Shown one piece after another: positions 1 to 60,642 of a stretch of DNA of 60,642 nucleotides. Origin of the DNA: a virus. Its lineage: Duplodnaviria; Caudoviricetes. Position 1 is the first letter of the stretch. Each line of letters begins with the position of its first letter. The stretch is taken from positions 1-60,642 of the IMG/VR virus record IMGVR_UViG_3300031673_000043; one strand, given 5' to 3'. A program made the translations under genes and the position numbers. The notes under the pieces are model-generated. The model was not told where the DNA came from and did not search any database. It saw only the letters and a program-made list of their open reading frames with translations.

Positions 1-143
1 TCACGCACGGCATTGATGAGCTTTCCGAAGGACCTACCGAAGTTGACAGCATCACCTTTGACATAGTCTGCTGCACCCATTACAGGCCTCCTACAGGTTA
101 AAGAAACGATACAACGCTGTCCTCACAGCGCTGACGTATTGAT
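1..143 (+). repeat. Terminal direct repeat, left copy (circular assembly overlap)
   Basis: 1..143 matches 60500..60642 except T17 vs C60516. Confidence 0.95.
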
Positions 144-684
144 CCCGCCAGTCCCTTGAGTCCCAGCTCACCTCACTGAGAAAAGCCGGTTCAAGTATAG
201 CAGCGGGAATATTGGCAGCATGGAGCTTCCTCAGGATCCTGAAGCTCTTATGCTTGAGCCCTCTGTCACTGTTCCCCAGGACCTCGAACTCATTTATCAA
301 GCACTGCCCGAGTCTCCTGGTCAATGGTCCGGGGAAGCGTCTGATGAAGACCTCATGTCCCTCAGCTGCTCCCTTCGCGCTGTTGATGTGGAACTCTACT
401 GCAGCATCTACCTTGTCTCTGATTGCCCAGGCAACTCTGATGTCAATGTTCCCCCAGCCTCCGAGGAAGGACGGAGGACTGATTTTACTCACTGTCTGGA
501 TCAGATCCCAGGGATGCTCCTTCTCGTTCACTCCTATCAGTACCGGATGCAGGATCCCGTCCCTCTCGAGCATCTGAGTGAGCTTGAGTGCATCCATGCA
601 CGCGAGAGTCCACTCATCTCGGTTCGGGATCTGAGCTCCCGTACCAGATCCGAAGTGTCCTACTAGAATCCCTACCTTTTTCAC
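91..684 (-). CDS. Endolysin, N-acetylmuramoyl-L-alanine amidase (Amidase_3-like)
   Basis: Zn-amidase motif pattern VGH...E...EFHINS...GHEVF...AAILEPAF; lies at the end of the late operon. Confidence 0.8.
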   Translation of the reverse strand: MKKVGILVGHFGSGTGAQIPNRDEWTLACMDALKLTQMLERDGILHPVLIGVNEKEHPWDLIQTVSKISPPSFLGGWGNIDIRVAWAIRDKVDAAVEFHINSAKGAAEGHEVFIRRFPGPLTRRLGQCLINEFEVLGNSDRGLKHKSFRILRKLHAANIPAAILEPAFLSEVSWDSRDWRDQYVSAVRTALYRFFNL

Positions 685-974
685 TAGGTCCCTCCTAGAT
701 CTCCTTCTACTACATCTGACTCTCCGTTGTCAACAGAAGAGAATACGGTGCCATGTCTAGCTGAGCACGCGCTCTGAGTAGATGCTATTCGAGCCTGATG
801 TATATTGAGTCTTCTCTCGTGCCGAGCAAGTCTGGTATCCCCCGCACTCAACCGCGCCTTGATCCACTTCATGTCAACCTTCAAGGCTATAAACTGGGCA
901 ACCACTACCACCAGGTTAGTCCCTATTGCAATCATGACCGGCGCTGAGATCTCCATATCACCCTTTCTATACAA
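684..974 (-). CDS. Small membrane protein, possible holin or lysis accessory
   Basis: One N-terminal hydrophobic segment plus coiled-coil; abuts the endolysin. Confidence 0.45.
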   Translation of the reverse strand: MYRKGDMEISAPVMIAIGTNLVVVVAQFIALKVDMKWIKARLSAGDTRLARHERRLNIHQARIASTQSACSARHGTVFSSVDNGESDVVEGDLGGT

Positions 975-1349
975 TTAAATGCTGAACTTCTCGCCCGGTC
1001 CTACTCTCAGAGCAGTGGATCCGGTAATGAGATCCCGGAGAGGTATCTTGATTGTCTGATGTATTGCAGTACTCGCTGCAGCGGTCACCCCTCCCTCTGT
1101 GAGAGCAGGCATGATTGACTCTGTCCAGTCCCCTGTGGTTGCTACCCGTCTCCCGTAAGCAACAGCAGTGCTGAGCGCCAGGTTGACATAGGGGATTGCA
1201 TTGTTCGGGACTCTGCTCATCCCGTGCTTCACTGCAGCTCCGGCTGCTACATTAATCAAGGACTCAGGCTTCGCTACAGCAATGACCACAGGAGCAGCAA
1301 CCTTCGCTACTGCTGTGACGGCCTTACCTAGACTCTTGAAAAATCCCAT
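975..1349 (-). CDS. Hypothetical hydrophobic protein in the lysis region
   Basis: Ala/Val-rich; AGGAGGAG RBS; in operon. Confidence 0.6.
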   Translation of the reverse strand: MGFFKSLGKAVTAVAKVAAPVVIAVAKPESLINVAAGAAVKHGMSRVPNNAIPYVNLALSTAVAYGRRVATTGDWTESIMPALTEGGVTAAASTAIHQTIKIPLRDLITGSTALRVGPGEKFSI

Positions 1350-1378
1350 CGGTCTCCTCCTTTACACTGACAACCAAA

Positions 1379-4300
1379 TTAAACACTCAATGCGAACCAG
1401 TACAGAGCTACAGCCTCCATGATTGTCTTCCTGTCTGCAGCTGAGATGGTTCCCGTGAATATACAGAGCTCATGGAAGTCTCCGTCCCACTCGAGGGATC
1501 CAGTAGGTGTCTCAGCGAACCTGAGCCTGGTGTTGTTCGGGTAGGTGATGTCAGCAGGTGTCCAGGACTTCACTGAAGTCACGTCATCATTATGGTACCC
1601 CTCTCCCTGCTGGTAGTCAAGGAACCAGACGTTCTTCCCACTATTGCTCGGGTTGTTGCCGGGATCCGTTCCGATGGATCCATTGACACCGATGATCCAG
1701 CCCGTGCTGTCTGTTACCATCCCCCAGCGGAAATAAGGGGAGACATGACCAGCGTCATTGTGAGGGATGGTCATGATGTAATCGTTCCCCGTGGTCTCCT
1801 TCGGTCCGATTGCGAAGCAACAGTTCGGACGGGTGACCATGTAAGGACGGGAAGTAGATGCTACCGTATCGAACAGAGACTCCGTGCCTCCCTCGAAGTC
1901 GATGCACGGTCTCCCAGTCTCAGAGAGGGAGTGCCTGAGTCGAGGTTGTTCTGAATCGCTCTCAGGTTCCAGGTGAGCTCCGTTGCCTGACTGGTCATAG
2001 AGCACAACAACTCGAGCTTCTCCCTTCGTGTACCACCACTCGAGGTTGCCGTCTGTGTCTGCATAGAGATCTATCTCACTGTCATCATAAGTGTCCCGGA
2101 TAGTCACCAGAGGTCCAGAGTACCCGGAGTCAAGCTGTCTCAGTCCCCAGGCTCCCACTACAGTCAGCCCTGAGATGGTGTCATACTTCATTGCTGTCGT
2201 AGGACTGACCGTGTTCGCTTTGAAGGAGGCATTGTCGAAGACAGCGTCAGCTCCTCCAGCCTCGAGCTTGATCCTCAGGATGGTTGCAGTGGAGTGAATA
2301 GGTACTGGGATCTCGATCAGTCCCCACTTTCCGACATCTGCCGGAGCTTCAAGAGGAGTGGAGATGGTATCAAGCAGGGCAATCCCTGTCCTGAGTTCCA
2401 GGATGACTTGACTGGTTGATGTATCGTTCAGACCTCCTCGGTAGATCCTGAACACTCCAGCGCTTCCTCCATAGGATCCTACACTCACGTCCTGCCAGAG
2501 CCCTCCGCTTGTAGACTGAGCATGGTCAGTTCCTGGTGGGATTGGATCAAGAGGATACTCTGTAGTCTCACCACTCCAGGATCCCCCCACAGGAACCCAT
2601 CCTGAAGTACCTGACTCGAAATCTCCGTTAGTCACCAGCTCTGAGGAGAGGTTCTGATAGTATGCAAAGTTGAACTCAACGAGATCAGGAGTCCAGCTTG
2701 CTAGTCCTCCCACCTCTGCCTCGAGTTCTACACGAACAACTCCTGCTCCTTCAACTCCTGTGAACTGTATAGGAAGACTTGCATAGGTGAGCCCGGTCTT
2801 TTCCTCGAGCTCCACTCCATCAAGATAGAGTCTCGCATTGTAGGTTGTGGATCCTTCCGGTGTGTCTGAGGAGTCATTGACAAGAACAACCTGGTCAGGA
2901 GAGGTCCTGTTCCTCTGGTAGAAGTCAGTGATGTCAACCGTGTTCTGTCCTACTACCTCAATCGGACATCTGATACTCTCGATCTCCAGCATGTCAGGAG
3001 GGAGCGGTCGATCATAACGCTGATCCGTTGTGATATTGCTTGCAACTACATCATTGATGTCCTGAGCATCCTGGTCACTATAGCTGAGAAATTTATAGTA
3101 GATTATATCCTGGTCATCTCTGTAATTTCTGCTCCACCAGTCAAGGCTGCTAAGGAAGAAAATTACATCCCCGTCCACATGGTTCTCGAACTGAGTGTCC
3201 AGGAGAGCTCGGCGTACCGTCTTCAGTTCATAGACTCCGTCACCTAGACTGGTGTGAGTCTCATAAGCAAACAGCTCACCGTTTATGACACAGAGGTTCC
3301 TCCCCTCTCTGACTCCAGAAGTGTCGGTGTCCTCAAGTATATCTTCCTCTTCCCACCAGCCGAAATAATCATCAGGGCTGGGATCCGTTTCTCTGACTGT
3401 GATCTTGTCAAGGACTCCGTTAGGCTGTCCCATGTTAGTGTGAAGATCTCCGTCCAGGAGAGCAGAGTGGGTGAAGTTCGGCTGATCGAGATCCACAGCA
3501 AGGTCATCAACGAAGCTGTCATCTGATGTAACAAAGTCATAAGTCTGCATCTCCCCAGGGTTCCTAGCAAGTCCCCAGAGGAACGAACTATCTGCAGGGA
3601 TCTCAAGGTCCCTGACCTGCTGCAGGATCCAGTAGGGACACTCCATCACCTTGAAGTCCGTGATAGGGACCACAGTCCGAGGGATCTCATCCCAGAGAGT
3701 GTCCTCAGGACCCGTGTAGAGAGTATTCGATGCAGCGAACTTGTCCTGTAGAACGTCTACTACTATCTTCCCATTGAGAAGTTCCCCGAGGTTGAAGCGC
3801 TGACATCTCATCACTATATTGCTGAGACCGTAGTCATCCCAGGAGAAGACGAAAGGATCCCCAGGACGGAGCTGACTGCCCTCCCTGTTCATCTCCAGTG
3901 CAGCCTTGAACAGTGGGACACTGAGCTGAGAGAGCTCCCTAGTTGCGAGCTTGACTGCAGTGGATCCTTCCGTGCATCCGGGGAAGGACATGGTTGCACT
4001 TCTGATCCTGCCCTGCATATTGATGTTTGCCATGTCCTGAGCGAACGCGGAAGCCTTTTCATACTTCTTGTCCCTATATGTGAAAGTTGCTCTGACCTGG
4101 TTGACTGTCTCTGCCCAGCTGGTTCGGCTGAAGTCTCTTACAGCGTGCACATTGCTCTCATTGAAGACAGGAAGATCTTCGATGACGTAGTCTTCCCGGA
4201 TCAACTTGACTACTATCTTCCCTGTCTCAGGGTCCTGGTAGAGGATCCCATCTATCTGCCTGAGCACTTCCTCCACAATAGACTTCGCGTCATTAGCTGC

Positions 4301-5119
4301 ACTCACTACAAAGCTCATCCCGTTCCCCTCGGTTGCCAAAGTAGCACCGGCAGCAATCCAGGACGTTGTATCAATACTCGAAGGATCAGCTCCTACACCT
4401 CCCCAGGACTCTGTGAGTGCAGCATAGAGGACCTCCATAGGATTAAGATCATCTCCTATAAGAAGATCCCCAGGATCCAGACCGAGCTCATCAGGGTATC
4501 TCTCAAGCTCAAAGCTAAGAGGACGGAGTGATGGACTTGTTCCGATGTAGGGCCTATGGAAGACTATGTGAGCAATCCCAGCGTACCCTGGGACATCAGC
4601 GCCTATTGCACTCTCAAGGTAAGAGTTCCTTGCCTGAGAGAACTCCCCACCATAGTAGGTGCAGTATCCGGCGAAGCCTCCTCCGCGCTTACTTCCTCCG
4701 AAAATGCCGCTCTTCGATATTGAGAATCCTGTAGGAGCTGGTCCTAGTCCTACTCCAGTTTGATAGAGGAGCTTCTTCTCACACCAGATCTTCTTGAGCA
4801 CTACTCCAGGACCTAGACATAGAGCAAGATGGAACCCCACATAATACCGGTATCCTGTGGTCACCTTCTCTGAGCTGAACATCCCTGTCTTGACCTTTTT
4901 CTTCGTTGCTCTTGTTCTGAAATCTCCGTACCAGATACAATTAGGGGACCTCAATCTCACCCTGCCGAAGATAATAGGAACCGGAGATCCTTCGTCTGCA
5001 ATAGGCCAGCGTATATCACCGAGCTTGCCTGGTCTCGCGTTCTCCAGGTCAGGCTTCGGAGTGAGGAACACAGAAGCAAAGAAGCTGACTGCAAACATTA
5101 TCAAGGTGAACCAGATCAT
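1379..5119 (-). CDS. Tail tip / central fibre (host-specificity) protein
   Basis: 1246 aa; GSPVPIIFGR and PGYAGIAH motifs of tail-tip proteins; C-terminal carbohydrate-binding-like domains. Confidence 0.85.
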   Translation of the reverse strand: MIWFTLIMFAVSFFASVFLTPKPDLENARPGKLGDIRWPIADEGSPVPIIFGRVRLRSPNCIWYGDFRTRATKKKVKTGMFSSEKVTTGYRYYVGFHLALCLGPGVVLKKIWCEKKLLYQTGVGLGPAPTGFSISKSGIFGGSKRGGGFAGYCTYYGGEFSQARNSYLESAIGADVPGYAGIAHIVFHRPYIGTSPSLRPLSFELERYPDELGLDPGDLLIGDDLNPMEVLYAALTESWGGVGADPSSIDTTSWIAAGATLATEGNGMSFVVSAANDAKSIVEEVLRQIDGILYQDPETGKIVVKLIREDYVIEDLPVFNESNVHAVRDFSRTSWAETVNQVRATFTYRDKKYEKASAFAQDMANINMQGRIRSATMSFPGCTEGSTAVKLATRELSQLSVPLFKAALEMNREGSQLRPGDPFVFSWDDYGLSNIVMRCQRFNLGELLNGKIVVDVLQDKFAASNTLYTGPEDTLWDEIPRTVVPITDFKVMECPYWILQQVRDLEIPADSSFLWGLARNPGEMQTYDFVTSDDSFVDDLAVDLDQPNFTHSALLDGDLHTNMGQPNGVLDKITVRETDPSPDDYFGWWEEEDILEDTDTSGVREGRNLCVINGELFAYETHTSLGDGVYELKTVRRALLDTQFENHVDGDVIFFLSSLDWWSRNYRDDQDIIYYKFLSYSDQDAQDINDVVASNITTDQRYDRPLPPDMLEIESIRCPIEVVGQNTVDITDFYQRNRTSPDQVVLVNDSSDTPEGSTTYNARLYLDGVELEEKTGLTYASLPIQFTGVEGAGVVRVELEAEVGGLASWTPDLVEFNFAYYQNLSSELVTNGDFESGTSGWVPVGGSWSGETTEYPLDPIPPGTDHAQSTSGGLWQDVSVGSYGGSAGVFRIYRGGLNDTSTSQVILELRTGIALLDTISTPLEAPADVGKWGLIEIPVPIHSTATILRIKLEAGGADAVFDNASFKANTVSPTTAMKYDTISGLTVVGAWGLRQLDSGYSGPLVTIRDTYDDSEIDLYADTDGNLEWWYTKGEARVVVLYDQSGNGAHLEPESDSEQPRLRHSLSETGRPCIDFEGGTESLFDTVASTSRPYMVTRPNCCFAIGPKETTGNDYIMTIPHNDAGHVSPYFRWGMVTDSTGWIIGVNGSIGTDPGNNPSNSGKNVWFLDYQQGEGYHNDDVTSVKSWTPADITYPNNTRLRFAETPTGSLEWDGDFHELCIFTGTISAADRKTIMEAVALYWFALSV

Positions 5120-5928
5120 AACTCACTCTCGAATGGGTTGTCCGCTGGTACGTAAGGGAACCCACCATAGTTGATGGAATTGCTGAATTTGTCCTTGCAC
5201 GTTGAGAAGGCGTGATTGCACCCTGCGAACAGGGACACGTTGTCTCCCACTTCGGCATTGAAAAATGGGAAGTTTATGGTGATGACATCAGCGACATTGT
5301 CAATGATAAGACGGCGCTCGTTCTTCGATGTGTTGATGATCTCCCCCGCCTGAAGGTAGTTGTCATCGAAGCCGTCAGCAACTACATCCACAGTGCCTGT
5401 TCCTATTGCACTGATGGTTGTGTCTTGCTGATAGGAAGCCTTCACCAGCTTGCAGCGGTCATCATAGAGAACGTGGTTGCACATGTTCTGATAGTACACG
5501 CTCGGGACTTCTCCATTGAGGATGACGGTGAAAATACTAGGGACAAGGATCTTCACACTATGCCCCGTACTCGAGAATGAGGTGACAATGCCCTTCCACA
5601 CAATAACCCAGTCCGTTGCAGGATTGGTTCCTTCATGATACCTCAGGATCTCAACAGTGAGATCTGGAGGAGACACCTGGAAGGCATAGTCAGCAACCAG
5701 AGGGAGATCAAAGGGGACCTCAAGCTCGAGCTCTAGGTTGCTATCTTCCTGGGTTCCTGTGTTGATTGCCTGTCTGGTGATCTCAGCTGTGGTGTATACC
5801 TGTCCGCTGATAGTGACATCAAGCTCCGCGCTGGTATAGTAGTAGTTCTCGAAGGTGCCGGTGAATCTGTATGCTTCTACCGGGGAACCATCATGAGCAC
5901 TCTGTTCTGTGTCTTCATAGACTGTCAC
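5116..5928 (-). CDS. Tail tip/hub protein (DUF2163/BR0599-like)
   Basis: C-terminal GCNH..TC..KF.N..NYGGFPYVP Cys motif. Confidence 0.8.
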   Translation of the reverse strand: MTVYEDTEQSAHDGSPVEAYRFTGTFENYYYTSAELDVTISGQVYTTAEITRQAINTGTQEDSNLELELEVPFDLPLVADYAFQVSPPDLTVEILRYHEGTNPATDWVIVWKGIVTSFSSTGHSVKILVPSIFTVILNGEVPSVYYQNMCNHVLYDDRCKLVKASYQQDTTISAIGTGTVDVVADGFDDNYLQAGEIINTSKNERRLIIDNVADVITINFPFFNAEVGDNVSLFAGCNHAFSTCKDKFSNSINYGGFPYVPADNPFESEL

Positions 5929-7703
5929 TGGTCTGTTGTCCTCACTGCAATCTCGAGTATTGTATACATCTCAAAGTGACTCAGCTGGACCTCATCGGAG
6001 GCCAGTCTCACCTTGTTCAGGAAGGAGATGGTGAAATTCTCTGCCCAGTTGAAACTCAACGGGAGGGGATCATTCAAAGTGATCTGGGTGATCCCTCCAG
6101 GTAGATCAGCAACAGCATCAACCTTCCTGTATATTATCTCCCCGGAAGAGTTCCAGAACTGCAGCCTCTTGTATGTATCATGAGGCCAGTACTGACTTCC
6201 ATAGTTCGCTCCCTCGATCTGAAGCAAGTAGTCCCCAGGGTTCGGAGTCTGAGCAAGAAAGAGATCCTTCCTGAAAGTAGGAAGTAGGAAGGGCTCCCTC
6301 ATCCCCACCAGCGCTGTGAGGAAGTCCCTCCAGTAGTCCATCTCAGCCGGATCTCTTCTCCTGGGGATGGTGAATTGTCGCATACCTCCTATGAAGGCGT
6401 GCAACCAGGCTGAGCGCTGGTCATGTATACCGGATCCAGTATCGAAGATTGTGGGATTTATGTCAAACACTTCTGCAGCTGAGTTCCTTGCAAGAGGTCT
6501 CCGATCCATCACAGGAAGACTATCATACTCGGTGATGACTGCAGTACTCTCTGGTCTGTCAAAGCTCTCCCTGAACTCTGTGACAGAGGCATGGACTCGG
6601 AGTTGTCCAGAGACTGAGGTCATCTGTGGACCTGTTTGATTGTCTAATCTGCAAGAGAAGGCCGGTGCAACTATGTCACCGACATCGATGTCCACAGTGA
6701 GAGGACTTGCCAGGGTTGCACCGTCTGACTCTACCTCATCCAGTCTAAGTAGGAAGGACTCATCTGAGGAGCCTCTGTAGATCACAACAAGCTCCCCGTC
6801 CCTCATGTCTGTCCGATCCGGGTTGAAGTAGATCTTTGTGTCAGTGATGACACTGGTCTGGTTGATCTTCGTTGAGTACTGATAGAAGGGGATCACAATG
6901 GATCCAGCGAGTCTGCTATACCAGCGAGCATATTCACGCTGTCGAGCAATGTCATCCTCGAGCAGGATACTATACTCGATCCTTCTCCGAGGCTGTCTCC
7001 TCACGCTGATCCTCTGCTCTGTAGAATCCCAGCCTCCGATCACATCACTCAACCATTCCCAGGTCTCCACAACAGGTTGTTCCGGCTGGATCTTGATCCA
7101 GTCAGCAATGCTGGTCTCGAAGAGGAAGGTCCCTGTTCCATAGTCGAAGTTGAAGAGGTACGTTGCACTGATGTCCACAGGAGCGGAGTCTGTGATCTGC
7201 AGGTTGACCTCGAGCTCTTCAATGGCATCGAAGTCCCGAGGAGCGGAGAGATCCAGAGTCAGCCCAGCCTGCCCGGATCCTCCTATGGAGTTCATGGTAT
7301 TCACCGGAGGGACCGGGTAAGCGTTCCAGATGGTGAAGGGGATGTCTGTGTTGAGCTCTGGGTTCTGTGGTCTCATGAAGTTAGGCACACACCAGATCCT
7401 ATAGTACACGTCACCCAAGTAGAACCGATCCTCCCCTACCGCGTTCGAGGGGAGGGAGGGAACTGCTACATCAGGGACTGCACCGGTATCTGATCCGGTT
7501 TCGTCATCAGGGAACAGAGAAGCAGTGACATAGGTACTGGGAACTGCAGCAACCACAGCTCCGGTTGTTCCTATGAACATGTCATCCCACTCAAGTCCCA
7601 CTGAGAAGGTGATACAGGCATCGAGCGCTGTGCATCGAGCGTCAGTAGAGTGGAAGACTGCTACTCTTCTAAGGGTTGATACTTTCCAGGTTGATCCTGC
7701 CAC
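5925..7703 (-). CDS. Minor tail (distal tail-like) protein
   Basis: 592 aa; ETWEWLSDVI...EQRISVR motif; position between tape measure and tip genes. Confidence 0.7.
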   Translation of the reverse strand: MAGSTWKVSTLRRVAVFHSTDARCTALDACITFSVGLEWDDMFIGTTGAVVAAVPSTYVTASLFPDDETGSDTGAVPDVAVPSLPSNAVGEDRFYLGDVYYRIWCVPNFMRPQNPELNTDIPFTIWNAYPVPPVNTMNSIGGSGQAGLTLDLSAPRDFDAIEELEVNLQITDSAPVDISATYLFNFDYGTGTFLFETSIADWIKIQPEQPVVETWEWLSDVIGGWDSTEQRISVRRQPRRRIEYSILLEDDIARQREYARWYSRLAGSIVIPFYQYSTKINQTSVITDTKIYFNPDRTDMRDGELVVIYRGSSDESFLLRLDEVESDGATLASPLTVDIDVGDIVAPAFSCRLDNQTGPQMTSVSGQLRVHASVTEFRESFDRPESTAVITEYDSLPVMDRRPLARNSAAEVFDINPTIFDTGSGIHDQRSAWLHAFIGGMRQFTIPRRRDPAEMDYWRDFLTALVGMREPFLLPTFRKDLFLAQTPNPGDYLLQIEGANYGSQYWPHDTYKRLQFWNSSGEIIYRKVDAVADLPGGITQITLNDPLPLSFNWAENFTISFLNKVRLASDEVQLSHFEMYTILEIAVRTTDQ

Positions 7704-7715
7704 TATCTCTCCCTA

Positions 7716-8165
7716 TTACTGCAGCTCAGGAACAGGCCATCCAGGATCCCCTACTGCCGTGAGAAGATGTACCCTCAGAGTATTATACTGAGCCTTCGTG
7801 AGACTCAGTCCGGTGAAGGTGAACCTGTACCTCTTCCATGTTCCACCAGTATCAACCTGAAATGTTCTACTTGAGTGAAACGAGGTGCCTAGATATAAGA
7901 GTATAACAAGACCAGGGATCTGAGTAATGTTTGTTGTGTTCAAATATAAATCTACATGAACGGTGTGAACAGTCACCATTGCAGCAGGACCATCAGCAGG
8001 AAAAGAGAAAGCGTCAATTTGATAGTTTACTATCTCGTGAATATAGTCAGAGGTATTACCAGGCCAGTTCTCCTCTATCTTCGTATAATGTGAAGTAGGA
8101 GAGCTGGGAGTGATGCTCCACTGAGTTGTGATGTCTCCTGTCGGTTTACTAATCTGTTCACCCAC
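7716..8165 (-). CDS. Virion accessory protein, paralog of 8573..9043
   Basis: Shares N-terminal P..D...QW...P and C-terminal TGL(S/T)LTK.Q...L with 8573..9043. Confidence 0.6.
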   Translation of the reverse strand: MGEQISKPTGDITTQWSITPSSPTSHYTKIEENWPGNTSDYIHEIVNYQIDAFSFPADGPAAMVTVHTVHVDLYLNTTNITQIPGLVILLYLGTSFHSSRTFQVDTGGTWKRYRFTFTGLSLTKAQYNTLRVHLLTAVGDPGWPVPELQ

Positions 8166-8559
8166 TCACGTCCTCCCCTCCATCGATCTTATCCAGTCCC
8201 CCCAAAACTTCAGCCGTGGTCAACCCCTCTGCAAGCTCATTCTCATCAGTGACGTGTTTTATCATAAGGTGCACGTTAAACTGTGACCGAGGCTGGATGT
8301 CTCGTGTTCTCGGGTTTTCAAGGTCCCCCGGATCTGGTGGTACTTCTCCTGACTCAGTGACCATCGAGACATGCAACCATGTGTTGTCAGTGTCAGTCTC
8401 CTTGAAGTCACGAGCAGTGAGGAACTCAGTTTCAGGATCTTCCAGCATGTCTGCAATACGGCGAAGTCCTGCAGCAACCTTTGCAGCATACACGGCATTG
8501 TTGATTGGAGTGAGGGCTGTGTCCCTGGTTCCGTAGTGTACTATGTAGATCTGTCCCAC
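8158..8559 (-). CDS. Hypothetical protein in the tail module
   Basis: GGAGG RBS; coupled to neighbours. Confidence 0.6.
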   Translation of the reverse strand: MGQIYIVHYGTRDTALTPINNAVYAAKVAAGLRRIADMLEDPETEFLTARDFKETDTDNTWLHVSMVTESGEVPPDPGDLENPRTRDIQPRSQFNVHLMIKHVTDENELAEGLTTAEVLGGLDKIDGGEDVSG

Positions 8560-8572
8560 TATATCCTCCCTC

Positions 8573-9043
8573 TTATGAAGGATCTACCAAAGTCATTTTT
8601 ATTTCTAGCGAGTCCGCTTGTGTCTTCGTCAATGTGAGTCCTGTCCAGCTCTTAGTCACTTCTGCAATCACACGCTGTCCACCGAGATCGGTAGAGTTGA
8701 TTGTCTTCGGGTTCCCAGTGACAGGAGTTCCTCCTGAGTGATACAACCTCAACTCGATGTAGGAGTCTGTCTCTCCGTCATCGTCATCAACCCAGCCCCT
8801 CCAGTTCACATCTATCCTGGTGATGACTCCGCCAGTAGCAGCAGCTGAGAGGTTCCCCAGCGCAAGCTGTTCTGCATTGCCTGGTGTCTGAGTCTCCAGA
8901 GCGTCATCGTCACTTGGTGTGGACCCTCCGAGTACCGTCCCCTCATCGACTGCCATCCAGTGAATTATCGGAATGCTCGGTATAGTTGTCCACTGGAGCG
9001 GACTGCTATCAGAGACAGGAACTACAATCTCAGATCCCATCAA
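8573..9043 (-). CDS. Virion accessory protein, paralog of 7716..8165
   Basis: Shared motifs with 7716..8165; AGGAG RBS. Confidence 0.6.
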   Translation of the reverse strand: MMGSEIVVPVSDSSPLQWTTIPSIPIIHWMAVDEGTVLGGSTPSDDDALETQTPGNAEQLALGNLSAAATGGVITRIDVNWRGWVDDDDGETDSYIELRLYHSGGTPVTGNPKTINSTDLGGQRVIAEVTKSWTGLTLTKTQADSLEIKMTLVDPS

Positions 9044-9051
9044 AACTTCTC

Positions 9052-10077
9052 CTATAAATTCTTCTCATAAGCCCATGCACAATGTGCTGTATTGCATATC
9101 TGGACCGGATCTCCACCGACCTTGAGCTGGTCCTTCAACCCCTTCCTCTTCCACGGGAAGATGGTCCATGTGTCAGATCCGAAGTCAAGCTCAGTTGCCG
9201 GAGCGAAGTCAGCAATGTTCCCTACACGGATCCCTGGGATCCTTCCGAGGTGAACATGAGAGCCTCCACTCACCGTCTCCTGGAACAACCACGGGAGCGA
9301 GTAGAGCACGTTGCCTCCGGTGGTGAGTTGGTTTCCAACAGGGAACATGAAGTCAAGGATCTTCCCAGGCTCATTAGACCAGTGATCTGCATCCTGGTCA
9401 GCCCGTGTCATCACCAGAGTCATCTGAGTCTCTGTTCTATATATCCCCGCTGCAGGGTACCCTACCGGGAGCACTCCACTAGGGACATATATTTGAGCAT
9501 AGTTCTCATCAGCGAGATGACCGAAGTCATGATAACTTGCAGAAGGATCATGACAGTAGGTGCTCGCGTCCCACCACTCATAATAACCTCCACACGCGAA
9601 CGCTACATCAGAGTGAGTCTGTCCCATTGCATCAAGGATCCCGAAGCCAAAGTGAGTATACCTCTCTCCCCCGGCTTGAACTACTACATGGATGTAGTCA
9701 GGATCAGAGACACCATTCCCTGAAAAGAACCAGACGTTCGTGAGAGATCCATATAGATCGTTGACTAGAATCCTATCAGAGTCAGTGTCCGTTGTCACAA
9801 TGGATCCAGGGTGTCCCCAGTATTGAGTAGTCCCTGGAGTCAGTGAAGTAGCAAGAGCAGCATTGATGATTGCATCGTTCTGTCCTCCTCCTTTACTGAG
9901 AGGGTTCTCACCGGAGCGGGCTCCAAGAGAGATGTGACAGTTCCCTTTGTAGATCCCTATCTGTCTGGGAGGTCCTGCTGCATTGTATGACTGAGTCCAG
10001 CCGTCCGCAACAGCGAAAGTCACCAGATCATCGAGAAGGTCATCGTAGTCAGTGCACGAGGTCTGTAGGTAGGACAT
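9052..10077 (-). CDS. Minor tail structural protein
   Basis: Start revised to MSYLQTS (ATG 10077, GGAGG RBS); tail module context. Confidence 0.65.
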   Translation of the reverse strand: MSYLQTSCTDYDDLLDDLVTFAVADGWTQSYNAAGPPRQIGIYKGNCHISLGARSGENPLSKGGGQNDAIINAALATSLTPGTTQYWGHPGSIVTTDTDSDRILVNDLYGSLTNVWFFSGNGVSDPDYIHVVVQAGGERYTHFGFGILDAMGQTHSDVAFACGGYYEWWDASTYCHDPSASYHDFGHLADENYAQIYVPSGVLPVGYPAAGIYRTETQMTLVMTRADQDADHWSNEPGKILDFMFPVGNQLTTGGNVLYSLPWLFQETVSGGSHVHLGRIPGIRVGNIADFAPATELDFGSDTWTIFPWKRKGLKDQLKVGGDPVQICNTAHCAWAYEKNL

Positions 10078-10081
10078 ACTT

Positions 10082-11266
10082 CTATACCTCCTCAACGGCG
10101 AAGAAGTCACCGGGCTGATTGCGAAAAGCCCTCTGAAATAGTTTGAATGTTCGAGCTCCTAGAGTGAGCACCTGTTCTGTCGTTCTATTGAATCCTGTGG
10201 TGGAGAAGACTCCCTCGAGAGCTCCTACAGCAGTGAGATCATCCAGATCCACAATGTGACACTGCATCAGAACACTCTCATTGTTAGCGTTCAGCTTCAT
10301 GGTGTGGAACCCATTTGGTCCCCAGAAGTTCGGGTTGCTCGGAGTGAACGAGGTTTCAATCCTTCCTGTCTTATGAGGCCAGATGAACGGCCTCTGCCCG
10401 GAAGCAGGAGCAATGGATACAACAGAGCTGTTCTGGTTCTCAATCTGTACCCAAGTCCCTGTAGTTCTTCTCCTGTACCAGGCAGCTCCACCGGATCCAG
10501 GATCTGCAATCATGGAGTTCCTTGCATTGTTCAGATCCGGCGCTTCAATGTCAGGATAACTTGCAATGATTGCCAGAGGGAAGGGGTACTCCGTAGGAAG
10601 AGCGAACGGAAGGAAGAAGCCTGCATACATGCTCATGTAGTTCGTTGAGCACTTTGCTACAACTATCACGCGCCGGTCATTAGCATAGAACCAGTAGGTG
10701 ATGACGTTCTGCCACAGGTTGAAGTAGGTAGGTCCCCCAGCTCCGGGCATGGATCCATAAACCTCCCCGGCATCATAGCCTGTTGCACCGAAGATCTTCC
10801 ATGAGTAGAAGGCATCTCCTTCATCATGCTCTGTGTTGATATTGATATACACTCGAGCGCTCGCTCCGTTGCCTGGAGCTTGTAGGGAGAGAGTCATGTC
10901 CAGAGTGGTGATGAAGTCATAAGTCATATTGAATGTAGCACCGGATCCAGTTCCACCGGTGACACTGACCGGGTTGCTCGGAAGTGCGGAGTACTGACCA
11001 GGCTCAGTGACTTCGATCCCGTCAATGACTCCACCGGAGACCGAGGTGACTGTCAAGGTTGTCTGAGTGGTGTAGGTTCCACCGGAGACAGTGAGCACAT
11101 CATCCACAGCGTATCCGGTGCCTCCACCATTGATTGCAACAGCCGTTGCCTCCTTGTCTACTTCGGTGTACTCGAGCTGAGTCCATCCGGCAGTCCCCAC
11201 CAGCCAGGTCTGGAGCTTGTCCAGAAGGTCATTGTGGTTCGAGGCTGTTCCTGTAGTTGTTGCCAT
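10082..11266 (-). CDS. Minor tail structural protein
   Basis: Directly after tape measure; internal Gly/Thr-rich GGGTGY...GGTGSGATF domain. Confidence 0.7.
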   Translation of the reverse strand: MATTTGTASNHNDLLDKLQTWLVGTAGWTQLEYTEVDKEATAVAINGGGTGYAVDDVLTVSGGTYTTQTTLTVTSVSGGVIDGIEVTEPGQYSALPSNPVSVTGGTGSGATFNMTYDFITTLDMTLSLQAPGNGASARVYININTEHDEGDAFYSWKIFGATGYDAGEVYGSMPGAGGPTYFNLWQNVITYWFYANDRRVIVVAKCSTNYMSMYAGFFLPFALPTEYPFPLAIIASYPDIEAPDLNNARNSMIADPGSGGAAWYRRRTTGTWVQIENQNSSVVSIAPASGQRPFIWPHKTGRIETSFTPSNPNFWGPNGFHTMKLNANNESVLMQCHIVDLDDLTAVGALEGVFSTTGFNRTTEQVLTLGARTFKLFQRAFRNQPGDFFAVEEV

Positions 11267-11277
11267 ATTGAGTCTCC

Positions 11278-14076
11278 TTACATCCTCCTGATTGAACTCA
11301 TATTTCTTCTCACCGTGTTCATGATGATTTTTTCACCCTCAGTGGATCCCAGAGCAGAAAGGGACGTGGACTGGTCCTCTACATTGACAACCTTCACGTT
11401 AACCTGGGGAGCTTCCACATTGACGTTCGGGGACTCTCCTGGACGTGAGACATCTACACGCTCACCAGGAGTAAGTCTCATTGCAACCATTTTGCTGTCC
11501 GGTCCACCGCTTCCTCCTACCTTGAAGCCTCCTCCATGCTGGAAGCCTGGGATAGGTACAGTACCACCACCGGCAGATGCTCCACCAGCTCCACCGAGTC
11601 CTGGGATCAGGCTCATGAGCAGCTTGTTCATCAGGAGCCTGGTGAGATTTGCCAGGATCCCATCAACGAAGCCCTTGAAGTTCATCTCCCCAGTAGTGAT
11701 GAAGGATGTCAGAGCGTCCTGAGCTCCGTGGAAGGCATTGACCAGAGTATTCTCTGCAAGGCCTCCTACATCGGTGATCTCGGCCTTGAGACGCTGCAGC
11801 CCTCTTTCGAGTCCAGGAGGAAGCAGCTCCCCTCCTGACAGCATAGTCTCCTGTAGCTCCTTGTACTTTAGGATGTACTCCTCAAGAGTGATCTTACCTT
11901 CATACAGTAACTGCTTCAATATCTCGGTCTGATATGTGAACTCCATCTGTGGACCCTTGATCTGCATGAGTAGGTTGTTGTAGTCAGCGAGCTGATCGTT
12001 TGTGTCTTGTATAGCTTGCCTCTCTCTGACCAGCGCTTCAACAGCAGCTGTCTGTTGAACAGTGAGATCTCCACCAGCAGCAGCTCGAGCTGACATCAGA
12101 GCTCGCGTGAGTTCTTGCTCTTCCTGGTTCATCTTGAGCAAGGTGTTCTCTTCCCTCAGTCGATCCAGATACTCATCCATAGCACTTGTCCCAGCAATCC
12201 CATAGGTATCCTGCATCTCCTGGAGCTTTGTCTTGTATTGTTCCAGAGAGATAGATCCCTTCTTGAGCAGAGAATCCAGAAGGCCTAGCTGGTGCTCATA
12301 CTGCTTCTGAGGACCTAAGATCTCATTGAGGAGAGAAGCCTCTTCCCTGAGCACCTGGTTCTGAGCCTCGATTGCTTCCTTCTGCTTCAGGAGATTGATG
12401 ATTGTCTCTCGTTCAATATCTGTGAGAGGACGCTTTGCAAGTTCAAGCGCCTTCGTGATTGCTGTCTCCTCATTGCGCTTCTCAATAGTCAACCCGAGCA
12501 GAGTGTTCTCCCTCTTCATTGCAGCGATATATTGCTCAAGGTTCTTGTTCGCCTGGACTCGAGCCTGTACTTCCCTGAGCTGAGCTCGGATCATCTTCAG
12601 TGCATTAGCGTGAGCTCGATCCTGCTGAGCCTCAGCCTCTGCCATTTTCTTGTTCATCTGATCGAACATGAAAGTGAACCCAGCGATTGCCACAGCTCCC
12701 ACTGCAAGGAGAGGGTTCGCTATGATAACAGCCCAGAGAGACTTGAGTGCTGCTCCCAGTTTCACGGCTGCTATACGGAAGGCAATCGTTGCACCTGATA
12801 CTCTTCCCATTGAGATAGACGTTGCAGCAGCCTTCGCTGACAGCGCTGTCATACTAGCTGAGAGAGTCACCAGTCCCTGAGTCAACCGTGCAACCAGAGT
12901 GATGGCCTGTCCCAGGAGCTGAGGAGCGAACGTGATTGCAAAAGCAATCCCCAGCGCCTTAGTTGTGTGGACTAAGGTGTCCATATTCCGTGCGAGGAAC
13001 CGAAGAGTGTCAGCAGTACCACGAAGGAACTGAGTGAGCCCTGTCTCTGATCCCGTCTCTCCCATTGCAATGATGACAGCCTCAAACGCTGATTTGACGG
13101 CAAAGAGAGCTCCCTTGAGATTGTCATCCATGATGTCTGAGATCCTCTTCGCTGTCCCTGCAGAGTTGTTTAGTTTCTGCTCAAGCTCTACAATCTTCGG
13201 GATGTTCTTGACCATGACCTCGAAGGCCGGACCTCCTCGATCACCGAAGAGCTCGAGTGCCTTCCCCGTATCAATCCCAGCATCCTGCAGGCGCTGGAGG
13301 GACTGGATCAGCCCTACCTGACTCACACGTACCTCTTCAGCAGATATTCCCATTGCCTTGAGCAGCTTCGTCTCATTAGATGTAGGAGCCTCAAGAGTTG
13401 ACAGCACTCTCCTGAGACCAGTGCCTGCCATACTTGCCTGAAGCCCTGCATCTGACAGAGCCCCTATTGCAGCAGAGGCCGTCTCTATCTCGATCCCCAC
13501 TCCAGCTGCCACAGGAGCAACAAAGCTCATTGCATCTCCGAGCTGTCTGACATCGGTGTTTGCTGAGTTAGCTGCAAGAGCAAGAGTGTCTACAACCCTG
13601 CCTGCTTCATCGGCCTCCAGACGGAACCCTCGGAGGACATTTGCTGAGATACTTGATGCTTCACCGAGTCCTAAGGCTCCAGCCTGGGCAAGTCGGAGAG
13701 TATCATCGATTGTCTCTGCTACCTCTGCAACAGAGAATCCTGAACGAGCGAGGAACTTCATCCCCTCTGCAGCCTGGGAAGCGCTGAACCGGGTAGTTGC
13801 TCCGAGATCCTTTGCCACTTCTCGGAGCTGGGTGAAGTCAGCAGCCGTTGCCTGAGTAATAGCACGGACCGTTGACATCTCCTGAGAGAAGTCAGCGAGT
13901 GTCTTAATAGTTACACCTACACCGGCAGCGAGACCGATTGCTCCGAAGGTCCTCATGAGCATCCCGTGCAGCTGCTTTGCTCGCTGTTCTACTCCACCGA
14001 GAGCTCCCTTGACCTGCTTCGCTCCTCGTTGAGCGCCGGAGGGATCGACCTTTACCTTCACCCAGAACTCAGCCAT
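11278..14076 (-). CDS. Tail tape measure protein (TP901-like)
   Basis: TTRFSASQAAEGMKFLARSG and AGTGLRRVL motifs; coiled-coil; follows the chaperones. Confidence 0.92.
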   Translation of the reverse strand: MAEFWVKVKVDPSGAQRGAKQVKGALGGVEQRAKQLHGMLMRTFGAIGLAAGVGVTIKTLADFSQEMSTVRAITQATAADFTQLREVAKDLGATTRFSASQAAEGMKFLARSGFSVAEVAETIDDTLRLAQAGALGLGEASSISANVLRGFRLEADEAGRVVDTLALAANSANTDVRQLGDAMSFVAPVAAGVGIEIETASAAIGALSDAGLQASMAGTGLRRVLSTLEAPTSNETKLLKAMGISAEEVRVSQVGLIQSLQRLQDAGIDTGKALELFGDRGGPAFEVMVKNIPKIVELEQKLNNSAGTAKRISDIMDDNLKGALFAVKSAFEAVIIAMGETGSETGLTQFLRGTADTLRFLARNMDTLVHTTKALGIAFAITFAPQLLGQAITLVARLTQGLVTLSASMTALSAKAAATSISMGRVSGATIAFRIAAVKLGAALKSLWAVIIANPLLAVGAVAIAGFTFMFDQMNKKMAEAEAQQDRAHANALKMIRAQLREVQARVQANKNLEQYIAAMKRENTLLGLTIEKRNEETAITKALELAKRPLTDIERETIINLLKQKEAIEAQNQVLREEASLLNEILGPQKQYEHQLGLLDSLLKKGSISLEQYKTKLQEMQDTYGIAGTSAMDEYLDRLREENTLLKMNQEEQELTRALMSARAAAGGDLTVQQTAAVEALVRERQAIQDTNDQLADYNNLLMQIKGPQMEFTYQTEILKQLLYEGKITLEEYILKYKELQETMLSGGELLPPGLERGLQRLKAEITDVGGLAENTLVNAFHGAQDALTSFITTGEMNFKGFVDGILANLTRLLMNKLLMSLIPGLGGAGGASAGGGTVPIPGFQHGGGFKVGGSGGPDSKMVAMRLTPGERVDVSRPGESPNVNVEAPQVNVKVVNVEDQSTSLSALGSTEGEKIIMNTVRRNMSSIRRM

Positions 14077-14079
14077 TAT

Positions 14080-14415
14080 CTACTTCCCCTCTGAAGCAAG
14101 TCTCTTCTTCGAGTGCTCCAGATAGACCGCGTCCATTGCACGGAGAGTGAGGACAAACACCGGAAAGAGATCTTCCTCGAGCCCTGCATATTGAGCATAG
14201 AAAACAAGATCCCTCCAGGGTATAGGTCCCAGAGTCCAGCCGAAAGCTCGGCACGTACTCAACTCATAGAAGGCTGTCAGATAGAAGTTGTCTCCTGGGA
14301 GGAGGATTGGTTCATTCTGCAACCACTCCGGGATTGGTTGACCACGTTCTGCAGCTGCCTTCGCAACAAATCCCTTTTCCTCCCATTCAAGCTCCCACTT
14401 CAGCCTTCCTGCAAG
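14080..14415 (-). CDS. Tail assembly chaperone, frameshifted (GT) portion
   Basis: The -1 frame is open from the slippery site at 14415 into ORF 14080..14322. Confidence 0.75.
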   Translation of the reverse strand, partial: LAGRLKWELEWEEKGFVAKAAAERGQPIPEWLQNEPILLPGDNFYLTAFYELSTCRAFGWTLGPIPWRDLVFYAQYAGLEEDLFPVFVLTLRAMDAVYLEHSKKRLASEGK

Positions 14416-14861
14416 TTTTTTGAGGTCGTCTCCGCGTCAGGCATATCACCGGTGACGAAGTTCCTGACAATCGTTGCAAAGTTGCGGACCTTGTCGAAGA
14501 GCCAGTCAGGGAGCGCCTCTAGGAACCCCTGACAGTTCTCTTCATTGAAGGGGACATCCTTGCCCTTGTCATCCTTCACGTTCTTCCAGCCCTTGACTAT
14601 GTACTTCGCATAGAGCACACGGTCATTGTCTCGATTGTCCTTTATCATTGAGGTATCGAAGTTCTGCTCCTGGATGTTCCTCATGTTCTTCCTGGATCTA
14701 CGGAGCAGCCCGTTGAAATATCCCTTGTTCACCTCGGTTGCAGGAGCGAGGAACAAAGTAGGGGACGTTCCGTCTGGGTTCTCAATGTCATGCAGTGTGA
14801 GCTCAGCGGTCATCTCATCGTTGAGCTCGAGTGCCTTCAGCTGATTAAACGACATTGTCAT
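14400..14861 (-). CDS. Tail assembly chaperone (G)
   Basis: Between tail tube and tape measure; ends with an A AAA AAC slippery heptamer. Confidence 0.8.
   Translation of the reverse strand: MTMSFNQLKALELNDEMTAELTLHDIENPDGTSPTLFLAPATEVNKGYFNGLLRRSRKNMRNIQEQNFDTSMIKDNRDNDRVLYAKYIVKGWKNVKDDKGKDVPFNEENCQGFLEALPDWLFDKVRNFATIVRNFVTGDMPDAETTSKNLQEG
14415..14421 (-). other. -1 programmed ribosomal frameshift site AAAAAAC
   Basis: X XXY YYZ heptamer in the correct frame; shifted frame reads KKLAGRLKWELEW...LQNEPILL. Confidence 0.75.
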
Positions 14862-14930
14862 GTCGGTCTCCTTTGTGGTCTCCTGTGAGACTCTCTTCCG
14901 ACTAGAGCCTCATATCTATCTCACCTAGTC

Positions 14931-16436
14931 CTACGAGCTGGGCAGGTAGGGGAAGAGCGAGATACCGATTGATGTCCCGAGTGTCGGATCCTCGAACGCT
15001 TGCGCCGGTGTATTCATGAGCACCGTCTCGTTCTCCGGGAGTTCCTTGTCTCCTCCACCGAGCGTCATAGCGGGGAGATCGAAGAACAGACCACCGTCAT
15101 CATTACGCAAGCTGAAGTCCATAGTGACGGTAGTGTTTGCCCGTATCGCTGCAGGGACTGCCTTGTTCGTGAACAGGACCTGAGCCTCGATATTGACATC
15201 GAAGTTCCCCACGTTCATGAAGACTGCTCCCAGATTAGCGAGCGCCTTCTCCGGGGAGGCATTGTTGTTGAGCGTCAGAGTGAGGCTCTTGAAGTAGGTA
15301 GTGAGCCCGGTCTCATCTACCTCGGTGATCCTCAGACGTGCAATGTCAGCTGACGTATTGAACGCCGTTGTCTGCACCGGAAGCAGCGGAGTGTCCGCTC
15401 CTGTAGCACGCGAAGTGTCAGGAGGCTCCGTGTCCGTTCCCACGAAACCGAAGGAGCACGTTGCCTTGTCAGCGAGAGGGAGACTGAAGGCCAGGGTGTT
15501 GCAGTAGTTCCCCTTCGCGTACTCATAGCAATCAGTTCCCACTGCTTCGAGATCCGGCAGTGTGAGCTCGAACTGATAACTTGCTTCATCATAGTCCACG
15601 TCATCCACTGAGACGTTACGGATGAAGTGTCCGAAGTAGACGTGGATCTCTTTCGCTGCTCCGTTGTCGGTCTGGTAGGTGCTGGTCTTCTTGTCGAGAG
15701 TGAGCTCGTTCGCTGCTATTGCAGTGATCCTTGCCCAGCCTCTGTTGACACTGCTCGAGATGTCCAGAGCGAACCGGTTCAGCGTAGCAGTACCGCCGAT
15801 CCAGATCACCTGACCGACCGTGAGGTCGAGAGTGGTGAAGTCCAGGACAGTGCTGATGAGGTTACCGCTTGCATCGATCTCGAGGTCACCCGCCGCTCCC
15901 TCAAATCCACAGACCTCTATCCGTGCATTGTCTGGTGGGGATCCCTCTGTCACCAGGTCTTCCTCAACAGCAATAGCTGTTCCTGTGGAACCAGCTGCCA
16001 CAGTCTTGAGACCGTTGTTGTCAGAGTTTGTGAAACCTCGGCAGTAGATGAGCTGTCCTGCAGCGAGGTCTCCGTTCGCGCTGACATCATACTCCTCTGC
16101 CGTTCCATCAACTCCGGTGATGGTGTCTGTCTCCTGGTCCCCGTATACGTTCGGTCCGTTCGGAAGAGCGAACACGAACGCTGCAAGGAACGTGGTGACG
16201 TGTTCCATTGTGAGATCAGCCTCGAACTCGACTGCACTGTCGAGATCGGTGATGGTCCCCTTCTTTCGCTGCCGATCCTTTGAGATAGGATTTCGGGAAA
16301 CCGTGTTGATGGTTGCTCCGTAAGATCCTATACTGTTCGGTTCGAGCAGCTCCCACTTCGGACTCCCTGGGAGTACAGCGAGAGAATCCTCTCGAGCGAC
16401 TGCCAGTGAAACCGTGTTAGTTGATACCTTGCTCAT
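14931..16436 (-). CDS. Major tail tube protein
   Basis: 501 aa; position between terminator and chaperones. Confidence 0.8.
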   Translation of the reverse strand: MSKVSTNTVSLAVAREDSLAVLPGSPKWELLEPNSIGSYGATINTVSRNPISKDRQRKKGTITDLDSAVEFEADLTMEHVTTFLAAFVFALPNGPNVYGDQETDTITGVDGTAEEYDVSANGDLAAGQLIYCRGFTNSDNNGLKTVAAGSTGTAIAVEEDLVTEGSPPDNARIEVCGFEGAAGDLEIDASGNLISTVLDFTTLDLTVGQVIWIGGTATLNRFALDISSSVNRGWARITAIAANELTLDKKTSTYQTDNGAAKEIHVYFGHFIRNVSVDDVDYDEASYQFELTLPDLEAVGTDCYEYAKGNYCNTLAFSLPLADKATCSFGFVGTDTEPPDTSRATGADTPLLPVQTTAFNTSADIARLRITEVDETGLTTYFKSLTLTLNNNASPEKALANLGAVFMNVGNFDVNIEAQVLFTNKAVPAAIRANTTVTMDFSLRNDDGGLFFDLPAMTLGGGDKELPENETVLMNTPAQAFEDPTLGTSIGISLFPYLPSS

Positions 16437-16450
16437 CGAAGCTACACCTC

Positions 16451-16873
16451 CTACTTGATCTCATCATAGGTAAAAGGTACCGTGACATTGCCTCTTCTCC
16501 AGGTCCCGTCAGACTTGTTCTCATCAGGTCTTTCACGGTATTGTCCAGCATTAAATGCTACTTGACTGATTGTCTTCCCTTCATAAAGGTCGAGGGCTGT
16601 CTTGCCCAGCGCGTCCAGCCGCAGGAGACCTCGATCAGCTTGGACAAAAATCTGAATCAAGACGAACCCTCGACTCCTGAACACTCGGTTATTAATACCA
16701 CCGAGCGTGTGCTGATCTCTACCTGCCTGATGGACAGAGAGACGGATGTACTCAGCTTTTCCCTTAGAGTCGAAGCTCTCACCATCGAAGGTGTACGGAA
16801 CAGTAGGAGACGGAGGTGACCAGTTACTCACAAGGTATTGATAAATTATCTCCCTTGCTTCGTTTATTGTCAC
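16451..16873 (-). CDS. Tail terminator-like protein
   Basis: G.V.IQIF...G and VTVPFTYDE pattern; position before the tube gene. Confidence 0.65.
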   Translation of the reverse strand: MTINEAREIIYQYLVSNWSPPSPTVPYTFDGESFDSKGKAEYIRLSVHQAGRDQHTLGGINNRVFRSRGFVLIQIFVQADRGLLRLDALGKTALDLYEGKTISQVAFNAGQYRERPDENKSDGTWRRGNVTVPFTYDEIK

Positions 16874-17259
16874 TTCAGGATCCTCCTGTTCGACTCTTCG
16901 ACAACTCGATCAATGATCTCTTCGATGAAACCTGCCGGAGCCTGGTCTGACTTACCTGCATTAAGTGACTCGATGTATGGCACGTTGTTACTTATAAACA
17001 CAGGACCGTCACTGAGCTGGTACTGACTAGCAACCGCTGCCATTCCAACTTCTTGTTGTCCAGTATTGAAGGAGTCCCTGGTACCTATCGGACCCTCAAA
17101 TGGTGTACCTATATTGAGGATCCAGTTTGCTCTTGCCCAGCCGGTATCCACAGGAGTCTTGTCTATCAGTCCCTCGTTGATGTCGAGAGCTATGATCTTG
17201 ACTTCCTTCTGTAGAGCCCGAAAGAACTCCCCCATCACCCGGTCCGCTTCTGCTCCCAT
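16870..17259 (-). CDS. Tail completion protein (HK97 gp10-like)
   Basis: TPVDTGWARANW and NNVPYI..LN.G.S.QAPAGF motifs. Confidence 0.8.
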   Translation of the reverse strand: MGAEADRVMGEFFRALQKEVKIIALDINEGLIDKTPVDTGWARANWILNIGTPFEGPIGTRDSFNTGQQEVGMAAVASQYQLSDGPVFISNNVPYIESLNAGKSDQAPAGFIEEIIDRVVEESNRRILK

Positions 17260-17265
17260 CAGTTT

Positions 17266-17802
17266 CTACTCAACGATCTCTTCAGGCCTGACCTCCGTGG
17301 TCTTTTTGACCTTCTTCAGTCGTTGCGCCTCCTTTGAGGTCACCGAGAGACGGTGCTTCCCGCTCTTCGTGGTGACCTTCCATCCCCCGGATCCTACACT
17401 CACTACCTTGTGCTTCTTCGGATTGAATTTGAAGCTCTGAGGATCCTTCTTCTCAGGCTCTTCAACCTTCTCTTCAGGTTCCTTCGTCTCCTCATCCTTC
17501 TCCTCAGATACACCAGGATCCTCAGCTCCCTCTCCTGTTGTGGTCTCCTTCTCTTCCTGCTCGATCTCATCGATCACAGGAGTCTCTGGTTCCACAGGAG
17601 GAGCTTCAGGCTCTTCAGCCGGTGCAGGACCAGGGTCAATGAATCGCCCTTCATAGAGCAGCTTCAGCTTGCGTGCTGAACAGCTCAGCTGTCTCCAGGG
17701 GAACTCATCACCCGGCGCGTAGTCCCGGCCATGAAACCGGAACCCGCGCCGAGCGTGATACTCACCTGTCTGAGTGAAGGGCTGTCGGGTCTCCTTTGTC
17801 AT
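17266..17802 (-). CDS. Hypothetical protein after the capsid gene, with acidic linker
   Basis: Start revised to MTKETRQ (ATG 17802); Glu/Pro-rich centre. Confidence 0.6.
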   Translation of the reverse strand: MTKETRQPFTQTGEYHARRGFRFHGRDYAPGDEFPWRQLSCSARKLKLLYEGRFIDPGPAPAEEPEAPPVEPETPVIDEIEQEEKETTTGEGAEDPGVSEEKDEETKEPEEKVEEPEKKDPQSFKFNPKKHKVVSVGSGGWKVTTKSGKHRLSVTSKEAQRLKKVKKTTEVRPEEIVE

Positions 17803-17825
17803 AATGACAACAACTCCCTTCACTG

Positions 17826-18812
17826 TTAAGCGACAGCCGAACCGAACCAGCAGCCGAGGTCTGCTGAAACGAGCTTCTGATCGAAGGCCATTTCGATCTC
17901 GACTCTGTCGGACTTGATAGGCTGCATACGGAACCTCATGATCCGCTGTCCCTGAGGAGCAGCTCCGAGGTATCCCGTCCATGAGAACGTATACCCGGCA
18001 GTCGGAGTCATGAGCGCCGGTGACGGTGTGGAGTAGCAGAGCAGCGCTGCTTTCCCACCGATGAAGGCGTGCACGTTCGATGCACCCTCATTCGCCGTGT
18101 TCTGGATTGCCTTCATCACGAACACCCTGGGGATCTTGAACAGAGCAGCGAGCTCTGGAGCATCCACCATTGCAGGACCGGGAGCCGTCTGACCGTATTT
18201 GACGCGGTCAACGATGTCCGGGTGATCGATCAGAGAATCGAACACTTCCTGACCGACAACCAGCGTATTAGGCTCGAAGCCGGTGAGCTTCAGGATGTCG
18301 GTCTTCCGGTGACGGATGTCCTCGATGGGTGTGGAAGCAGCATCGTTCCACTGCTTGAACTGGGCACCGGTCGGAGTCCCGGAGACTCCAGTGTACTCGG
18401 TGGTCCAGACACCCGTGACGAAGTACTTGCTCACCCAGAGGACCTCACGCTTGATGAGGGCCTTCTGAGTGCAGATCTCTGTTGCCTCCCTGTCAGGATC
18501 GAGGACCGCGTCCGAATTGCTCCGGCGCTGGTCATCAATGTCGTGATGGAAGGCGTACACCGGAGCGTAGTAGGTCGGTGTGTTGTCCACCGAGTAGTGC
18601 CCTCCGGCGCTCTCCGTTGCAGGAGCACGGACCTTCATCTCGTCCCGGTTGAAGTAGCCCCGATCATAGGTGTAGTACCTATCGGACTGCTTCGTCACCG
18701 GCACGTTCGGGAAGATCTGGTCCGCAACGAAGTTACTCGCTGCCTGAAGATAGGCAATCGAGATATTCGTGAGGGGAGTGTTTACGTGAACATCTCCCGG
18801 AGTCGGTTTCAT
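17826..18812 (-). CDS. Major capsid protein
   Basis: LTNISIAY...FVADQIFP.VPV motif; strong RBS; position in head module. Confidence 0.9.
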   Translation of the reverse strand: MKPTPGDVHVNTPLTNISIAYLQAASNFVADQIFPNVPVTKQSDRYYTYDRGYFNRDEMKVRAPATESAGGHYSVDNTPTYYAPVYAFHHDIDDQRRSNSDAVLDPDREATEICTQKALIKREVLWVSKYFVTGVWTTEYTGVSGTPTGAQFKQWNDAASTPIEDIRHRKTDILKLTGFEPNTLVVGQEVFDSLIDHPDIVDRVKYGQTAPGPAMVDAPELAALFKIPRVFVMKAIQNTANEGASNVHAFIGGKAALLCYSTPSPALMTPTAGYTFSWTGYLGAAPQGQRIMRFRMQPIKSDRVEIEMAFDQKLVSADLGCWFGSAVA

Positions 18813-18885
18813 CTCTTCATCCTCCTCGTGAAAGTTAGAGCATTGTTGACTTCACTCTTCCTCATCCCCGTCAGCCCTACCAGGA

Positions 18886-19266
18886 TCAGGCAGAGACGTA
18901 CATCGGAGCGGGATACATCTCTACGATGTCTCCGTCAACCCCGCCAGTCTTCAGCCGTCCCCAGACGTAGTCGCCTGTGGCAACGGCACCCATCCTCCCG
19001 GTAGTTGCCTCGGGAGTCACGAGAGCATCAGCAGCGAGAGTGGCACCGAGCTTGACCTTGACAACCGCACTGCCGTTGAGCATTGCGATTGTTGCAGCCT
19101 TCCCCGCCGTGTCCGGGTTCGTGTAAAGGATCCCGATCCCATCCTCTCCCTGAGATGCACACAGAGTCGCCACACCAGCCACTGATTTGACACAGCAGTA
19201 CTGATAAGACGAATAGTCTGCAGCAACGGGGAGAGAGATGGTGTTCACCTTCTCCTCTGTTGACAT
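18886..19266 (-). CDS. Capsid decoration/cement-like protein
   Basis: Start revised to MSTEEK; small beta-rich protein before the capsid gene. Confidence 0.65.
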   Translation of the reverse strand: MSTEEKVNTISLPVAADYSSYQYCCVKSVAGVATLCASQGEDGIGILYTNPDTAGKAATIAMLNGSAVVKVKLGATLAADALVTPEATTGRMGAVATGDYVWGRLKTGGVDGDIVEMYPAPMYVSA

Positions 19267-19382
19267 GTCGTTCCCTTTCTCAAGAACCTTTGCCAGTGCC
19301 TGCATGAGCAGGCGCTAATTAATCTATAACGGACTCGGTGAGAGAGTCTGCTCGTGCAGCTTCTCTGCTCCGGTCGGTTTTC

Positions 19383-20804
19383 CTATCCCTGGTGATCGGT
19401 CTGCTGCTGAGGAAGCGTCTGCTCATAGAGCTTTTTGCCTTCCTCGGTCTTGAGAACAGCGTCATAGGCCGTAGCGTATGACATCTTGTTCTCAGCAGCG
19501 TGCTTCTTCGCCAGAGCATCGAGCTCATCGGAGGCCTTCTTGAAGCCCTCTCCACGGGATCCGATCTCCTCGAAGGCTCCCTTGTGGGACTCGTTCTGAG
19601 CCTTGAGCATCTCGTGAGCGGACTTCCTGACCTCTTCGTCTTCGATCCCGTCCACGGCCTTGAGGACAGCAACCTTGACGGCCTGGTCACCGGGGAGATG
19701 CTTGAGATCCGCGTCCGCTCTCTTCTCGAGCTCGAGTCTCTCACTCTTCTCCCTGTCAGCCTTCGCCAGCTTGCGGTCTTCGTCCCGGTCCTTCGCCATC
19801 TGGACCAGCCTGGGATCATCTGACTTCTTGTACTCGGTCCCTGCCTCATCCGTGTAGACCACAGGATCCGAAGCCTGGAGCTTCTCGAGCTCCTTGTTCC
19901 TTCCGTCAGCATCGAGCTTCAGGAAGGAAGCCTTCTCCTCATCACCGAGGGTGTTGTAGTGAGCCTTCTCCGCGTCCGTGAGAACGCTGATTGCCTTCAC
20001 TACCTCGAGCTCATCCTGGACCTTCTTGAGCTCGGTGTCCTTCTCTTCGAGACTCTTCTCGAGCTCTTCGGTGGTTTTCTTCTTGTCATCCGGCATTGCA
20101 CTTGCCTCCTTCTTCTTCTTCTTCTCCTTGAGAACTTTTGGCAGATCCTCCTTGCCCTTGTCTGGGTTTGCTTTCAACCAGGCAGAGCGAACACGAGCAG
20201 TGACTCCGGCTAGATCATCCGAGGGGATCTGCACCTTCTGTCCTCGGAAACCTGGACCGAGCGCTGCAACAGCAGCTCCTACGATCCTCTGGTCAGGGTC
20301 ACCACCTGGGGTTGATGTCAATCTGAGCTTCCACGTTGACGGCTTCTTCGGATCAGGCACATAGGCGTAGTCCGTGGCAGGAAATTTATTGCTGCCCTCC
20401 GTCTTCATGGGTTTCTCTTTCGAGACCTCTTCCTCCGCTCCTTCCTCGATCTCTTCTACAGCGTTCTCGATCATTGAGGACACAGCGGACGCGAACTCCT
20501 GCAAAGACTCTCGGACAGCTGACATAGTGTCCGGGTAAGTCTTTTTATCCTCCATTATCTCCCGGATGGATCTCCTGAGAGCTTCGTTGTATTGCCACAT
20601 CCCACGAGTTGCTTCATCGATGTCTTCCTGGAGCTCGAGTCCTTCGAGAGCGTCATTGAACATAATCTTTGCCAGCTCTTCAGGATCCTCGGTGTCTCTC
20701 TTCATCAACACCATTTTAGCACCGCCCTGGGCCATACCATCGACAGCGCTGATCTCCTTCATCCTGAACTTGTGCATGATCTTTTTCTTCTTGTCTGTTG
20801 GCAT
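19383..20804 (-). CDS. Scaffold-like head protein
   Basis: Highly charged coiled-coil; between protease and capsid genes. Confidence 0.65.
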   Translation of the reverse strand: MPTDKKKKIMHKFRMKEISAVDGMAQGGAKMVLMKRDTEDPEELAKIMFNDALEGLELQEDIDEATRGMWQYNEALRRSIREIMEDKKTYPDTMSAVRESLQEFASAVSSMIENAVEEIEEGAEEEVSKEKPMKTEGSNKFPATDYAYVPDPKKPSTWKLRLTSTPGGDPDQRIVGAAVAALGPGFRGQKVQIPSDDLAGVTARVRSAWLKANPDKGKEDLPKVLKEKKKKKEASAMPDDKKKTTEELEKSLEEKDTELKKVQDELEVVKAISVLTDAEKAHYNTLGDEEKASFLKLDADGRNKELEKLQASDPVVYTDEAGTEYKKSDDPRLVQMAKDRDEDRKLAKADREKSERLELEKRADADLKHLPGDQAVKVAVLKAVDGIEDEEVRKSAHEMLKAQNESHKGAFEEIGSRGEGFKKASDELDALAKKHAAENKMSYATAYDAVLKTEEGKKLYEQTLPQQQTDHQG

Positions 20805-20805
20805 A

Positions 20806-21852
20806 TCACTCTACCTCCTCGGTGTGTTCCGGGATATAATTCCCACCGATAGAGAAGCCTTTATACTCCCCGTTGCGGAACTTCTCGAGGATCTCATCAC
20901 TGTCAGGCTTCATTGCAATCATCAGCCCTGTCTGCTTCGTCTCCAGCCCAAAGGCCTTTGCAATCTCCACAGTCATAGGCCAAGCGAAGACCACCACACC
21001 CTTCCCTATTGCTTCACCCTTTTCATTTTTCCAGTGCATCTCCCCGGCCTTCCTACTATTTAGCATGAAGTCCGTGGTTGCATCAAGCATTGAGTACTCT
21101 GGAATGTGGTCTCCTTGTTTGTCAAAGTAGGGCTCACCATTCTCACCCTTCGAGATGCTCACTCCCGTATTACAGATTATTGCCCAGCCCAGAACAATCC
21201 CGAGAGTGTCATCAACCTTGAGAACTTCAGCATCATACTCCACTCGATCCGCTGCCTTGAGGAGGTAGAGCTCCTCGAGATCCAGACCTGCAACAGTCCC
21301 AGGATCCGGGAGAGTGTAGCAGGAGACGCTAGAGGATCTTGTCCCTGCAAACTTAACTATTGAGCGAAGTCTCGATCCGCTGCTGTCTACCAGCTCGAGA
21401 TCCTCGAGTGCACACTTCTCCATAGGGAACTCAGAGAGCTCGAGCTGGTCCGGTACCGGTCTTGCATCCTTCGAGAAGAAGGCCAGAGTCCCCTCTTCCA
21501 CAGACAGGCACGAAGAGGGAACCCCAGCCTTGCTGAGAGCGGTCACCACGTCATCACAGCTCTTGTGGATCACACCAGCGAAAATCTCGGGACCGAGTTG
21601 TAGATCTATGACCTCGGGGATCTGCAGGTCTCCCGTGTTCGAGGCCTTGAGAAGACCTTCCTGTCTCAGGATCCTACGTGCCCAGCGGATCCCAGAGAGA
21701 TCTCCTTCTGTCCTGGAGAGGTGATGGTACATCCTCTGCACTTCTCCGAGCGAGAGGGGAGAGTCCTTCTGGACTTCAACCCCTACCTTGCTCCCTGAGT
21801 CCACCAGATCCAGGACATCTTGCGGAGGACGGAAAGTCTTCAACGTGCTCAT
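20806..21852 (-). CDS. Putative prohead protease (XkdF-like)
   Basis: D.QGD.I, GEMH and GEYKGFSIGG motifs. Confidence 0.75.
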   Translation of the reverse strand: MSTLKTFRPPQDVLDLVDSGSKVGVEVQKDSPLSLGEVQRMYHHLSRTEGDLSGIRWARRILRQEGLLKASNTGDLQIPEVIDLQLGPEIFAGVIHKSCDDVVTALSKAGVPSSCLSVEEGTLAFFSKDARPVPDQLELSEFPMEKCALEDLELVDSSGSRLRSIVKFAGTRSSSVSCYTLPDPGTVAGLDLEELYLLKAADRVEYDAEVLKVDDTLGIVLGWAIICNTGVSISKGENGEPYFDKQGDHIPEYSMLDATTDFMLNSRKAGEMHWKNEKGEAIGKGVVVFAWPMTVEIAKAFGLETKQTGLMIAMKPDSDEILEKFRNGEYKGFSIGGNYIPEHTEEVE

Positions 21853-21857
21853 GTCGA

Positions 21858-22454
21858 TCAGGCTCCCTTTGTGATGTCCAGGTAGATCAGACGGACGGTC
21901 CCCACCACAACGATTGTCCCGTTCGCTGAGATGTCAGCGTCAGGAACACCGAAGTTGAGGTAGATCCCCTGTGTTCCTCCGGTTGCATCGATGACCACAG
22001 GAGTCCCGGACGGAGGACCAGGTCCTACAGCAACCCCCTCGCTGTCAACGAGGGGAGCATCGATCTTTCCGATGATGTCAGCAGAGGTCCCATCGATGGT
22101 GGAGTTTGCTGCCTCAGCAGCCGTTCCCACTCCGACATCGACTGCAGCTGTTGCACCGATGTTCACACCGTCCCCGGTGATTGCTATGTCGATGTGAGCT
22201 CCGATGAGCAGGATGTCTGACTCTGCCAGAGTCACAAGAGCGTGTGCTCCATAGCCTCCGTTAGCATCCCCTACATCGGTGATGTCAACAGTGGTGCTGA
22301 TCTCCAACTCTTCGGTGACAAGCAGGGAGCTCAGCTTCGTCTGGGTGACATCGGTCCCCGCTGTTCCGTGTGTCCCCACCGCGAGATCTACGTCTGCCAG
22401 GTTCAACTCCTGGACGTTAGGGAGGTAAACCCTATTCTTGATCTTGTGTGACAT
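21858..22454 (-). CDS. Hypothetical virion protein
   Basis: Start revised to MSHKIKN (ATG 22454, AAGGAG RBS); Gly/Ala/Asp-rich. Confidence 0.6.
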   Translation of the reverse strand: MSHKIKNRVYLPNVQELNLADVDLAVGTHGTAGTDVTQTKLSSLLVTEELEISTTVDITDVGDANGGYGAHALVTLAESDILLIGAHIDIAITGDGVNIGATAAVDVGVGTAAEAANSTIDGTSADIIGKIDAPLVDSEGVAVGPGPPSGTPVVIDATGGTQGIYLNFGVPDADISANGTIVVVGTVRLIYLDITKGA

Positions 22455-22458
22455 GGTA

Positions 22459-23436
22459 CTACTCCTTCTTGATAGTTGTGCTTGTTGCACACCTGCATTG
22501 AATCCGTTCCTTCGCTGGAGCGTTCCGGTCCCCTGGGTACATGATTTTAACCCCTGCTCCTGTTGTGAAGGGTTCACCCACTTTCCGCTCTTGTCCTGAC
22601 ATAGGCCAGTGAGTATCACGTACTCTTGCATCTCTTGCCGGATGCCATTTTCTGATGCACTTCTCTGGGTCCAGCGTGCCGCTGTCGAAGGCTTGCTGGT
22701 ACATCTCCTCCTTTCCTTCGTGCACCGCTGAGAGAGACTCAGTCCGTGCAATGACCTCACTCCTATATTTGACGTATCGTTCTTGATAACGTCCTACCAT
22801 TCTATCAATCTGTTCCGGTGAGAGAGATCTACCGTCCCTGATTGCTGAGATGACAGTCCTGTCGAACCGACCGTCCCGGAGTCTTCTATTAAGTGCTTCA
22901 GCGCTGCCCTCGGTGAGAAGTCTCCGATAGTTTGACACCGCGCTCTGCTGTCTCACAGTCAGTCCTATTGAATCCCTGAAGGCTCTTGCCTGGTCAATCG
23001 GATTAAGCCCTCTCTCGATCCCGTCCATGAGAGCGTACCTGGTTGCCAGTCTCTGTTCTGCCATGAACTCCCTCACGAACTCGAGCTTGTTGAGTCTCAT
23101 GATATTCACTGCTCTGATGTTCGTGATGTCGAAGTCAATCACAGCGAGACTGCCTAGGATCTCTGCAGTACTCTCCCCAGATGCAACAAATACGTTGTTG
23201 ATCTGACCGGCGAACCTATTCACATAGGCCTCTGCAGAGGTGACAGCTTCATTGATCCTGCCGGATATAATCAGCTGCTCGATCTCCTTGAGTACCATCT
23301 CATCCTTGATGCTGTTCACCATCACCAGGAATTGACGGTTCAATCTCACCTCATACTTGTCGATGAGATCAAAGATCCTCTTCGCCGGATCTATGAAGTC
23401 GGCCTTCATAAAATCGTATGCTAACAAACTTAACAC
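22459..23436 (-). CDS. Head morphogenesis protein (Mu gpF/SPP1 gp7-like)
   Basis: IARTES, D.RVR.TH, YPGD and CRC motifs. Confidence 0.88.
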   Translation of the reverse strand: MLSLLAYDFMKADFIDPAKRIFDLIDKYEVRLNRQFLVMVNSIKDEMVLKEIEQLIISGRINEAVTSAEAYVNRFAGQINNVFVASGESTAEILGSLAVIDFDITNIRAVNIMRLNKLEFVREFMAEQRLATRYALMDGIERGLNPIDQARAFRDSIGLTVRQQSAVSNYRRLLTEGSAEALNRRLRDGRFDRTVISAIRDGRSLSPEQIDRMVGRYQERYVKYRSEVIARTESLSAVHEGKEEMYQQAFDSGTLDPEKCIRKWHPARDARVRDTHWPMSGQERKVGEPFTTGAGVKIMYPGDRNAPAKERIQCRCATSTTIKKE

Positions 23437-23931
23437 CTACGCTACTCCATACAATTTCTCAGCATGTTCCCTCGCTGATATAGCCTCTTCCACAGTACTG
23501 TATTGACCAAGCCACACCCTTTTTCGGTTGATAGTAAGTGTACTCTCGTATTTGTTTTTACCTTTGTTAAGAGTAACCCCCCGCTTTCCTGTTTTATTTG
23601 TATTGTAGGGTCCTGCATTTAGCTTATTGTCCGATGGTGTGATTGCTCTAAGGTTCTCTGGCCTATTGTCCTTAGTATTTCTATTGATGTGGTCGAGCAC
23701 TCTATCTTCTGGAATTGATCCCCTATGTACCAGCCTCCATATTATTTGATGTACCAGATAATGTTTTCCCTTAAAGTAAACCCTGAGGTAACCCCTACAA
23801 TTATCATAGCCAACTTTTCCTATAGGAGCCCCGTTCGTTACTTTTATCCTATAAAGTACTCCTGTAGAACTATCTACTTCAAAGTTATCCTTCAAAGTAT
23901 TGATAGGTATCTTGTTAATTGCGTGTTCCAT
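23437..23931 (-). mobile_element. Free-standing HNH-AP2 homing endonuclease
   Basis: DHINRNTKDNRPENLR plus AP2-like LGQYSTVEEAISAR; sharply AT-rich relative to its flanks. Confidence 0.88.
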
Positions 23932-24303
23932 TTACCTCACCTGGCAGATGTACGTGGCACCTGCCGGATCTCTCTTGACTCCGTCTTCTACTATGGTCCT
24001 GGTCTCCCCTTCTGCTGTGATCTTGTCACTGGGTTCTGGGACTGTTCCACTAGGAAGAGATCCACCGAGTATGACAACCTTCCTGTCACCCCGTTTTATC
24101 AGTGTTCCATCTATGTGCTTGTCCTGGTACTCATCAACGAAGCCCTTCACCGTGTGAGTGGTCTCTGCCGGATTAGTACCACCAGTCAGAGATCCTGGAG
24201 TTCTTGTCCCAGGTGCAACCTTCGTCAGGGTGATGTCGAAAACTTTCCCCTTCAGAGCATTGTGGATCTTCCCAGCTATATCTGCACCGAATATGTCAGG
24301 CAC
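23932..24303 (-). CDS. Head closure/joining-like protein
   Basis: IDGTLIKRGDRKV...DPAGATY motif. Confidence 0.65.
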   Translation of the reverse strand: MPDIFGADIAGKIHNALKGKVFDITLTKVAPGTRTPGSLTGGTNPAETTHTVKGFVDEYQDKHIDGTLIKRGDRKVVILGGSLPSGTVPEPSDKITAEGETRTIVEDGVKRDPAGATYICQVR

Positions 24304-24837
24304 TTAGTACCCTCCGCTCAGATCATGATCCGTGAGTCCTGTCTCTGCCTCACTCGCTCCGTAGTAGGGAGACGTGTATGCAGAGGCTCCAGAGAGATAG
24401 TGACCTATCAACTCATGGATGATAGTGGGGAACCTGGGACCGGACTCCCCTCTGAAGTACTGGATCTCAGCACTACCTGCCTTCAGCGCTTTGATGTTCG
24501 TGCTGGTGTCAGAGTTCGTCTGCACCGTGAGATCCTGGATCAGTGCCAGAGCGAGCTCACACGTTGCATCCAGGATAAACTGAGGAACCACATCAGATGC
24601 AACCGCGTTCCCCTCTGGATCTGTGACACCGGTCCGAGGCCAGTCAAGATCCTGAGAGTCAGAAGTCTTCGATCCCATCCACTCCTGCCGGTCCAGCATC
24701 TTCGTTGCAGTTACAAGCGCCTGGTCCTGCACCGTGGTAGTAGCGCTGATGAAGTCAGCACCGTGGATCAGATCCGTGAAGTAGGTGACCGCGTCCGCTC
24801 TCGTGATGTAACAATTCACTCCGACCTCTAGTGCCAT
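24304..24837 (-). CDS. Head-tail adaptor protein
   Basis: N.Y...ADA..YF, Q.L.WPR and VP..I..ATCELAL motifs. Confidence 0.7.
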   Translation of the reverse strand: MALEVGVNCYITRADAVTYFTDLIHGADFISATTTVQDQALVTATKMLDRQEWMGSKTSDSQDLDWPRTGVTDPEGNAVASDVVPQFILDATCELALALIQDLTVQTNSDTSTNIKALKAGSAEIQYFRGESGPRFPTIIHELIGHYLSGASAYTSPYYGASEAETGLTDHDLSGGY

Positions 24838-24839
24838 GT

Positions 24840-26231
24840 CTACTCCTCCTCCTCTTCAGGCATATCTTCCGGGTCAGGTTTCCGATCCTTCGGAGTCACC
24901 ATTGCATCCTCTTCAATAGCTGCAAGGTCTCTCCTGGAAAGTCCCACCATCTCCCTGACCTCATCGATTGCCGGATCATCTGGATCCAGGACAGCACCGG
25001 CCTGAGCGAGATCTCGAAGAGCTCCAGTGACCAGCTCGACATCACTGAACTTTGTAGGTTCAGGAGTGAGAGAGGGTTTCAGCTTCGGATCCAGTCCGTT
25101 GAGTTTCCATATAGGATCAACCAGATCCTGATCGAATGACTCACCGAGCTCCCGGAGAGTAGAGTCCACAATGAGGAAGAAGTTGTTCGTCTTGTCCCGT
25201 GCGAGAGCATAGGATCCCTTGCTGTCACTGCCCAGAAGCAGATGCTCTACTCCGAGCAAGATTGCAATCATCCTGATGCTCCGATCTATTGCCTTGCTCA
25301 GCTCCGGGAGTGAGGAGATGGTTCCCTTGAGGAGCTCCACGTCCCACTGCTTCTCCGAACTGGGTGTTCCCTTCTCATCCTCTGTCCTGTATGGGATCGA
25401 ATCGAGCAGGAGTCCTGACTCCGGTGCTCTGATATGATTATCTATGAAGTCCTTGAGGACCTGGACCATCTCGTTCTTCTTAGCCTCCGAGATCTTATTC
25501 TCATCAACGAGCTTCTGCAAGAGAGCGAGCGGAGCTCTCAGGATAGGGATCCCCCGAAGATCCGTTTCCACTCCATATCCTTCAAGCTGGATATACCGTT
25601 GAAGACGCTCTGCATCAGGAGCAATGTGACGGAAGATCCCGAGACCTTCTGGGCTGTCACTGAGACTGTCATCAACCACATAGACAACCTTGTTCCTGGG
25701 GAGGAATATCTCCTGACCAGTCTGAGGGTTCCTCTGGTAGACACCGATGATCTCCCCGTGTTCGTCTTCCTTCTCCCAGCGCTCAATGGTAGATTGAGGA
25801 CGCGGAGATATATCGAACATACCGATCTTCCCGTCCTCTCTACTTTTCGCTGTCCACTCCTGGATGCTGAACCCGTAGAACTTATACATTGCAGCACGGC
25901 GAACAACCCGAGTCCAGGGACTCTTCATGTCATAGAGAATCCCGTCCATGAACTCCGCTGCCTCCGCTGCTGCCGGAGTCTCATCTGCAGGAGTGACGGT
26001 CCAGCCGGCCTTAGCAATCAGGTTGAGGAAGTATCTGACTCCAGCTCCTACGATTGCAATATTGACCAGGTTCTGAGAGAAGGTGATATACTTCTTGCTC
26101 CCCTGGAGGTCCGCGTTCTTCTCTATGGTCTGAACATAGCCTCCGTAGATTGCAGTACCACCGACACCCACTGTCTGAGTAGGTTTCACCGGTGGTGCTT
26201 TTTTCCTGAACATATTGAGTGGATTATCCAT
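24840..26231 (-). CDS. Portal protein
   Basis: 463 aa directly after TerL; YGFSIQE, SPEGLG and GSYAL motifs (DUF935-like). Confidence 0.85.
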   Translation of the reverse strand: MDNPLNMFRKKAPPVKPTQTVGVGGTAIYGGYVQTIEKNADLQGSKKYITFSQNLVNIAIVGAGVRYFLNLIAKAGWTVTPADETPAAAEAAEFMDGILYDMKSPWTRVVRRAAMYKFYGFSIQEWTAKSREDGKIGMFDISPRPQSTIERWEKEDEHGEIIGVYQRNPQTGQEIFLPRNKVVYVVDDSLSDSPEGLGIFRHIAPDAERLQRYIQLEGYGVETDLRGIPILRAPLALLQKLVDENKISEAKKNEMVQVLKDFIDNHIRAPESGLLLDSIPYRTEDEKGTPSSEKQWDVELLKGTISSLPELSKAIDRSIRMIAILLGVEHLLLGSDSKGSYALARDKTNNFFLIVDSTLRELGESFDQDLVDPIWKLNGLDPKLKPSLTPEPTKFSDVELVTGALRDLAQAGAVLDPDDPAIDEVREMVGLSRRDLAAIEEDAMVTPKDRKPDPEDMPEEEEE

Positions 26232-27729
26232 GAGAAGTCACTACCTCCGGGCTCTGTGGAATTTGTTCGTCACTCTTCTTCGGGATCAGTGCAGAGAACG
26301 CTCTGCTTGAAGCGTCCACTTGATCCTTGAAGTCACTGAAGGGGAACAGACAGAGCTCATCGAGATATTCATCATTCCATAAGCCTCGAACGAGCTTGAC
26401 GTTTCCAGCCTCGGCCTGAGCGCTGTAGGGCTCTGCTCTGGTCTCCTTGCTCCCTGTTTCAGTGGAGCATCTTACATTGTACCCTGCTAACAGTCTAACA
26501 AAATATTTGACCTGAGACTTCCCGGCCTGTCCAGGATCCTGAGGGAGATCTACTCTCACCATGTATCCGTCCTGTGACGTTGTGTTTTTGAGCGCCTGGT
26601 CAACTTTCCCTGGGGACCCTCTGAAGCGTATAACGTCCTCAACGTAGAAGATCCCCTCTGATGTTCTCCTCATCCTCACACCAGAAGTGAAGGCTGCAGA
26701 GATGGTCTCTGATGCAGCTAGATCCCAGCCTCTGACAACAGTCCCGGAGGCAGGAGCAGCATCTACAATCTCGAACCAGTCCCTCTTGAACATACCACCA
26801 CCGCGAGGAGTAGGACGCTGCTGGAACTGAGATGCTACAGCATAGGTTCCCATGTTCTTCTTGTCTCGCTCTACAACCTCCTCGGACATCCGAGCAGGCC
26901 AGAGGAGCTCGTTCTCCTTCTTCCGTGGATCTCTGAAGAAGTAAGTCTTGCACCTGGACTCAGGCTCGAACTCCATAGGGAGACAGAGATGAGTGTATCC
27001 CAGCTCCCTTGATATGATGTCTCCTGATACATCCTTGTCATGGACGCGCTGCATAATTACAACAATAGCGGAGGTCTCTGGATCATTGACTCGAGTAGTG
27101 ACTGACTCGTTGAACCACAGGAGCACTGCTCTTCTTTTCGCGTCACTCTCTCCTTCAATCACATTGTGAGGATCATCAATGATGAACCGATCCCCGCGCT
27201 CACCTGTACCGAGACCACCGACTGAGGTTGCTATCTTGAAACCATAGTGATCGGTGTCATAGCGGACCTTCGCGTTCTGGTCTCCTACAAGTTGAAACCG
27301 ATGTCCCCAGAGTCTCTGATACCAGTCAGACCTGAGGAGGTTCCTGCATCTTCGATTGTCTCTGATAGTGAGTGCTTCAGAGTAGGACGCGCTGACATAA
27401 CGGAGGCCGGGTTGATTGCGAGGTCCCCACTCCCAGGCAGGCCAGAAGACATCTGTGGTCAGAGACTTCATACAACCGGGAGGGATGTTTATGAGAAGAC
27501 GGATGATCTCTCCGTCACTTACTGCTTCGAGGTGTTCACAGATTGCTTCAATGTGCCAGCCGGGGACAAATTTTCTCTTCGGTTCCAGGACGTGCCAGCC
27601 GAGCTTAATGAAACTTAGGAGACTCTCAGCCGAGTCAACACGGTCGAGATCATCGAGGATCCTCTGAGCGTCTCCTGGTTCGAGTTGCTCTATTAAGGAG
27701 CTGTCTGAGATCATTCCTATCCCCTGCAT
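26224..27729 (-). CDS. terL: Terminase large subunit
   Basis: INIPPGCMKS (Walker A), IIDDPH (Walker B), MQRVH, GWDLA and DQVDA nuclease motifs; start may be 27714. Confidence 0.95.
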   Translation of the reverse strand: MQGIGMISDSSLIEQLEPGDAQRILDDLDRVDSAESLLSFIKLGWHVLEPKRKFVPGWHIEAICEHLEAVSDGEIIRLLINIPPGCMKSLTTDVFWPAWEWGPRNQPGLRYVSASYSEALTIRDNRRCRNLLRSDWYQRLWGHRFQLVGDQNAKVRYDTDHYGFKIATSVGGLGTGERGDRFIIDDPHNVIEGESDAKRRAVLLWFNESVTTRVNDPETSAIVVIMQRVHDKDVSGDIISRELGYTHLCLPMEFEPESRCKTYFFRDPRKKENELLWPARMSEEVVERDKKNMGTYAVASQFQQRPTPRGGGMFKRDWFEIVDAAPASGTVVRGWDLAASETISAAFTSGVRMRRTSEGIFYVEDVIRFRGSPGKVDQALKNTTSQDGYMVRVDLPQDPGQAGKSQVKYFVRLLAGYNVRCSTETGSKETRAEPYSAQAEAGNVKLVRGLWNDEYLDELCLFPFSDFKDQVDASSRAFSALIPKKSDEQIPQSPEVVTSHG

Positions 27730-28063
27730 CCAGTTTACTCACATCGATGTCAATAGGACCTCCGTCTTCGCCTGTGAGTTGAGTAGTAGACACATCTCTC
27801 TGTCCCAGTAAGTTCTTCCCGAGGAAGATTGCCATTTGAGCATTGACACCCGCTAGTCTCATCTGTTTCCTTCGGAGACTCAGGAGGCCTAGACTCTTCC
27901 CGCGCTCCCAGGCCTGACGGATCCGCTTGTCCTTCTTGAGTAGAGTATCGAACGTAGTGACACGGATCCCCAGGAACGCTGCAGCTTCCCGTTTAGTGCA
28001 CTGCAACCTCCCCAGCTTCTCGACATCAGCCGTCTTCACTATAGGTCTGTTGCTTTTTGACAT
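27650..28063 (-). CDS. terS: Terminase small subunit
   Basis: N-terminal HTH; MAIFLGKNLLGQRD and LTGEDGGPI; directly upstream of TerL. Confidence 0.8.
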   Translation of the reverse strand: MSKSNRPIVKTADVEKLGRLQCTKREAAAFLGIRVTTFDTLLKKDKRIRQAWERGKSLGLLSLRRKQMRLAGVNAQMAIFLGKNLLGQRDVSTTQLTGEDGGPIDIDVSKLDAGDRNDLRQLLNRATRTRRRSEDPR

Positions 28064-28073
28064 ATCTGATTGC

Positions 28074-28103
28074 AAAATAGACACAGCCCAGGAGATCTGT
28101 CAA
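28074..28103 (-). promoter_or_regulatory. Putative sigma70 promoter for the late operon
   Basis: TTGACA-N18-TATTTT just upstream of terS. Confidence 0.45.
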
Positions 28104-28133
28104 TACTTAATTAATAATAACTCGTTGACTTAT

Positions 28134-28151
28134 TTGATATTATATAATCGA
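28134..28151. promoter_or_regulatory. 18-bp operator-like motif, copy 1
   Basis: TTGATA-TTATAT-AATCGA. Confidence 0.6.
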
Positions 28152-28211
28152 GAGCGGACTGGAACAGATCCTGCAAAGATCCCTGTCGAGATATTCAACA
28201 AGGAGTAGGTC

Positions 28212-28280
28212 ATGATAGCTAGACTACTGAGAGACCTGGTCCATCGGATCCTAGAGGGATCTGGACGTTGCACCTGGTAG
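28212..28280 (+). CDS. Possible 22-aa peptide
   Basis: AGGAG RBS; MIARLLRDLVHRILEGSGRCTW. Confidence 0.3.
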   Translation: MIARLLRDLVHRILEGSGRCTW

Positions 28281-28284
28281 ACAA

Positions 28285-28315
28285 TGCAAAGTGAAGAGAA
28301 AGTCTGCAATATGCA
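28285..28315 (+). promoter_or_regulatory. Enhancer-like UAS of P1
   Basis: TGCA at 28285, 28305 and 28312. Confidence 0.6.
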
Positions 28316-28402
28316 GCACGGGACACCCGGATCTCTTTGGGCTCCCCTCGGACGTAGCAGGTAAGTCATTGCCACACAACACTCTTCCTCCTGGTGTTTT
28401 TC

Positions 28403-28418
28403 TGGCACGGTCCCTGCT
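28403..28418 (+). promoter_or_regulatory. sigma54 promoter P1
   Basis: TGGCACGGTCCCTGCT (GG-N10-GC). Confidence 0.85.
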
Positions 28419-28455
28419 ACGTCCTATAGTTAGAACGCAAACAAGGAGGACCGAG

Positions 28456-28752
28456 ATGACAAAGTGGAACGCGATAGAAGAAGGAACGAAGGCTGAAGTA
28501 GGATCCTACATCTGGCCTGACGGATGGGACGGATACGGATCGAGACTCGGTGACTGTGACTGGTGGGACAAGGCAGACTTCTTCGTCACCGGCAGACACA
28601 ACACCACAGCTGCTGTCAATATTACAGTTACGGGACGGACCTTCCAGAGGCCCTGGGGATTCAACGGTCCGAAGGCCGTCAGAGTGAGGATCGAGTTTGT
28701 CGGTGATGGTGAACCCTCGAGCTTCTCAGGAGCCTGGATGAAGATAGAATAG
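28456..28752 (+). CDS. Hypothetical protein (P1 cassette)
   Basis: Start revised to ATG 28456 after AAGGAGG. Confidence 0.75.
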   Translation: MTKWNAIEEGTKAEVGSYIWPDGWDGYGSRLGDCDWWDKADFFVTGRHNTTAAVNITVTGRTFQRPWGFNGPKAVRVRIEFVGDGEPSSFSGAWMKIE

Positions 28753-28787
28753 ATCCTCGAAGAAGACCTCCTTCACCCTGGGCAGGC

Positions 28788-28819
28788 TGCAGATTGCACC
28801 TGCCCTTCCCATATCTGCA
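28788..28819 (-). promoter_or_regulatory. Enhancer-like UAS of P2 (inverted)
   Basis: TGCA at 28788, 28795 and 28816. Confidence 0.6.
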
Positions 28820-28896
28820 CTACTCGAGGATCTGAAGGAGGGAACAACGAGGAACCACAGGGAACGCTCTGGAGCCCTGGGATCCTCGGGGACATT

Positions 28897-28912
28897 TGGC
28901 ACGGTGCTTGCT
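28897..28912 (+). promoter_or_regulatory. sigma54 promoter P2
   Basis: TGGCACGGTGCTTGCT, consensus match. Confidence 0.9.
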
Positions 28913-28963
28913 GATGTATATAGGTAGAACGCAACAAGAAGGCACCGAACAGGAGGAAAAGAG

Positions 28964-29131
28964 ATGTTCACAATAACGAAAAAAGAAAAAAAGGAAGAGA
29001 CGAAGAAGATGACTTACTGCACGGACTGCAGCTCGATCATCGAAGTGGACGCGGAGATGGGTGACTGGGTGAAGTGCCCTCACTGTGGTCTTCAGTTCAG
29101 GTTCACAAAGAGAGTCATCAGGAAGCGCTAG
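28964..29131 (+). CDS. 55-aa zinc-ribbon protein (absent from the ORF track)
   Basis: AGGAGG RBS; CTDC...CPHCG. Confidence 0.75.
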   Translation: MFTITKKEKKEETKKMTYCTDCSSIIEVDAEMGDWVKCPHCGLQFRFTKRVIRKR

Positions 29132-29170
29132 TCACAGGAAACAGAGAGAACATCAGCAGGAGGAGAAGAG

Positions 29171-29395
29171 ATGAAGAAGGAACAGTTGAAGGTTGAGATC
29201 TGGATCGGAGAAGGCACTCACACAATCGAGATCTACACGGACATCGAGATCTCGGAGATGCCGGTCCACCAGGAAGAGGTCACCGGGACTGTCAAGGGAG
29301 CGGTTGCGAGAGCGAAGTTCCTTGTCAGAGTGTACGGAGCCTCCGGTCTCGAGATCCATCACCCTGACGGTCAGAACACCGTTGTAGTGATGTAG
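29171..29395 (+). CDS. Hypothetical protein
   Basis: AGGAGGAG RBS. Confidence 0.7.
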   Translation: MKKEQLKVEIWIGEGTHTIEIYTDIEISEMPVHQEEVTGTVKGAVARAKFLVRVYGASGLEIHHPDGQNTVVVM

Positions 29396-29403
29396 GAGAT
29401 CAC

Positions 29404-29646
29404 ATGAGAGACAAGAAGCAGAGGATCAAGAAGGCAAGAGCGAACGGAGATGTCAGGAAGTTCGTGACAGCGCTCCGGCGCTCGAGAGGGAAGGGACTCG
29501 TTCTGAGACAGCTCAGGAACAGAGGGATCAAGGACAGCCCTGCTGCATACTATGGAGCACTCGAGGACGGGTTCCCAGTATACACCGAGAACGACAGGGA
29601 CCTGAATGGGAAGGCAGTCATCAGGTTCCTGATCGGAGCTGAATGA
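29404..29646 (+). CDS. Basic hypothetical protein
   Basis: AGGAG RBS; coupled to the next gene. Confidence 0.7.
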   Translation: MRDKKQRIKKARANGDVRKFVTALRRSRGKGLVLRQLRNRGIKDSPAAYYGALEDGFPVYTENDRDLNGKAVIRFLIGAE

Positions 29647-30101
29647 GGAAGGGGAAGATCATGAACGTCAAGAGACCACGGATCCAGCGGACCATGCAGA
29701 TCGGAGGGGAGAAGGTGAAGTTCATAGTCACCGCTCGCTCCTGGTACGGCAACCCGGCAGGATTCAAAGTGCAATGCTTCCGTGCACACCGAGAGCCTGT
29801 GGACTGGTTTTTCAACTGTCTGCAGAACACTGAAGCAGTGATGCTCGGGAAGAAGAAGCTCGAGGAGATCCAGAAGGAAGAGCTCGAGGAGAAGCAGCCC
29901 TCCAGGATGTTTCAAATCATGGGACGCTCCGGGATGACGCTGGGCACGGAGAGCGCTCGGACAGCCCAGGGAGCGCTCGACCTGTTCGCTCAGAAGAGAC
30001 ACTATGAGTCCTGGGAGGACATGAACAGGCAACTCGGGATGATCTCGAAGTACACCGTGCAGGACGGGTTCAGGATCATGCTCGATCAGAGCAGAGCCTG
30101 A
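29643..30101 (+). CDS. Hypothetical protein
   Basis: ATGA overlap with the previous gene. Confidence 0.65.
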   Translation: MRKGKIMNVKRPRIQRTMQIGGEKVKFIVTARSWYGNPAGFKVQCFRAHREPVDWFFNCLQNTEAVMLGKKKLEEIQKEELEEKQPSRMFQIMGRSGMTLGTESARTAQGALDLFAQKRHYESWEDMNRQLGMISKYTVQDGFRIMLDQSRA

Positions 30102-30103
30102 CC

Positions 30104-30119
30104 TGGCACGCGCCTTGCA
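30104..30119 (+). promoter_or_regulatory. sigma54 promoter P3 (no adjacent UAS seen)
   Basis: TGGCACGCGCCTTGCA, intergenic. Confidence 0.8.
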
Positions 30120-30155
30120 GGTCCTCGAGAGTGGACTTGAAAAAAGGAGAGACCG

Positions 30156-30386
30156 ATGAACAGACACTACGTTCTATATGACGAAGACATCCAGGCAGGC
30201 TGCAACGTGGACTACATGTCCGAAGAGTGTGCAGCTGCTGAGAACGAGAGACTCGAGCAGGAAGGAGCGTCAGTGAGATGGATTCTCTACGAGGATTATA
30301 TCAAGAGAGCAGAGCAGAGGAGCAGGTCACTCCGAGAGTTGCACTCCTCTGTAATCAAGAGACTCACTTCACAGTTCTCGAAGTGA
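30156..30386 (+). CDS. Hypothetical protein
   Basis: AAGGAG RBS. Confidence 0.7.
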   Translation: MNRHYVLYDEDIQAGCNVDYMSEECAAAENERLEQEGASVRWILYEDYIKRAEQRSRSLRELHSSVIKRLTSQFSK

Positions 30387-30532
30387 GGAGACCCTCCTGG
30401 GTTGTTGAAGTAGATCTCCCTGGTGGGCGGACTGGTCTAGGACCACTCATCTACACGAAGAAGAAGGAAGCAACAGAGGACGCGGATCTGATCGGAGGGA
30501 CCGTTGTCCCAGTCGAAGGAGTAGAGATATGA
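30383..30532 (+). CDS. Small hypothetical protein
   Basis: GTGA and ATGA overlaps on both sides. Confidence 0.5.
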   Translation: MRRPSWVVEVDLPGGRTGLGPLIYTKKKEATEDADLIGGTVVPVEGVEI

Positions 30533-30789
30533 GTAGAAGACAGGAACTGATTGAGAGCACGCTCGAGGACATCAGGATCCAGCACCGGAACCTGGACCAC
30601 AGATCAAAGGTCATCGGACGGCAGATCAAGAACAAGGTCATGATGGAAGGCAAAGCTCTTGCAGCTCTAGCGCTCCAGGGATCGATCAACCAGCTCAACA
30701 CCTGCAGCCCTGAGCAGTTCACTGACAAGGCTGCTCTCGCTATTGCAACCGGGATCCTCGAAGAGATGCAGGAGCAGATTGCACTCTAG
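30529..30789 (+). CDS. Hypothetical protein
   Basis: AAGGAG RBS. Confidence 0.7.
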   Translation: MSRRQELIESTLEDIRIQHRNLDHRSKVIGRQIKNKVMMEGKALAALALQGSINQLNTCSPEQFTDKAALAIATGILEEMQEQIAL

Positions 30790-30804
30790 TTCTCGGACTT
30801 TGCA
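30773..30804 (-). promoter_or_regulatory. Enhancer-like UAS of P4 (inverted)
   Basis: AGCA 30773, TGCA 30780, TGCA 30801; shares GCAGATTGCAC with P2. Confidence 0.6.
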
Positions 30805-30881
30805 ACACAGTGAGATATGGATCGAGGAACGATAAGGAACCACAGGAAGTGATAGGTAGTGACTGGACACGTCAGGGAATA

Positions 30882-30897
30882 TGGCACAGGAGTTGCT
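30882..30897 (+). promoter_or_regulatory. sigma54 promoter P4
   Basis: TGGCACAGGAGTTGCT. Confidence 0.88.
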
Positions 30898-30933
30898 GCT
30901 CTCCAGGGTAGAACTTCAACAGGAGGTCCCAGG

Positions 30934-31398
30934 ATGGCAAATAGATTTAGTACTTTCTTTAGGAGTGCAAAGCTCTGGGTACATAGGAGAAGCGAGAGCA
31001 GAGAAGTGGTCAGCAACGGGGAGTGCCTGTTCATCCTCCCTTTGGATCAGATACCACAAAAATTTCACCTCCCTATCAGGGGTTACGGGTGCTGGGAAGA
31101 GGGCATAGACACCCCCTTCCCTATTCCCCTTCGACGTGCTTTGTCTAGGTACCTCAGGGATGAGAGCTGTGTCTCTCTCACAGTGGAAAAGAGAGCAATA
31201 AGGCACGGGGACTATATTGTGCGCCTTTTAGTTGATTCCACTGGGGTGTTACAGATACCCGTACAGAGAAAGTATCTTCAGTATACTGCGTTCTTTTTTG
31301 GAAAAGGCCTAACATTCAAAACAACGAGTCAATGGGCCCCAGTTGCACTATACCAGGGGAAGAGGTACGTAGGATGCATCATGCCTATAAGGGTATAA
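30934..31398 (+). CDS. Hypothetical protein, AT-richer (P4 cassette)
   Basis: Start revised to ATG 30934 after AGGAGG. Confidence 0.7.
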   Translation: MANRFSTFFRSAKLWVHRRSESREVVSNGECLFILPLDQIPQKFHLPIRGYGCWEEGIDTPFPIPLRRALSRYLRDESCVSLTVEKRAIRHGDYIVRLLVDSTGVLQIPVQRKYLQYTAFFFGKGLTFKTTSQWAPVALYQGKRYVGCIMPIRV

Positions 31399-31451
31399 CC
31401 CAGCCGACCGGAGGGAGTGCCGGGGATCTTCGGGTCCTCGGCACTTCCCTC

Positions 31452-31483
31452 TTGAACTCTAACACTCGATTTGATATAATCGA
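31452..31483 (+). promoter_or_regulatory. sigma70 promoter overlapped by a palindromic operator (motif copy 2)
   Basis: TTGAAC-N17-TATAAT with extended TG; TCGATT-TGATAT-AATCGA at 31466..31483. Confidence 0.75.
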
Positions 31484-31509
31484 AGGACACACTCAACCAG
31501 GAGGCCGCA

Positions 31510-32634
31510 ATGAAGATCACAGTCAGCAAGAAGGAACTGCTCCTGTCCCTGAAGAAGGTCTGCTCAGTGACACCAGGGAAGACAACCCTCCCGATCCTGC
31601 AGTACGCTCTGATCGAGACGGACAAGCTCGGGACCGGGATCTCCTCCACCGATCTCGACCAGTGGGTCACCGTCAGGATCCACGGGAAGATCGAGAAGGC
31701 AGGCAAGGGGATCTTGCCAGTCAGGAAGATGGACAAGGCGCTGAAAGCCCTCCCTGGCAGCTCCGTCACCATCACCCTCGAGGGGAACAAGGTCTTCATG
31801 AAGTGCGGGAAGACAACCCTCGAGATGGAGACCAGGCCGCTCGAGGACTTCCCTCAGATTCCGAAGGTCAACTCCGAGTTCGGCCTCGAGATCGATCCCT
31901 TCCTCATGACCGAGATCCTGAAGAAGTCCCTGTATGCCGTCTCCACAGACCTCACCAGACCCGCGCTCACCGGGGTCCTGTTCCGTCTCAGCAAAGGCAG
32001 GCTCACTGTGGTCTCCACAGACGGGCACCGGCTCTGCAAGATCGAGACTGGAGCGGTCAAGATCCATGACACCAGGAAACCCCAAGACATCATCATCCCG
32101 TCAAAGAGCCTGAAGATCCTCCAGGACCACGCGGAGAAGGACGGCACACTCTGGGCTTACATCGGCCCGGATTGGATGCAGTTCTCAACCTATGACAATG
32201 AAGGCAAGGGAGTCATGCAACTCCGCTCCAGGCTCATCGAGGGACCTTTTCCGAAGTTCGAGAACGTCATCCCTCAGCACACAGACAAGACCTGCACGTT
32301 CTCGCGTGAGGATCTCCTCGCGTCCGTCAAGAGACTCTCGGTGTTCTCGAACAAGCCGACTAATCAGATCAAGTTCGAGGTCCAGCCGAAGAAGATCTCT
32401 CTGAGCGCTGAGAATGAGGAGCTCGGCAAGGCCTCCGAAGATCTCGAGTGTACAGCGAACAGCACGGTCACAGTCGGATACAATGCCCTCTACCTGCAGC
32501 AGGCCCTGAGCACCCTCGAGAGCGAGGAGCTCACGCTCAACCTGGAGAGACCGGACACTGCCGCACTTATCCAGGAGGAGCTCGAGGAGATCAAGCACAT
32601 GGTGATTGTCATGCCGCTGAGACTGGAGGGATGA
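31510..32634 (+). CDS. dnaN: DNA polymerase III beta sliding clamp
   Basis: 374 aa; TTLPIL, STDL, RPALTGV, STDGHRL, SRLIEGPFP..ENVIP, GYNALYL and VMPLRL motifs. Confidence 0.93.
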   Translation: MKITVSKKELLLSLKKVCSVTPGKTTLPILQYALIETDKLGTGISSTDLDQWVTVRIHGKIEKAGKGILPVRKMDKALKALPGSSVTITLEGNKVFMKCGKTTLEMETRPLEDFPQIPKVNSEFGLEIDPFLMTEILKKSLYAVSTDLTRPALTGVLFRLSKGRLTVVSTDGHRLCKIETGAVKIHDTRKPQDIIIPSKSLKILQDHAEKDGTLWAYIGPDWMQFSTYDNEGKGVMQLRSRLIEGPFPKFENVIPQHTDKTCTFSREDLLASVKRLSVFSNKPTNQIKFEVQPKKISLSAENEELGKASEDLECTANSTVTVGYNALYLQQALSTLESEELTLNLERPDTAALIQEELEEIKHMVIVMPLRLEG

Positions 32635-32635
32635 C

Positions 32636-32845
32636 ATGAGGAAGTGCACCACCTGTGGGAAGAGGAACCGCTCGGAGCGCTTCAAACAGTGCAAGCACTG
32701 CAGGGAAGTCGGAGCAGCGAGATCGAAGAGACGCTACGGCAGGCACAAGAGGAACGAGCGCTGTGTGAGGTGTGGAACGAAGAGGAAGAGCAAGTCCAGG
32801 TCCTACTGCAAGAAGTGCCTGGCATACCTGAGCAACTACTGGTAA
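32636..32845 (+). CDS. Basic Cys-rich zinc-finger protein
   Basis: Four CxxC pairs. Confidence 0.7.
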   Translation: MRKCTTCGKRNRSERFKQCKHCREVGAARSKRRYGRHKRNERCVRCGTKRKSKSRSYCKKCLAYLSNYW

Positions 32846-32854
32846 GGAGACATC

Positions 32855-33721
32855 ATGGCCCGCGAATACTTCAGAGACTGGAACCCGAACGACAGCACCA
32901 GGGCCCTCGTTGCCCAGTGTGCTCAGATCCTCGAGGAGCTCAGCGCTTACAGGCTCACCCTCCGGCAGCTCTACTACCAGCTGGTCTCGAGGAACATCAT
33001 CACGAACGAGGAGAGATCCTACAAGAACCTCAGCCGGGCAGTCACCCGCGCCAGGCTCGCCGGGATCCTGGACTGGGATGCAATCGAGGACCGTGTTCGA
33101 CAGCCGGACTTCCCTCCTGAGTTCAACAACCTCAAGGACCTGGTGGAGGCCGCGCTGAGATCCTACAGACTCCCGCGCTGGGACGGTCAGGAGTACTATG
33201 CCGAGCTCTGGGTCGAGAAGGATGCTCTGGCCTCCGTGCTCCGTCCCCTGGCCCGGAAGTACCACGTGGTCCTGATGGTCAACAGAGGGTACTCGAGCGC
33301 CTCGGCAATGTATGACGCGGCGAAGCGCTTCCTCGACCACAGGGACCAGGACTGCACGCTCTTCTACCTGGGGGATCTCGACCCCTCCGGTGAGGACATG
33401 GTCAGGGACATCTCGGACCGGCTCGCTGAGTTCAATGCTGATGTCCAGGTCGAGAAGATAGCGCTCACAATGGAGCAGGTCCAGGAGCACCAGCCTCCCC
33501 CGAACCCCGCGAAGATCACGGACCCTCGAGCAGCTGACTTCATTGCCCGGTATGGTCACGAGTCCTGGGAGGTCGATGCTCTCCCTCCTGCAGTACTCGA
33601 GCAGCTCATCTCCGAGAAGATCGAGAGCGTCCTGGATCTCACGCTCTACAGCGGAGTGATCCAGAAGGAGGAGCGAGACAAGCGGCTCCTGAAGAAGACC
33701 GTTGCCGGGCTCGAGGGATAG
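32855..33721 (+). CDS. Toprim-domain protein (Topo VI A/Spo11-like)
   Basis: LRQLYY, WVEKDAL, GYSS, YLGDLDPSG and EVDAL motifs. Confidence 0.75.
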   Translation: MAREYFRDWNPNDSTRALVAQCAQILEELSAYRLTLRQLYYQLVSRNIITNEERSYKNLSRAVTRARLAGILDWDAIEDRVRQPDFPPEFNNLKDLVEAALRSYRLPRWDGQEYYAELWVEKDALASVLRPLARKYHVVLMVNRGYSSASAMYDAAKRFLDHRDQDCTLFYLGDLDPSGEDMVRDISDRLAEFNADVQVEKIALTMEQVQEHQPPPNPAKITDPRAADFIARYGHESWEVDALPPAVLEQLISEKIESVLDLTLYSGVIQKEERDKRLLKKTVAGLEG

Positions 33722-33753
33722 TGCAAAGATCCTCCTGTTGATTGCGTTCTGCA
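33722..33753 (+). promoter_or_regulatory. Enhancer-like UAS of P5
   Basis: TGCA 33722, TGCG 33743, TGCA 33750. Confidence 0.55.
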
Positions 33754-33871
33754 CGTCCGCTTGACACCTCCTGAGCGGATCCCTCCGAGGCCCTGAGAGA
33801 CCCTCCACCGTAGAGAGCTGGCACTCAATAACTTACGGGGAGGGTCTTTCCATGTCTGGATCTCCTGAAAT

Positions 33872-33887
33872 TGGCACGGTCCCTGCT
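33872..33887 (+). promoter_or_regulatory. sigma54 promoter P5
   Basis: TGGCACGGTCCCTGCT, identical to P1. Confidence 0.85.
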
Positions 33888-33927
33888 ATAGCCTATAGTT
33901 AGGAACGCAAACAACAGGAGGCTTGAG

Positions 33928-34407
33928 ATGGAAAACTTCACCAGAGATAAGATACACGCCGAGATGGTCAAGGTCCTTCACCAGTATGTCTGTGCCTGGG
34001 GAGAGCATCACGAGGAGCTCACCGATCAGGGTCACATGGACGTAGTCACCAGGTGTGACGGGTTCGGTAGGATGAGCGCTGAGCAGCTCCAGGAGCTCGG
34101 GATCGAGTGGGACTGGTCACACGTCAGGGACAGCAGTGATGAGGCCATAGAGGAGGCCTATCAGGTTCTGATGACTATCCTCGAGGAGGTCAAGGCTCCG
34201 AGCTCGAAGAGATGCAGCAGCTACTCGGCTCAGGAGATCACCAGGGAGATCAAGGCTCTCCTGAAGAAGGCCTCCGAGACCTACGGCAAGAAGGTCAAGA
34301 AGATCGACCACATGATCGAGATCTTCGGCAACCCCACCGAGTCCGTCCGTCTGACCGTGGTGTTCGAGGTCGAGGGACGGCAGGTCAGGACCTCCTGTGC
34401 ACTCTGA
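33928..34407 (+). CDS. Hypothetical protein (P5 cassette)
   Basis: AGGAGG RBS. Confidence 0.75.
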   Translation: MENFTRDKIHAEMVKVLHQYVCAWGEHHEELTDQGHMDVVTRCDGFGRMSAEQLQELGIEWDWSHVRDSSDEAIEEAYQVLMTILEEVKAPSSKRCSSYSAQEITREIKALLKKASETYGKKVKKIDHMIEIFGNPTESVRLTVVFEVEGRQVRTSCAL

Positions 34408-34433
34408 GATCTCAACCAGGGTGCCGCGTTCGG

Positions 34434-34468
34434 GGAGCTCGGGTCCACAGGATCCGGGCTCTCTTTTT
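34434..34468 (+). terminator. Putative intrinsic terminator
   Basis: GAGCTCGGGTCC/GGATCCGGGCTC stem followed by TCTTTTT. Confidence 0.55.
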
Positions 34469-34504
34469 GCAGTAAATCTCTGCACTTTGCACTCTGCAGC
34501 TGCA
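34468..34504 (+). promoter_or_regulatory. Enhancer-like UAS of P6
   Basis: TGCA at 34468, 34481, 34488, 34495 and 34501. Confidence 0.55.
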
Positions 34505-34612
34505 GGATCCGGGGCCCCCGTTCTCCTCGAGGCGAAAAGACCCCCCGTATAACCCTATGTAATAACAGCTTATTACAGCCCGATTTTCTCCTCGAGGCGA
34601 GCCGGGAGGGAC

Positions 34613-34628
34613 TGGCACAGGCCTTGCT
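34613..34628 (+). promoter_or_regulatory. sigma54 promoter P6
   Basis: TGGCACAGGCCTTGCT. Confidence 0.9.
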
Positions 34629-34665
34629 ATGGTATAGGGTAGGAACGCAAACAGGAGGTCAAGAG

Positions 34666-35508
34666 ATGAACGGAACCAGCAAGAGAACAGATCCCCACCG
34701 AGTCGGAGCAATCAACCCCGAGGATTATGAGTACCACATGAGCTTCAGCGGGGCCTCGACTGTGGACGGTTGGCCTATCCCCCCGATGTATGTGGACGTG
34801 GTCATCGAGATGAAGAAGGCCGGGGAGCTCGTGAACATTCACAACTCGATCTTCCAGTGTGACGTGTGCGGCGCTCACTACGTGCACGGTGAGGTCTGGT
34901 ACCACATCCCGAGCGGGAAGTACACCACCATCGGTCACGAGTGCGCGGCGAAGTACAACCTGGTCACTGACTACAGTCACTATGACAGTGTCTACCAGGC
35001 TCACATCACGAAGGCCGTCAGGAGAGCTCGCAGGATCCAGGCCTGGAGATCGATGAGGAACATCATGAGCAACTACCCGGATCTCAGGGAGGCCTTCAAG
35101 GTTGACAACGAAGTCACCCGCGACATCCGGTCCAGGTTCATCCAGTTCGGGACCATCAGCATGAAGCAGATCGAGCTCCTCAGGACCCTCAAGAAGAGAG
35201 CCGATGAGCAGGCCGCTGAGACCTGGATCGATGCCCCTGAGGGACGCTTCGAGATCATCGGCACCGTGCTCAGCGCCAGGGTCGATGAGGGCCCCTACGG
35301 GATGACCTACAAGATGCTGGTCAAGGTCGATACTGAGGCCGGATCCTGGAAGACCTGGGGGACCGTCCCGAAGAGCATCACGGACGCGCCCTACTTCAGC
35401 CTGCAGGATCTCAAGGGCTGCACTGTCCGCTTCACCGGTACGGTCAAAAGAGCTGATGACCAGGGGTTCAGCTTCTTCTCGAGACCGGTCAAGGGTGAGG
35501 TCCTCTAA
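34666..35508 (+). CDS. Hypothetical protein with Cys/His cluster and OB-fold-like C-terminus (P6 cassette)
   Basis: Start revised to ATG 34666; CDVCG...GHEC; beta-rich C-terminus ending FFSRP. Confidence 0.7.
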   Translation: MNGTSKRTDPHRVGAINPEDYEYHMSFSGASTVDGWPIPPMYVDVVIEMKKAGELVNIHNSIFQCDVCGAHYVHGEVWYHIPSGKYTTIGHECAAKYNLVTDYSHYDSVYQAHITKAVRRARRIQAWRSMRNIMSNYPDLREAFKVDNEVTRDIRSRFIQFGTISMKQIELLRTLKKRADEQAAETWIDAPEGRFEIIGTVLSARVDEGPYGMTYKMLVKVDTEAGSWKTWGTVPKSITDAPYFSLQDLKGCTVRFTGTVKRADDQGFSFFSRPVKGEVL

Positions 35509-35570
35509 GAGATCCACAGGAGGGGAGCTCGAGATCTCGAACGGGCTCCCCTGGTAGTTTACTTTCCCAT

Positions 35571-35602
35571 TGCAAAACAAAACTACCAGAGTGCAACCTG
35601 CA
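35571..35602 (+). promoter_or_regulatory. Enhancer-like UAS of P7
   Basis: TGCA at 35571, 35592 and 35599. Confidence 0.6.
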
Positions 35603-35667
35603 CGGGATCTCGACCGGTACCGGGGATCCCCGCTCCTGTAACTTGTTATATATCAACACCCGCTGAC

Positions 35668-35683
35668 TGGCACGGCGCTTGCT
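35668..35683 (+). promoter_or_regulatory. sigma54 promoter P7
   Basis: TGGCACGGCGCTTGCT. Confidence 0.9.
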
Positions 35684-35721
35684 ATGACTATAGGTAGAAC
35701 GCAAACAAGAAGGAGATCGAG

Positions 35722-35883
35722 ATGACGAACGAGAAGAAGATAGACAGCAAGACCGACACCAGGAGCCTCTGGGAGATCGAGATGCCGGTTGCAGATCTGA
35801 GACCTGGGAAGATCGAGACCGTTGAGAGTCTACATGACAGAGTCCGTCACGCTCGAGAGATGAGCTTCAGCAACTACCGTTAA
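35722..35883 (+). CDS. 53-aa hypothetical protein (absent from the ORF track)
   Basis: AAGGAG RBS in the conserved leader; MTNEKKIDSK...FSNYR. Confidence 0.7.
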   Translation: MTNEKKIDSKTDTRSLWEIEMPVADLRPGKIETVESLHDRVRHAREMSFSNYR

Positions 35884-35918
35884 TGGACACTAACCGGAAG
35901 TAACTGACACGGAGGTGC

Positions 35919-36233
35919 ATGATGAAAAGATGTGAACAGTGTGGGGGGAATCGTTTCTACCTCCTACTTGGCCTCAATGCAGAGGGACGCTTTGACGATG
36001 AGGGGACAATGGTGGTTTCCGGTATAGAGGCATCCCTCGACCATACGATAGAGTCAATGGAGTGCGCGGAGTGCGGCGCAGTGCACGAGGAACCAGTAGG
36101 GCGCGTCTTCGATCGTTTCTCCACTGAACCTGTAAAAGTACGGGTCGAGAGGGGAGTAGCAGAGGTGGAAAGGAACCCCCACCCGGCTATTGAAGTAGAG
36201 ATAGAGGACCTTGACCTAGACGTGAGGATGTGA
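35919..36233 (+). CDS. Zinc-ribbon hypothetical protein
   Basis: GGAGG RBS; CEQCG...CAECG. Confidence 0.7.
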   Translation: MMKRCEQCGGNRFYLLLGLNAEGRFDDEGTMVVSGIEASLDHTIESMECAECGAVHEEPVGRVFDRFSTEPVKVRVERGVAEVERNPHPAIEVEIEDLDLDVRM

Positions 36234-36250
36234 ACCTCTGGTCCAGACAC

Positions 36251-36290
36251 AGAGAGAGCTCCCGTCCGTGAGGATAGGAGCTCTTCTTCT
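36251..36290. terminator. Putative bidirectional terminator
   Basis: AGAGCTCC/GGAGCTCT stem between convergent genes. Confidence 0.55.
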
Positions 36291-36308
36291 GTCCGCTAGG
36301 CTCCCCTG

Positions 36309-36728
36309 CTACTCATACCAGTAGTCCAGGATGCAGTATGCAGCTGTCCCGGTGAACACCTCGACCGAGTCGATCTCAGGACCGTAGAACATCATGTCAT
36401 AGGTCTGAGTGATGACCACTCCCCCAGGGTAGGTGAGCGTCCTCCAGGTCCCTGATCCTACATCCTTGATCTTCACCTGGACCGAGTCCACCGCGTTCGA
36501 TCCTACCTTGACAGTGAGTCTCCAGAACCTACTCGAGTGATCGAGCGCTTCAGGAACCCCGTCAGTCCCTGGTCTCCATAGTGCTGTCCCGAAGTAAGGG
36601 TATCCGGGAGGACGGTCAATCCTCGCGTGTGCGTCATCCGGTGGAGGAGGGACATCGAACATCAAGAGCAATGCCGTTGCCACTACCACCAGGACTGCAG
36701 CGAGTAAGATCTTGAACTTCTTGTTCAT
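36309..36728 (-). CDS. Exported or membrane-anchored protein
   Basis: MNKKFKILLAAVLVVVATALLL signal/anchor. Confidence 0.7.
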   Translation of the reverse strand: MNKKFKILLAAVLVVVATALLLMFDVPPPPDDAHARIDRPPGYPYFGTALWRPGTDGVPEALDHSSRFWRLTVKVGSNAVDSVQVKIKDVGSGTWRTLTYPGGVVITQTYDMMFYGPEIDSVEVFTGTAAYCILDYWYE

Positions 36729-36778
36729 GATGCACCTCCTCCTGGGAGCCTAATGCTAGAGCTCTATAGTGTCAAGTC

Positions 36779-37144
36779 CTACTTGCACGCTCCCCGGAGG
36801 AAGGTATCGACCTGCTCAACCAGGCGCTGAGCTTCGGTGTTCGAGGGCACGGTTCCGATCTTGCTCCTCCAAACAACAGCGGACCTGACCACAGGGAGCA
36901 CCTGGAGCAGCGTACCTGCAATGACAGGTATCTCGGTCCGCGCCTTGATCCCGAGTTCGTCATCCCTCATCGGTTCCTTCAGCGTGCTCAGGAATGTAGC
37001 ACACCGGGTTGTCATGCTAGGATCGATACAGGGGACTGACATGATCCCGTGCTCCACCAGGACGGCCTGCAGATCTGGAGTGAGTTCCCCACCATAGAGG
37101 AGCTTCTGGAACGCGCTCTTCAGTTCGTCATACTTCTCCGGCAT
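36779..37144 (-). CDS. Hypothetical protein
   Basis: Start revised to MPEKYDE. Confidence 0.6.
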   Translation of the reverse strand: MPEKYDELKSAFQKLLYGGELTPDLQAVLVEHGIMSVPCIDPSMTTRCATFLSTLKEPMRDDELGIKARTEIPVIAGTLLQVLPVVRSAVVWRSKIGTVPSNTEAQRLVEQVDTFLRGACK

Positions 37145-37145
37145 A

Positions 37146-37367
37146 TCAGTCACTCTCCTCTCTCGGCATCTCCGGCGCTTCACTCTCGAAGATGACTGTG
37201 AGGACGTTCGTGTCCTTGTCCTTGAGGTACCCGAGGAGCTCCTCGAGTGTGGTGTTGATCTCGAAGACTTGAGTGAGATCAACCTGCTTCGTTGCAGGAC
37301 CGGCCTGAGTCATCACTGGTCTCACGGTCTTAGTGATGACAACCGCTCTCTTCTTTCCTTGAGGCAT
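37146..37367 (-). CDS. Hypothetical protein
   Basis: AGGAG RBS. Confidence 0.65.
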   Translation of the reverse strand: MPQGKKRAVVITKTVRPVMTQAGPATKQVDLTQVFEINTTLEELLGYLKDKDTNVLTVIFESEAPEMPREESD

Positions 37368-37538
37368 GTGGTCTCCTGTTCTGTCTGTGGTCTAGTCGAA
37401 CGGGTTCCACCACTTCCCGTCCTTCTCGACCTGTAGGGTGTCTACCTTGACAACGGTGTCCGGTGGTTCGTGTTCACCGGTCTCTCCTTCCTGGTATCCT
37501 GGTACTCGAGCGAGTCATACCACAGGAGAGCACGCGAG

Positions 37539-37949
37539 TCAACCGAAGAACTCAGCGTCATACTCCTCGGTGTAGCGTCTCGAGATCAGGGGACCATAGA
37601 AGCGCTTCTTGTCCCGCTCGTTCTCGCTCCTGGATCCATAGCGCAAGTTGTCAGCGTGATTGTTCGAGGGATCCCCGTCCAGGTGCCTGACGTGAGCTTC
37701 CTCTCCGTCATACAGTGGAGGATCCCCGTGGAAGGCCTTGCAGATGAGACGGTGCAACCAGTAGGTGTGACGGATCCCCGCGTGCATGATCCTGATCTTC
37801 CGGTGTCCGTACTGGTTGCCCTGGTGGGAGCGGACCTCTCCCTGCTTCGGTCCCTTTACCCTGAAGACCCTACCGTCTCGATGGATCTCATGGTTCGGGA
37901 GCTCCTCGAGGATGACTACCTGGAGGATCTCTTCTGCTGGATCCGTCAC
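37539..37949 (-). CDS. HNH endonuclease-like protein
   Basis: HRLICKAFHG...RHLDGDPSNNHADNLRYG. Confidence 0.8.
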   Translation of the reverse strand: MTDPAEEILQVVILEELPNHEIHRDGRVFRVKGPKQGEVRSHQGNQYGHRKIRIMHAGIRHTYWLHRLICKAFHGDPPLYDGEEAHVRHLDGDPSNNHADNLRYGSRSENERDKKRFYGPLISRRYTEEYDAEFFG

Positions 37950-38266
37950 TTCAACTGATCCCCTGGGATCTCGACCTCGGACTGGATGACCTGGTCACCT
38001 ATAGTGAGCTCAAGCGTCAGCACCGCCTTCAGGACCCTGGCCTTGAGTGGGAGGGTGATCTCTCGAGGGACAGGGACCTTCCCGCTCTTCTTGCCGTGGG
38101 ATCTCTTCTTGCCCTTCTTCGTCTCGGGCGCTATGTAGACCTGACACGTACAACCGTCCTGGGTGCAAGAACACGGGACACTCTTCTCCTTCCCGTGCAC
38201 CATCTTCCTCATCCGGTGAAGGTTGTAGTCATGACCGCACTCTGCACATGGTTTTCTCACAGGCAT
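37946..38266 (-). CDS. Cys/His-rich hypothetical protein
   Basis: Start revised to MPVRKPC; CAECGH...CSC...CTC. Confidence 0.6.
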   Translation of the reverse strand: MPVRKPCAECGHDYNLHRMRKMVHGKEKSVPCSCTQDGCTCQVYIAPETKKGKKRSHGKKSGKVPVPREITLPLKARVLKAVLTLELTIGDQVIQSEVEIPGDQLK

Positions 38267-38268
38267 AA

Positions 38269-38781
38269 TCAAGGGCTCCTCGGTGTGATCGAGATCGGAG
38301 GCACGGTCCCGGTGAACGGTGCACACTTGACCGCTATGAGATCAGGATCCAGGTACCTGAATTGCCAGAGGAGCTCACAGTCCTCGAGTGGAGTGAACAC
38401 AATCAGCATGTTCCGTTGCTCCATTCCAGGCCAGTGCTCGAACTCATAGAAGGGATAGGATCCGGCGCTCATGTCCTCCCAGCGTGCACGGGACCAGACA
38501 CTCAGGTCTGACATTGCGAGATCCCGGACCGCTGCAATCTTGTAGTAGTAGGGAGTGCTCTTGACCGTGGTGCTGTCATAGTACATGTACTCGACTGTCC
38601 CCTCGAGTGGTGTGACGAAGTCGAGCATCAGGTACCCGGTGTCAGGGTGAGCGCTCCTGTAGAGGATGAAGTAGTCAGCCGGTGGATCATTCTCATCAGT
38701 CCAGCCCAGAGCGAACTGAGCGAACGCGCTCCCGGTCACCGTCAGGACCAGGAGCAGGCAGAGCAGCAGTGCTCTCTTCAT
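38269..38781 (-). CDS. Secreted fibronectin type III-like protein
   Basis: Signal peptide MKRALLL...SAFA; L.W...Y.LYRS...YYD....YYYKIAAV. Confidence 0.65.
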   Translation of the reverse strand: MKRALLLCLLLVLTVTGSAFAQFALGWTDENDPPADYFILYRSAHPDTGYLMLDFVTPLEGTVEYMYYDSTTVKSTPYYYKIAAVRDLAMSDLSVWSRARWEDMSAGSYPFYEFEHWPGMEQRNMLIVFTPLEDCELLWQFRYLDPDLIAVKCAPFTGTVPPISITPRSP

Positions 38782-38874
38782 TGCGGTCTCCTTCCGTTGT
38801 GTGAATAGAAGAAGGTGCAGGGGACTGAGTATGAGCTCAACCTCCTGCACCTCTTGCCACCAGATCAGGCGCTG

Positions 38875-39147
38875 TTAGCCTGCTCTCGGGATCTCGGTGA
38901 AAGTCAAGTTCATACAGTAGTGGAACTCGACCTCCTCCAGGATCACGTTGCCGGATCCGTAGTCATCAGCGTCTCCGTCACCCCAGTCCAGGGGATCCCA
39001 GCAATCCATCATGATCTCCCAGAAGCAGATCACAGCGTACCCTGGATTATAGGCTGCATACTTGCAATAGATACTGGCCTGCAGTGGTATTGCTACCATC
39101 ACAAAGACCAGCGCTGCAAGCAGCAAGGTGATGAGGATGTTCCTCAT
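38875..39147 (-). CDS. Small secreted Cys-containing protein
   Basis: Signal peptide ending PLQA; AAGGAGG RBS. Confidence 0.65.
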   Translation of the reverse strand: MRNILITLLLAALVFVMVAIPLQASIYCKYAAYNPGYAVICFWEIMMDCWDPLDWGDGDADDYGSGNVILEEVEFHYCMNLTFTEIPRAG

Positions 39148-39159
39148 GAGGTCACCTCC

Positions 39160-39717
39160 TTAGTGTGAGAGAGTATTGATTGCTTCACAGTATAGGACCG
39201 CGTCCGGCTGTGAAGTCAAGGGAAACTTTGCGAACAGGACCTGCTGCCCTCTCGGTGTGTCGAAGATGTCATCCTGCCCTGTAGGGATCTGGAGCATCCT
39301 CTCATCCGAGCACACCGGTTGCAGATCACACTTCTGAATGATGAAGAGTTCATCACTCTCGATCTGCAGGGTGTCCCCTCGCTCTATGTAAGTCATCAGG
39401 ATCGAGCTCCGATCAGACCAGAACGAGGTCCCACCGGTCGATGTGATGACGAAGCCGAAGTACTTGAAAGCTCCATCTCGTTCCATCTGTCTGAACACTT
39501 CACCGAAGTTGTCAGGGAGCTGGGCACGCGCTGCCTCAGGCATTGCTGACAGAGGCCTGGTGTAATAGTAGTAGACAATCACGTCACCAGGTTGAGCGGT
39601 CCAGATGCTCCAGCCCTCTCCGTTGTAGAGTGGTTTGTTCAGGATCTCGACCTTGCCGTCCTTGCATCCACAGGACACGAAGCAGAGGACTAGGGTGAGC
39701 AGGATGAGTGTCTTCAT
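39160..39717 (-). CDS. Putative lipoprotein
   Basis: MKTLILLTLVLCFVSC lipobox-like. Confidence 0.65.
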   Translation of the reverse strand: MKTLILLTLVLCFVSCGCKDGKVEILNKPLYNGEGWSIWTAQPGDVIVYYYYTRPLSAMPEAARAQLPDNFGEVFRQMERDGAFKYFGFVITSTGGTSFWSDRSSILMTYIERGDTLQIESDELFIIQKCDLQPVCSDERMLQIPTGQDDIFDTPRGQQVLFAKFPLTSQPDAVLYCEAINTLSH

Positions 39718-39787
39718 AGTGAGTCTCCTTGTAGTTGTGGGAGCTGAGTGCTGAGGGGACTACACCCAGCTCCCGGACCAGGCACGT

Positions 39788-40042
39788 CTACCGTGAGCTC
39801 ATCTCTATCGGTAGGGATCTTGCTGCATCTACGGCCTGGGTTCTCTTGTGACGTTCAACGAGAGCCTGGAGCTCCCGGTATCTCTTGAGATCTCGAGCCT
39901 CAATCTTGAGACGCTGGTAGATTGCCCGTGCACTGCTCTTCGGGTAGACTCGAGATCCCATACCGTTCCAGGTGAGCTTGCTCTTCTTGTCCGCAAGGAT
40001 CGAGGCTGCTCTCCTGAGGATCTTTGACTTCGTTCTGTTCAT
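39788..40042 (-). CDS. Basic hypothetical protein
   Basis: First gene of the leftward operon; GAGGGG RBS. Confidence 0.6.
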   Translation of the reverse strand: MNRTKSKILRRAASILADKKSKLTWNGMGSRVYPKSSARAIYQRLKIEARDLKRYRELQALVERHKRTQAVDAARSLPIEMSSR

Positions 40043-40126
40043 GAAGGTCCCCTCAGTTCAATGGTGGACTGCCCGGTGCTCTTAACAATGGGACCACCGA
40101 GCAGCCCTCTTCAGATGTTCCCTTCA

Positions 40127-40176
40127 ATACTACCTGAGTGCTCGGATCCATGTCAAGCACAATTTGACATAATCGA
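40127..40176 (-). promoter_or_regulatory. sigma70 promoter (leftward) plus operator motif copy 3
   Basis: TTGACA-N18-TAGTAT on the minus strand; ACAATT-TGACAT-AATCGA at 40159..40176. Confidence 0.6.
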
Positions 40177-40419
40177 AAACCGGGGACAGGGATCTTGATC
40201 GAACGGATCCACAGGAGCGCATCTCGAGCACCGGATCCAGTAGGTGACTAGGTGCACGGAACGAGCGAGGGAGTGCAGGATCCAGGAGGGGAGGTGCAAG
40301 TTCGGGAGGGAGGTGCTTGTCTAGAGGTCTCAGGCCTGCCCTCAGGCCTCATCTGCTCACTTCTCACCCCTGTCTGAACTCGGGTGTCTCAACTCAGCAG
40401 TGCAACACACTCACTCAAC

Positions 40420-40646
40420 GTCCACTTATGTATATATTATTATTATATAAGTGTTTATGTCTATATGTATAGGGTCCACTTATGGTCCACTTATGGACAT
40501 GCGTCCACTTATGTATAAGTGCATAGGGGACAGTGGGTTGCAAGGTTGTCTCCATAATTTCCCATAATTGGACGTTGAAAAGTGTCTATTTGAGTGAGCT
40601 AAGTTGTTGTCAATGTCAATATTACTCATAAGTGGCATAAGTGGAC
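40420..40646. repeat. Iteron cluster, candidate replication origin
   Basis: GTCCACTTATG at 40420, 40474, 40485, 40503; inverted copies at 40563 (1 mismatch), 40627 (9 bp) and 40636; AT-rich core. Confidence 0.75.
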
Positions 40647-40701
40647 GTGTGTGAACAATGCCGATAGTTAGGAAGATCAGCGCTCGGGCTCATTTTAGGT
40701 G

Positions 40702-40734
40702 TTGACAGTCAAGCGCTCAATATTATATAATCGA
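40702..40734 (+). promoter_or_regulatory. sigma70 promoter plus operator motif copy 4
   Basis: TTGACA-N18-TATAAT; TCAATA-TTATAT-AATCGA at 40717..40734. Confidence 0.75.
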
Positions 40735-40773
40735 AAAATACATTTTACTCTGAACAGATTGAGGAGGGACCAC

Positions 40774-40914
40774 ATGTCAGATAAACAGACTTCACTTGCT
40801 CAGAGATTGCATGAGACCGCTGCTGCAGTCGAGGCTGGGAAGTACGGCACGGGTGATGGTGTAGATCTGGACGCGGTCAATGATGATCTTGATGAGATCT
40901 TCGATGAACTATAG
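40774..40914 (+). CDS. 46-aa protein with acidic C-terminus
   Basis: Start revised to MSDKQTS after GAGGAGG. Confidence 0.65.
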   Translation: MSDKQTSLAQRLHETAAAVEAGKYGTGDGVDLDAVNDDLDEIFDEL

Positions 40915-40925
40915 GGGGGACCACG

Positions 40926-41171
40926 GTGAAAATACATCTGAGAAAACACAAGCATGGAGAGGAAGCGTCACCACTGGGCAGTGTCCATGCTGTGAGGATT
41001 GAGACTCAGAGTGGTGTTGTCTGGATCCAGGAAGGGAATGTCAATGGGATCAGGATCACTGCTCAAGAAGGGAAGCTCTGTTGCATACCAGTAGATCTTA
41101 ACATGGTTGAGCTGGTTGTTCTCGGTGAGGGGTATGAGATCATGCACGAGTCGGAGAGTGATGGAGGATAG
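40926..41171 (+). CDS. Hypothetical protein
   Basis: In operon. Confidence 0.6.
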   Translation: MKIHLRKHKHGEEASPLGSVHAVRIETQSGVVWIQEGNVNGIRITAQEGKLCCIPVDLNMVELVVLGEGYEIMHESESDGG

Positions 41172-41172
41172 A

Positions 41173-41376
41173 ATGGGACAGTTCAACTGGACGGGGAAGA
41201 CTTCATAAGGGAAGGACATCACGGTGCTCTTTGACTACCAGGGTGTCTTCTCCGGTGCAGTGAAGATCCACATCGAGGAGCAGGGATCTCCTACCAGACG
41301 GGTTGTGATACCTGCAGCAGCGCTGGGAAAATTTATTGTTCATGTACTTGAGGAGAGTGACTCTAATGAGAGATGA
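41173..41376 (+). pseudogene. Small gene interrupted by an in-frame TAA
   Basis: GGAGG RBS, ATG 41173, TAA 41206..41208, then frame open to 41376. Confidence 0.5.
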
Positions 41377-41824
41377 CTACCGATGGATTCTACAGCAGGC
41401 AGGGGAGCATCCTAGGTTCACTGACAATGCAGAGGACTATCTCAGAGGGATCCTACTTGAAGCAGAGGGACGTGCTGAGGACATACCTACAGAGATGAAG
41501 GTCAGAGAGGTCTTGTTGCCGTCTCCTCTGGATGAGCTTCCTGGGGATCAGCGTGAAGTGATCCGAGCTATTGTCAGGGAACGTCTCGAGAAGGAGCGTC
41601 AGAGATATGAACGGGCAATGCTTGCAGTGCTCGGTGGGAAACTCGAGAAGGCAATCAATATCCTGGTGAAGTATGAGGGTCCTGAGTGCAAGTTCATTGA
41701 GCTCGAGGATGACTCCGGTGCAGGCCTCTCTATGGGACAACACACCCAGGATCCAAAACACCCAGAGCTCACGCGGATCCGTATCACTGCAGCGAACATC
41801 ATAAACATGGAGAACATGTCATGA
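41366..41824 (+). CDS. Hypothetical protein, tandem paralog A
   Basis: Start revised to MRDDY; aligns with 41821..42222. Confidence 0.7.
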   Translation: MRDDYRWILQQAGEHPRFTDNAEDYLRGILLEAEGRAEDIPTEMKVREVLLPSPLDELPGDQREVIRAIVRERLEKERQRYERAMLAVLGGKLEKAINILVKYEGPECKFIELEDDSGAGLSMGQHTQDPKHPELTRIRITAANIINMENMS

Positions 41825-42222
41825 GAGCAGACTACACTCAGATCCTCGAGCTAGTACGGGGACACCCAGGGATCCCTGACAAGTACACCAGGCACGTTGA
41901 GAAGATCCTCCTCGACACGGAGCAGCAGTTCCCCGAGGTAGTGCTCAGTGAGACCGAGCCTGGTGGAGTGGAGGGCCTAGTCAATCTTGTTCTGGGGAGA
42001 GTGATCCGGGACGCTATGCTCAAGGCGCTCACTGAGAGCCTCAACAATGCAATCAATATCGTTCTCTTCAAGGCAGGATTTGAGACACACTTCGAGGAGA
42101 TCGAGAACGACAAGGGAGAGGGGATCAAGATTGGTGAGCGGATCGAGGATCCAGCCTACAAGGGAGTGGTGAAGCTCAGGATCACTGCACTGGACATTGT
42201 CAATCTGGAGAGCACGTCATGA
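41821..42222 (+). CDS. Hypothetical protein, tandem paralog B
   Basis: MRADY...AINI...RITA..I.N.E. Confidence 0.7.
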   Translation: MRADYTQILELVRGHPGIPDKYTRHVEKILLDTEQQFPEVVLSETEPGGVEGLVNLVLGRVIRDAMLKALTESLNNAINIVLFKAGFETHFEEIENDKGEGIKIGERIEDPAYKGVVKLRITALDIVNLESTS

Positions 42223-44042
42223 CCATCGATCTCACCACTCGAGAGATATTACTGCTCTGGATCCTCTACACTGTCCTGGTACCATTCACTCGAGGGTTCC
42301 TGGTTCCCCTATTCATGGATGTATACTCAGCGCTCAAGAGGAAGGGGACAGGATGACCACAGCGATGAATCACAATGAGATTGCAGCTATATGTAGAGAG
42401 CTCCTCGAGGAAGAAGGGTTCACGGATCTCAGTAGGTGGGACGGTGAGATCTATCGCTTCGCTGCTGAGTTCGCTGGGAGGGCTCTGGCACGTAAGGCTG
42501 TGAGAGAAGAGTTCCGAAGGATCTACCTCGGAGTCATCGAGAGGACCATACCGATCATAGCAAGGGAGTTCGTCAACGACACCAGGCTGATGACAGCTGA
42601 GGGGAAGTGGACTCCTGAGTCCGTGCTCCTCTGGGCTCTGATGAAGCGCCTTGCAGAGGTGACACCACACCCGGAAGGGATGGTGATCCTCAGCTCCGAG
42701 ACACGTCAACTCGAGCTGGATGTCCCTCACATACCGGAGAACGCTGCTCTCATAATACAGGTTATAGGAGAGAACAGGGTCCGCGTCACAGCAGCGGATC
42801 CTATAGTGATAGAGGAAGAGGAGAAGGAAGGATGACCGTCTACAGTAAGTCAGCTACAGCCGAACAGTCCCAGCTCATGAAGGAGTTCGAGGAGCTCACG
42901 GGGTTCGAGTTCCTGCACCAGACCGCTCTCGACTTAGGTGAGATGACGTTCGATGATACCTGGAGACTCAATCTGCAGTGGTATCGAGACCACATCCAGG
43001 AAGTCACTAGGTCAGTAGAGGATCTTTATACACCGGAGGAGGCATGAGCAGAGGAGCTCTACATCCATCAACTCACTGGTTGACCTGCAGGCACCAGATC
43101 TGCCGGAACGGGTTCGACTATCAGATGCCATGTGACGTGCTGAAGGAGATGCCGGGAGGAAGGGTCAAGGTCCGCGTCTATGGCAACAGGTACTGGGGAG
43201 GATCTCGCTCGAGGATCCGCTATGTCTCGAAGTACAGAGTCAAGGAGAGGAAGAGCCTGCTTGAATAAGGAGACCACATGAACAAAGGAGTCCGATACCC
43301 GGAACACGAGAAGATTGCAAGGCTGGACGGAACGAACAACCGGATCGGTGAGTTCCTCGAATGGTTGAGGGACGTGCATCACGTTCAACTACCGAAGTCG
43401 ATCTCAGATCTACTCGCTGACTACTATGAGATCGACCTCGACAAGCTCGATGAGGAGAAGCAGCACCTGCTCAAGGTGCAGCGCCGTCTCCCTGTGTTCG
43501 ATGACATCGAGAAGGACATTGTTACTGTCCGAGGTGTAGGAGAGGCAGACGCTCCTGACCGTTCACGGTTCGGAGGTGAGCAGGATGAGCAGCACTCCTG
43601 AGAGCATGGTATGTGCAGCAGCGTCCATCACGGTCGATGGTGTCACTACTACCTTCACCTCTACGATAGGGTGCAAACCAGGCCGAGAGAGTCTCATGCT
43701 CGACATAGCCTGGAGGAAGACCATGATCCAGTTCAACGAGGATCTGGACGGAGCGAAGGAGACGGAGGAGAAGACATGAGATGGTGGAGAGAGCTCAGAG
43801 ATCCCGCGCTGAAGTGCAAGCGCTTAGGACATAAATACAGAGAAGGATCCAGGAGGATCCGGCGTGAGACACATGAGTTTCGCTCCGTCTGCATAGACTA
43901 TGAGCAGCGCTTCAAGGAGTGCTCCCGTTGCGGACACTGGCAACTGCTCGAGGAGCGAGAGCTCGACAGGTACACCGGAGTCTCCATGCCGTCCTCCTGG
44001 TGGGATGAGATGAGGGAGAACGGGTTCATCGTAGTCAGATAG
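42219..44042 (+). other. Run of small coupled hypothetical genes: 42219..42356 (membrane peptide), 42353..42835, 42832..43047, 43044..43268, 43278..43601, 43585..43779, 43776..44042
   Basis: Consecutive ATGA overlaps and GGAG RBSs. Confidence 0.6.
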
Positions 44043-44050
44043 GAGACACA

Positions 44051-44632
44051 ATGAAGCACGTCATGCTAGACATCGAGACAATGAGCAGGAGACCGAACGC
44101 TGCAATCGTATCAATCGGCGCTGTACCATTCAACTCTGCCGGTCAGATTGCAGCACCGGTCTCCCTCTTCTACCATACCATCCACTTGAAGAGCTGTGAG
44201 CAGGCTGGTCTCCACATAGGAGCAGAGACGGTGGACTGGTGGATGCACCAGGACACGAAGGCACGTCTTGAGCTCCACATGAACTGTCAGGAGATCGGAC
44301 TGGTCCTCGACCGCTTTACGCTCTTCCTAGAGGACATCAAGAAGAAGGAGAGCTGTGAGCCCTTCATCTGGGGACGCGGACCAGGCTTCGACAACGTCAT
44401 CCTCCGTGAGGCTTACCGTACTATGGGAAAGCCCTGTCCCTGGAACTTCAGGAAGGATCGGTGCATGAGGACACTCGAGCTGATCTATGCAGCCCAGGGA
44501 CATAGTGTCTCTGACGTGCACCGCGAGCTCGAGAACATGGAGGACAGGGTAGAGCACCACGCTCTGCATGACGCTATGTTCCAGGCCGGTGTCACTTCAC
44601 TCATGCTGAAGGATCTGGAGGTCAGTATATGA
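44051..44632 (+). CDS. 3'-5' exonuclease (DEDDh family)
   Basis: MLDIET, IVSIGAV, GFDNVIL and HHALHDA motifs. Confidence 0.85.
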   Translation: MKHVMLDIETMSRRPNAAIVSIGAVPFNSAGQIAAPVSLFYHTIHLKSCEQAGLHIGAETVDWWMHQDTKARLELHMNCQEIGLVLDRFTLFLEDIKKKESCEPFIWGRGPGFDNVILREAYRTMGKPCPWNFRKDRCMRTLELIYAAQGHSVSDVHRELENMEDRVEHHALHDAMFQAGVTSLMLKDLEVSI

Positions 44633-47600
44633 ACGAGCCTATCTACTGGGATCCACACAAGGAGCGCTATGTCACCGGCAAGTGTTATGGTGAAGGATCC
44701 TTCAACAACCGTCCGCGTGATTGTGTCGAGGAAGACGAAGAGTGAAGTGCACGGACGGACAAGGCCGGAAGTGTGAGCGGACTGCAGAGTACATGCTCCA
44801 TGATGGGAACGTGAAGATCCCCGGAGGAGGTATGTGTGAGGAGCACGCGCTCGAGTGCCTGCAGGAGTACGCTGACAAACTAGATCTACACTGGCAGGGG
44901 ATCCCTATCGATGAGTACGGGAAGAGAGCCCGAGGGAAGAGGATCCTCAGAGCAACAAGGAAGACCGGATGACTGTATTGACACACTTGGGAGCCTTCGT
45001 CCTGGGGCTGTTCGTTGCAAGGTACGTCCTGCTCCGGCGCTGGGCGAAGATCGAGAGCGACATCGAGGATCTCAGAGACAGGATCTACCTTGCAACCGAG
45101 CGACTGCTCGAGGAGGAGTGATGCCGAAGCAGGAAGTCTACACGTGTGACATCTGCAAGAAGAGCGCTCCGATCTCTCATGCCGATGCAGCGGACTACAT
45201 GGTCCTCCACGGAACGAAGGTCAAGAAGACCTGGAGGAAAACGAAGCCGAAGGATGAGGGAGCTGACTTCCATAGGACTCTCTGCCCGAGGTGCATGGAC
45301 ACCACAGAGCAGATCCTCGAAGCGCTGACGAAGAACATGGAAGGGAGCGAGTGACCGGCGTATTGCCAACACGTGAGGACGCTCGCTCCCGAACAAAGGA
45401 GACACCGATGGAAGAGAAGATGCAACCGAAGACCAGCAGAGAAGGGGTGACCGAGGAGGATGTCAACCGAGTCTATGATACCTTCTGGAAGCCTATCCTC
45501 GAGACAAACCCGGATGAGGGACAACGAGTGCAGCGGGGAGTCACCGACTTCAGCATCACCCAGGCGAAGAAGGAACTCTATGACTTCTGGGTTCTGATGC
45601 AGAACGTCCCTCAGGTCTACAGCGCTGTCACCGGAGGCAGAGTCAGCAAACACATGACCTGCCCGTCCGCTGTGATCTCAGAGTTTGAGGACTACACCAG
45701 CGAAGTGACCAGGGAAGAGGTGAAGGAGCAGACCGAGGAGATCACCGCCGAGAAGAACCAGGCGCTCAAGGACCTCGAGCATCTCAAGAAGAACCTGGCC
45801 TCAGCTGAGCGGATTCGGGGGCAGAACACCCGGCTCCGGCGTGCAGTAAGGCAGGCACTCGCTGAGATGCCATTCCCAGTGGGGACCATGAAAATCAAGA
45901 AGGCATTGACAGACGCGCTCCACTTCAAGGTACAATCTGAGGAGAAACCTCAGGAGGAGAGCAGTGAACGAAGAGATCCACATGCCGGTGACACTCAAGG
46001 AAGCCCGTGAGCTTGAGAAGCTAGATGCAGTCTGGGACTCGATCACCACCGTTGTCGGACTGTATCACTACTTCAGGATCCTGGGAGAATCGAGGACCAG
46101 ACAGATCCTGCAGGAGCTCACAGAGAAGAAGCAGGTCCACATGCACGTCATCAAGGTGATGGAGTGCGGACGTTGTGGGATCCGGGAGACTATCGCTCCG
46201 ATCTCAGAGGGTGAAAAGTTCGCTCTCGGTATAGATAAACGGTATAGATGCTTCGCGTGCAGAACACTCTAGGAGGCCGGATTGTGACAGATAAGAAGGA
46301 AGAGTACAAACTACCAGAGGACATATATGAGATCCTCTTCGATCAATACCCGAGCATGACAGAACTGCTCGAGCGTCAGATGAACTCGTTCCACAGAGGG
46401 AGGAACGCTTACTTCTCAGCACGTCAGCTCCTTCTACTGCTCAAGAAGCTCCGTGAGTCAGGGCTGCTATGGAGGCCGTGGTTCATGAAGAAGCTCCACG
46501 AGATCCAGCAGGAGAACGGGAAGGAAGGACTGATTGAGAAGTATGTCCGTGAGATTGAGAAGGAGAACGAAGAACTCAAGAAGAAACTAGCAAAGCAGGA
46601 GACCAGTGATGAGCAATAAAAAAGATCTACATATCCGGGTAGAGCTCACTGGGGAGGACCAGCACACGCTCATTCTTGACAGCAGGGAACACTTCCAAAA
46701 ACACCCAGACCTCACTCTCGATGAAGTTAGGCAACACATAGATACTGAGCTCGACTCCTGGAGACAGAGAGGTCGAGATGAAAAAAGAACCAGAGACGGC
46801 GAACCAGATCCGTCACAGAATACTACAACACTGGAGGATAACACACGGCAGGATGAAGAAGGATCCTGAGTGTGCATCCTGTAGAGCACTCGAGGCAGAA
46901 CTCGAGAAGGCAAGGGAGAGGGAGCGGACATGATCTGTGGACTATGCAACTGGAAGGGAACCAGACCGAACAAGCAAGGACTCTGGTGCAACTGTGATCT
47001 CTCCGGCAGGAAGCAGATCCGAGCAACCGACTCCGCGTGTGACTGCTTCGATGAAGATCCGAAGGCGCTGGAGTTACTACAGTACGGTCAACACTTGGAG
47101 CTTGAGAACATGAGACTATGGCAGCTGGTGCTCAACCAGTGCTCCGCGCTCACCTCAGCTGAGAGGCTTGTCCTCTTCCACATGAGGATCTCCCAGAACA
47201 TCAAGAGACTCCTGGACCTGATGGACAAGTGCCAGGTCTTAGAGGGTACATCCCTCCTGACAGGACCAGTCCCTCAGCTCCAGGATGCACACAGAGCACT
47301 AAGACAAAAGCTCAAGGAGACCAGCATGAAGTATCCGACACCCGAGGAGGTTGAGGGAGCTGACCGCGTCCAGCTCGCTCGATGGAGCAGGTACCTCAAC
47401 TCACCAGGCGCTGCAGCAATAGGGACTCTAGAGTTCAACGAGCGTCTGGAGGAAGAGGGGAAGATCCTCGAAAGGATCCTCGAGAGGTTCGAGGAGGCCG
47501 GAGGTATGACACCGGAGATCAGCAAGGAGATCGGATGGTAGACGAAGAGAAGAAGCACCGGATCATAGTCAAGTACAAGCTCTATGGTGAGCACGTGAGG

Positions 47601-49027
47601 ACACGGATCTTCATAGGACCTCTCAACGAGGAGAAGCCCTCGAACGCGGGGAGTCTGTTGTTCCGTCTCGATGAGTTCGAGGCTCTCCGTGAGATCCTGC
47701 AGAAGGGTCTGAAGGAATACAGGAACGCGGAGCTCGAGTTCCGTGAGGTCGATCACATCGGAGGCAAGGATGAAGTTTGCTCCTCCTAGATGGACATGGA
47801 GGTTCCTGCCGAAGGAAACACAGAGAGCTCTCACAATTGCGAGTGTCAGAGAGAACATGCTCTTCTTCGGGTATGATCTCAGTGATGTCACCGATGAGGA
47901 GCTCGAGGATAACGCTGTCAGGGCTGCTCGGATGATTGCTCGAGCAATGCCAACAGTGCAGGAAGCAGCAGAGGCAATGAAGACCTTAGCTCGAGCAGCT
48001 GGTCAGGTAGGATTGAAACGAGCAGACATATTGCCAGGACCTGGTGGTGGTCCACAGTCAGATGAGCCGCTTGCCTAGTTCCCCTAGCTAGGCTGTCCCT
48101 TGAAACCCCATTGACTCCACCACCAGGATCCCGGCAGAAGGAGACCACTGAGATGGTATTCAAGAAGAGGAAGGAATACGATCATAGAGAAGCTGTCCAC
48201 GATCTAGTAGATAATCTCCTAGATAAGGAGAAGAGAGTGAAGAGGGGAGGTTCGCGCCCTCGCTGGTTTCCCCGGATGCTCACTATTCCTCGTTTCCTGG
48301 ACCACCAGGGGAGATATAGGGGAGAGGACAGGGAGTTCGTTATAGGAGAACCGTATGGGATGGACAGTGATCTAGTAAAGGATCTAATTAGATTTTGCGA
48401 CAAGCACGGATTCGACTTTGATATTGAGGCCGGTTCTACTTATTATCCTGGAGCTACTGTGCTTGTTAGAATATTCAGGAAGAACACATGAAGGGCTTCG
48501 TCATAAATAAGATCCTGACTGAGATAGAGCCCGAGGAACCTATAGGTCAGTGGATCCTCGAGATCCTCTTCCGTGTGCCTCAACCGGTCATCAACATACT
48601 CACTGACTACAAGGCTGAGAACCTTCCTACCCAGGTCTACAGATACTATGCTCACCTGCAGCCTATAGGTCACGAATACCTGGACAGGTTCCACTCTGCT
48701 CGAGCGGATCTCATAGCGTCTCTTCTCGATCCCCCCGAGGAGATCCCTGGGAAGGTAGAGTTCGAGCTCGAACCTCCTGGGGATCCCTCACACTGGTTGT
48801 GCAATCATATCCTCGGGTTCACTAACTATGAGCTCTCTGTCCTCTGCAGGATCCCGGAGCCTCAGCTCTCGAAGCCTCAGCGGTTCCTGCTTCCGGTGTT
48901 GATGGTTGCTCTTGATACGTTACGGGGACTGAAGGCTCACGAGGATCTGTTGACACACTACCACAGGACCAGGTATAGACTCATCAAGTTCTACATGGAT
49001 GCTTACTATCACGCGCTGGACAAGTGA
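44629..49027 (+). other. Run of small hypothetical genes: 44629..44745, 44742..44972, 44969..45121, 45121..45354, 45408..46010, 45964..46272, 46284..46619, 46609..46869, 46930..47541, 47535..47789, 47770..48078, 48153..48491, 48488..49027
   Basis: Tightly packed co-oriented ORFs with RBSs; several CxxC motifs. Confidence 0.6.
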
Positions 49028-50878
49028 CTAGGTGCTCCCCTTCGGGAGTGCCCAGGTTGCAACCCTCTTCTTCCCGAAGCCTGTGGTCTCTCTGACTATG
49101 CCGATGTCCTTCCCTACAGATCTGACAATCTTCATATTGATCCCTCTAGCTTCTGCTGCTCGCTCGAGATCACTGAGCTTCATCGGTCCATCAGTCAGAA
49201 CATCACGAAGGAACTCTTCAACCTCGGTCCTCCGCTCCTTCTTGCTGGAGGTGACTGATATGATCTCATCACTGTCGAGATCTACAAAGTCACCCCAGAC
49301 GAACTTAGATCGATCCTGGTATTGCAACTTGTCTGGAAGGGATTCTATTGTGAAGGTGAGCGCAAGAGGTTTCCTGGTGATGTTCAACTTCGTGACTGCC
49401 ATGACTCGAGTGTCTGGATCATCAGGATGTACTCCTATTGTGAGGACCACTCGAGCAAGACCGGCGAAGGCTATACTCCCCTGACCACGGTAGAGAGCTC
49501 GATCCTTCGTTGACTTCGTGAGATGCCGAACAACCAGGACAGAACAGTTGAAGCGCTTTGCAATCTCGGAGAAGTAGGAGAGAGCCTGCTGTGTCTCACT
49601 GGCCTTGTGGGTGTCTGCTCTTCCTATGTAGGTGTTTATGGTATCGAAGACAACCAGGTCTGGCTTCAGAGCTTCAAGTCCTTCATAGACTTCATCGAGA
49701 GCATCCTCTTCATCAACCATGAAGAACTGCTCCTCCTGGAAATAGTTCTTCATGTTCCTGCAGCCGTTGTCAACGAGTCTCCTCTTTGTCACAGTACCTG
49801 CAGAGTTCTCGGTGTCGAAGTATGCAACTTTCCCCTTCACTGCTTTGTGAGCTCTAACAGTGGGGAGTCTCTTCCCATCTACAATGTGCATCCCTATCAT
49901 CTCAGCAAGGTATGACTTACCGAGACCAGGATCTCCCTCGAGGATAGTGAGCTCTCCGCGTGCAAGGTATGGATACCAGATCCACTCAACAGCCTCTTCC
50001 TCTACATCCTCTATAGGTGTGAACAGGAAGCGCTCACTGTCCGCGTCTTCATGTGCTGTGATCGGTGCAGTCTCTAGCTTCTGACTGACTACCTTGTTGA
50101 GCTCGCGCCGGAGCTGCTTGTCTCCATTCCTTCGACCGGCAAACTTATTCCAGGGTGAGACACGAAGTAGAGTGAAGGCCTCATCTGTGGTCATCCCTGC
50201 TTCAATGCAATCATTGTTGAGTCTCCATAGTACCTCACTCCTCTTGCCCGTCTTAGGTTTCCCGTTGAGGATCTCCCTCCGAGCGAACGGAGTCAGCTTC
50301 TTCTCATATCTCTTGAAGACTTTGATTGCTTCACCGAAGCTGGGCTCAGGCTCCTGGTCCTTTGGCAGCAGCTTCTCGATCTCACTAATATTGTAAGAGG
50401 GACCATCACTCCAGAGGACATTGACCTTCGGTGTGTGTTTATACTTATAGTTTGTTGTGTTAGGAACGCGAAGGACCTGGGTGAGATCCCAGCCTCCGAG
50501 ATCTGCTTCGAGCATGTAGGTCAAGCGCCTATTGAGCTCTTCAGTGATCTCTTTGTCTGTGATCCACAGTCCTACATACCTCCCAGGGGAAGACTGCCAT
50601 GCAATAGAAGGCATTGGTTTGATCTCTGATGGATCTACTTCATCAAGATCTGCCCAGAGGAGCTTAGGTAGAACTGCATATTCCTTTAAGCGCCGAGGCT
50701 TTGAGAAGCCGTGGGGACACCAGTACATATCCTTGTCTAGGTTGTCTTGCACGTACTGACGAACCGTCTTGAATTGAGAGCGGGTGAAGAACTTGTCATC
50801 CCACTTCCCTCTTCGACTCTTTGAGGAGATGCAGAAGTATCTACCGGGTTGCTCCTTCCACACCCTTGTCACGAGCAT
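49028..50878 (-). CDS. Primase-helicase (RepB-like primase plus AAA_25/RecA-like helicase)
   Basis: LWADLDE, SSPGRY, QVLRVP.T.NYK; GDPGLGKS (Walker A), VVFDT (Walker B), VRHLTK, RGQGS. Confidence 0.88.
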   Translation of the reverse strand: MLVTRVWKEQPGRYFCISSKSRRGKWDDKFFTRSQFKTVRQYVQDNLDKDMYWCPHGFSKPRRLKEYAVLPKLLWADLDEVDPSEIKPMPSIAWQSSPGRYVGLWITDKEITEELNRRLTYMLEADLGGWDLTQVLRVPNTTNYKYKHTPKVNVLWSDGPSYNISEIEKLLPKDQEPEPSFGEAIKVFKRYEKKLTPFARREILNGKPKTGKRSEVLWRLNNDCIEAGMTTDEAFTLLRVSPWNKFAGRRNGDKQLRRELNKVVSQKLETAPITAHEDADSERFLFTPIEDVEEEAVEWIWYPYLARGELTILEGDPGLGKSYLAEMIGMHIVDGKRLPTVRAHKAVKGKVAYFDTENSAGTVTKRRLVDNGCRNMKNYFQEEQFFMVDEEDALDEVYEGLEALKPDLVVFDTINTYIGRADTHKASETQQALSYFSEIAKRFNCSVLVVRHLTKSTKDRALYRGQGSIAFAGLARVVLTIGVHPDDPDTRVMAVTKLNITRKPLALTFTIESLPDKLQYQDRSKFVWGDFVDLDSDEIISVTSSKKERRTEVEEFLRDVLTDGPMKLSDLERAAEARGINMKIVRSVGKDIGIVRETTGFGKKRVATWALPKGST

Positions 50879-51077
50879 CTGCTCTCCTCTTCTGTTCGAG
50901 CTTCTTCAATCGTTGAACTTCACCCTTCGGGATAAATATCGCCCAGCCCACCTTCTTGAATTTGACTTTTCCGTTATACATCCGGGATGTGAGGAGAGAA
51001 TAGGTGATTCCTATCTCTTCAGCAGCCTTCTTCGCTGGTACGTAGTTCCTTAGATCCACAGGTTCCTCCTCTCTCAT
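50841..51077 (-). CDS. HTH DNA-binding protein (excisionase/HTH_17-like)
   Basis: AKKAAEEIGITYSLL...KKVGWAIFIP; start revised to MREEEP. Confidence 0.7.
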   Translation of the reverse strand: MREEEPVDLRNYVPAKKAAEEIGITYSLLTSRMYNGKVKFKKVGWAIFIPKGEVQRLKKLEQKRRADARDKGVEGATR

Positions 51078-51085
51078 AATAGGGG

Positions 51086-51136
51086 TTGACAGATATTTTG
51101 ATTTGATATAATATAATAGAATATTATTTACGTCAA
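51086..51136. promoter_or_regulatory. Divergent overlapping sigma70 promoters with operator motif copy 5
   Basis: Plus strand TTGACA-N17-TAATAT; minus strand TTGACG-N17-TATTAT; motif copies at 51098..51115 and 51103..51120. Confidence 0.65.
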
Positions 51137-51235
51137 CAAGAAAAAGGTATATGATAGCAGAAACTTGACACAATGCAATCTCAATAAATAGTCAGCCCTA
51201 AGACCCTATGGACACTGATACTTACAGGAGACCTG

Positions 51236-54200
51236 GTGCCTTCAGGATTAACAAAACGAGACCCTCGTTGCTCTCGCTGTCCCTTACATAAGACTGCAGA
51301 CTACGTGTGCCTCCTCGGGGATGAGAGATCTCGAAAGCAGATCCTTCTGGTGGGTGAAGCTCCTGGAGTACAGGAGGAAAAGGCAGGCAGGCTCTTCATA
51401 GGCCGTGCTGGTCGATTGCTCCGGCAGACACTCACTCGCTCTGACTTCTCCGAGGAGGATTATAGTATCATCAACTCAGTGTGTTGCAGGCCTCCGGGGA
51501 ACAGAACACCGAAGGCCTCTGAGATCAAGGCGTGCAGGCACTGGGTTCAAAAAGTGTTCGAGGATGTCCGTCCGAAGTATGTCCTTTTGATGGGAAACCC
51601 GGCGCTCAAGTCAGTACTCAATCTCACCGGTATCACGAAGCATCGAGGAAGACCTCAGGAGAAGTCAGGGATCACTTTCCTTCCTACCTTTAACCCTTCA
51701 GCAGTCCTCCGGGATCCGAACAAGACAACAGCGTTCGAGGCAGATCTCAATCTCTTTGCTGAGATAGTAGACAACGGAGGAGTGCCCAGGGAAGAAGGAC
51801 TCAACCCTGTGGTAGTATCGAACAATAAGCTCGTTGCTGAGATGCTCGAGGATCTCAACGGAGGTGTCTCCTTCGACATCGAGACCACATGTCTCTATCC
51901 CTGGGACAAGGGAGCTCAGGTCACCTCTATAGGATTTGGAACAAGGAGAACTCAGTGGATCATTCCGGTCCCTCACTTCCGTCCTGAGTCAAAAATATGG
52001 ACACCTAAGCAGCTCGATGGGATCCTCAATAAGATCACCAGGGAGCTTGAGGACTGTGTGGTCATTGCTCACAATGGAAAATTTGACAGTCTATGGATGA
52101 AGGTACACCACGGAGTAGAGTGGAAGATCGACTTTGACACCATGCTTGCTCACTATCTCTTGAACGAGAACTCGAGGCACGCGCTGAAGTATCTCGCTCA
52201 GATCTACCTCGGTGCCGTTGACTATGATCTGGATCCTCGGACTGCTCCCTGGGACAAGTTCGTTGAGTATCACGCGAAGGATCTCTACTACACCAGGAGG
52301 CTCAAGTACCTGTTTGCAAAGAGGCTCTTCAAGGAGGGGAGCCTGAAGACTATCTTCGATGAGATCCTCATGCCGTGCTCCACTCTATTCACAGAAGCAG
52401 AGCTCAACGGGTTCTATGTTAATGTCCCAGAGATGGGAAGAGTAGAACAGGATCTCACCCAGCAGATCGAGCAGCTCGGGAAGAAGCTCAAGAAGTACGG
52501 AGACATCAACTACAACTCGACACAACAGCTCGCTGAGCTCCTCTTCAAGAAGCTGAAGTTGAAACCTACAAAGTTCACCGGAACAGGAGCAGCCTCCACA
52601 GACAAGAGTGTGCTCAAGCGTCTGAACCATCCTATCACGAAGGCACTGCTGGACCACCGCTCAGCAACTAAGCTCCTCGGGACATACATCAACGGCTGGA
52701 AGCCCTTCCTGGTGGGACGTGTTATTCACCCCAGTTTCCTGCTCCACGGGACGGTGACAGGCCGGACCAGCTGTCTCTCCGCAGATACTCGAGTAACAAT
52801 GCCAGGTGGGTTAAAAGCTATCCAGAACATTAAGAAAGGAGATTTGGTTTATTGTTACGATAATGATGAGTGTTTAACTTTGGATAGGGTAAGTAAGGTC
52901 TGGTGTACTGGTCTAAAGCCTGTGTACTTAATAAAGTGGTACAGTGGACGTAGGAAAGGTTCTCTGGTAGCTACGGGGGACCATCTTGTGAGAACCCCAG
53001 AGAATACGTACAAGCAAGTCCAGTCCCTCCAAAAAGGCGACTCTGTTGTTGCTCTGAGTAGGCACACATATCAAAATTCCCCGAAAGAGTACCCTGAATT
53101 AGGTATATATAAAGATACCTCCCCACGAAGGGATGAGCATCGAGTTTTGTTTGAGATTACTCATGGTTACCCGGCTGAATCTGTACACCATAAAAACGGT
53201 TTGATAAAAGACAATCGCTTATCTAATCTAGTGGGCTTGTCTCGCTCCGATCATACGAAAATGCACCAGACCTCCAAAGAAGCATCAAGGAGAGGCTTTT
53301 TGTCTCATAGCAAATACGGAAGTAAAATTGTAAAAGCGACAATAGTAGCTAGGAGAAAGTGGTCGGAGAAGTTTCTACCCGCTAAAGTTGCCTATAGTGT
53401 ATTTAGGAAATACCAGGGGACTGTGGGGGCAGCAGAAAAAGCCGCTAAAGAACTAGGAGTTAGTCGAAAAACTCTTACTTCTCGTTTAGCTGATCTAGGA
53501 GTGGGGGGTTATAAAAAAAGGAATAACCATACTATCCTGTCTATAGAACGACTCCCAGGACTTCACCAGGTATATGATATGGAAACTGAAACACATCATA
53601 ATTTTATAGCTGAGGAAGTATGTGTTCATAACTGTGAGCATCCGAATTTGCAGCAGGTGCCCAGGGACTCCTCAATCAGAGCACTCATCACAGCTCCCCG
53701 AGGCTGGGAGTTTGTTGAAGCAGATCTCTCCCAGATCGAGCTCCGTATTGCAGCAGAGCTCGCTGGTGAGAAGAACATGCTTGAGACCTTCTACAACGGA
53801 CAGGACATCCACTGGAGGACAGCAGTCAGGGAGATCTCACGCGCCGGAGGAGAGGCTGAGCTGGTACTGAAGACAGCGAAGAGGTACCTCAAGCACAAGG
53901 TAGAGTATGATGAAGCAGTCCGGTTGATCTATGACATGGGTGTGAAGGCTGCAGCGAAGATAGATGACCGCTGGAACGATCTCCGCTTCAAGGCTAAGGC
54001 TGTGAACTTCGGGTTCCTCTATGGTATGTGGCACAAGTCCTTCAGACAGTACGCTGAGGATGAGTATGGGATCAAGCTCTCCGAGCTCCAGGCGAAGGCA
54101 AGCAGGGAAGCATACTTCGACATGTACCCTGGACTCGAGGAGTGGCATGAGAGACAACGGCGCTATGCAAGGCGCTGGGGATATGTGACCTCACTGAGTG

Positions 54201-54580
54201 GAAGGAAGCGCCGTCTCCCTCTCGCTCAACTCGGTAGAGACTGCCCGGAGAGAAGGGATGCAGAACGTCAGGCAATCAATACTCCGGTGCAGAGTTTCGC
54301 AAACGAGCTCAATTTAATGGCAGCACTCCAGATCCGGGAAGAGTTCGGAACAGGGACCTCGGACAAGATCAAGATTGCAGGGACCGTCCATGACTCCATT
54401 CACTTCTGGATCCGTAGGAAGCACGTGGAGAAGATAGTCCCGAGGATCCTGGAGATCATGAGACACCCCGCGCTGCTCGACAAGATGAACATCAAGCTCC
54501 GTGTACCTATCGAGGCAGAGGCTAAGATCGGACCGTGGAGTGCCGGAGTGGAGTTAGAGCAGTGGGTAGAAAAGAGTTAA
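51236..54580 (+). CDS. polA: DNA polymerase family A with N-terminal family-4 UDG-like domain, 3'-5' exonuclease and an intein
   Basis: CSRC, GEAPG, CCRPPGNRTP (UDG); FDIET, HNGKFD (exo); TGRTS/PNLQQ, ADLSQIELR, KAVNFGFLYG, TVHDS (pol). Confidence 0.93.
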   Translation: MPSGLTKRDPRCSRCPLHKTADYVCLLGDERSRKQILLVGEAPGVQEEKAGRLFIGRAGRLLRQTLTRSDFSEEDYSIINSVCCRPPGNRTPKASEIKACRHWVQKVFEDVRPKYVLLMGNPALKSVLNLTGITKHRGRPQEKSGITFLPTFNPSAVLRDPNKTTAFEADLNLFAEIVDNGGVPREEGLNPVVVSNNKLVAEMLEDLNGGVSFDIETTCLYPWDKGAQVTSIGFGTRRTQWIIPVPHFRPESKIWTPKQLDGILNKITRELEDCVVIAHNGKFDSLWMKVHHGVEWKIDFDTMLAHYLLNENSRHALKYLAQIYLGAVDYDLDPRTAPWDKFVEYHAKDLYYTRRLKYLFAKRLFKEGSLKTIFDEILMPCSTLFTEAELNGFYVNVPEMGRVEQDLTQQIEQLGKKLKKYGDINYNSTQQLAELLFKKLKLKPTKFTGTGAASTDKSVLKRLNHPITKALLDHRSATKLLGTYINGWKPFLVGRVIHPSFLLHGTVTGRTSCLSADTRVTMPGGLKAIQNIKKGDLVYCYDNDECLTLDRVSKVWCTGLKPVYLIKWYSGRRKGSLVATGDHLVRTPENTYKQVQSLQKGDSVVALSRHTYQNSPKEYPELGIYKDTSPRRDEHRVLFEITHGYPAESVHHKNGLIKDNRLSNLVGLSRSDHTKMHQTSKEASRRGFLSHSKYGSKIVKATIVARRKWSEKFLPAKVAYSVFRKYQGTVGAAEKAAKELGVSRKTLTSRLADLGVGGYKKRNNHTILSIERLPGLHQVYDMETETHHNFIAEEVCVHNCEHPNLQQVPRDSSIRALITAPRGWEFVEADLSQIELRIAAELAGEKNMLETFYNGQDIHWRTAVREISRAGGEAELVLKTAKRYLKHKVEYDEAVRLIYDMGVKAAAKIDDRWNDLRFKAKAVNFGFLYGMWHKSFRQYAEDEYGIKLSELQAKASREAYFDMYPGLEEWHERQRRYARRWGYVTSLSGRKRRLPLAQLGRDCPERRDAERQAINTPVQSFANELNLMAALQIREEFGTGTSDKIKIAGTVHDSIHFWIRRKHVEKIVPRILEIMRHPALLDKMNIKLRVPIEAEAKIGPWSAGVELEQWVEKS
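52772..53632 (+). mobile_element. Intein (287 aa) carrying an HNH endonuclease
   Basis: Begins CLSADT; block B ATGDH; ends VYDM...HNF...VHN followed by C; AT-rich; HHKNG...DNRLSNL. Confidence 0.92.
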
Positions 54581-55073
54581 TAATAAACAAGGTAAGCAAG
54601 ACTGTCTTAACTTCTTACTTTTGTATTAAACGCGGGCGTTTAGAGAGAACTATAAAACATCGTAGTTATAGTTTTAAGGGGCCTGAGATAACTGGCTTAT
54701 TTGTCTCAATTAAAAATAGACTTTATAAGGTTAGTCATGTTTTATTTCGATTGAGTCACAGCTATAAAAAGATTCCTGTTGGTTGTGAAGTAGATCATAT
54801 TAATAGGGACTATATGGACAATAGGGTATGTAATTTGAGACTGGCAACCTGGTCCCAAAGTCAAGCAAACAGGGGGATTAAATCGGGTATATCTGGTCTC
54901 CGGGGAGTCTATCCTAGCGGTAGTAAGTCGAACCCCTGGAGGGCTAGAGGATTCGTTGTGACGGGCGCAGGATTGAGTTGGGGCTGTTCAAAGATAAGAA
55001 AAGCGCTGCTGAGGCTTACAATGAGTATGCGCATAAGATATTCGGTAAATTTGCTGTACTTAATAAGGTTTAA
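54562..55073 (+). pseudogene. HNH-AP2 homing endonuclease with a frameshift near 54946
   Basis: VDHINRDYMDNRVCNLR; the AP2 domain RIRCDGRRIELGLFKDKKSAAEAYNEYAHKIFGKFA lies in the -1 frame. Confidence 0.8.
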
Positions 55074-55090
55074 GGGAAGGAGCTGGAACA

Positions 55091-56086
55091 ATGGCAGACC
55101 TCTTCAAGGTAAGTCAGACAAAGGTCAGGACGTTCAGGACCTGCAGGAGAGCGTATCATCTCAGGTATGTGGACGGCTGGAAGAGAATAGTCAAGGCACG
55201 TCCTCTCACCTTCGGGATAATCATCCACGAGATGCTCGAGGCCTTCGCTGAGGGGAAGGATCCGTTCGCTGTTCTCAACAAGACAGCGAAGGTGAACAAG
55301 AAGCTCTTCGCTGATGAGCGTGAGATGTATGGGAATATCATTGAGGACATCCGTGTCATCATGCAGAACTACTTCAGGATCTACACGAAGAAGTCCCTCA
55401 GGTTCATCAAGCACCAGGGGAAGGCTGCAGAGCACGCGCTCGAGGTTGAGATCGGTGACGGGTTCCTCTTCGTGTTCAGGGTCGATCACTTTGGACGGAC
55501 TGAGAACGGCCTCCGCTGGTTGGTTGAGAACAAGACCTTCTCAAAGAAGCCGAGTGAGGACCAGCGCTGGAGAGATCTTCAGACTTGCATGTATATTAGA
55601 GCCTGTGAGATGCTGGGGATCAAGCACTTGAATGGAGTCCTCTGGAACTATATCAAATCGAAAGCTCCCACCAGACCGGAAGTTCTCCAGGACGGAGTGC
55701 ATCTGAGCAAGCGCAAGATAGATACCCTCCCGGAGACAGTGATGTCAGTCATCAATGAGCACGGTCTGAAGGAGAAGGACTGCAAGGAACAGCTCCAGCA
55801 CGCGAAGAGCAATGTCAGCTCCTACTTCGATAGAGTCATCACTCCTGTAGTCCCTCAGGTTGTGGACATTCTCTTCAACGAGTTCCTCGAGACGTGCATT
55901 GACATCAGGGACCAGCACGGGGAGATCATAGATAGAAACATAGGACAACACTGTGGATGGTGTGAGTTCGAGACTCTTTGCCGGACTGAGTTGACCGGTG
56001 GGGATCTCGACTATGTAAAGGAGCATGAGTATGAGCGAAAAGAAGAGTTCAAGGACCAGGACCTCGAGAACAAGGACGCGGAGTAG
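55091..56086 (+). CDS. PD-(D/E)XK (Cas4/RecB-like) exonuclease
   Basis: SQT...TC.R.Y, GIIIH, RVDH...ENKT, Q..MY, C-terminal C.WC.F..LC. Confidence 0.8.
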   Translation: MADLFKVSQTKVRTFRTCRRAYHLRYVDGWKRIVKARPLTFGIIIHEMLEAFAEGKDPFAVLNKTAKVNKKLFADEREMYGNIIEDIRVIMQNYFRIYTKKSLRFIKHQGKAAEHALEVEIGDGFLFVFRVDHFGRTENGLRWLVENKTFSKKPSEDQRWRDLQTCMYIRACEMLGIKHLNGVLWNYIKSKAPTRPEVLQDGVHLSKRKIDTLPETVMSVINEHGLKEKDCKEQLQHAKSNVSSYFDRVITPVVPQVVDILFNEFLETCIDIRDQHGEIIDRNIGQHCGWCEFETLCRTELTGGDLDYVKEHEYERKEEFKDQDLENKDAE

Positions 56087-56879
56087 TAAGAAGACAGAGC
56101 TCCCCGTGAGGCCTGTCAGTGAGGTAGAGCAGCACCGGAGCATGGTGGTCTATGGACGGAGCGGATCCGGGAAGACCACGTTCGCTGCTACCTTCCCGAA
56201 GCCTATGCTCCTGGTTGATGTGAGTGACAAAGGGACAGACAGCATCTCCGATGTAGAGGGGATTGATGTCATGGAGGCTGAGTCCTGGCAAGACTTCGAG
56301 CTCGCTTACTGGTACCTGAAAGAGAACCCTGATGACTACAATACTGTAGTGATCGATACCATGAGTCAGCTGCAGGAGCTCGCTATCAAGAAGATCCTCC
56401 TAGAGAAGTACAACGAGGATGAAGCTCAGAGTGAGTGGGGATCCCTATCTCAGAGAGAGTGGGGTGAAGTGACTTCGGTGTTGAAGACATGGATCACTCA
56501 CTATCGGAACCTTCCGATGGAAGTGGTCTTCATTGCTCAGGACAGGGTGTTTGAAGTGGATGAGGATCTGGATCCTGAAACAATGCTCGATCCTGAGGTA
56601 GGTCCCCGTCTCGCTCCGAGTGTGACAAAACATCTCAATGCTTCAGTACACGCTATAGGGAACACCTTCATCCGAAGAAGGATACGACACAAGGAGGTGA
56701 AGAGAAAAGGGAGCAGAAAGACGAAGACGAAGGAGATCCCTGAGACTCAGTATTGTCTCAGGATCGGTCCAGATCCCGTCTATGCTACAAAGATCAGGAA
56801 GCCGAAGGGGATCAAGGTCCCCTCCGTTATTGTGGATCCTCACTATGAGGACATACTTGAGTTGATCCAGGGAGGTTAA
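56025..56879 (+). CDS. AAA_24 / Sak4-like ATPase
   Basis: YGRSGSGKTT, VVIDT and VVFIAQ motifs. Confidence 0.82.
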   Translation: MSMSEKKSSRTRTSRTRTRSSKKTELPVRPVSEVEQHRSMVVYGRSGSGKTTFAATFPKPMLLVDVSDKGTDSISDVEGIDVMEAESWQDFELAYWYLKENPDDYNTVVIDTMSQLQELAIKKILLEKYNEDEAQSEWGSLSQREWGEVTSVLKTWITHYRNLPMEVVFIAQDRVFEVDEDLDPETMLDPEVGPRLAPSVTKHLNASVHAIGNTFIRRRIRHKEVKRKGSRKTKTKEIPETQYCLRIGPDPVYATKIRKPKGIKVPSVIVDPHYEDILELIQGG

Positions 56880-56885
56880 ATAGTT

Positions 56886-57617
56886 ATGGCAGGAAGAACA
56901 AGAGCGAAAGCAACAGACAAGAAGAAGACCACAGGGAGAGGAGGGTCATCAAGGTCAAGGTCCAGCTCCAGTGGCAAGAGCTCAACCAGGAGCAGAGCCT
57001 CTTCGAGAGGCAAGAAGAAGGACGGTGTGAAGGTAGACTTCACCGATGTCGAGTCTCGCGTACTTCTCCCTGAGGGAGAGTACGAGGTCAAAGTAGACTC
57101 CATCAGCATCAAGACCTCGAAGGAATCCGGGGAAGACTATCTCGAGTGGTTGTTCAGGACTCAGAACGTAGAAGAGGACCGCTATGACAAGCAGCCTCTC
57201 TACTTCAACACGTCCCTCCAGCCTCAGGCGCTCTGGAACCTGAGGAGCCTGCTCGAGACTCTCGATGTAGATGTCCCGAGCGGTCCGACGGATCTGCAGT
57301 TCGAGGACATCCTCGGACTCGAGATGATTGCAGTTGTCGGTCATGAGATGTGGGACCAGAAACCGCGTGCCCGTCTCGTTGACTTCCTTCCCATCGATGC
57401 CGGGACCGGAGAGCATCCCCGTGTAGATGACGGAGGAGATCCCGAAGAGCTCGAGAAGCTCACCGAGGGTGAGGTCAACGACATGCCCGAGGATGAGCTC
57501 GAGGACGTTGTCGAGAAGTATGATCTCGATGTAGATCTCTCGAAGATCACCCGGATGAGGAAGAAGCAGGGAGCAGTCTGTGACGCTCTCGATAACAAGG
57601 GATACCTGGAGGACTAG
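56886..57617 (+). CDS. ssDNA-binding-like protein (DUF669-like)
   Basis: LPEGEYEVKV...SG..YL.W; follows the Sak4-like gene; acidic C-terminus. Confidence 0.65.
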   Translation: MAGRTRAKATDKKKTTGRGGSSRSRSSSSGKSSTRSRASSRGKKKDGVKVDFTDVESRVLLPEGEYEVKVDSISIKTSKESGEDYLEWLFRTQNVEEDRYDKQPLYFNTSLQPQALWNLRSLLETLDVDVPSGPTDLQFEDILGLEMIAVVGHEMWDQKPRARLVDFLPIDAGTGEHPRVDDGGDPEELEKLTEGEVNDMPEDELEDVVEKYDLDVDLSKITRMRKKQGAVCDALDNKGYLED

Positions 57618-57630
57618 GTCCCTCCCTTTT

Positions 57631-57815
57631 GATGTAGGAAGCAGCTTGCAGAGAAGTGCTGTATACCCGGACTAGCTGTGAGCACTGCCCTGTTTGTCTA
57701 CGCACGGCAGGAGGAAAACCGGGTTGACTTGTTGTGGACTACATCTCTCACTGGAGCGGGTAGTACCAGTCCTAGTCCCTAAGTACCTCACGTTGAGAGG
57801 TCACCTCCGGTGAGA
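57631..57815 (+). ncRNA. Candidate structured RNA or leader
   Basis: Nested complementary segments in an ORF-free gap. Confidence 0.35.
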
Positions 57816-57822
57816 TTTTATT

Positions 57823-58566
57823 ATGAGTGAGAAGCCTGAATCAAGACTGCAGAGGAAGATCCAGAAGGCGCTGAAGAAAGCGTTCCCGAGATCCTACTGG
57901 AGGAAGATCCACGGGGGGCAGTTCCAGAGGAAAGGGATCCCGGATCTTCTCGGGTGTGTAGGTGGGTTCTATGTTGCTATTGAAGTTAAGATTGGAACAA
58001 GCAAACCCAATCCTTTACAACAAGCAGTAATTAAAAGCATCAAAAGTGCTGGTGGGATTGCTTTTATCTCTACTGAGGTAGACCATTCTATCAGGGTACT
58101 GACTAAACATCTTAACGGTAAGTTTGCTAGGACTCGCTTATACAACTCCTGGCATAGTATGATGGGGAGATGTTATAGGGATTCACATATCAGTTACCCT
58201 TACTATGGAGCTAAGGGTATCACAGTATGTCCTGAATGGCAAAAGGGGGTCTTTTTTCTTTGGAGAGACATGGGGTTTCCGCCCGATACTGAAGAAGAAC
58301 GGTTCCTTTTGGACAGGATAGATCGTCATAAAGGGTACAGTCCAGGTAACTGCCGCTGGGTCACTGTAGCAGAATCAAACTGTAATAAAGGGGATACCCG
58401 TAATCTAACCTACAACGGTATGACTAAGCCTTTGGCTCAGTGGGCGGATACGTATAACATGAGCAAACAATTACTAAGGTACCGTTTAGATAAGATGGGA
58501 TTACCCCTGTCAATCGCATTAACTAGACCGGTGAAATCGAATGGCCTTAAAATACGAACTCTATGA
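57823..58566 (+). CDS. VRR-NUC nuclease fused to an HNH-like endonuclease domain
   Basis: GIPDLL...IEVK...LQ; then YNSW..M..RC, YGAKGITVC.EW, LDRID...YSPGNCRW. Confidence 0.8.
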   Translation: MSEKPESRLQRKIQKALKKAFPRSYWRKIHGGQFQRKGIPDLLGCVGGFYVAIEVKIGTSKPNPLQQAVIKSIKSAGGIAFISTEVDHSIRVLTKHLNGKFARTRLYNSWHSMMGRCYRDSHISYPYYGAKGITVCPEWQKGVFFLWRDMGFPPDTEEERFLLDRIDRHKGYSPGNCRWVTVAESNCNKGDTRNLTYNGMTKPLAQWADTYNMSKQLLRYRLDKMGLPLSIALTRPVKSNGLKIRTL

Positions 58567-59890
58567 TCGACATCTCCCTCACATAGATCTGATCCTCGAG
58601 GTCAAGACCGTTGCCTTCTTCGGTGAGCAAGGCACGGGGAAGACCTGGGTCACTGGAGGTGTGATAGAGCGTCTGCTCAGTGACACCTTCGAGGCTCTTG
58701 TTGTGGTTCCTCTCAGTAACATTGAGACCACATGGGTCGAGATCCTCAGCAAGATCGACATCACCATCTGCAGAGACTGGGAGGAGTACAAGAAAGCACC
58801 ATGTCCGAAGCTCTTCCTGCTCCACTATGAGATGCTCAGGAAGCTCGACCGAAAGATCACCCGGAGATCCTGGACCTTCGTTGCCTTCGATGAGTCTCAC
58901 CGGCTGAAGGATCGGAACACCTGGCAGTCAAGGATTGCCGGGAGGATCCATGACGCGGAGTACAAAGTGCTCTTGACAGGGACTCCCTTCGATGATCTTG
59001 AGAAGGATCCTCAGCAGCTCTGGGCTCAGTTCAGGTTCTGCCGTCCTTCCATCTTCGGCACACGCTGGGGAGACTTTGACCAGAAGTACCTGGTCCCGTG
59101 CGGATATATGGGAAAGCAGAGGAAGTTCAGGAAGACCAGGCTCCCTCGGTTCCTCCGTCTGATCGAACCCTACACCATCAGAGTCACCCAGGATGAGGTG
59201 CTCAACCTGAAGCCGATCAAGTACCACTGGATCCCCGTGCAGCTCCTCGGCAGGCAGCGGAGACTCTATGAGGATCTCGAGCTGAAGGAGATCATTGAGG
59301 AAGAGGATCTCACCATCACAGCGGATCTGAGAATAGTCAAGGACGGGAAACTGCATCAGATGTGTGGAGGGTTCGTCTTCGATGACGAAGGAGATCTCCA
59401 TCACGTAGGGAGAGCGAAGCTCCGAGGGATCAGTAAACTCCTCCAGAAGCTCGAGCGTCCTGTGGTGATCTTCTGCCGGTACCTTGCAGAGATCGAAGCG
59501 CTCGAGAAGATGCTCTCTGACTTCCGGGTGAAGACCATCACGGGGAAGAACAGGAAGGAACGTCCACAGATCAATAGGATGTTCCAGGCCGGAGAGCTTG
59601 ACTACCTCGTTGCCCAGGTAAGGACCGGAGGAGTCGGTGTGGATCTGTTCCGATCCTTCAACGGAGTCTTCTACTCCACCAGTTTCAGCTTCATCGACTT
59701 TGACCAGGCGCTGAAGAGGGTACAGCGAGACGGACAGAAGAACCAGGTCCACATCTGGATGATTTATGCAAAGGATACTATTGACAGAGTGGTCTATGAT
59801 GCAGCACTATCGAAGCAGGACGCACACAAAATGATCCTGGAGTACTTCAGGAAGAAGAACGAGCGGAGAAGCCACCGCTCACCCCGGTAG
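58541..59890 (+). CDS. SNF2-like SF2 helicase
   Basis: GTGKT, FDESH, LTGTP, GGVGVDL and QA..R.QR.GQ motifs. Confidence 0.9.
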   Translation: MALKYELYDRHLPHIDLILEVKTVAFFGEQGTGKTWVTGGVIERLLSDTFEALVVVPLSNIETTWVEILSKIDITICRDWEEYKKAPCPKLFLLHYEMLRKLDRKITRRSWTFVAFDESHRLKDRNTWQSRIAGRIHDAEYKVLLTGTPFDDLEKDPQQLWAQFRFCRPSIFGTRWGDFDQKYLVPCGYMGKQRKFRKTRLPRFLRLIEPYTIRVTQDEVLNLKPIKYHWIPVQLLGRQRRLYEDLELKEIIEEEDLTITADLRIVKDGKLHQMCGGFVFDDEGDLHHVGRAKLRGISKLLQKLERPVVIFCRYLAEIEALEKMLSDFRVKTITGKNRKERPQINRMFQAGELDYLVAQVRTGGVGVDLFRSFNGVFYSTSFSFIDFDQALKRVQRDGQKNQVHIWMIYAKDTIDRVVYDAALSKQDAHKMILEYFRKKNERRSHRSPR

Positions 59891-59924
59891 GAAGCTCCTT
59901 CGGCCTGGGAGCTTCCTACTTCTG
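59887..59924 (+). terminator. Putative terminator after the helicase
   Basis: GTAGGAAGCTCC/GGAGCTTCCTAC stem. Confidence 0.6.
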
Positions 59925-60078
59925 TATGGTGAATTAAATGAACAATACCTCAAATAAGATGTTACACGTGAAACGGACACCCCTCTTTTCCCCTCAGTAG
60001 GCAACCACAGGAGACGCTCAGCAGCTTCGGAGGGCCTTCCTAGTGGTTCAGGACGGGTGAGTCCGTTAGGAGGCATAT

Positions 60079-60273
60079 ATGACGCTCCTCGAGAAGATCT
60101 CAATGTACCTGGTGATCGGGTGTCTGCTCGGTCTAGCAGGCTGGACTCAGAGGAAGAAGATCACCTACCCGTTCAACTTCTGGTCCTTCCTCATGATTGT
60201 CATCGGCTGGCCTGGTGTTCTGGGCTGGGTGTGTGCTCGGACCATCTTCCCCGGACGCAACAAGAGCGAGTGA
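60079..60273 (+). CDS. Small two-TM membrane protein
   Basis: AGGAGG RBS; two hydrophobic segments. Confidence 0.55.
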   Translation: MTLLEKISMYLVIGCLLGLAGWTQRKKITYPFNFWSFLMIVIGWPGVLGWVCARTIFPGRNKSE

Positions 60274-60324
60274 TCGGTTGACCACTCGCTCTCATCTATT
60301 GTTGTCCGAGTCAGCGGATCTCCG

Positions 60325-60579
60325 CTAGACCTCTTCTGCAGCAATAGCCTCCTCGAGGAACTTGTCCCCTATGACCTCACTCGCTCCGCTGAGGGCGTGA
60401 GTACCGAACGCTGCAGGCACGTCCTTTGCCTCGTTCGCGGCCTGGGCTCCGGCTGTCAGTGTTCCGATGAGTGCTGTCACATCATCGGCGCTGACACCGT
60501 CACGCACGGCATTGACGAGCTTTCCGAAGGACCTACCGAAGTTGACAGCATCACCTTTGACATAGTCTGCTGCACCCAT
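60325..60579 (-). CDS. Small protein following the endolysin across the circular junction
   Basis: AGGAGG RBS; continues the late operon. Confidence 0.65.
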   Translation of the reverse strand: MGAADYVKGDAVNFGRSFGKLVNAVRDGVSADDVTALIGTLTAGAQAANEAKDVPAAFGTHALSGASEVIGDKFLEEAIAAEEV

Positions 60580-60642
60580 TACAGGCCTCCTACAGGTTAA
60601 AGAAACGATACAACGCTGTCCTCACAGCGCTGACGTATTGAT
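60500..60642 (+). repeat. Terminal direct repeat, right copy
   Basis: Matches 1..143 with one mismatch. Confidence 0.95.

What the first reader, a model, noticed from the sequence alone, without database searches (positions are those of the whole stretch)
28403..35683. Seven sigma54 (RpoN) promoters drive a phage small-gene region
Seen: seven intergenic, co-oriented TGGCAC-N5-(T/C)TGC(T/A) sites at 28403, 28897, 30104, 30882, 33872, 34613 and 35668. All have exact GG-N10-GC spacing and sit about 35-50 nt before an RBS-led ATG. Established: this is the sigma54 -24/-12 consensus, and such promoters are silent without an AAA+ enhancer-binding protein (bEBP). From memory, sigma54 promoters were reported for Pseudomonas phage YuA in its structural/lysis region. 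Here they form a dense array over non-structural small genes. Inference: the phage couples an accessory or host-takeover programme to a host signalling state.
Basis: partly seen in the sequence, partly recalled or inferred. Interest (0 to 1): 0.92.

Follow-up and report, generated by a model that had tools for sequence, protein, structure and literature searches.

The report
Seven sigma-54 promoter cassettes in phage
An uncultivated, apparently lytic 60-kb phage carries seven near-perfect sigma-54 promoters, most with an enhancer-like palindrome about 100 bases upstream, in front of short operons of unknown small genes, which suggests that part of its programme runs only when a host activator protein is switched on.

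Summary
There are seven exact TGGCAC-N5-YTGCW sites where 0.10 are expected. All lie on the + strand, 36-51 nt (motif end to ATG) before SD-led start codons, and all within 28.4-35.7 kb of a complete 60.6-kb phage genome. In a leave-one-out PWM scan they are the top 7 of about 121,000 positions. The only invariant columns are the sigma-54 -24/-12 elements.

New here: the palindrome TGCA-N3-TGCA occurs 6 times (0.9 expected), always inside or just past this block. It lies 76-132 nt upstream of four promoters, and one-mismatch copies lie at 109 and 129 nt upstream of two more. These distances are helically phased.

The closest relative found (L083) keeps palindrome, promoter and start-site box at the orthologous spot, in front of an unrelated gene. 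The units therefore behave as promoter cassettes with variable cargo.

The phage encodes no bEBP, sigma-54, sigma-70-family factor or RNA polymerase that I could detect, and no integrase.

Best reading: host sigma-54 RNA polymerase, fired by a host NtrC/LuxO-class activator. The host, the activator and the cargo functions are unknown, and no RNA data exist.

Similar sigma-54 site arrays turned up in unrelated viral genomes. In print I found one sigma-54-like phage promoter (YuA).

The parts
28403..28455 (+). Promoter module P1: -24/-12 core 28403-28418, start-site box (CTATAGTTAGAACGCAAACA), SD. Drives ORF 28456-28752 (98 aa).
28897..28963 (+). Promoter module P2: core 28897-28912, start-site box, SD. 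Drives the 4-gene operon 28964-30101 (55-aa zinc ribbon, 74, 80 and 152 aa).
30104..30155 (+). Promoter module P3: core 30104-30119, starting 2 nt after the upstream stop codon. The start-site box is degenerate. Drives 30156-30789.
30882..30933 (+). Promoter module P4: core 30882-30897. Drives ORF 30934-31398 (154 aa).
33872..33927 (+). Promoter module P5: core 33872-33887. Drives ORF 33928-34407 (159 aa). This module is conserved at the orthologous place in relative L083.
34613..34665 (+). Promoter module P6: core 34613-34628. Drives ORF 34666-35508 (280 aa, a widespread family of viral hypothetical proteins).
35668..35721 (+). Promoter module P7: core 35668-35683. Drives ORFs 35722-35883 and 35922-36233.
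28305..28315 (.). Enhancer-like palindrome TGCA-N3-TGCA (exact), 98 nt before P1.
28781..28798 (.). Enhancer-like doublet: a 1-mismatch copy at 28781 and an exact copy at 28788, the latter 109 nt before P2. It also forms the top of hairpin 28780-28805.
30773..30783 (.). Palindrome with 1 mismatch, 109 nt before P4, inside the 3' end of ORF 30529-30789.
33743..33753 (.). Palindrome with 1 mismatch, 129 nt before P5. The L083 orthologue has an exact copy at the same distance.
34481..34498 (.). Two overlapping exact palindromes (three TGCA half-sites at 7-nt steps), 132 and 125 nt before P6.
35592..35602 (.). Exact palindrome, 76 nt before P7.
30194..30211 (.). Doublet of 1-mismatch palindromes inside ORF 30156-30386, 90 nt downstream of P3. 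It is a possible downstream enhancer for P3, which has no copy at the usual upstream distance. Uncertain.
34426..34470 (+). GC-rich hairpin followed by UUUUUG after ORF 33928-34407. This is a terminator-like insulator between units P5 and P6.
35521..35589 (+). Two hairpins after ORF 34666-35508, between units P6 and P7.
36249..36300 (+). Hairpin with a U-rich 3' side after the last unit (ORF 35922-36233), at the convergent junction with the minus-strand block.

Best explanation
The seven sites are promoters read by the host's sigma-54 RNA polymerase holoenzyme. Each heads a short, separately insulated transcription unit of one to four small phage genes.

Shown by sequence:
- Exact -24/-12 elements.
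- An A/T-rich 'TATAG' box where melting and the start (about 12 nt after the GC) are expected.
- A 26-41 nt leader with a strong SD.

Inferred:
- Sigma-54 holoenzyme cannot open DNA by itself, and the phage encodes no AAA+ enhancer-binding protein. A host NtrC/LuxO-class activator would therefore bind the TGCA-N3-TGCA palindromes 76-132 nt upstream, on one face of the helix, loop over to the closed complex and fire it by ATP hydrolysis.
- This block would then be expressed only when that host activator is active. The clamp operon and the small-gene block from 40.8 kb lie behind canonical sigma-70-type promoters, and other blocks are preceded by sigma-70-like matches.
- The module (palindrome, promoter and leader) also behaves as a portable cassette that carries different cargo genes in related phages.
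For: Statistics and consensus:
- 7 exact sites against 0.10 expected, all co-oriented.
- They are the top 7 of about 121,000 positions in the leave-one-out scan, with a 5-bit gap to the next hit.
- The only 2-bit columns across the 7 sites plus L083 are TGGCAC and TGC. The N5 spacer varies.
- The sites fit the printed consensus YTGGCACG-N4-TTGCW (passage in PMC3352281): Y 6/7, TGGCAC 7/7, G 5/7, TTGC 5/7 (CTGC 2/7), W 7/7.

Enhancer-like elements:
- TGCA-N3-TGCA has 6 exact copies against 0.91 expected (0 of 100 shuffles reach 6), all between 28305 and 36342.
- 6 of 7 promoters have a copy with at most 1 mismatch 60-150 nt upstream, while only 5.8% of genome positions do (0 of 20,000 random draws).
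- The distances 76, 98, 109, 109, 129 and 129 (L083) fall within 2.5-4.0 nt of one helical phase (Rayleigh R 0.95, p about 0.0006; p 0.004-0.03 with P6 included).

Out-of-sample check: L083 (69% aa identity in the neighbouring gene, syntenic on both sides) has its single exact palindrome 129 nt before its single full promoter module at the orthologous spot. The cargo gene there is unrelated (E = 32).

No alternative transcription machinery in the phage:
- No PF00158, PF04552, PF04542 or PF00940 in six frames.
- Every ORF of 450 aa or more falls into one of two groups. Most are assigned to a function: tape measure, tail proteins, portal, terminase, primase-helicase, PolA, SNF2 helicase. One (19383-20804, 473 aa) matches only PHROGs of unknown function and lies in the head-tail block.

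Units are separated by hairpins, two of them with U-rich tails.

Precedent: one sigma-54-like promoter in phage YuA is supported by TSS mapping and a promoter trap (passage in PMC10914365).
Against: - There is no expression evidence of any kind. No RNA run holds this DNA.
- The host is unknown, so the presence of rpoN and of a matching bEBP cannot be checked.
- Conservation is shallow. Of the 162 related loci fetched up to (1.76 Mb), only L083 has a full module, and the others have 0-1 strict sites.
- The seven copies share about 45 nt and may be recent duplicates. Part of their similarity may therefore be descent rather than selection.
- The palindrome was found by looking at these same regions. 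Two of the six are one-mismatch copies, and such copies are common (45 in the genome). P3 has none at the usual distance. P5 and L083 are orthologous, and P2 and P4 share upstream sequence, so the phasing test has fewer independent points than it seems.
- As 4-bp stems the palindromes could also be RNA hairpin tops, as at 28780-28805.
- P1 and P5 can also be read as sigma-70 promoters (YTGGCA-N17-TATAGT).
- In the diverged variant of run X5 the alignment breaks across the P6 core (joint 34491 to 34641), so P6 may not be conserved there.
Confidence: 0.7

Rival explanations
1. They are ordinary sigma-70 promoters with YTGGCA as the -35 element and TATAGT/TATAGG as the -10 element. The resemblance to sigma-54 sites would then be incidental.
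For: The consensus scan lists 33871-33899 (TTGGCA-17-TATAGT, 10 of 12) and 28402-28430 (CTGGCA-17-TATAGT, 9 of 12). A TATAG box is present in 5 of 7 promoters and in L083.
Against: One search shows:
- The essential last T of the -10 is present in only 4 of 8, and two of those match just 2-3 of 6.
- The spacer ranges from 15 to 18.
- P3 and P4 have no credible -10.
- The invariant columns are TGGCAC and the TGC that would lie in a sigma-70 spacer, where nothing should be constrained.
- The first -35 base carries only 0.6 bits.

The phage's own sigma-70-type promoters are close to consensus (TTGACA-18-TATAAT and TTGAAC-17-TATAAT). The host sigma-70 therefore appears to read the standard motif.
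Confidence: 0.07
2. They are promoters for a phage-encoded sigma factor or RNA polymerase that the family models do not recognise, that is, a phage-specific middle promoter class.
For: The repeated unit is longer than a sigma-54 core (about 45 nt with a conserved start region), as in phage-specific promoters. Most of the phage's small proteins are ORFans. YuA has a phage-specific motif class that needs extra factors (passage). The PF00940 search had no positive control.
Against: An 11-position match to the sigma-54 consensus in all 7 copies is very unlikely for an unrelated specificity. No ORF is large enough and unassigned to be a polymerase. No sigma-70 region 2 or sigma-54 DNA-binding domain was found in six frames. 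An enhancer-like element at the usual distance for bEBP enhancers (recalled) and in helical phase fits sigma-54.
Confidence: 0.06
3. The repeats are mainly recombination or boundary modules that shuffle gene cassettes, like PeSLs of T4-type phages. Promoter activity would be secondary or absent.
For: The module is conserved while the cargo is replaced between the window and L083. The window has three units where L083 has one. Hairpins adjoin 4 of 7 promoters. The abstract of PMC2839356 describes promoter plus stem-loop cassettes that mediate modular shuffling.
Against: This does not explain why the invariant bases are exactly the sigma-54 contacts while the spacer varies. It also does not explain the phased palindromes. 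PeSLs are themselves active promoters, so this is more a complement than a rival.
Confidence: 0.1
4. The sites bind sigma-54 holoenzyme as stable closed complexes without productive transcription. They would act as sinks or roadblocks that manipulate host sigma-54 or shape read-through from the upstream promoter region near 28.1 kb.
For: Other viral genomes have tandem sites only 53-60 nt apart that cannot each precede a gene (G003, G005). A TATAATCGA box at 28143 points into the block.
Against: In the window every site is placed 36-51 nt before an SD-led start codon, with a conserved leader. This is the layout of working promoters. Most have enhancer-like elements.
Confidence: 0.04

Closest known systems
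Sigma-54-like promoter P015 of Pseudomonas phage YuA (PMC10914365 passages, citing Ceyssens 2008b, which I did not see)
   Same: A siphovirus-type lytic phage that uses host sigma-54 as well as sigma-70 promoters.
   Different: The passages name one such YuA promoter. Here there are seven in 7.3 kb, with a shared leader and enhancer-like palindromes. No relatedness to YuA was shown: the best cultured-phage terminase hits are below 50% and belong to other phages.
Bacterial enhancer-dependent sigma-54 promoters, e.g. Vibrio qrr promoters with LuxO sites (consensus TTGCA-N3-TGCAA as printed in PMC3352281)
   Same: -24/-12 core, with a TGCA-N3-TGCA palindrome core about 100 nt upstream.
   Different: The full 13-nt LuxO consensus is met by 0 of 6 exact copies, because the flanks differ. 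The host is unknown, and GC is 52%. The elements are in a phage genome that has no activator gene.
PeSL mobile regulatory cassettes of T4-type phages (PMC2839356, abstract)
   Same: Small repeated promoter-plus-hairpin modules between small ORFan genes in a plastic region. Cargo differs between relatives.
   Different: PeSLs carry sigma-70-like early promoters. These carry sigma-54 promoters with upstream palindromes. Mini-circles and recombination were not examined.
Sigma-54 site arrays in other uncultivated viral genomes found here (G002, G003, G005)
   Same: Clusters of 5-11 strict sites against 0-1 for the reversed pattern. In G002, five sites lie 29-54 nt before SD-led starts of small-gene operons.
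   Different: There is no protein similarity to the window in the stretches fetched and no TGCA-N3-TGCA in the G002 stretch. In G003 and G005 the sites are tandem at 53-60 nt and cannot each serve a gene.

Membership tests
Sigma-54 (-24/-12) promoter | GG and GC doublets exactly 10 nt apart | tested here: met
   7 of 7 sites.
Sigma-54 (-24/-12) promoter | Extended consensus YTGGCACG-N4-TTGCW (as printed in PMC3352281) | tested here: met
   Y 6/7, TGGCAC 7/7, G 5/7, TTGC 5/7 (CTGC 2/7), W 7/7. Scores are 19.5-23.3 bits against 14.6 for the next hit.
Sigma-54 (-24/-12) promoter | Lies upstream of, and co-oriented with, a gene | tested here: met
   All 7 are on the + strand, 36-51 nt from motif end to an SD-led ATG.
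Sigma-54 (-24/-12) promoter | Transcript starts about 11-13 nt after the GC | not testable with these tools
   No RNA run holds the stretch.
Sigma-54 (-24/-12) promoter | Enhancer (UAS) for a bEBP, usually about 70-150 nt upstream | tested here: inconclusive
   There is a candidate palindrome at 76-132 nt in 6 of 7, helically phased. No binding data exist. The motif was found post hoc, and P3 lacks one.
Sigma-54 (-24/-12) promoter | Transcription depends on rpoN and on ATP hydrolysis by a bEBP | not testable with these tools
   This needs an experiment. The phage has no PF00158 match.
Sigma-54 (-24/-12) promoter | The host encodes sigma-54 | not testable with these tools
   Host not identified.
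LuxO-type enhancer | 13-nt site TTGCA-N3-TGCAA | tested here: not met
   The 11-nt core is present in 6 copies, but the full site with T and A flanks is present in 0 of 6.
PeSL-type mobile regulatory cassette | Promoter joined to a stem-loop terminator, between small ORFs of a plastic region | tested here: met
   There are hairpins before P2, P5, P6 and P7 and after the last unit, and none before P1, P3 or P4. Cargo differs from L083.
PeSL-type mobile regulatory cassette | The promoter is sigma-70-like (early) | tested here: not met
   The invariant bases are the sigma-54 elements.
Yuavirus (YuA-like phages) | Sequence relatedness to YuA | not tested
   No direct comparison was made. The 25 best cultured-phage terminase hits are other phages at 36-48% identity.

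The most novel reading that the evidence does not exclude
Sigma-54 promoter cassettes are a recurrent phage strategy that I did not find described in print. Lytic phages of unrelated lineages (this one with L083, and G002, G003 and G005) carry arrays of sigma-54 promoters. This phage has no detectable enhancer-binding protein gene; the others were not searched for one.

Two readings follow:
- Whole blocks of accessory genes are gated by the state of a host activator. Here that would be an NtrC/LuxO-like protein reading TGCA-N3-TGCA, so infection would proceed differently according to a host signal such as nutrient status or cell density.
- Alternatively, one of the phage's ORFan proteins is a new kind of non-AAA+ activator or bypass factor for sigma-54.

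The tandem arrays with 53-60 nt spacing in other phages could make short RNAs or soak up sigma-54 holoenzyme.
Probability: 0.3. Interest if true: 0.85.

Novelty: new variant of a known kind. Interest (0 to 1): 0.66.

Why it matters
Phage transcription programmes are usually explained by three means: host sigma-70, phage sigma factors or phage polymerases.

Sigma-54 differs in kind. It is silent until an ATP-driven activator, normally the output of a signalling pathway, fires it. A lytic phage that puts seven operons under sigma-54 control without bringing an activator would tie a sixth of its genes to a host signal. That would be a way for a virus to read host physiology.

The cassettes also offer compact natural parts (enhancer, promoter, leader and RBS in about 180 nt). 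In addition, the survey here suggests that such arrays occur in several unrelated phages. In my searches the literature held only one sigma-54-like phage promoter.

Tried and rejected
RNA evidence: the look-up of sequencing runs listed no RNA holder, so transcript starts could not be read.

Population variation: read laying on runs X3-X6 showed a diverged variant in X5 over most of the block. The per-position table was truncated (256 rows not shown), and the cap is one call. No motif-level conservation could therefore be read. Small-share runs were not used for habitat.

Host:
- Cultured-phage searches gave only distant hits (terminase below 50%, clamp below 31%).
- Megablast of the block against phages found nothing.
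- The one genome-contig scan, with the clamp, returned a single 30%-identity fragment.
- Amino-acid composition looks mesophilic, which removed my early guess of a thermophile.

Extended promoter-plus-leader pattern in IMG/VR: 0 matches.

Shared upstream k-mers other than the palindrome were not above control windows.

IHF-like sites: I saw A/T-rich TAAC...TTA stretches by eye between palindrome and promoter in P5-P7. No consistent consensus match emerged, and they are not claimed.

The hairpin with an apparently conserved loop between the P5 palindrome and promoter gave an inconclusive result in a two-sequence alifold.

The weaker site at 36667(-) has 1 mismatch and lies inside a gene. It was rejected as a promoter.

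Cargo function: Pfam, PHROGs, NCBIfam and one Atlas query gave no function. Structure prediction was not run.

G002 upstream regions have no shared palindrome.

Whole-record scan of L083-L085 and L092: the records are not held, so the part of the L083 genome that would hold equivalents of P1-P4 was not seen.

Literature:
- Searches (listings and abstract starts only) showed no paper on a phage sigma-54 promoter array.
- Ceyssens 2008b was not seen.
- Supplements are closed, and Table S3 of PMC10914365 may list YuA promoter positions.
- phiSITE (PMC2808901) mentions sigma-54 only in its reference list.

Full report
WHAT THE WINDOW IS

The window is a whole virus record of 60,642 nt. It has a 143-nt overlap between its two ends (D2), so it is a closed or terminally redundant genome.

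My ORF calls and family searches give the following map.

- 91-27,729 (minus strand): a structural block with terminase, Mu-like portal, major head protein, tail tube, tape measure and tail proteins.
- 28,456-36,233 (plus strand): a block that holds all seven sites.
- 36,309-40,042 (minus strand): a convergent block.
- From 40.8 kb: further blocks with a primase-helicase, a UDG-PolA fusion interrupted by an intein with an HNH domain, a PD-(D/E)XK nuclease and an SNF2 helicase.

No tyrosine integrase, serine recombinase or Cro/CI-type HTH appears in six frames, so the phage is probably virulent. It has no tRNA genes. Protein composition looks mesophilic.

THE OBSERVATION

- The pattern TGGCAC-N5-YTGCW occurs 7 times, at exactly the stated coordinates and all on the + strand. 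Shuffles give 0.10.
- In a leave-one-out PWM scan, each site is outscored only by the other sites among about 121,000 positions. With the full PWM the seven score 19.5-23.3 bits and the next hit scores 14.6.
- Relaxing to two mismatches adds nothing convincing: 21 found against 12.6 expected.
- Each site ends 36-51 nt before an ATG that is preceded by an AGGAG-type SD.
- Five sites lie fully outside my gene calls. Two are clipped by weak opposite-strand ORF calls that are probably spurious. One starts 2 nt after a stop codon.

ANATOMY OF THE MODULE

The repeat is longer than the 16-nt core. After the core, most copies carry a short variable stretch, then CTATAG(G/T)TAGAACGCAAACA, then the SD. 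This downstream box occurs only with the sites: 5 of the 7 genome-wide matches at up to 2 mismatches belong to them.

Across the seven sites plus the L083 copy, the only invariant (2-bit) columns are TGGCAC and TGC. The N5 spacer and the downstream box vary. The predicted start, 12 nt after the GC, falls within the TATAG box and leaves a leader of 26-41 nt.

The units are:

| Promoter | Drives |
|---|---|
| P1 | one gene |
| P2 | four genes |
| P3 | 30156-30789 |
| P4 | one gene |
| P5 | one gene |
| P6 | one gene |
| P7 | two genes |

The clamp, a 69-aa ORF and a topoisomerase-like gene (31510-33721) lie inside the block. They sit behind a near-consensus sigma-70-type promoter (TTGAAC-17-TATAAT with TG).

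ENHANCER-LIKE PALINDROMES

The palindrome TGCA-N3-TGCA occurs 6 times in the genome against 0.91 expected (0 of 100 shuffles reach 6). All copies lie between 28,305 and 36,342.

- Five of the six exact copies lie 76-132 nt before P1, P2, P6 (two overlapping copies) and P7.
- P4 and P5 have one-mismatch copies at 109 and 129 nt.
- In all, 6 of 7 promoters have a copy with at most 1 mismatch 60-150 nt upstream, whereas 5.8% of genome positions do (0 of 20,000 random draws).
- The distances share one helical phase: 2.5-4.0 nt modulo 10.5. Rayleigh R is 0.95, with p about 0.0006 without P6 and 0.004-0.03 with it.

Caveats:

- The motif was noticed in these same regions.
- One-mismatch copies are common (45 found against 19 expected).
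- P3 has only a copy at 53 nt and a doublet 90 nt downstream.
- Some points are not independent, because P5 and L083 are orthologues and P2 and P4 share upstream sequence.
- The P2 copy forms the top of a hairpin.

The 11-nt core equals the core of the printed LuxO site, but the full 13-nt site is met by none of the six copies.

INSULATION

GC-rich hairpins follow the units that end at 28752, 33721, 34407, 35508 and 36233. The hairpins after 34407 and 36233 have U-rich tails. None precedes P3 or P4.

RIVALS

Sigma-70 reading. The consensus scan flags P1 and P5 as YTGGCA-17-TATAGT. Over all eight promoters:

- the -10 candidate keeps its essential last T in only four, and two of those match 2-3 of 6;
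- spacers range from 15 to 18;
- the invariant TGC would lie in a sigma-70 spacer.

The phage's true sigma-70-type promoters are near consensus.

Own polymerase or sigma factor. No PF00940, PF04542, PF04552 or PF00158 match was found in six frames. The PF00940 search had no ringing control. However, every ORF of 450 aa or more is either assigned a function or, in one case (19383-20804), matches only unknown-function PHROGs inside the head-tail block.

RELATIVES

- The first relative found (L001/G001; 48% aa identity in the topoisomerase-like protein, high GC) has no site.
- Eighty terminase relatives at up to 65% identity have 0-1 strict sites each.
- A metagenome scan with an alignment of the topoisomerase-like protein gave 80 more loci. 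Over all 162 loci (1.76 Mb) there are 10 strict sites, and only L083 has two.
- L083 (69% aa) is syntenic with the window on both sides: clamp 38%, the small ORF 54%, topoisomerase-like 69%, and the convergent block 29-69%.
- At the orthologous spot L083 has an exact palindrome, then 129 nt later TGGCAC-N5-TTGCT, then the TATAG-TAGAAC box, an SD and an ATG. The gene behind it is unrelated to the window's (E = 32).
- L083 has one such unit where the window has three.
- Its second strict site lacks the box and lies inside an ORF.
- No other locus has a full module, and eleven further relatives (GC 0.41-0.68) have nothing at that spot.
- The rest of the L083 contig could not be reached.

OTHER PHAGES

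The number of strict sites per stretch was:

| Strict sites in the stretch | Number of stretches |
|---|---|
| 1 | 101 |
| 2 | 9 |
| 3 | 5 |
| 4, 5, 6, 9, 10 | 1 each |

Whole-record scans of five of them gave the counts below, against 0-1 for the reversed pattern.

| Record | Size and state | Strict sites |
|---|---|---|
| G003 | 93.9 kb, terminal repeats, complete | 13, of which 10 are co-oriented within 2.1 kb |
| G005 | 48.7 kb, complete | 5, all within 270 nt near one end |
| G002 | 57.7 kb | 11 |
| G004 | 35.1 kb, about 21% complete | 6 |
| G006 | 21.6 kb, about 34% complete | 4 |

- In G002, five sites lie 29-54 nt before SD-led starts of small-gene operons.
- In G003 and G005 many sites are only 53-60 nt apart.
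- The fetched stretches show no protein similarity to the window.

LITERATURE

- Passages of PMC10914365 state that YuA depends on sigma-70 and sigma-54. They also state that one sigma-54-like promoter (P015) was seen by ONT-cappable-seq, consistent with an earlier promoter trap.
- PMC3352281 prints the sigma-54 and LuxO-site consensus sequences.
- The abstract of PMC2839356 describes PeSL promoter/stem-loop cassettes that shuffle genes in T4-type phages.
- Six searches, for which I saw listings only, showed no report of a sigma-54 promoter array in a phage.

MECHANISM AND VERDICT

Shown by sequence:

- seven sigma-54-consensus promoters in promoter position;
- a shared start region and leader;
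- enriched, phased palindromes at enhancer distance;
- hairpin insulation;
- one orthologous module conserved with swapped cargo;
- no phage gene for a bEBP, sigma factor or polymerase.

Inferred:

- Host sigma-54 holoenzyme binds these sites.
- A host NtrC/LuxO-class activator bound at the palindromes loops over and fires them.
- The block is therefore conditional on that activator's state.
- The modules spread as cassettes.

Unknown: the host, the activator, the signal, the timing and the cargo functions.

This is a new variant of a known kind. Sigma-54 promoters are well known, and one phage case is in print. I did not find in print an enhancer-equipped array on a lytic phage without its own activator. 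I also did not find in print that such arrays recur in unrelated viral genomes.

Noticed in passing
G003:C1:16674-18802; G005:C1:46741-47009; G002:C1:15631-26340; G004; G006 (loci L204, L280, L163, L217, L216, L283-L285): Unrelated viral genomes, two of them complete with terminal repeats, carry clusters of 4-13 strict sigma-54 sites against 0-1 for the reversed pattern. Some are tandem at 53-60 nt spacing, too close for each to precede a gene, which suggests short RNAs or holoenzyme sinks. In G002, five sites precede SD-led small-gene operons.
   Followed up: partly
window 31452-31480, 40702-40731, 28143-28151: Three copies of TATAATCGA occur where 0.07 are expected. Two have a canonical -35 (TTGAAC-17 and TTGACA-18) and look like strong sigma-70-type promoters, for the clamp operon and for the 40.8-kb small-gene block. 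The third has TTGACT at only 12 nt.
   Followed up: partly
window 1-143 and 60500-60642: A 143-nt direct repeat at the two ends (99% identical). This is an assembly overlap of a circular or terminally redundant genome, although the record is classed 'linear'.
   Followed up: no
window 27650-28103 (- strand): My gene caller missed an ORF listed at 27650-28084 (-). Read by eye, it looks like a small-terminase-type HTH protein starting at an ATG near 28066 without an SD. That ATG lies just downstream of a TTGACA-18-TATTTT match (28103-28074), so the late-operon mRNA may be leaderless. No family search was run.
   Followed up: no
window 51236-54580: A uracil-DNA-glycosylase domain is fused to a family-A DNA polymerase. 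The polymerase is interrupted by an intein carrying an HNH endonuclease domain.
   Followed up: no
whole window: GATC occurs 661 times, and GGATC/GATCC occurs 521 times in 60.6 kb. From base composition I would expect roughly 240 and 120 (my estimate; no shuffle control was run).
   Followed up: no
window 36325-36342: An orphan palindrome doublet (one exact TGCA-N3-TGCA copy) lies just past the end of the block, inside the 3' end of the convergent gene 36309-36728. No sigma-54 site is at a matching distance.
   Followed up: no
window 33795-33850 and L083:2372-2446: Between the P5 palindrome and promoter lies a long hairpin. Its loop sequence (GCTGGC.C...ACTTACGG) is conserved in L083, and its stem appears to change in a compensatory way. 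The two-sequence consensus fold was inconclusive.
   Followed up: partly
window 28840-28880 and 30830-30860: The regions upstream of P2 and P4 share GGAAC..A..AGGAACCACAGG, which the other promoters lack. This suggests that these two cassettes are duplicates of each other.
   Followed up: no
window 27700-36500, run X5: One run holds a diverged variant of the block, for example 55 differences and 10 gaps over 28350-28771. Alignment breaks occur at 28771-28841 and 34491-34641. This would be a useful second relative if it were assembled.
   Followed up: partly
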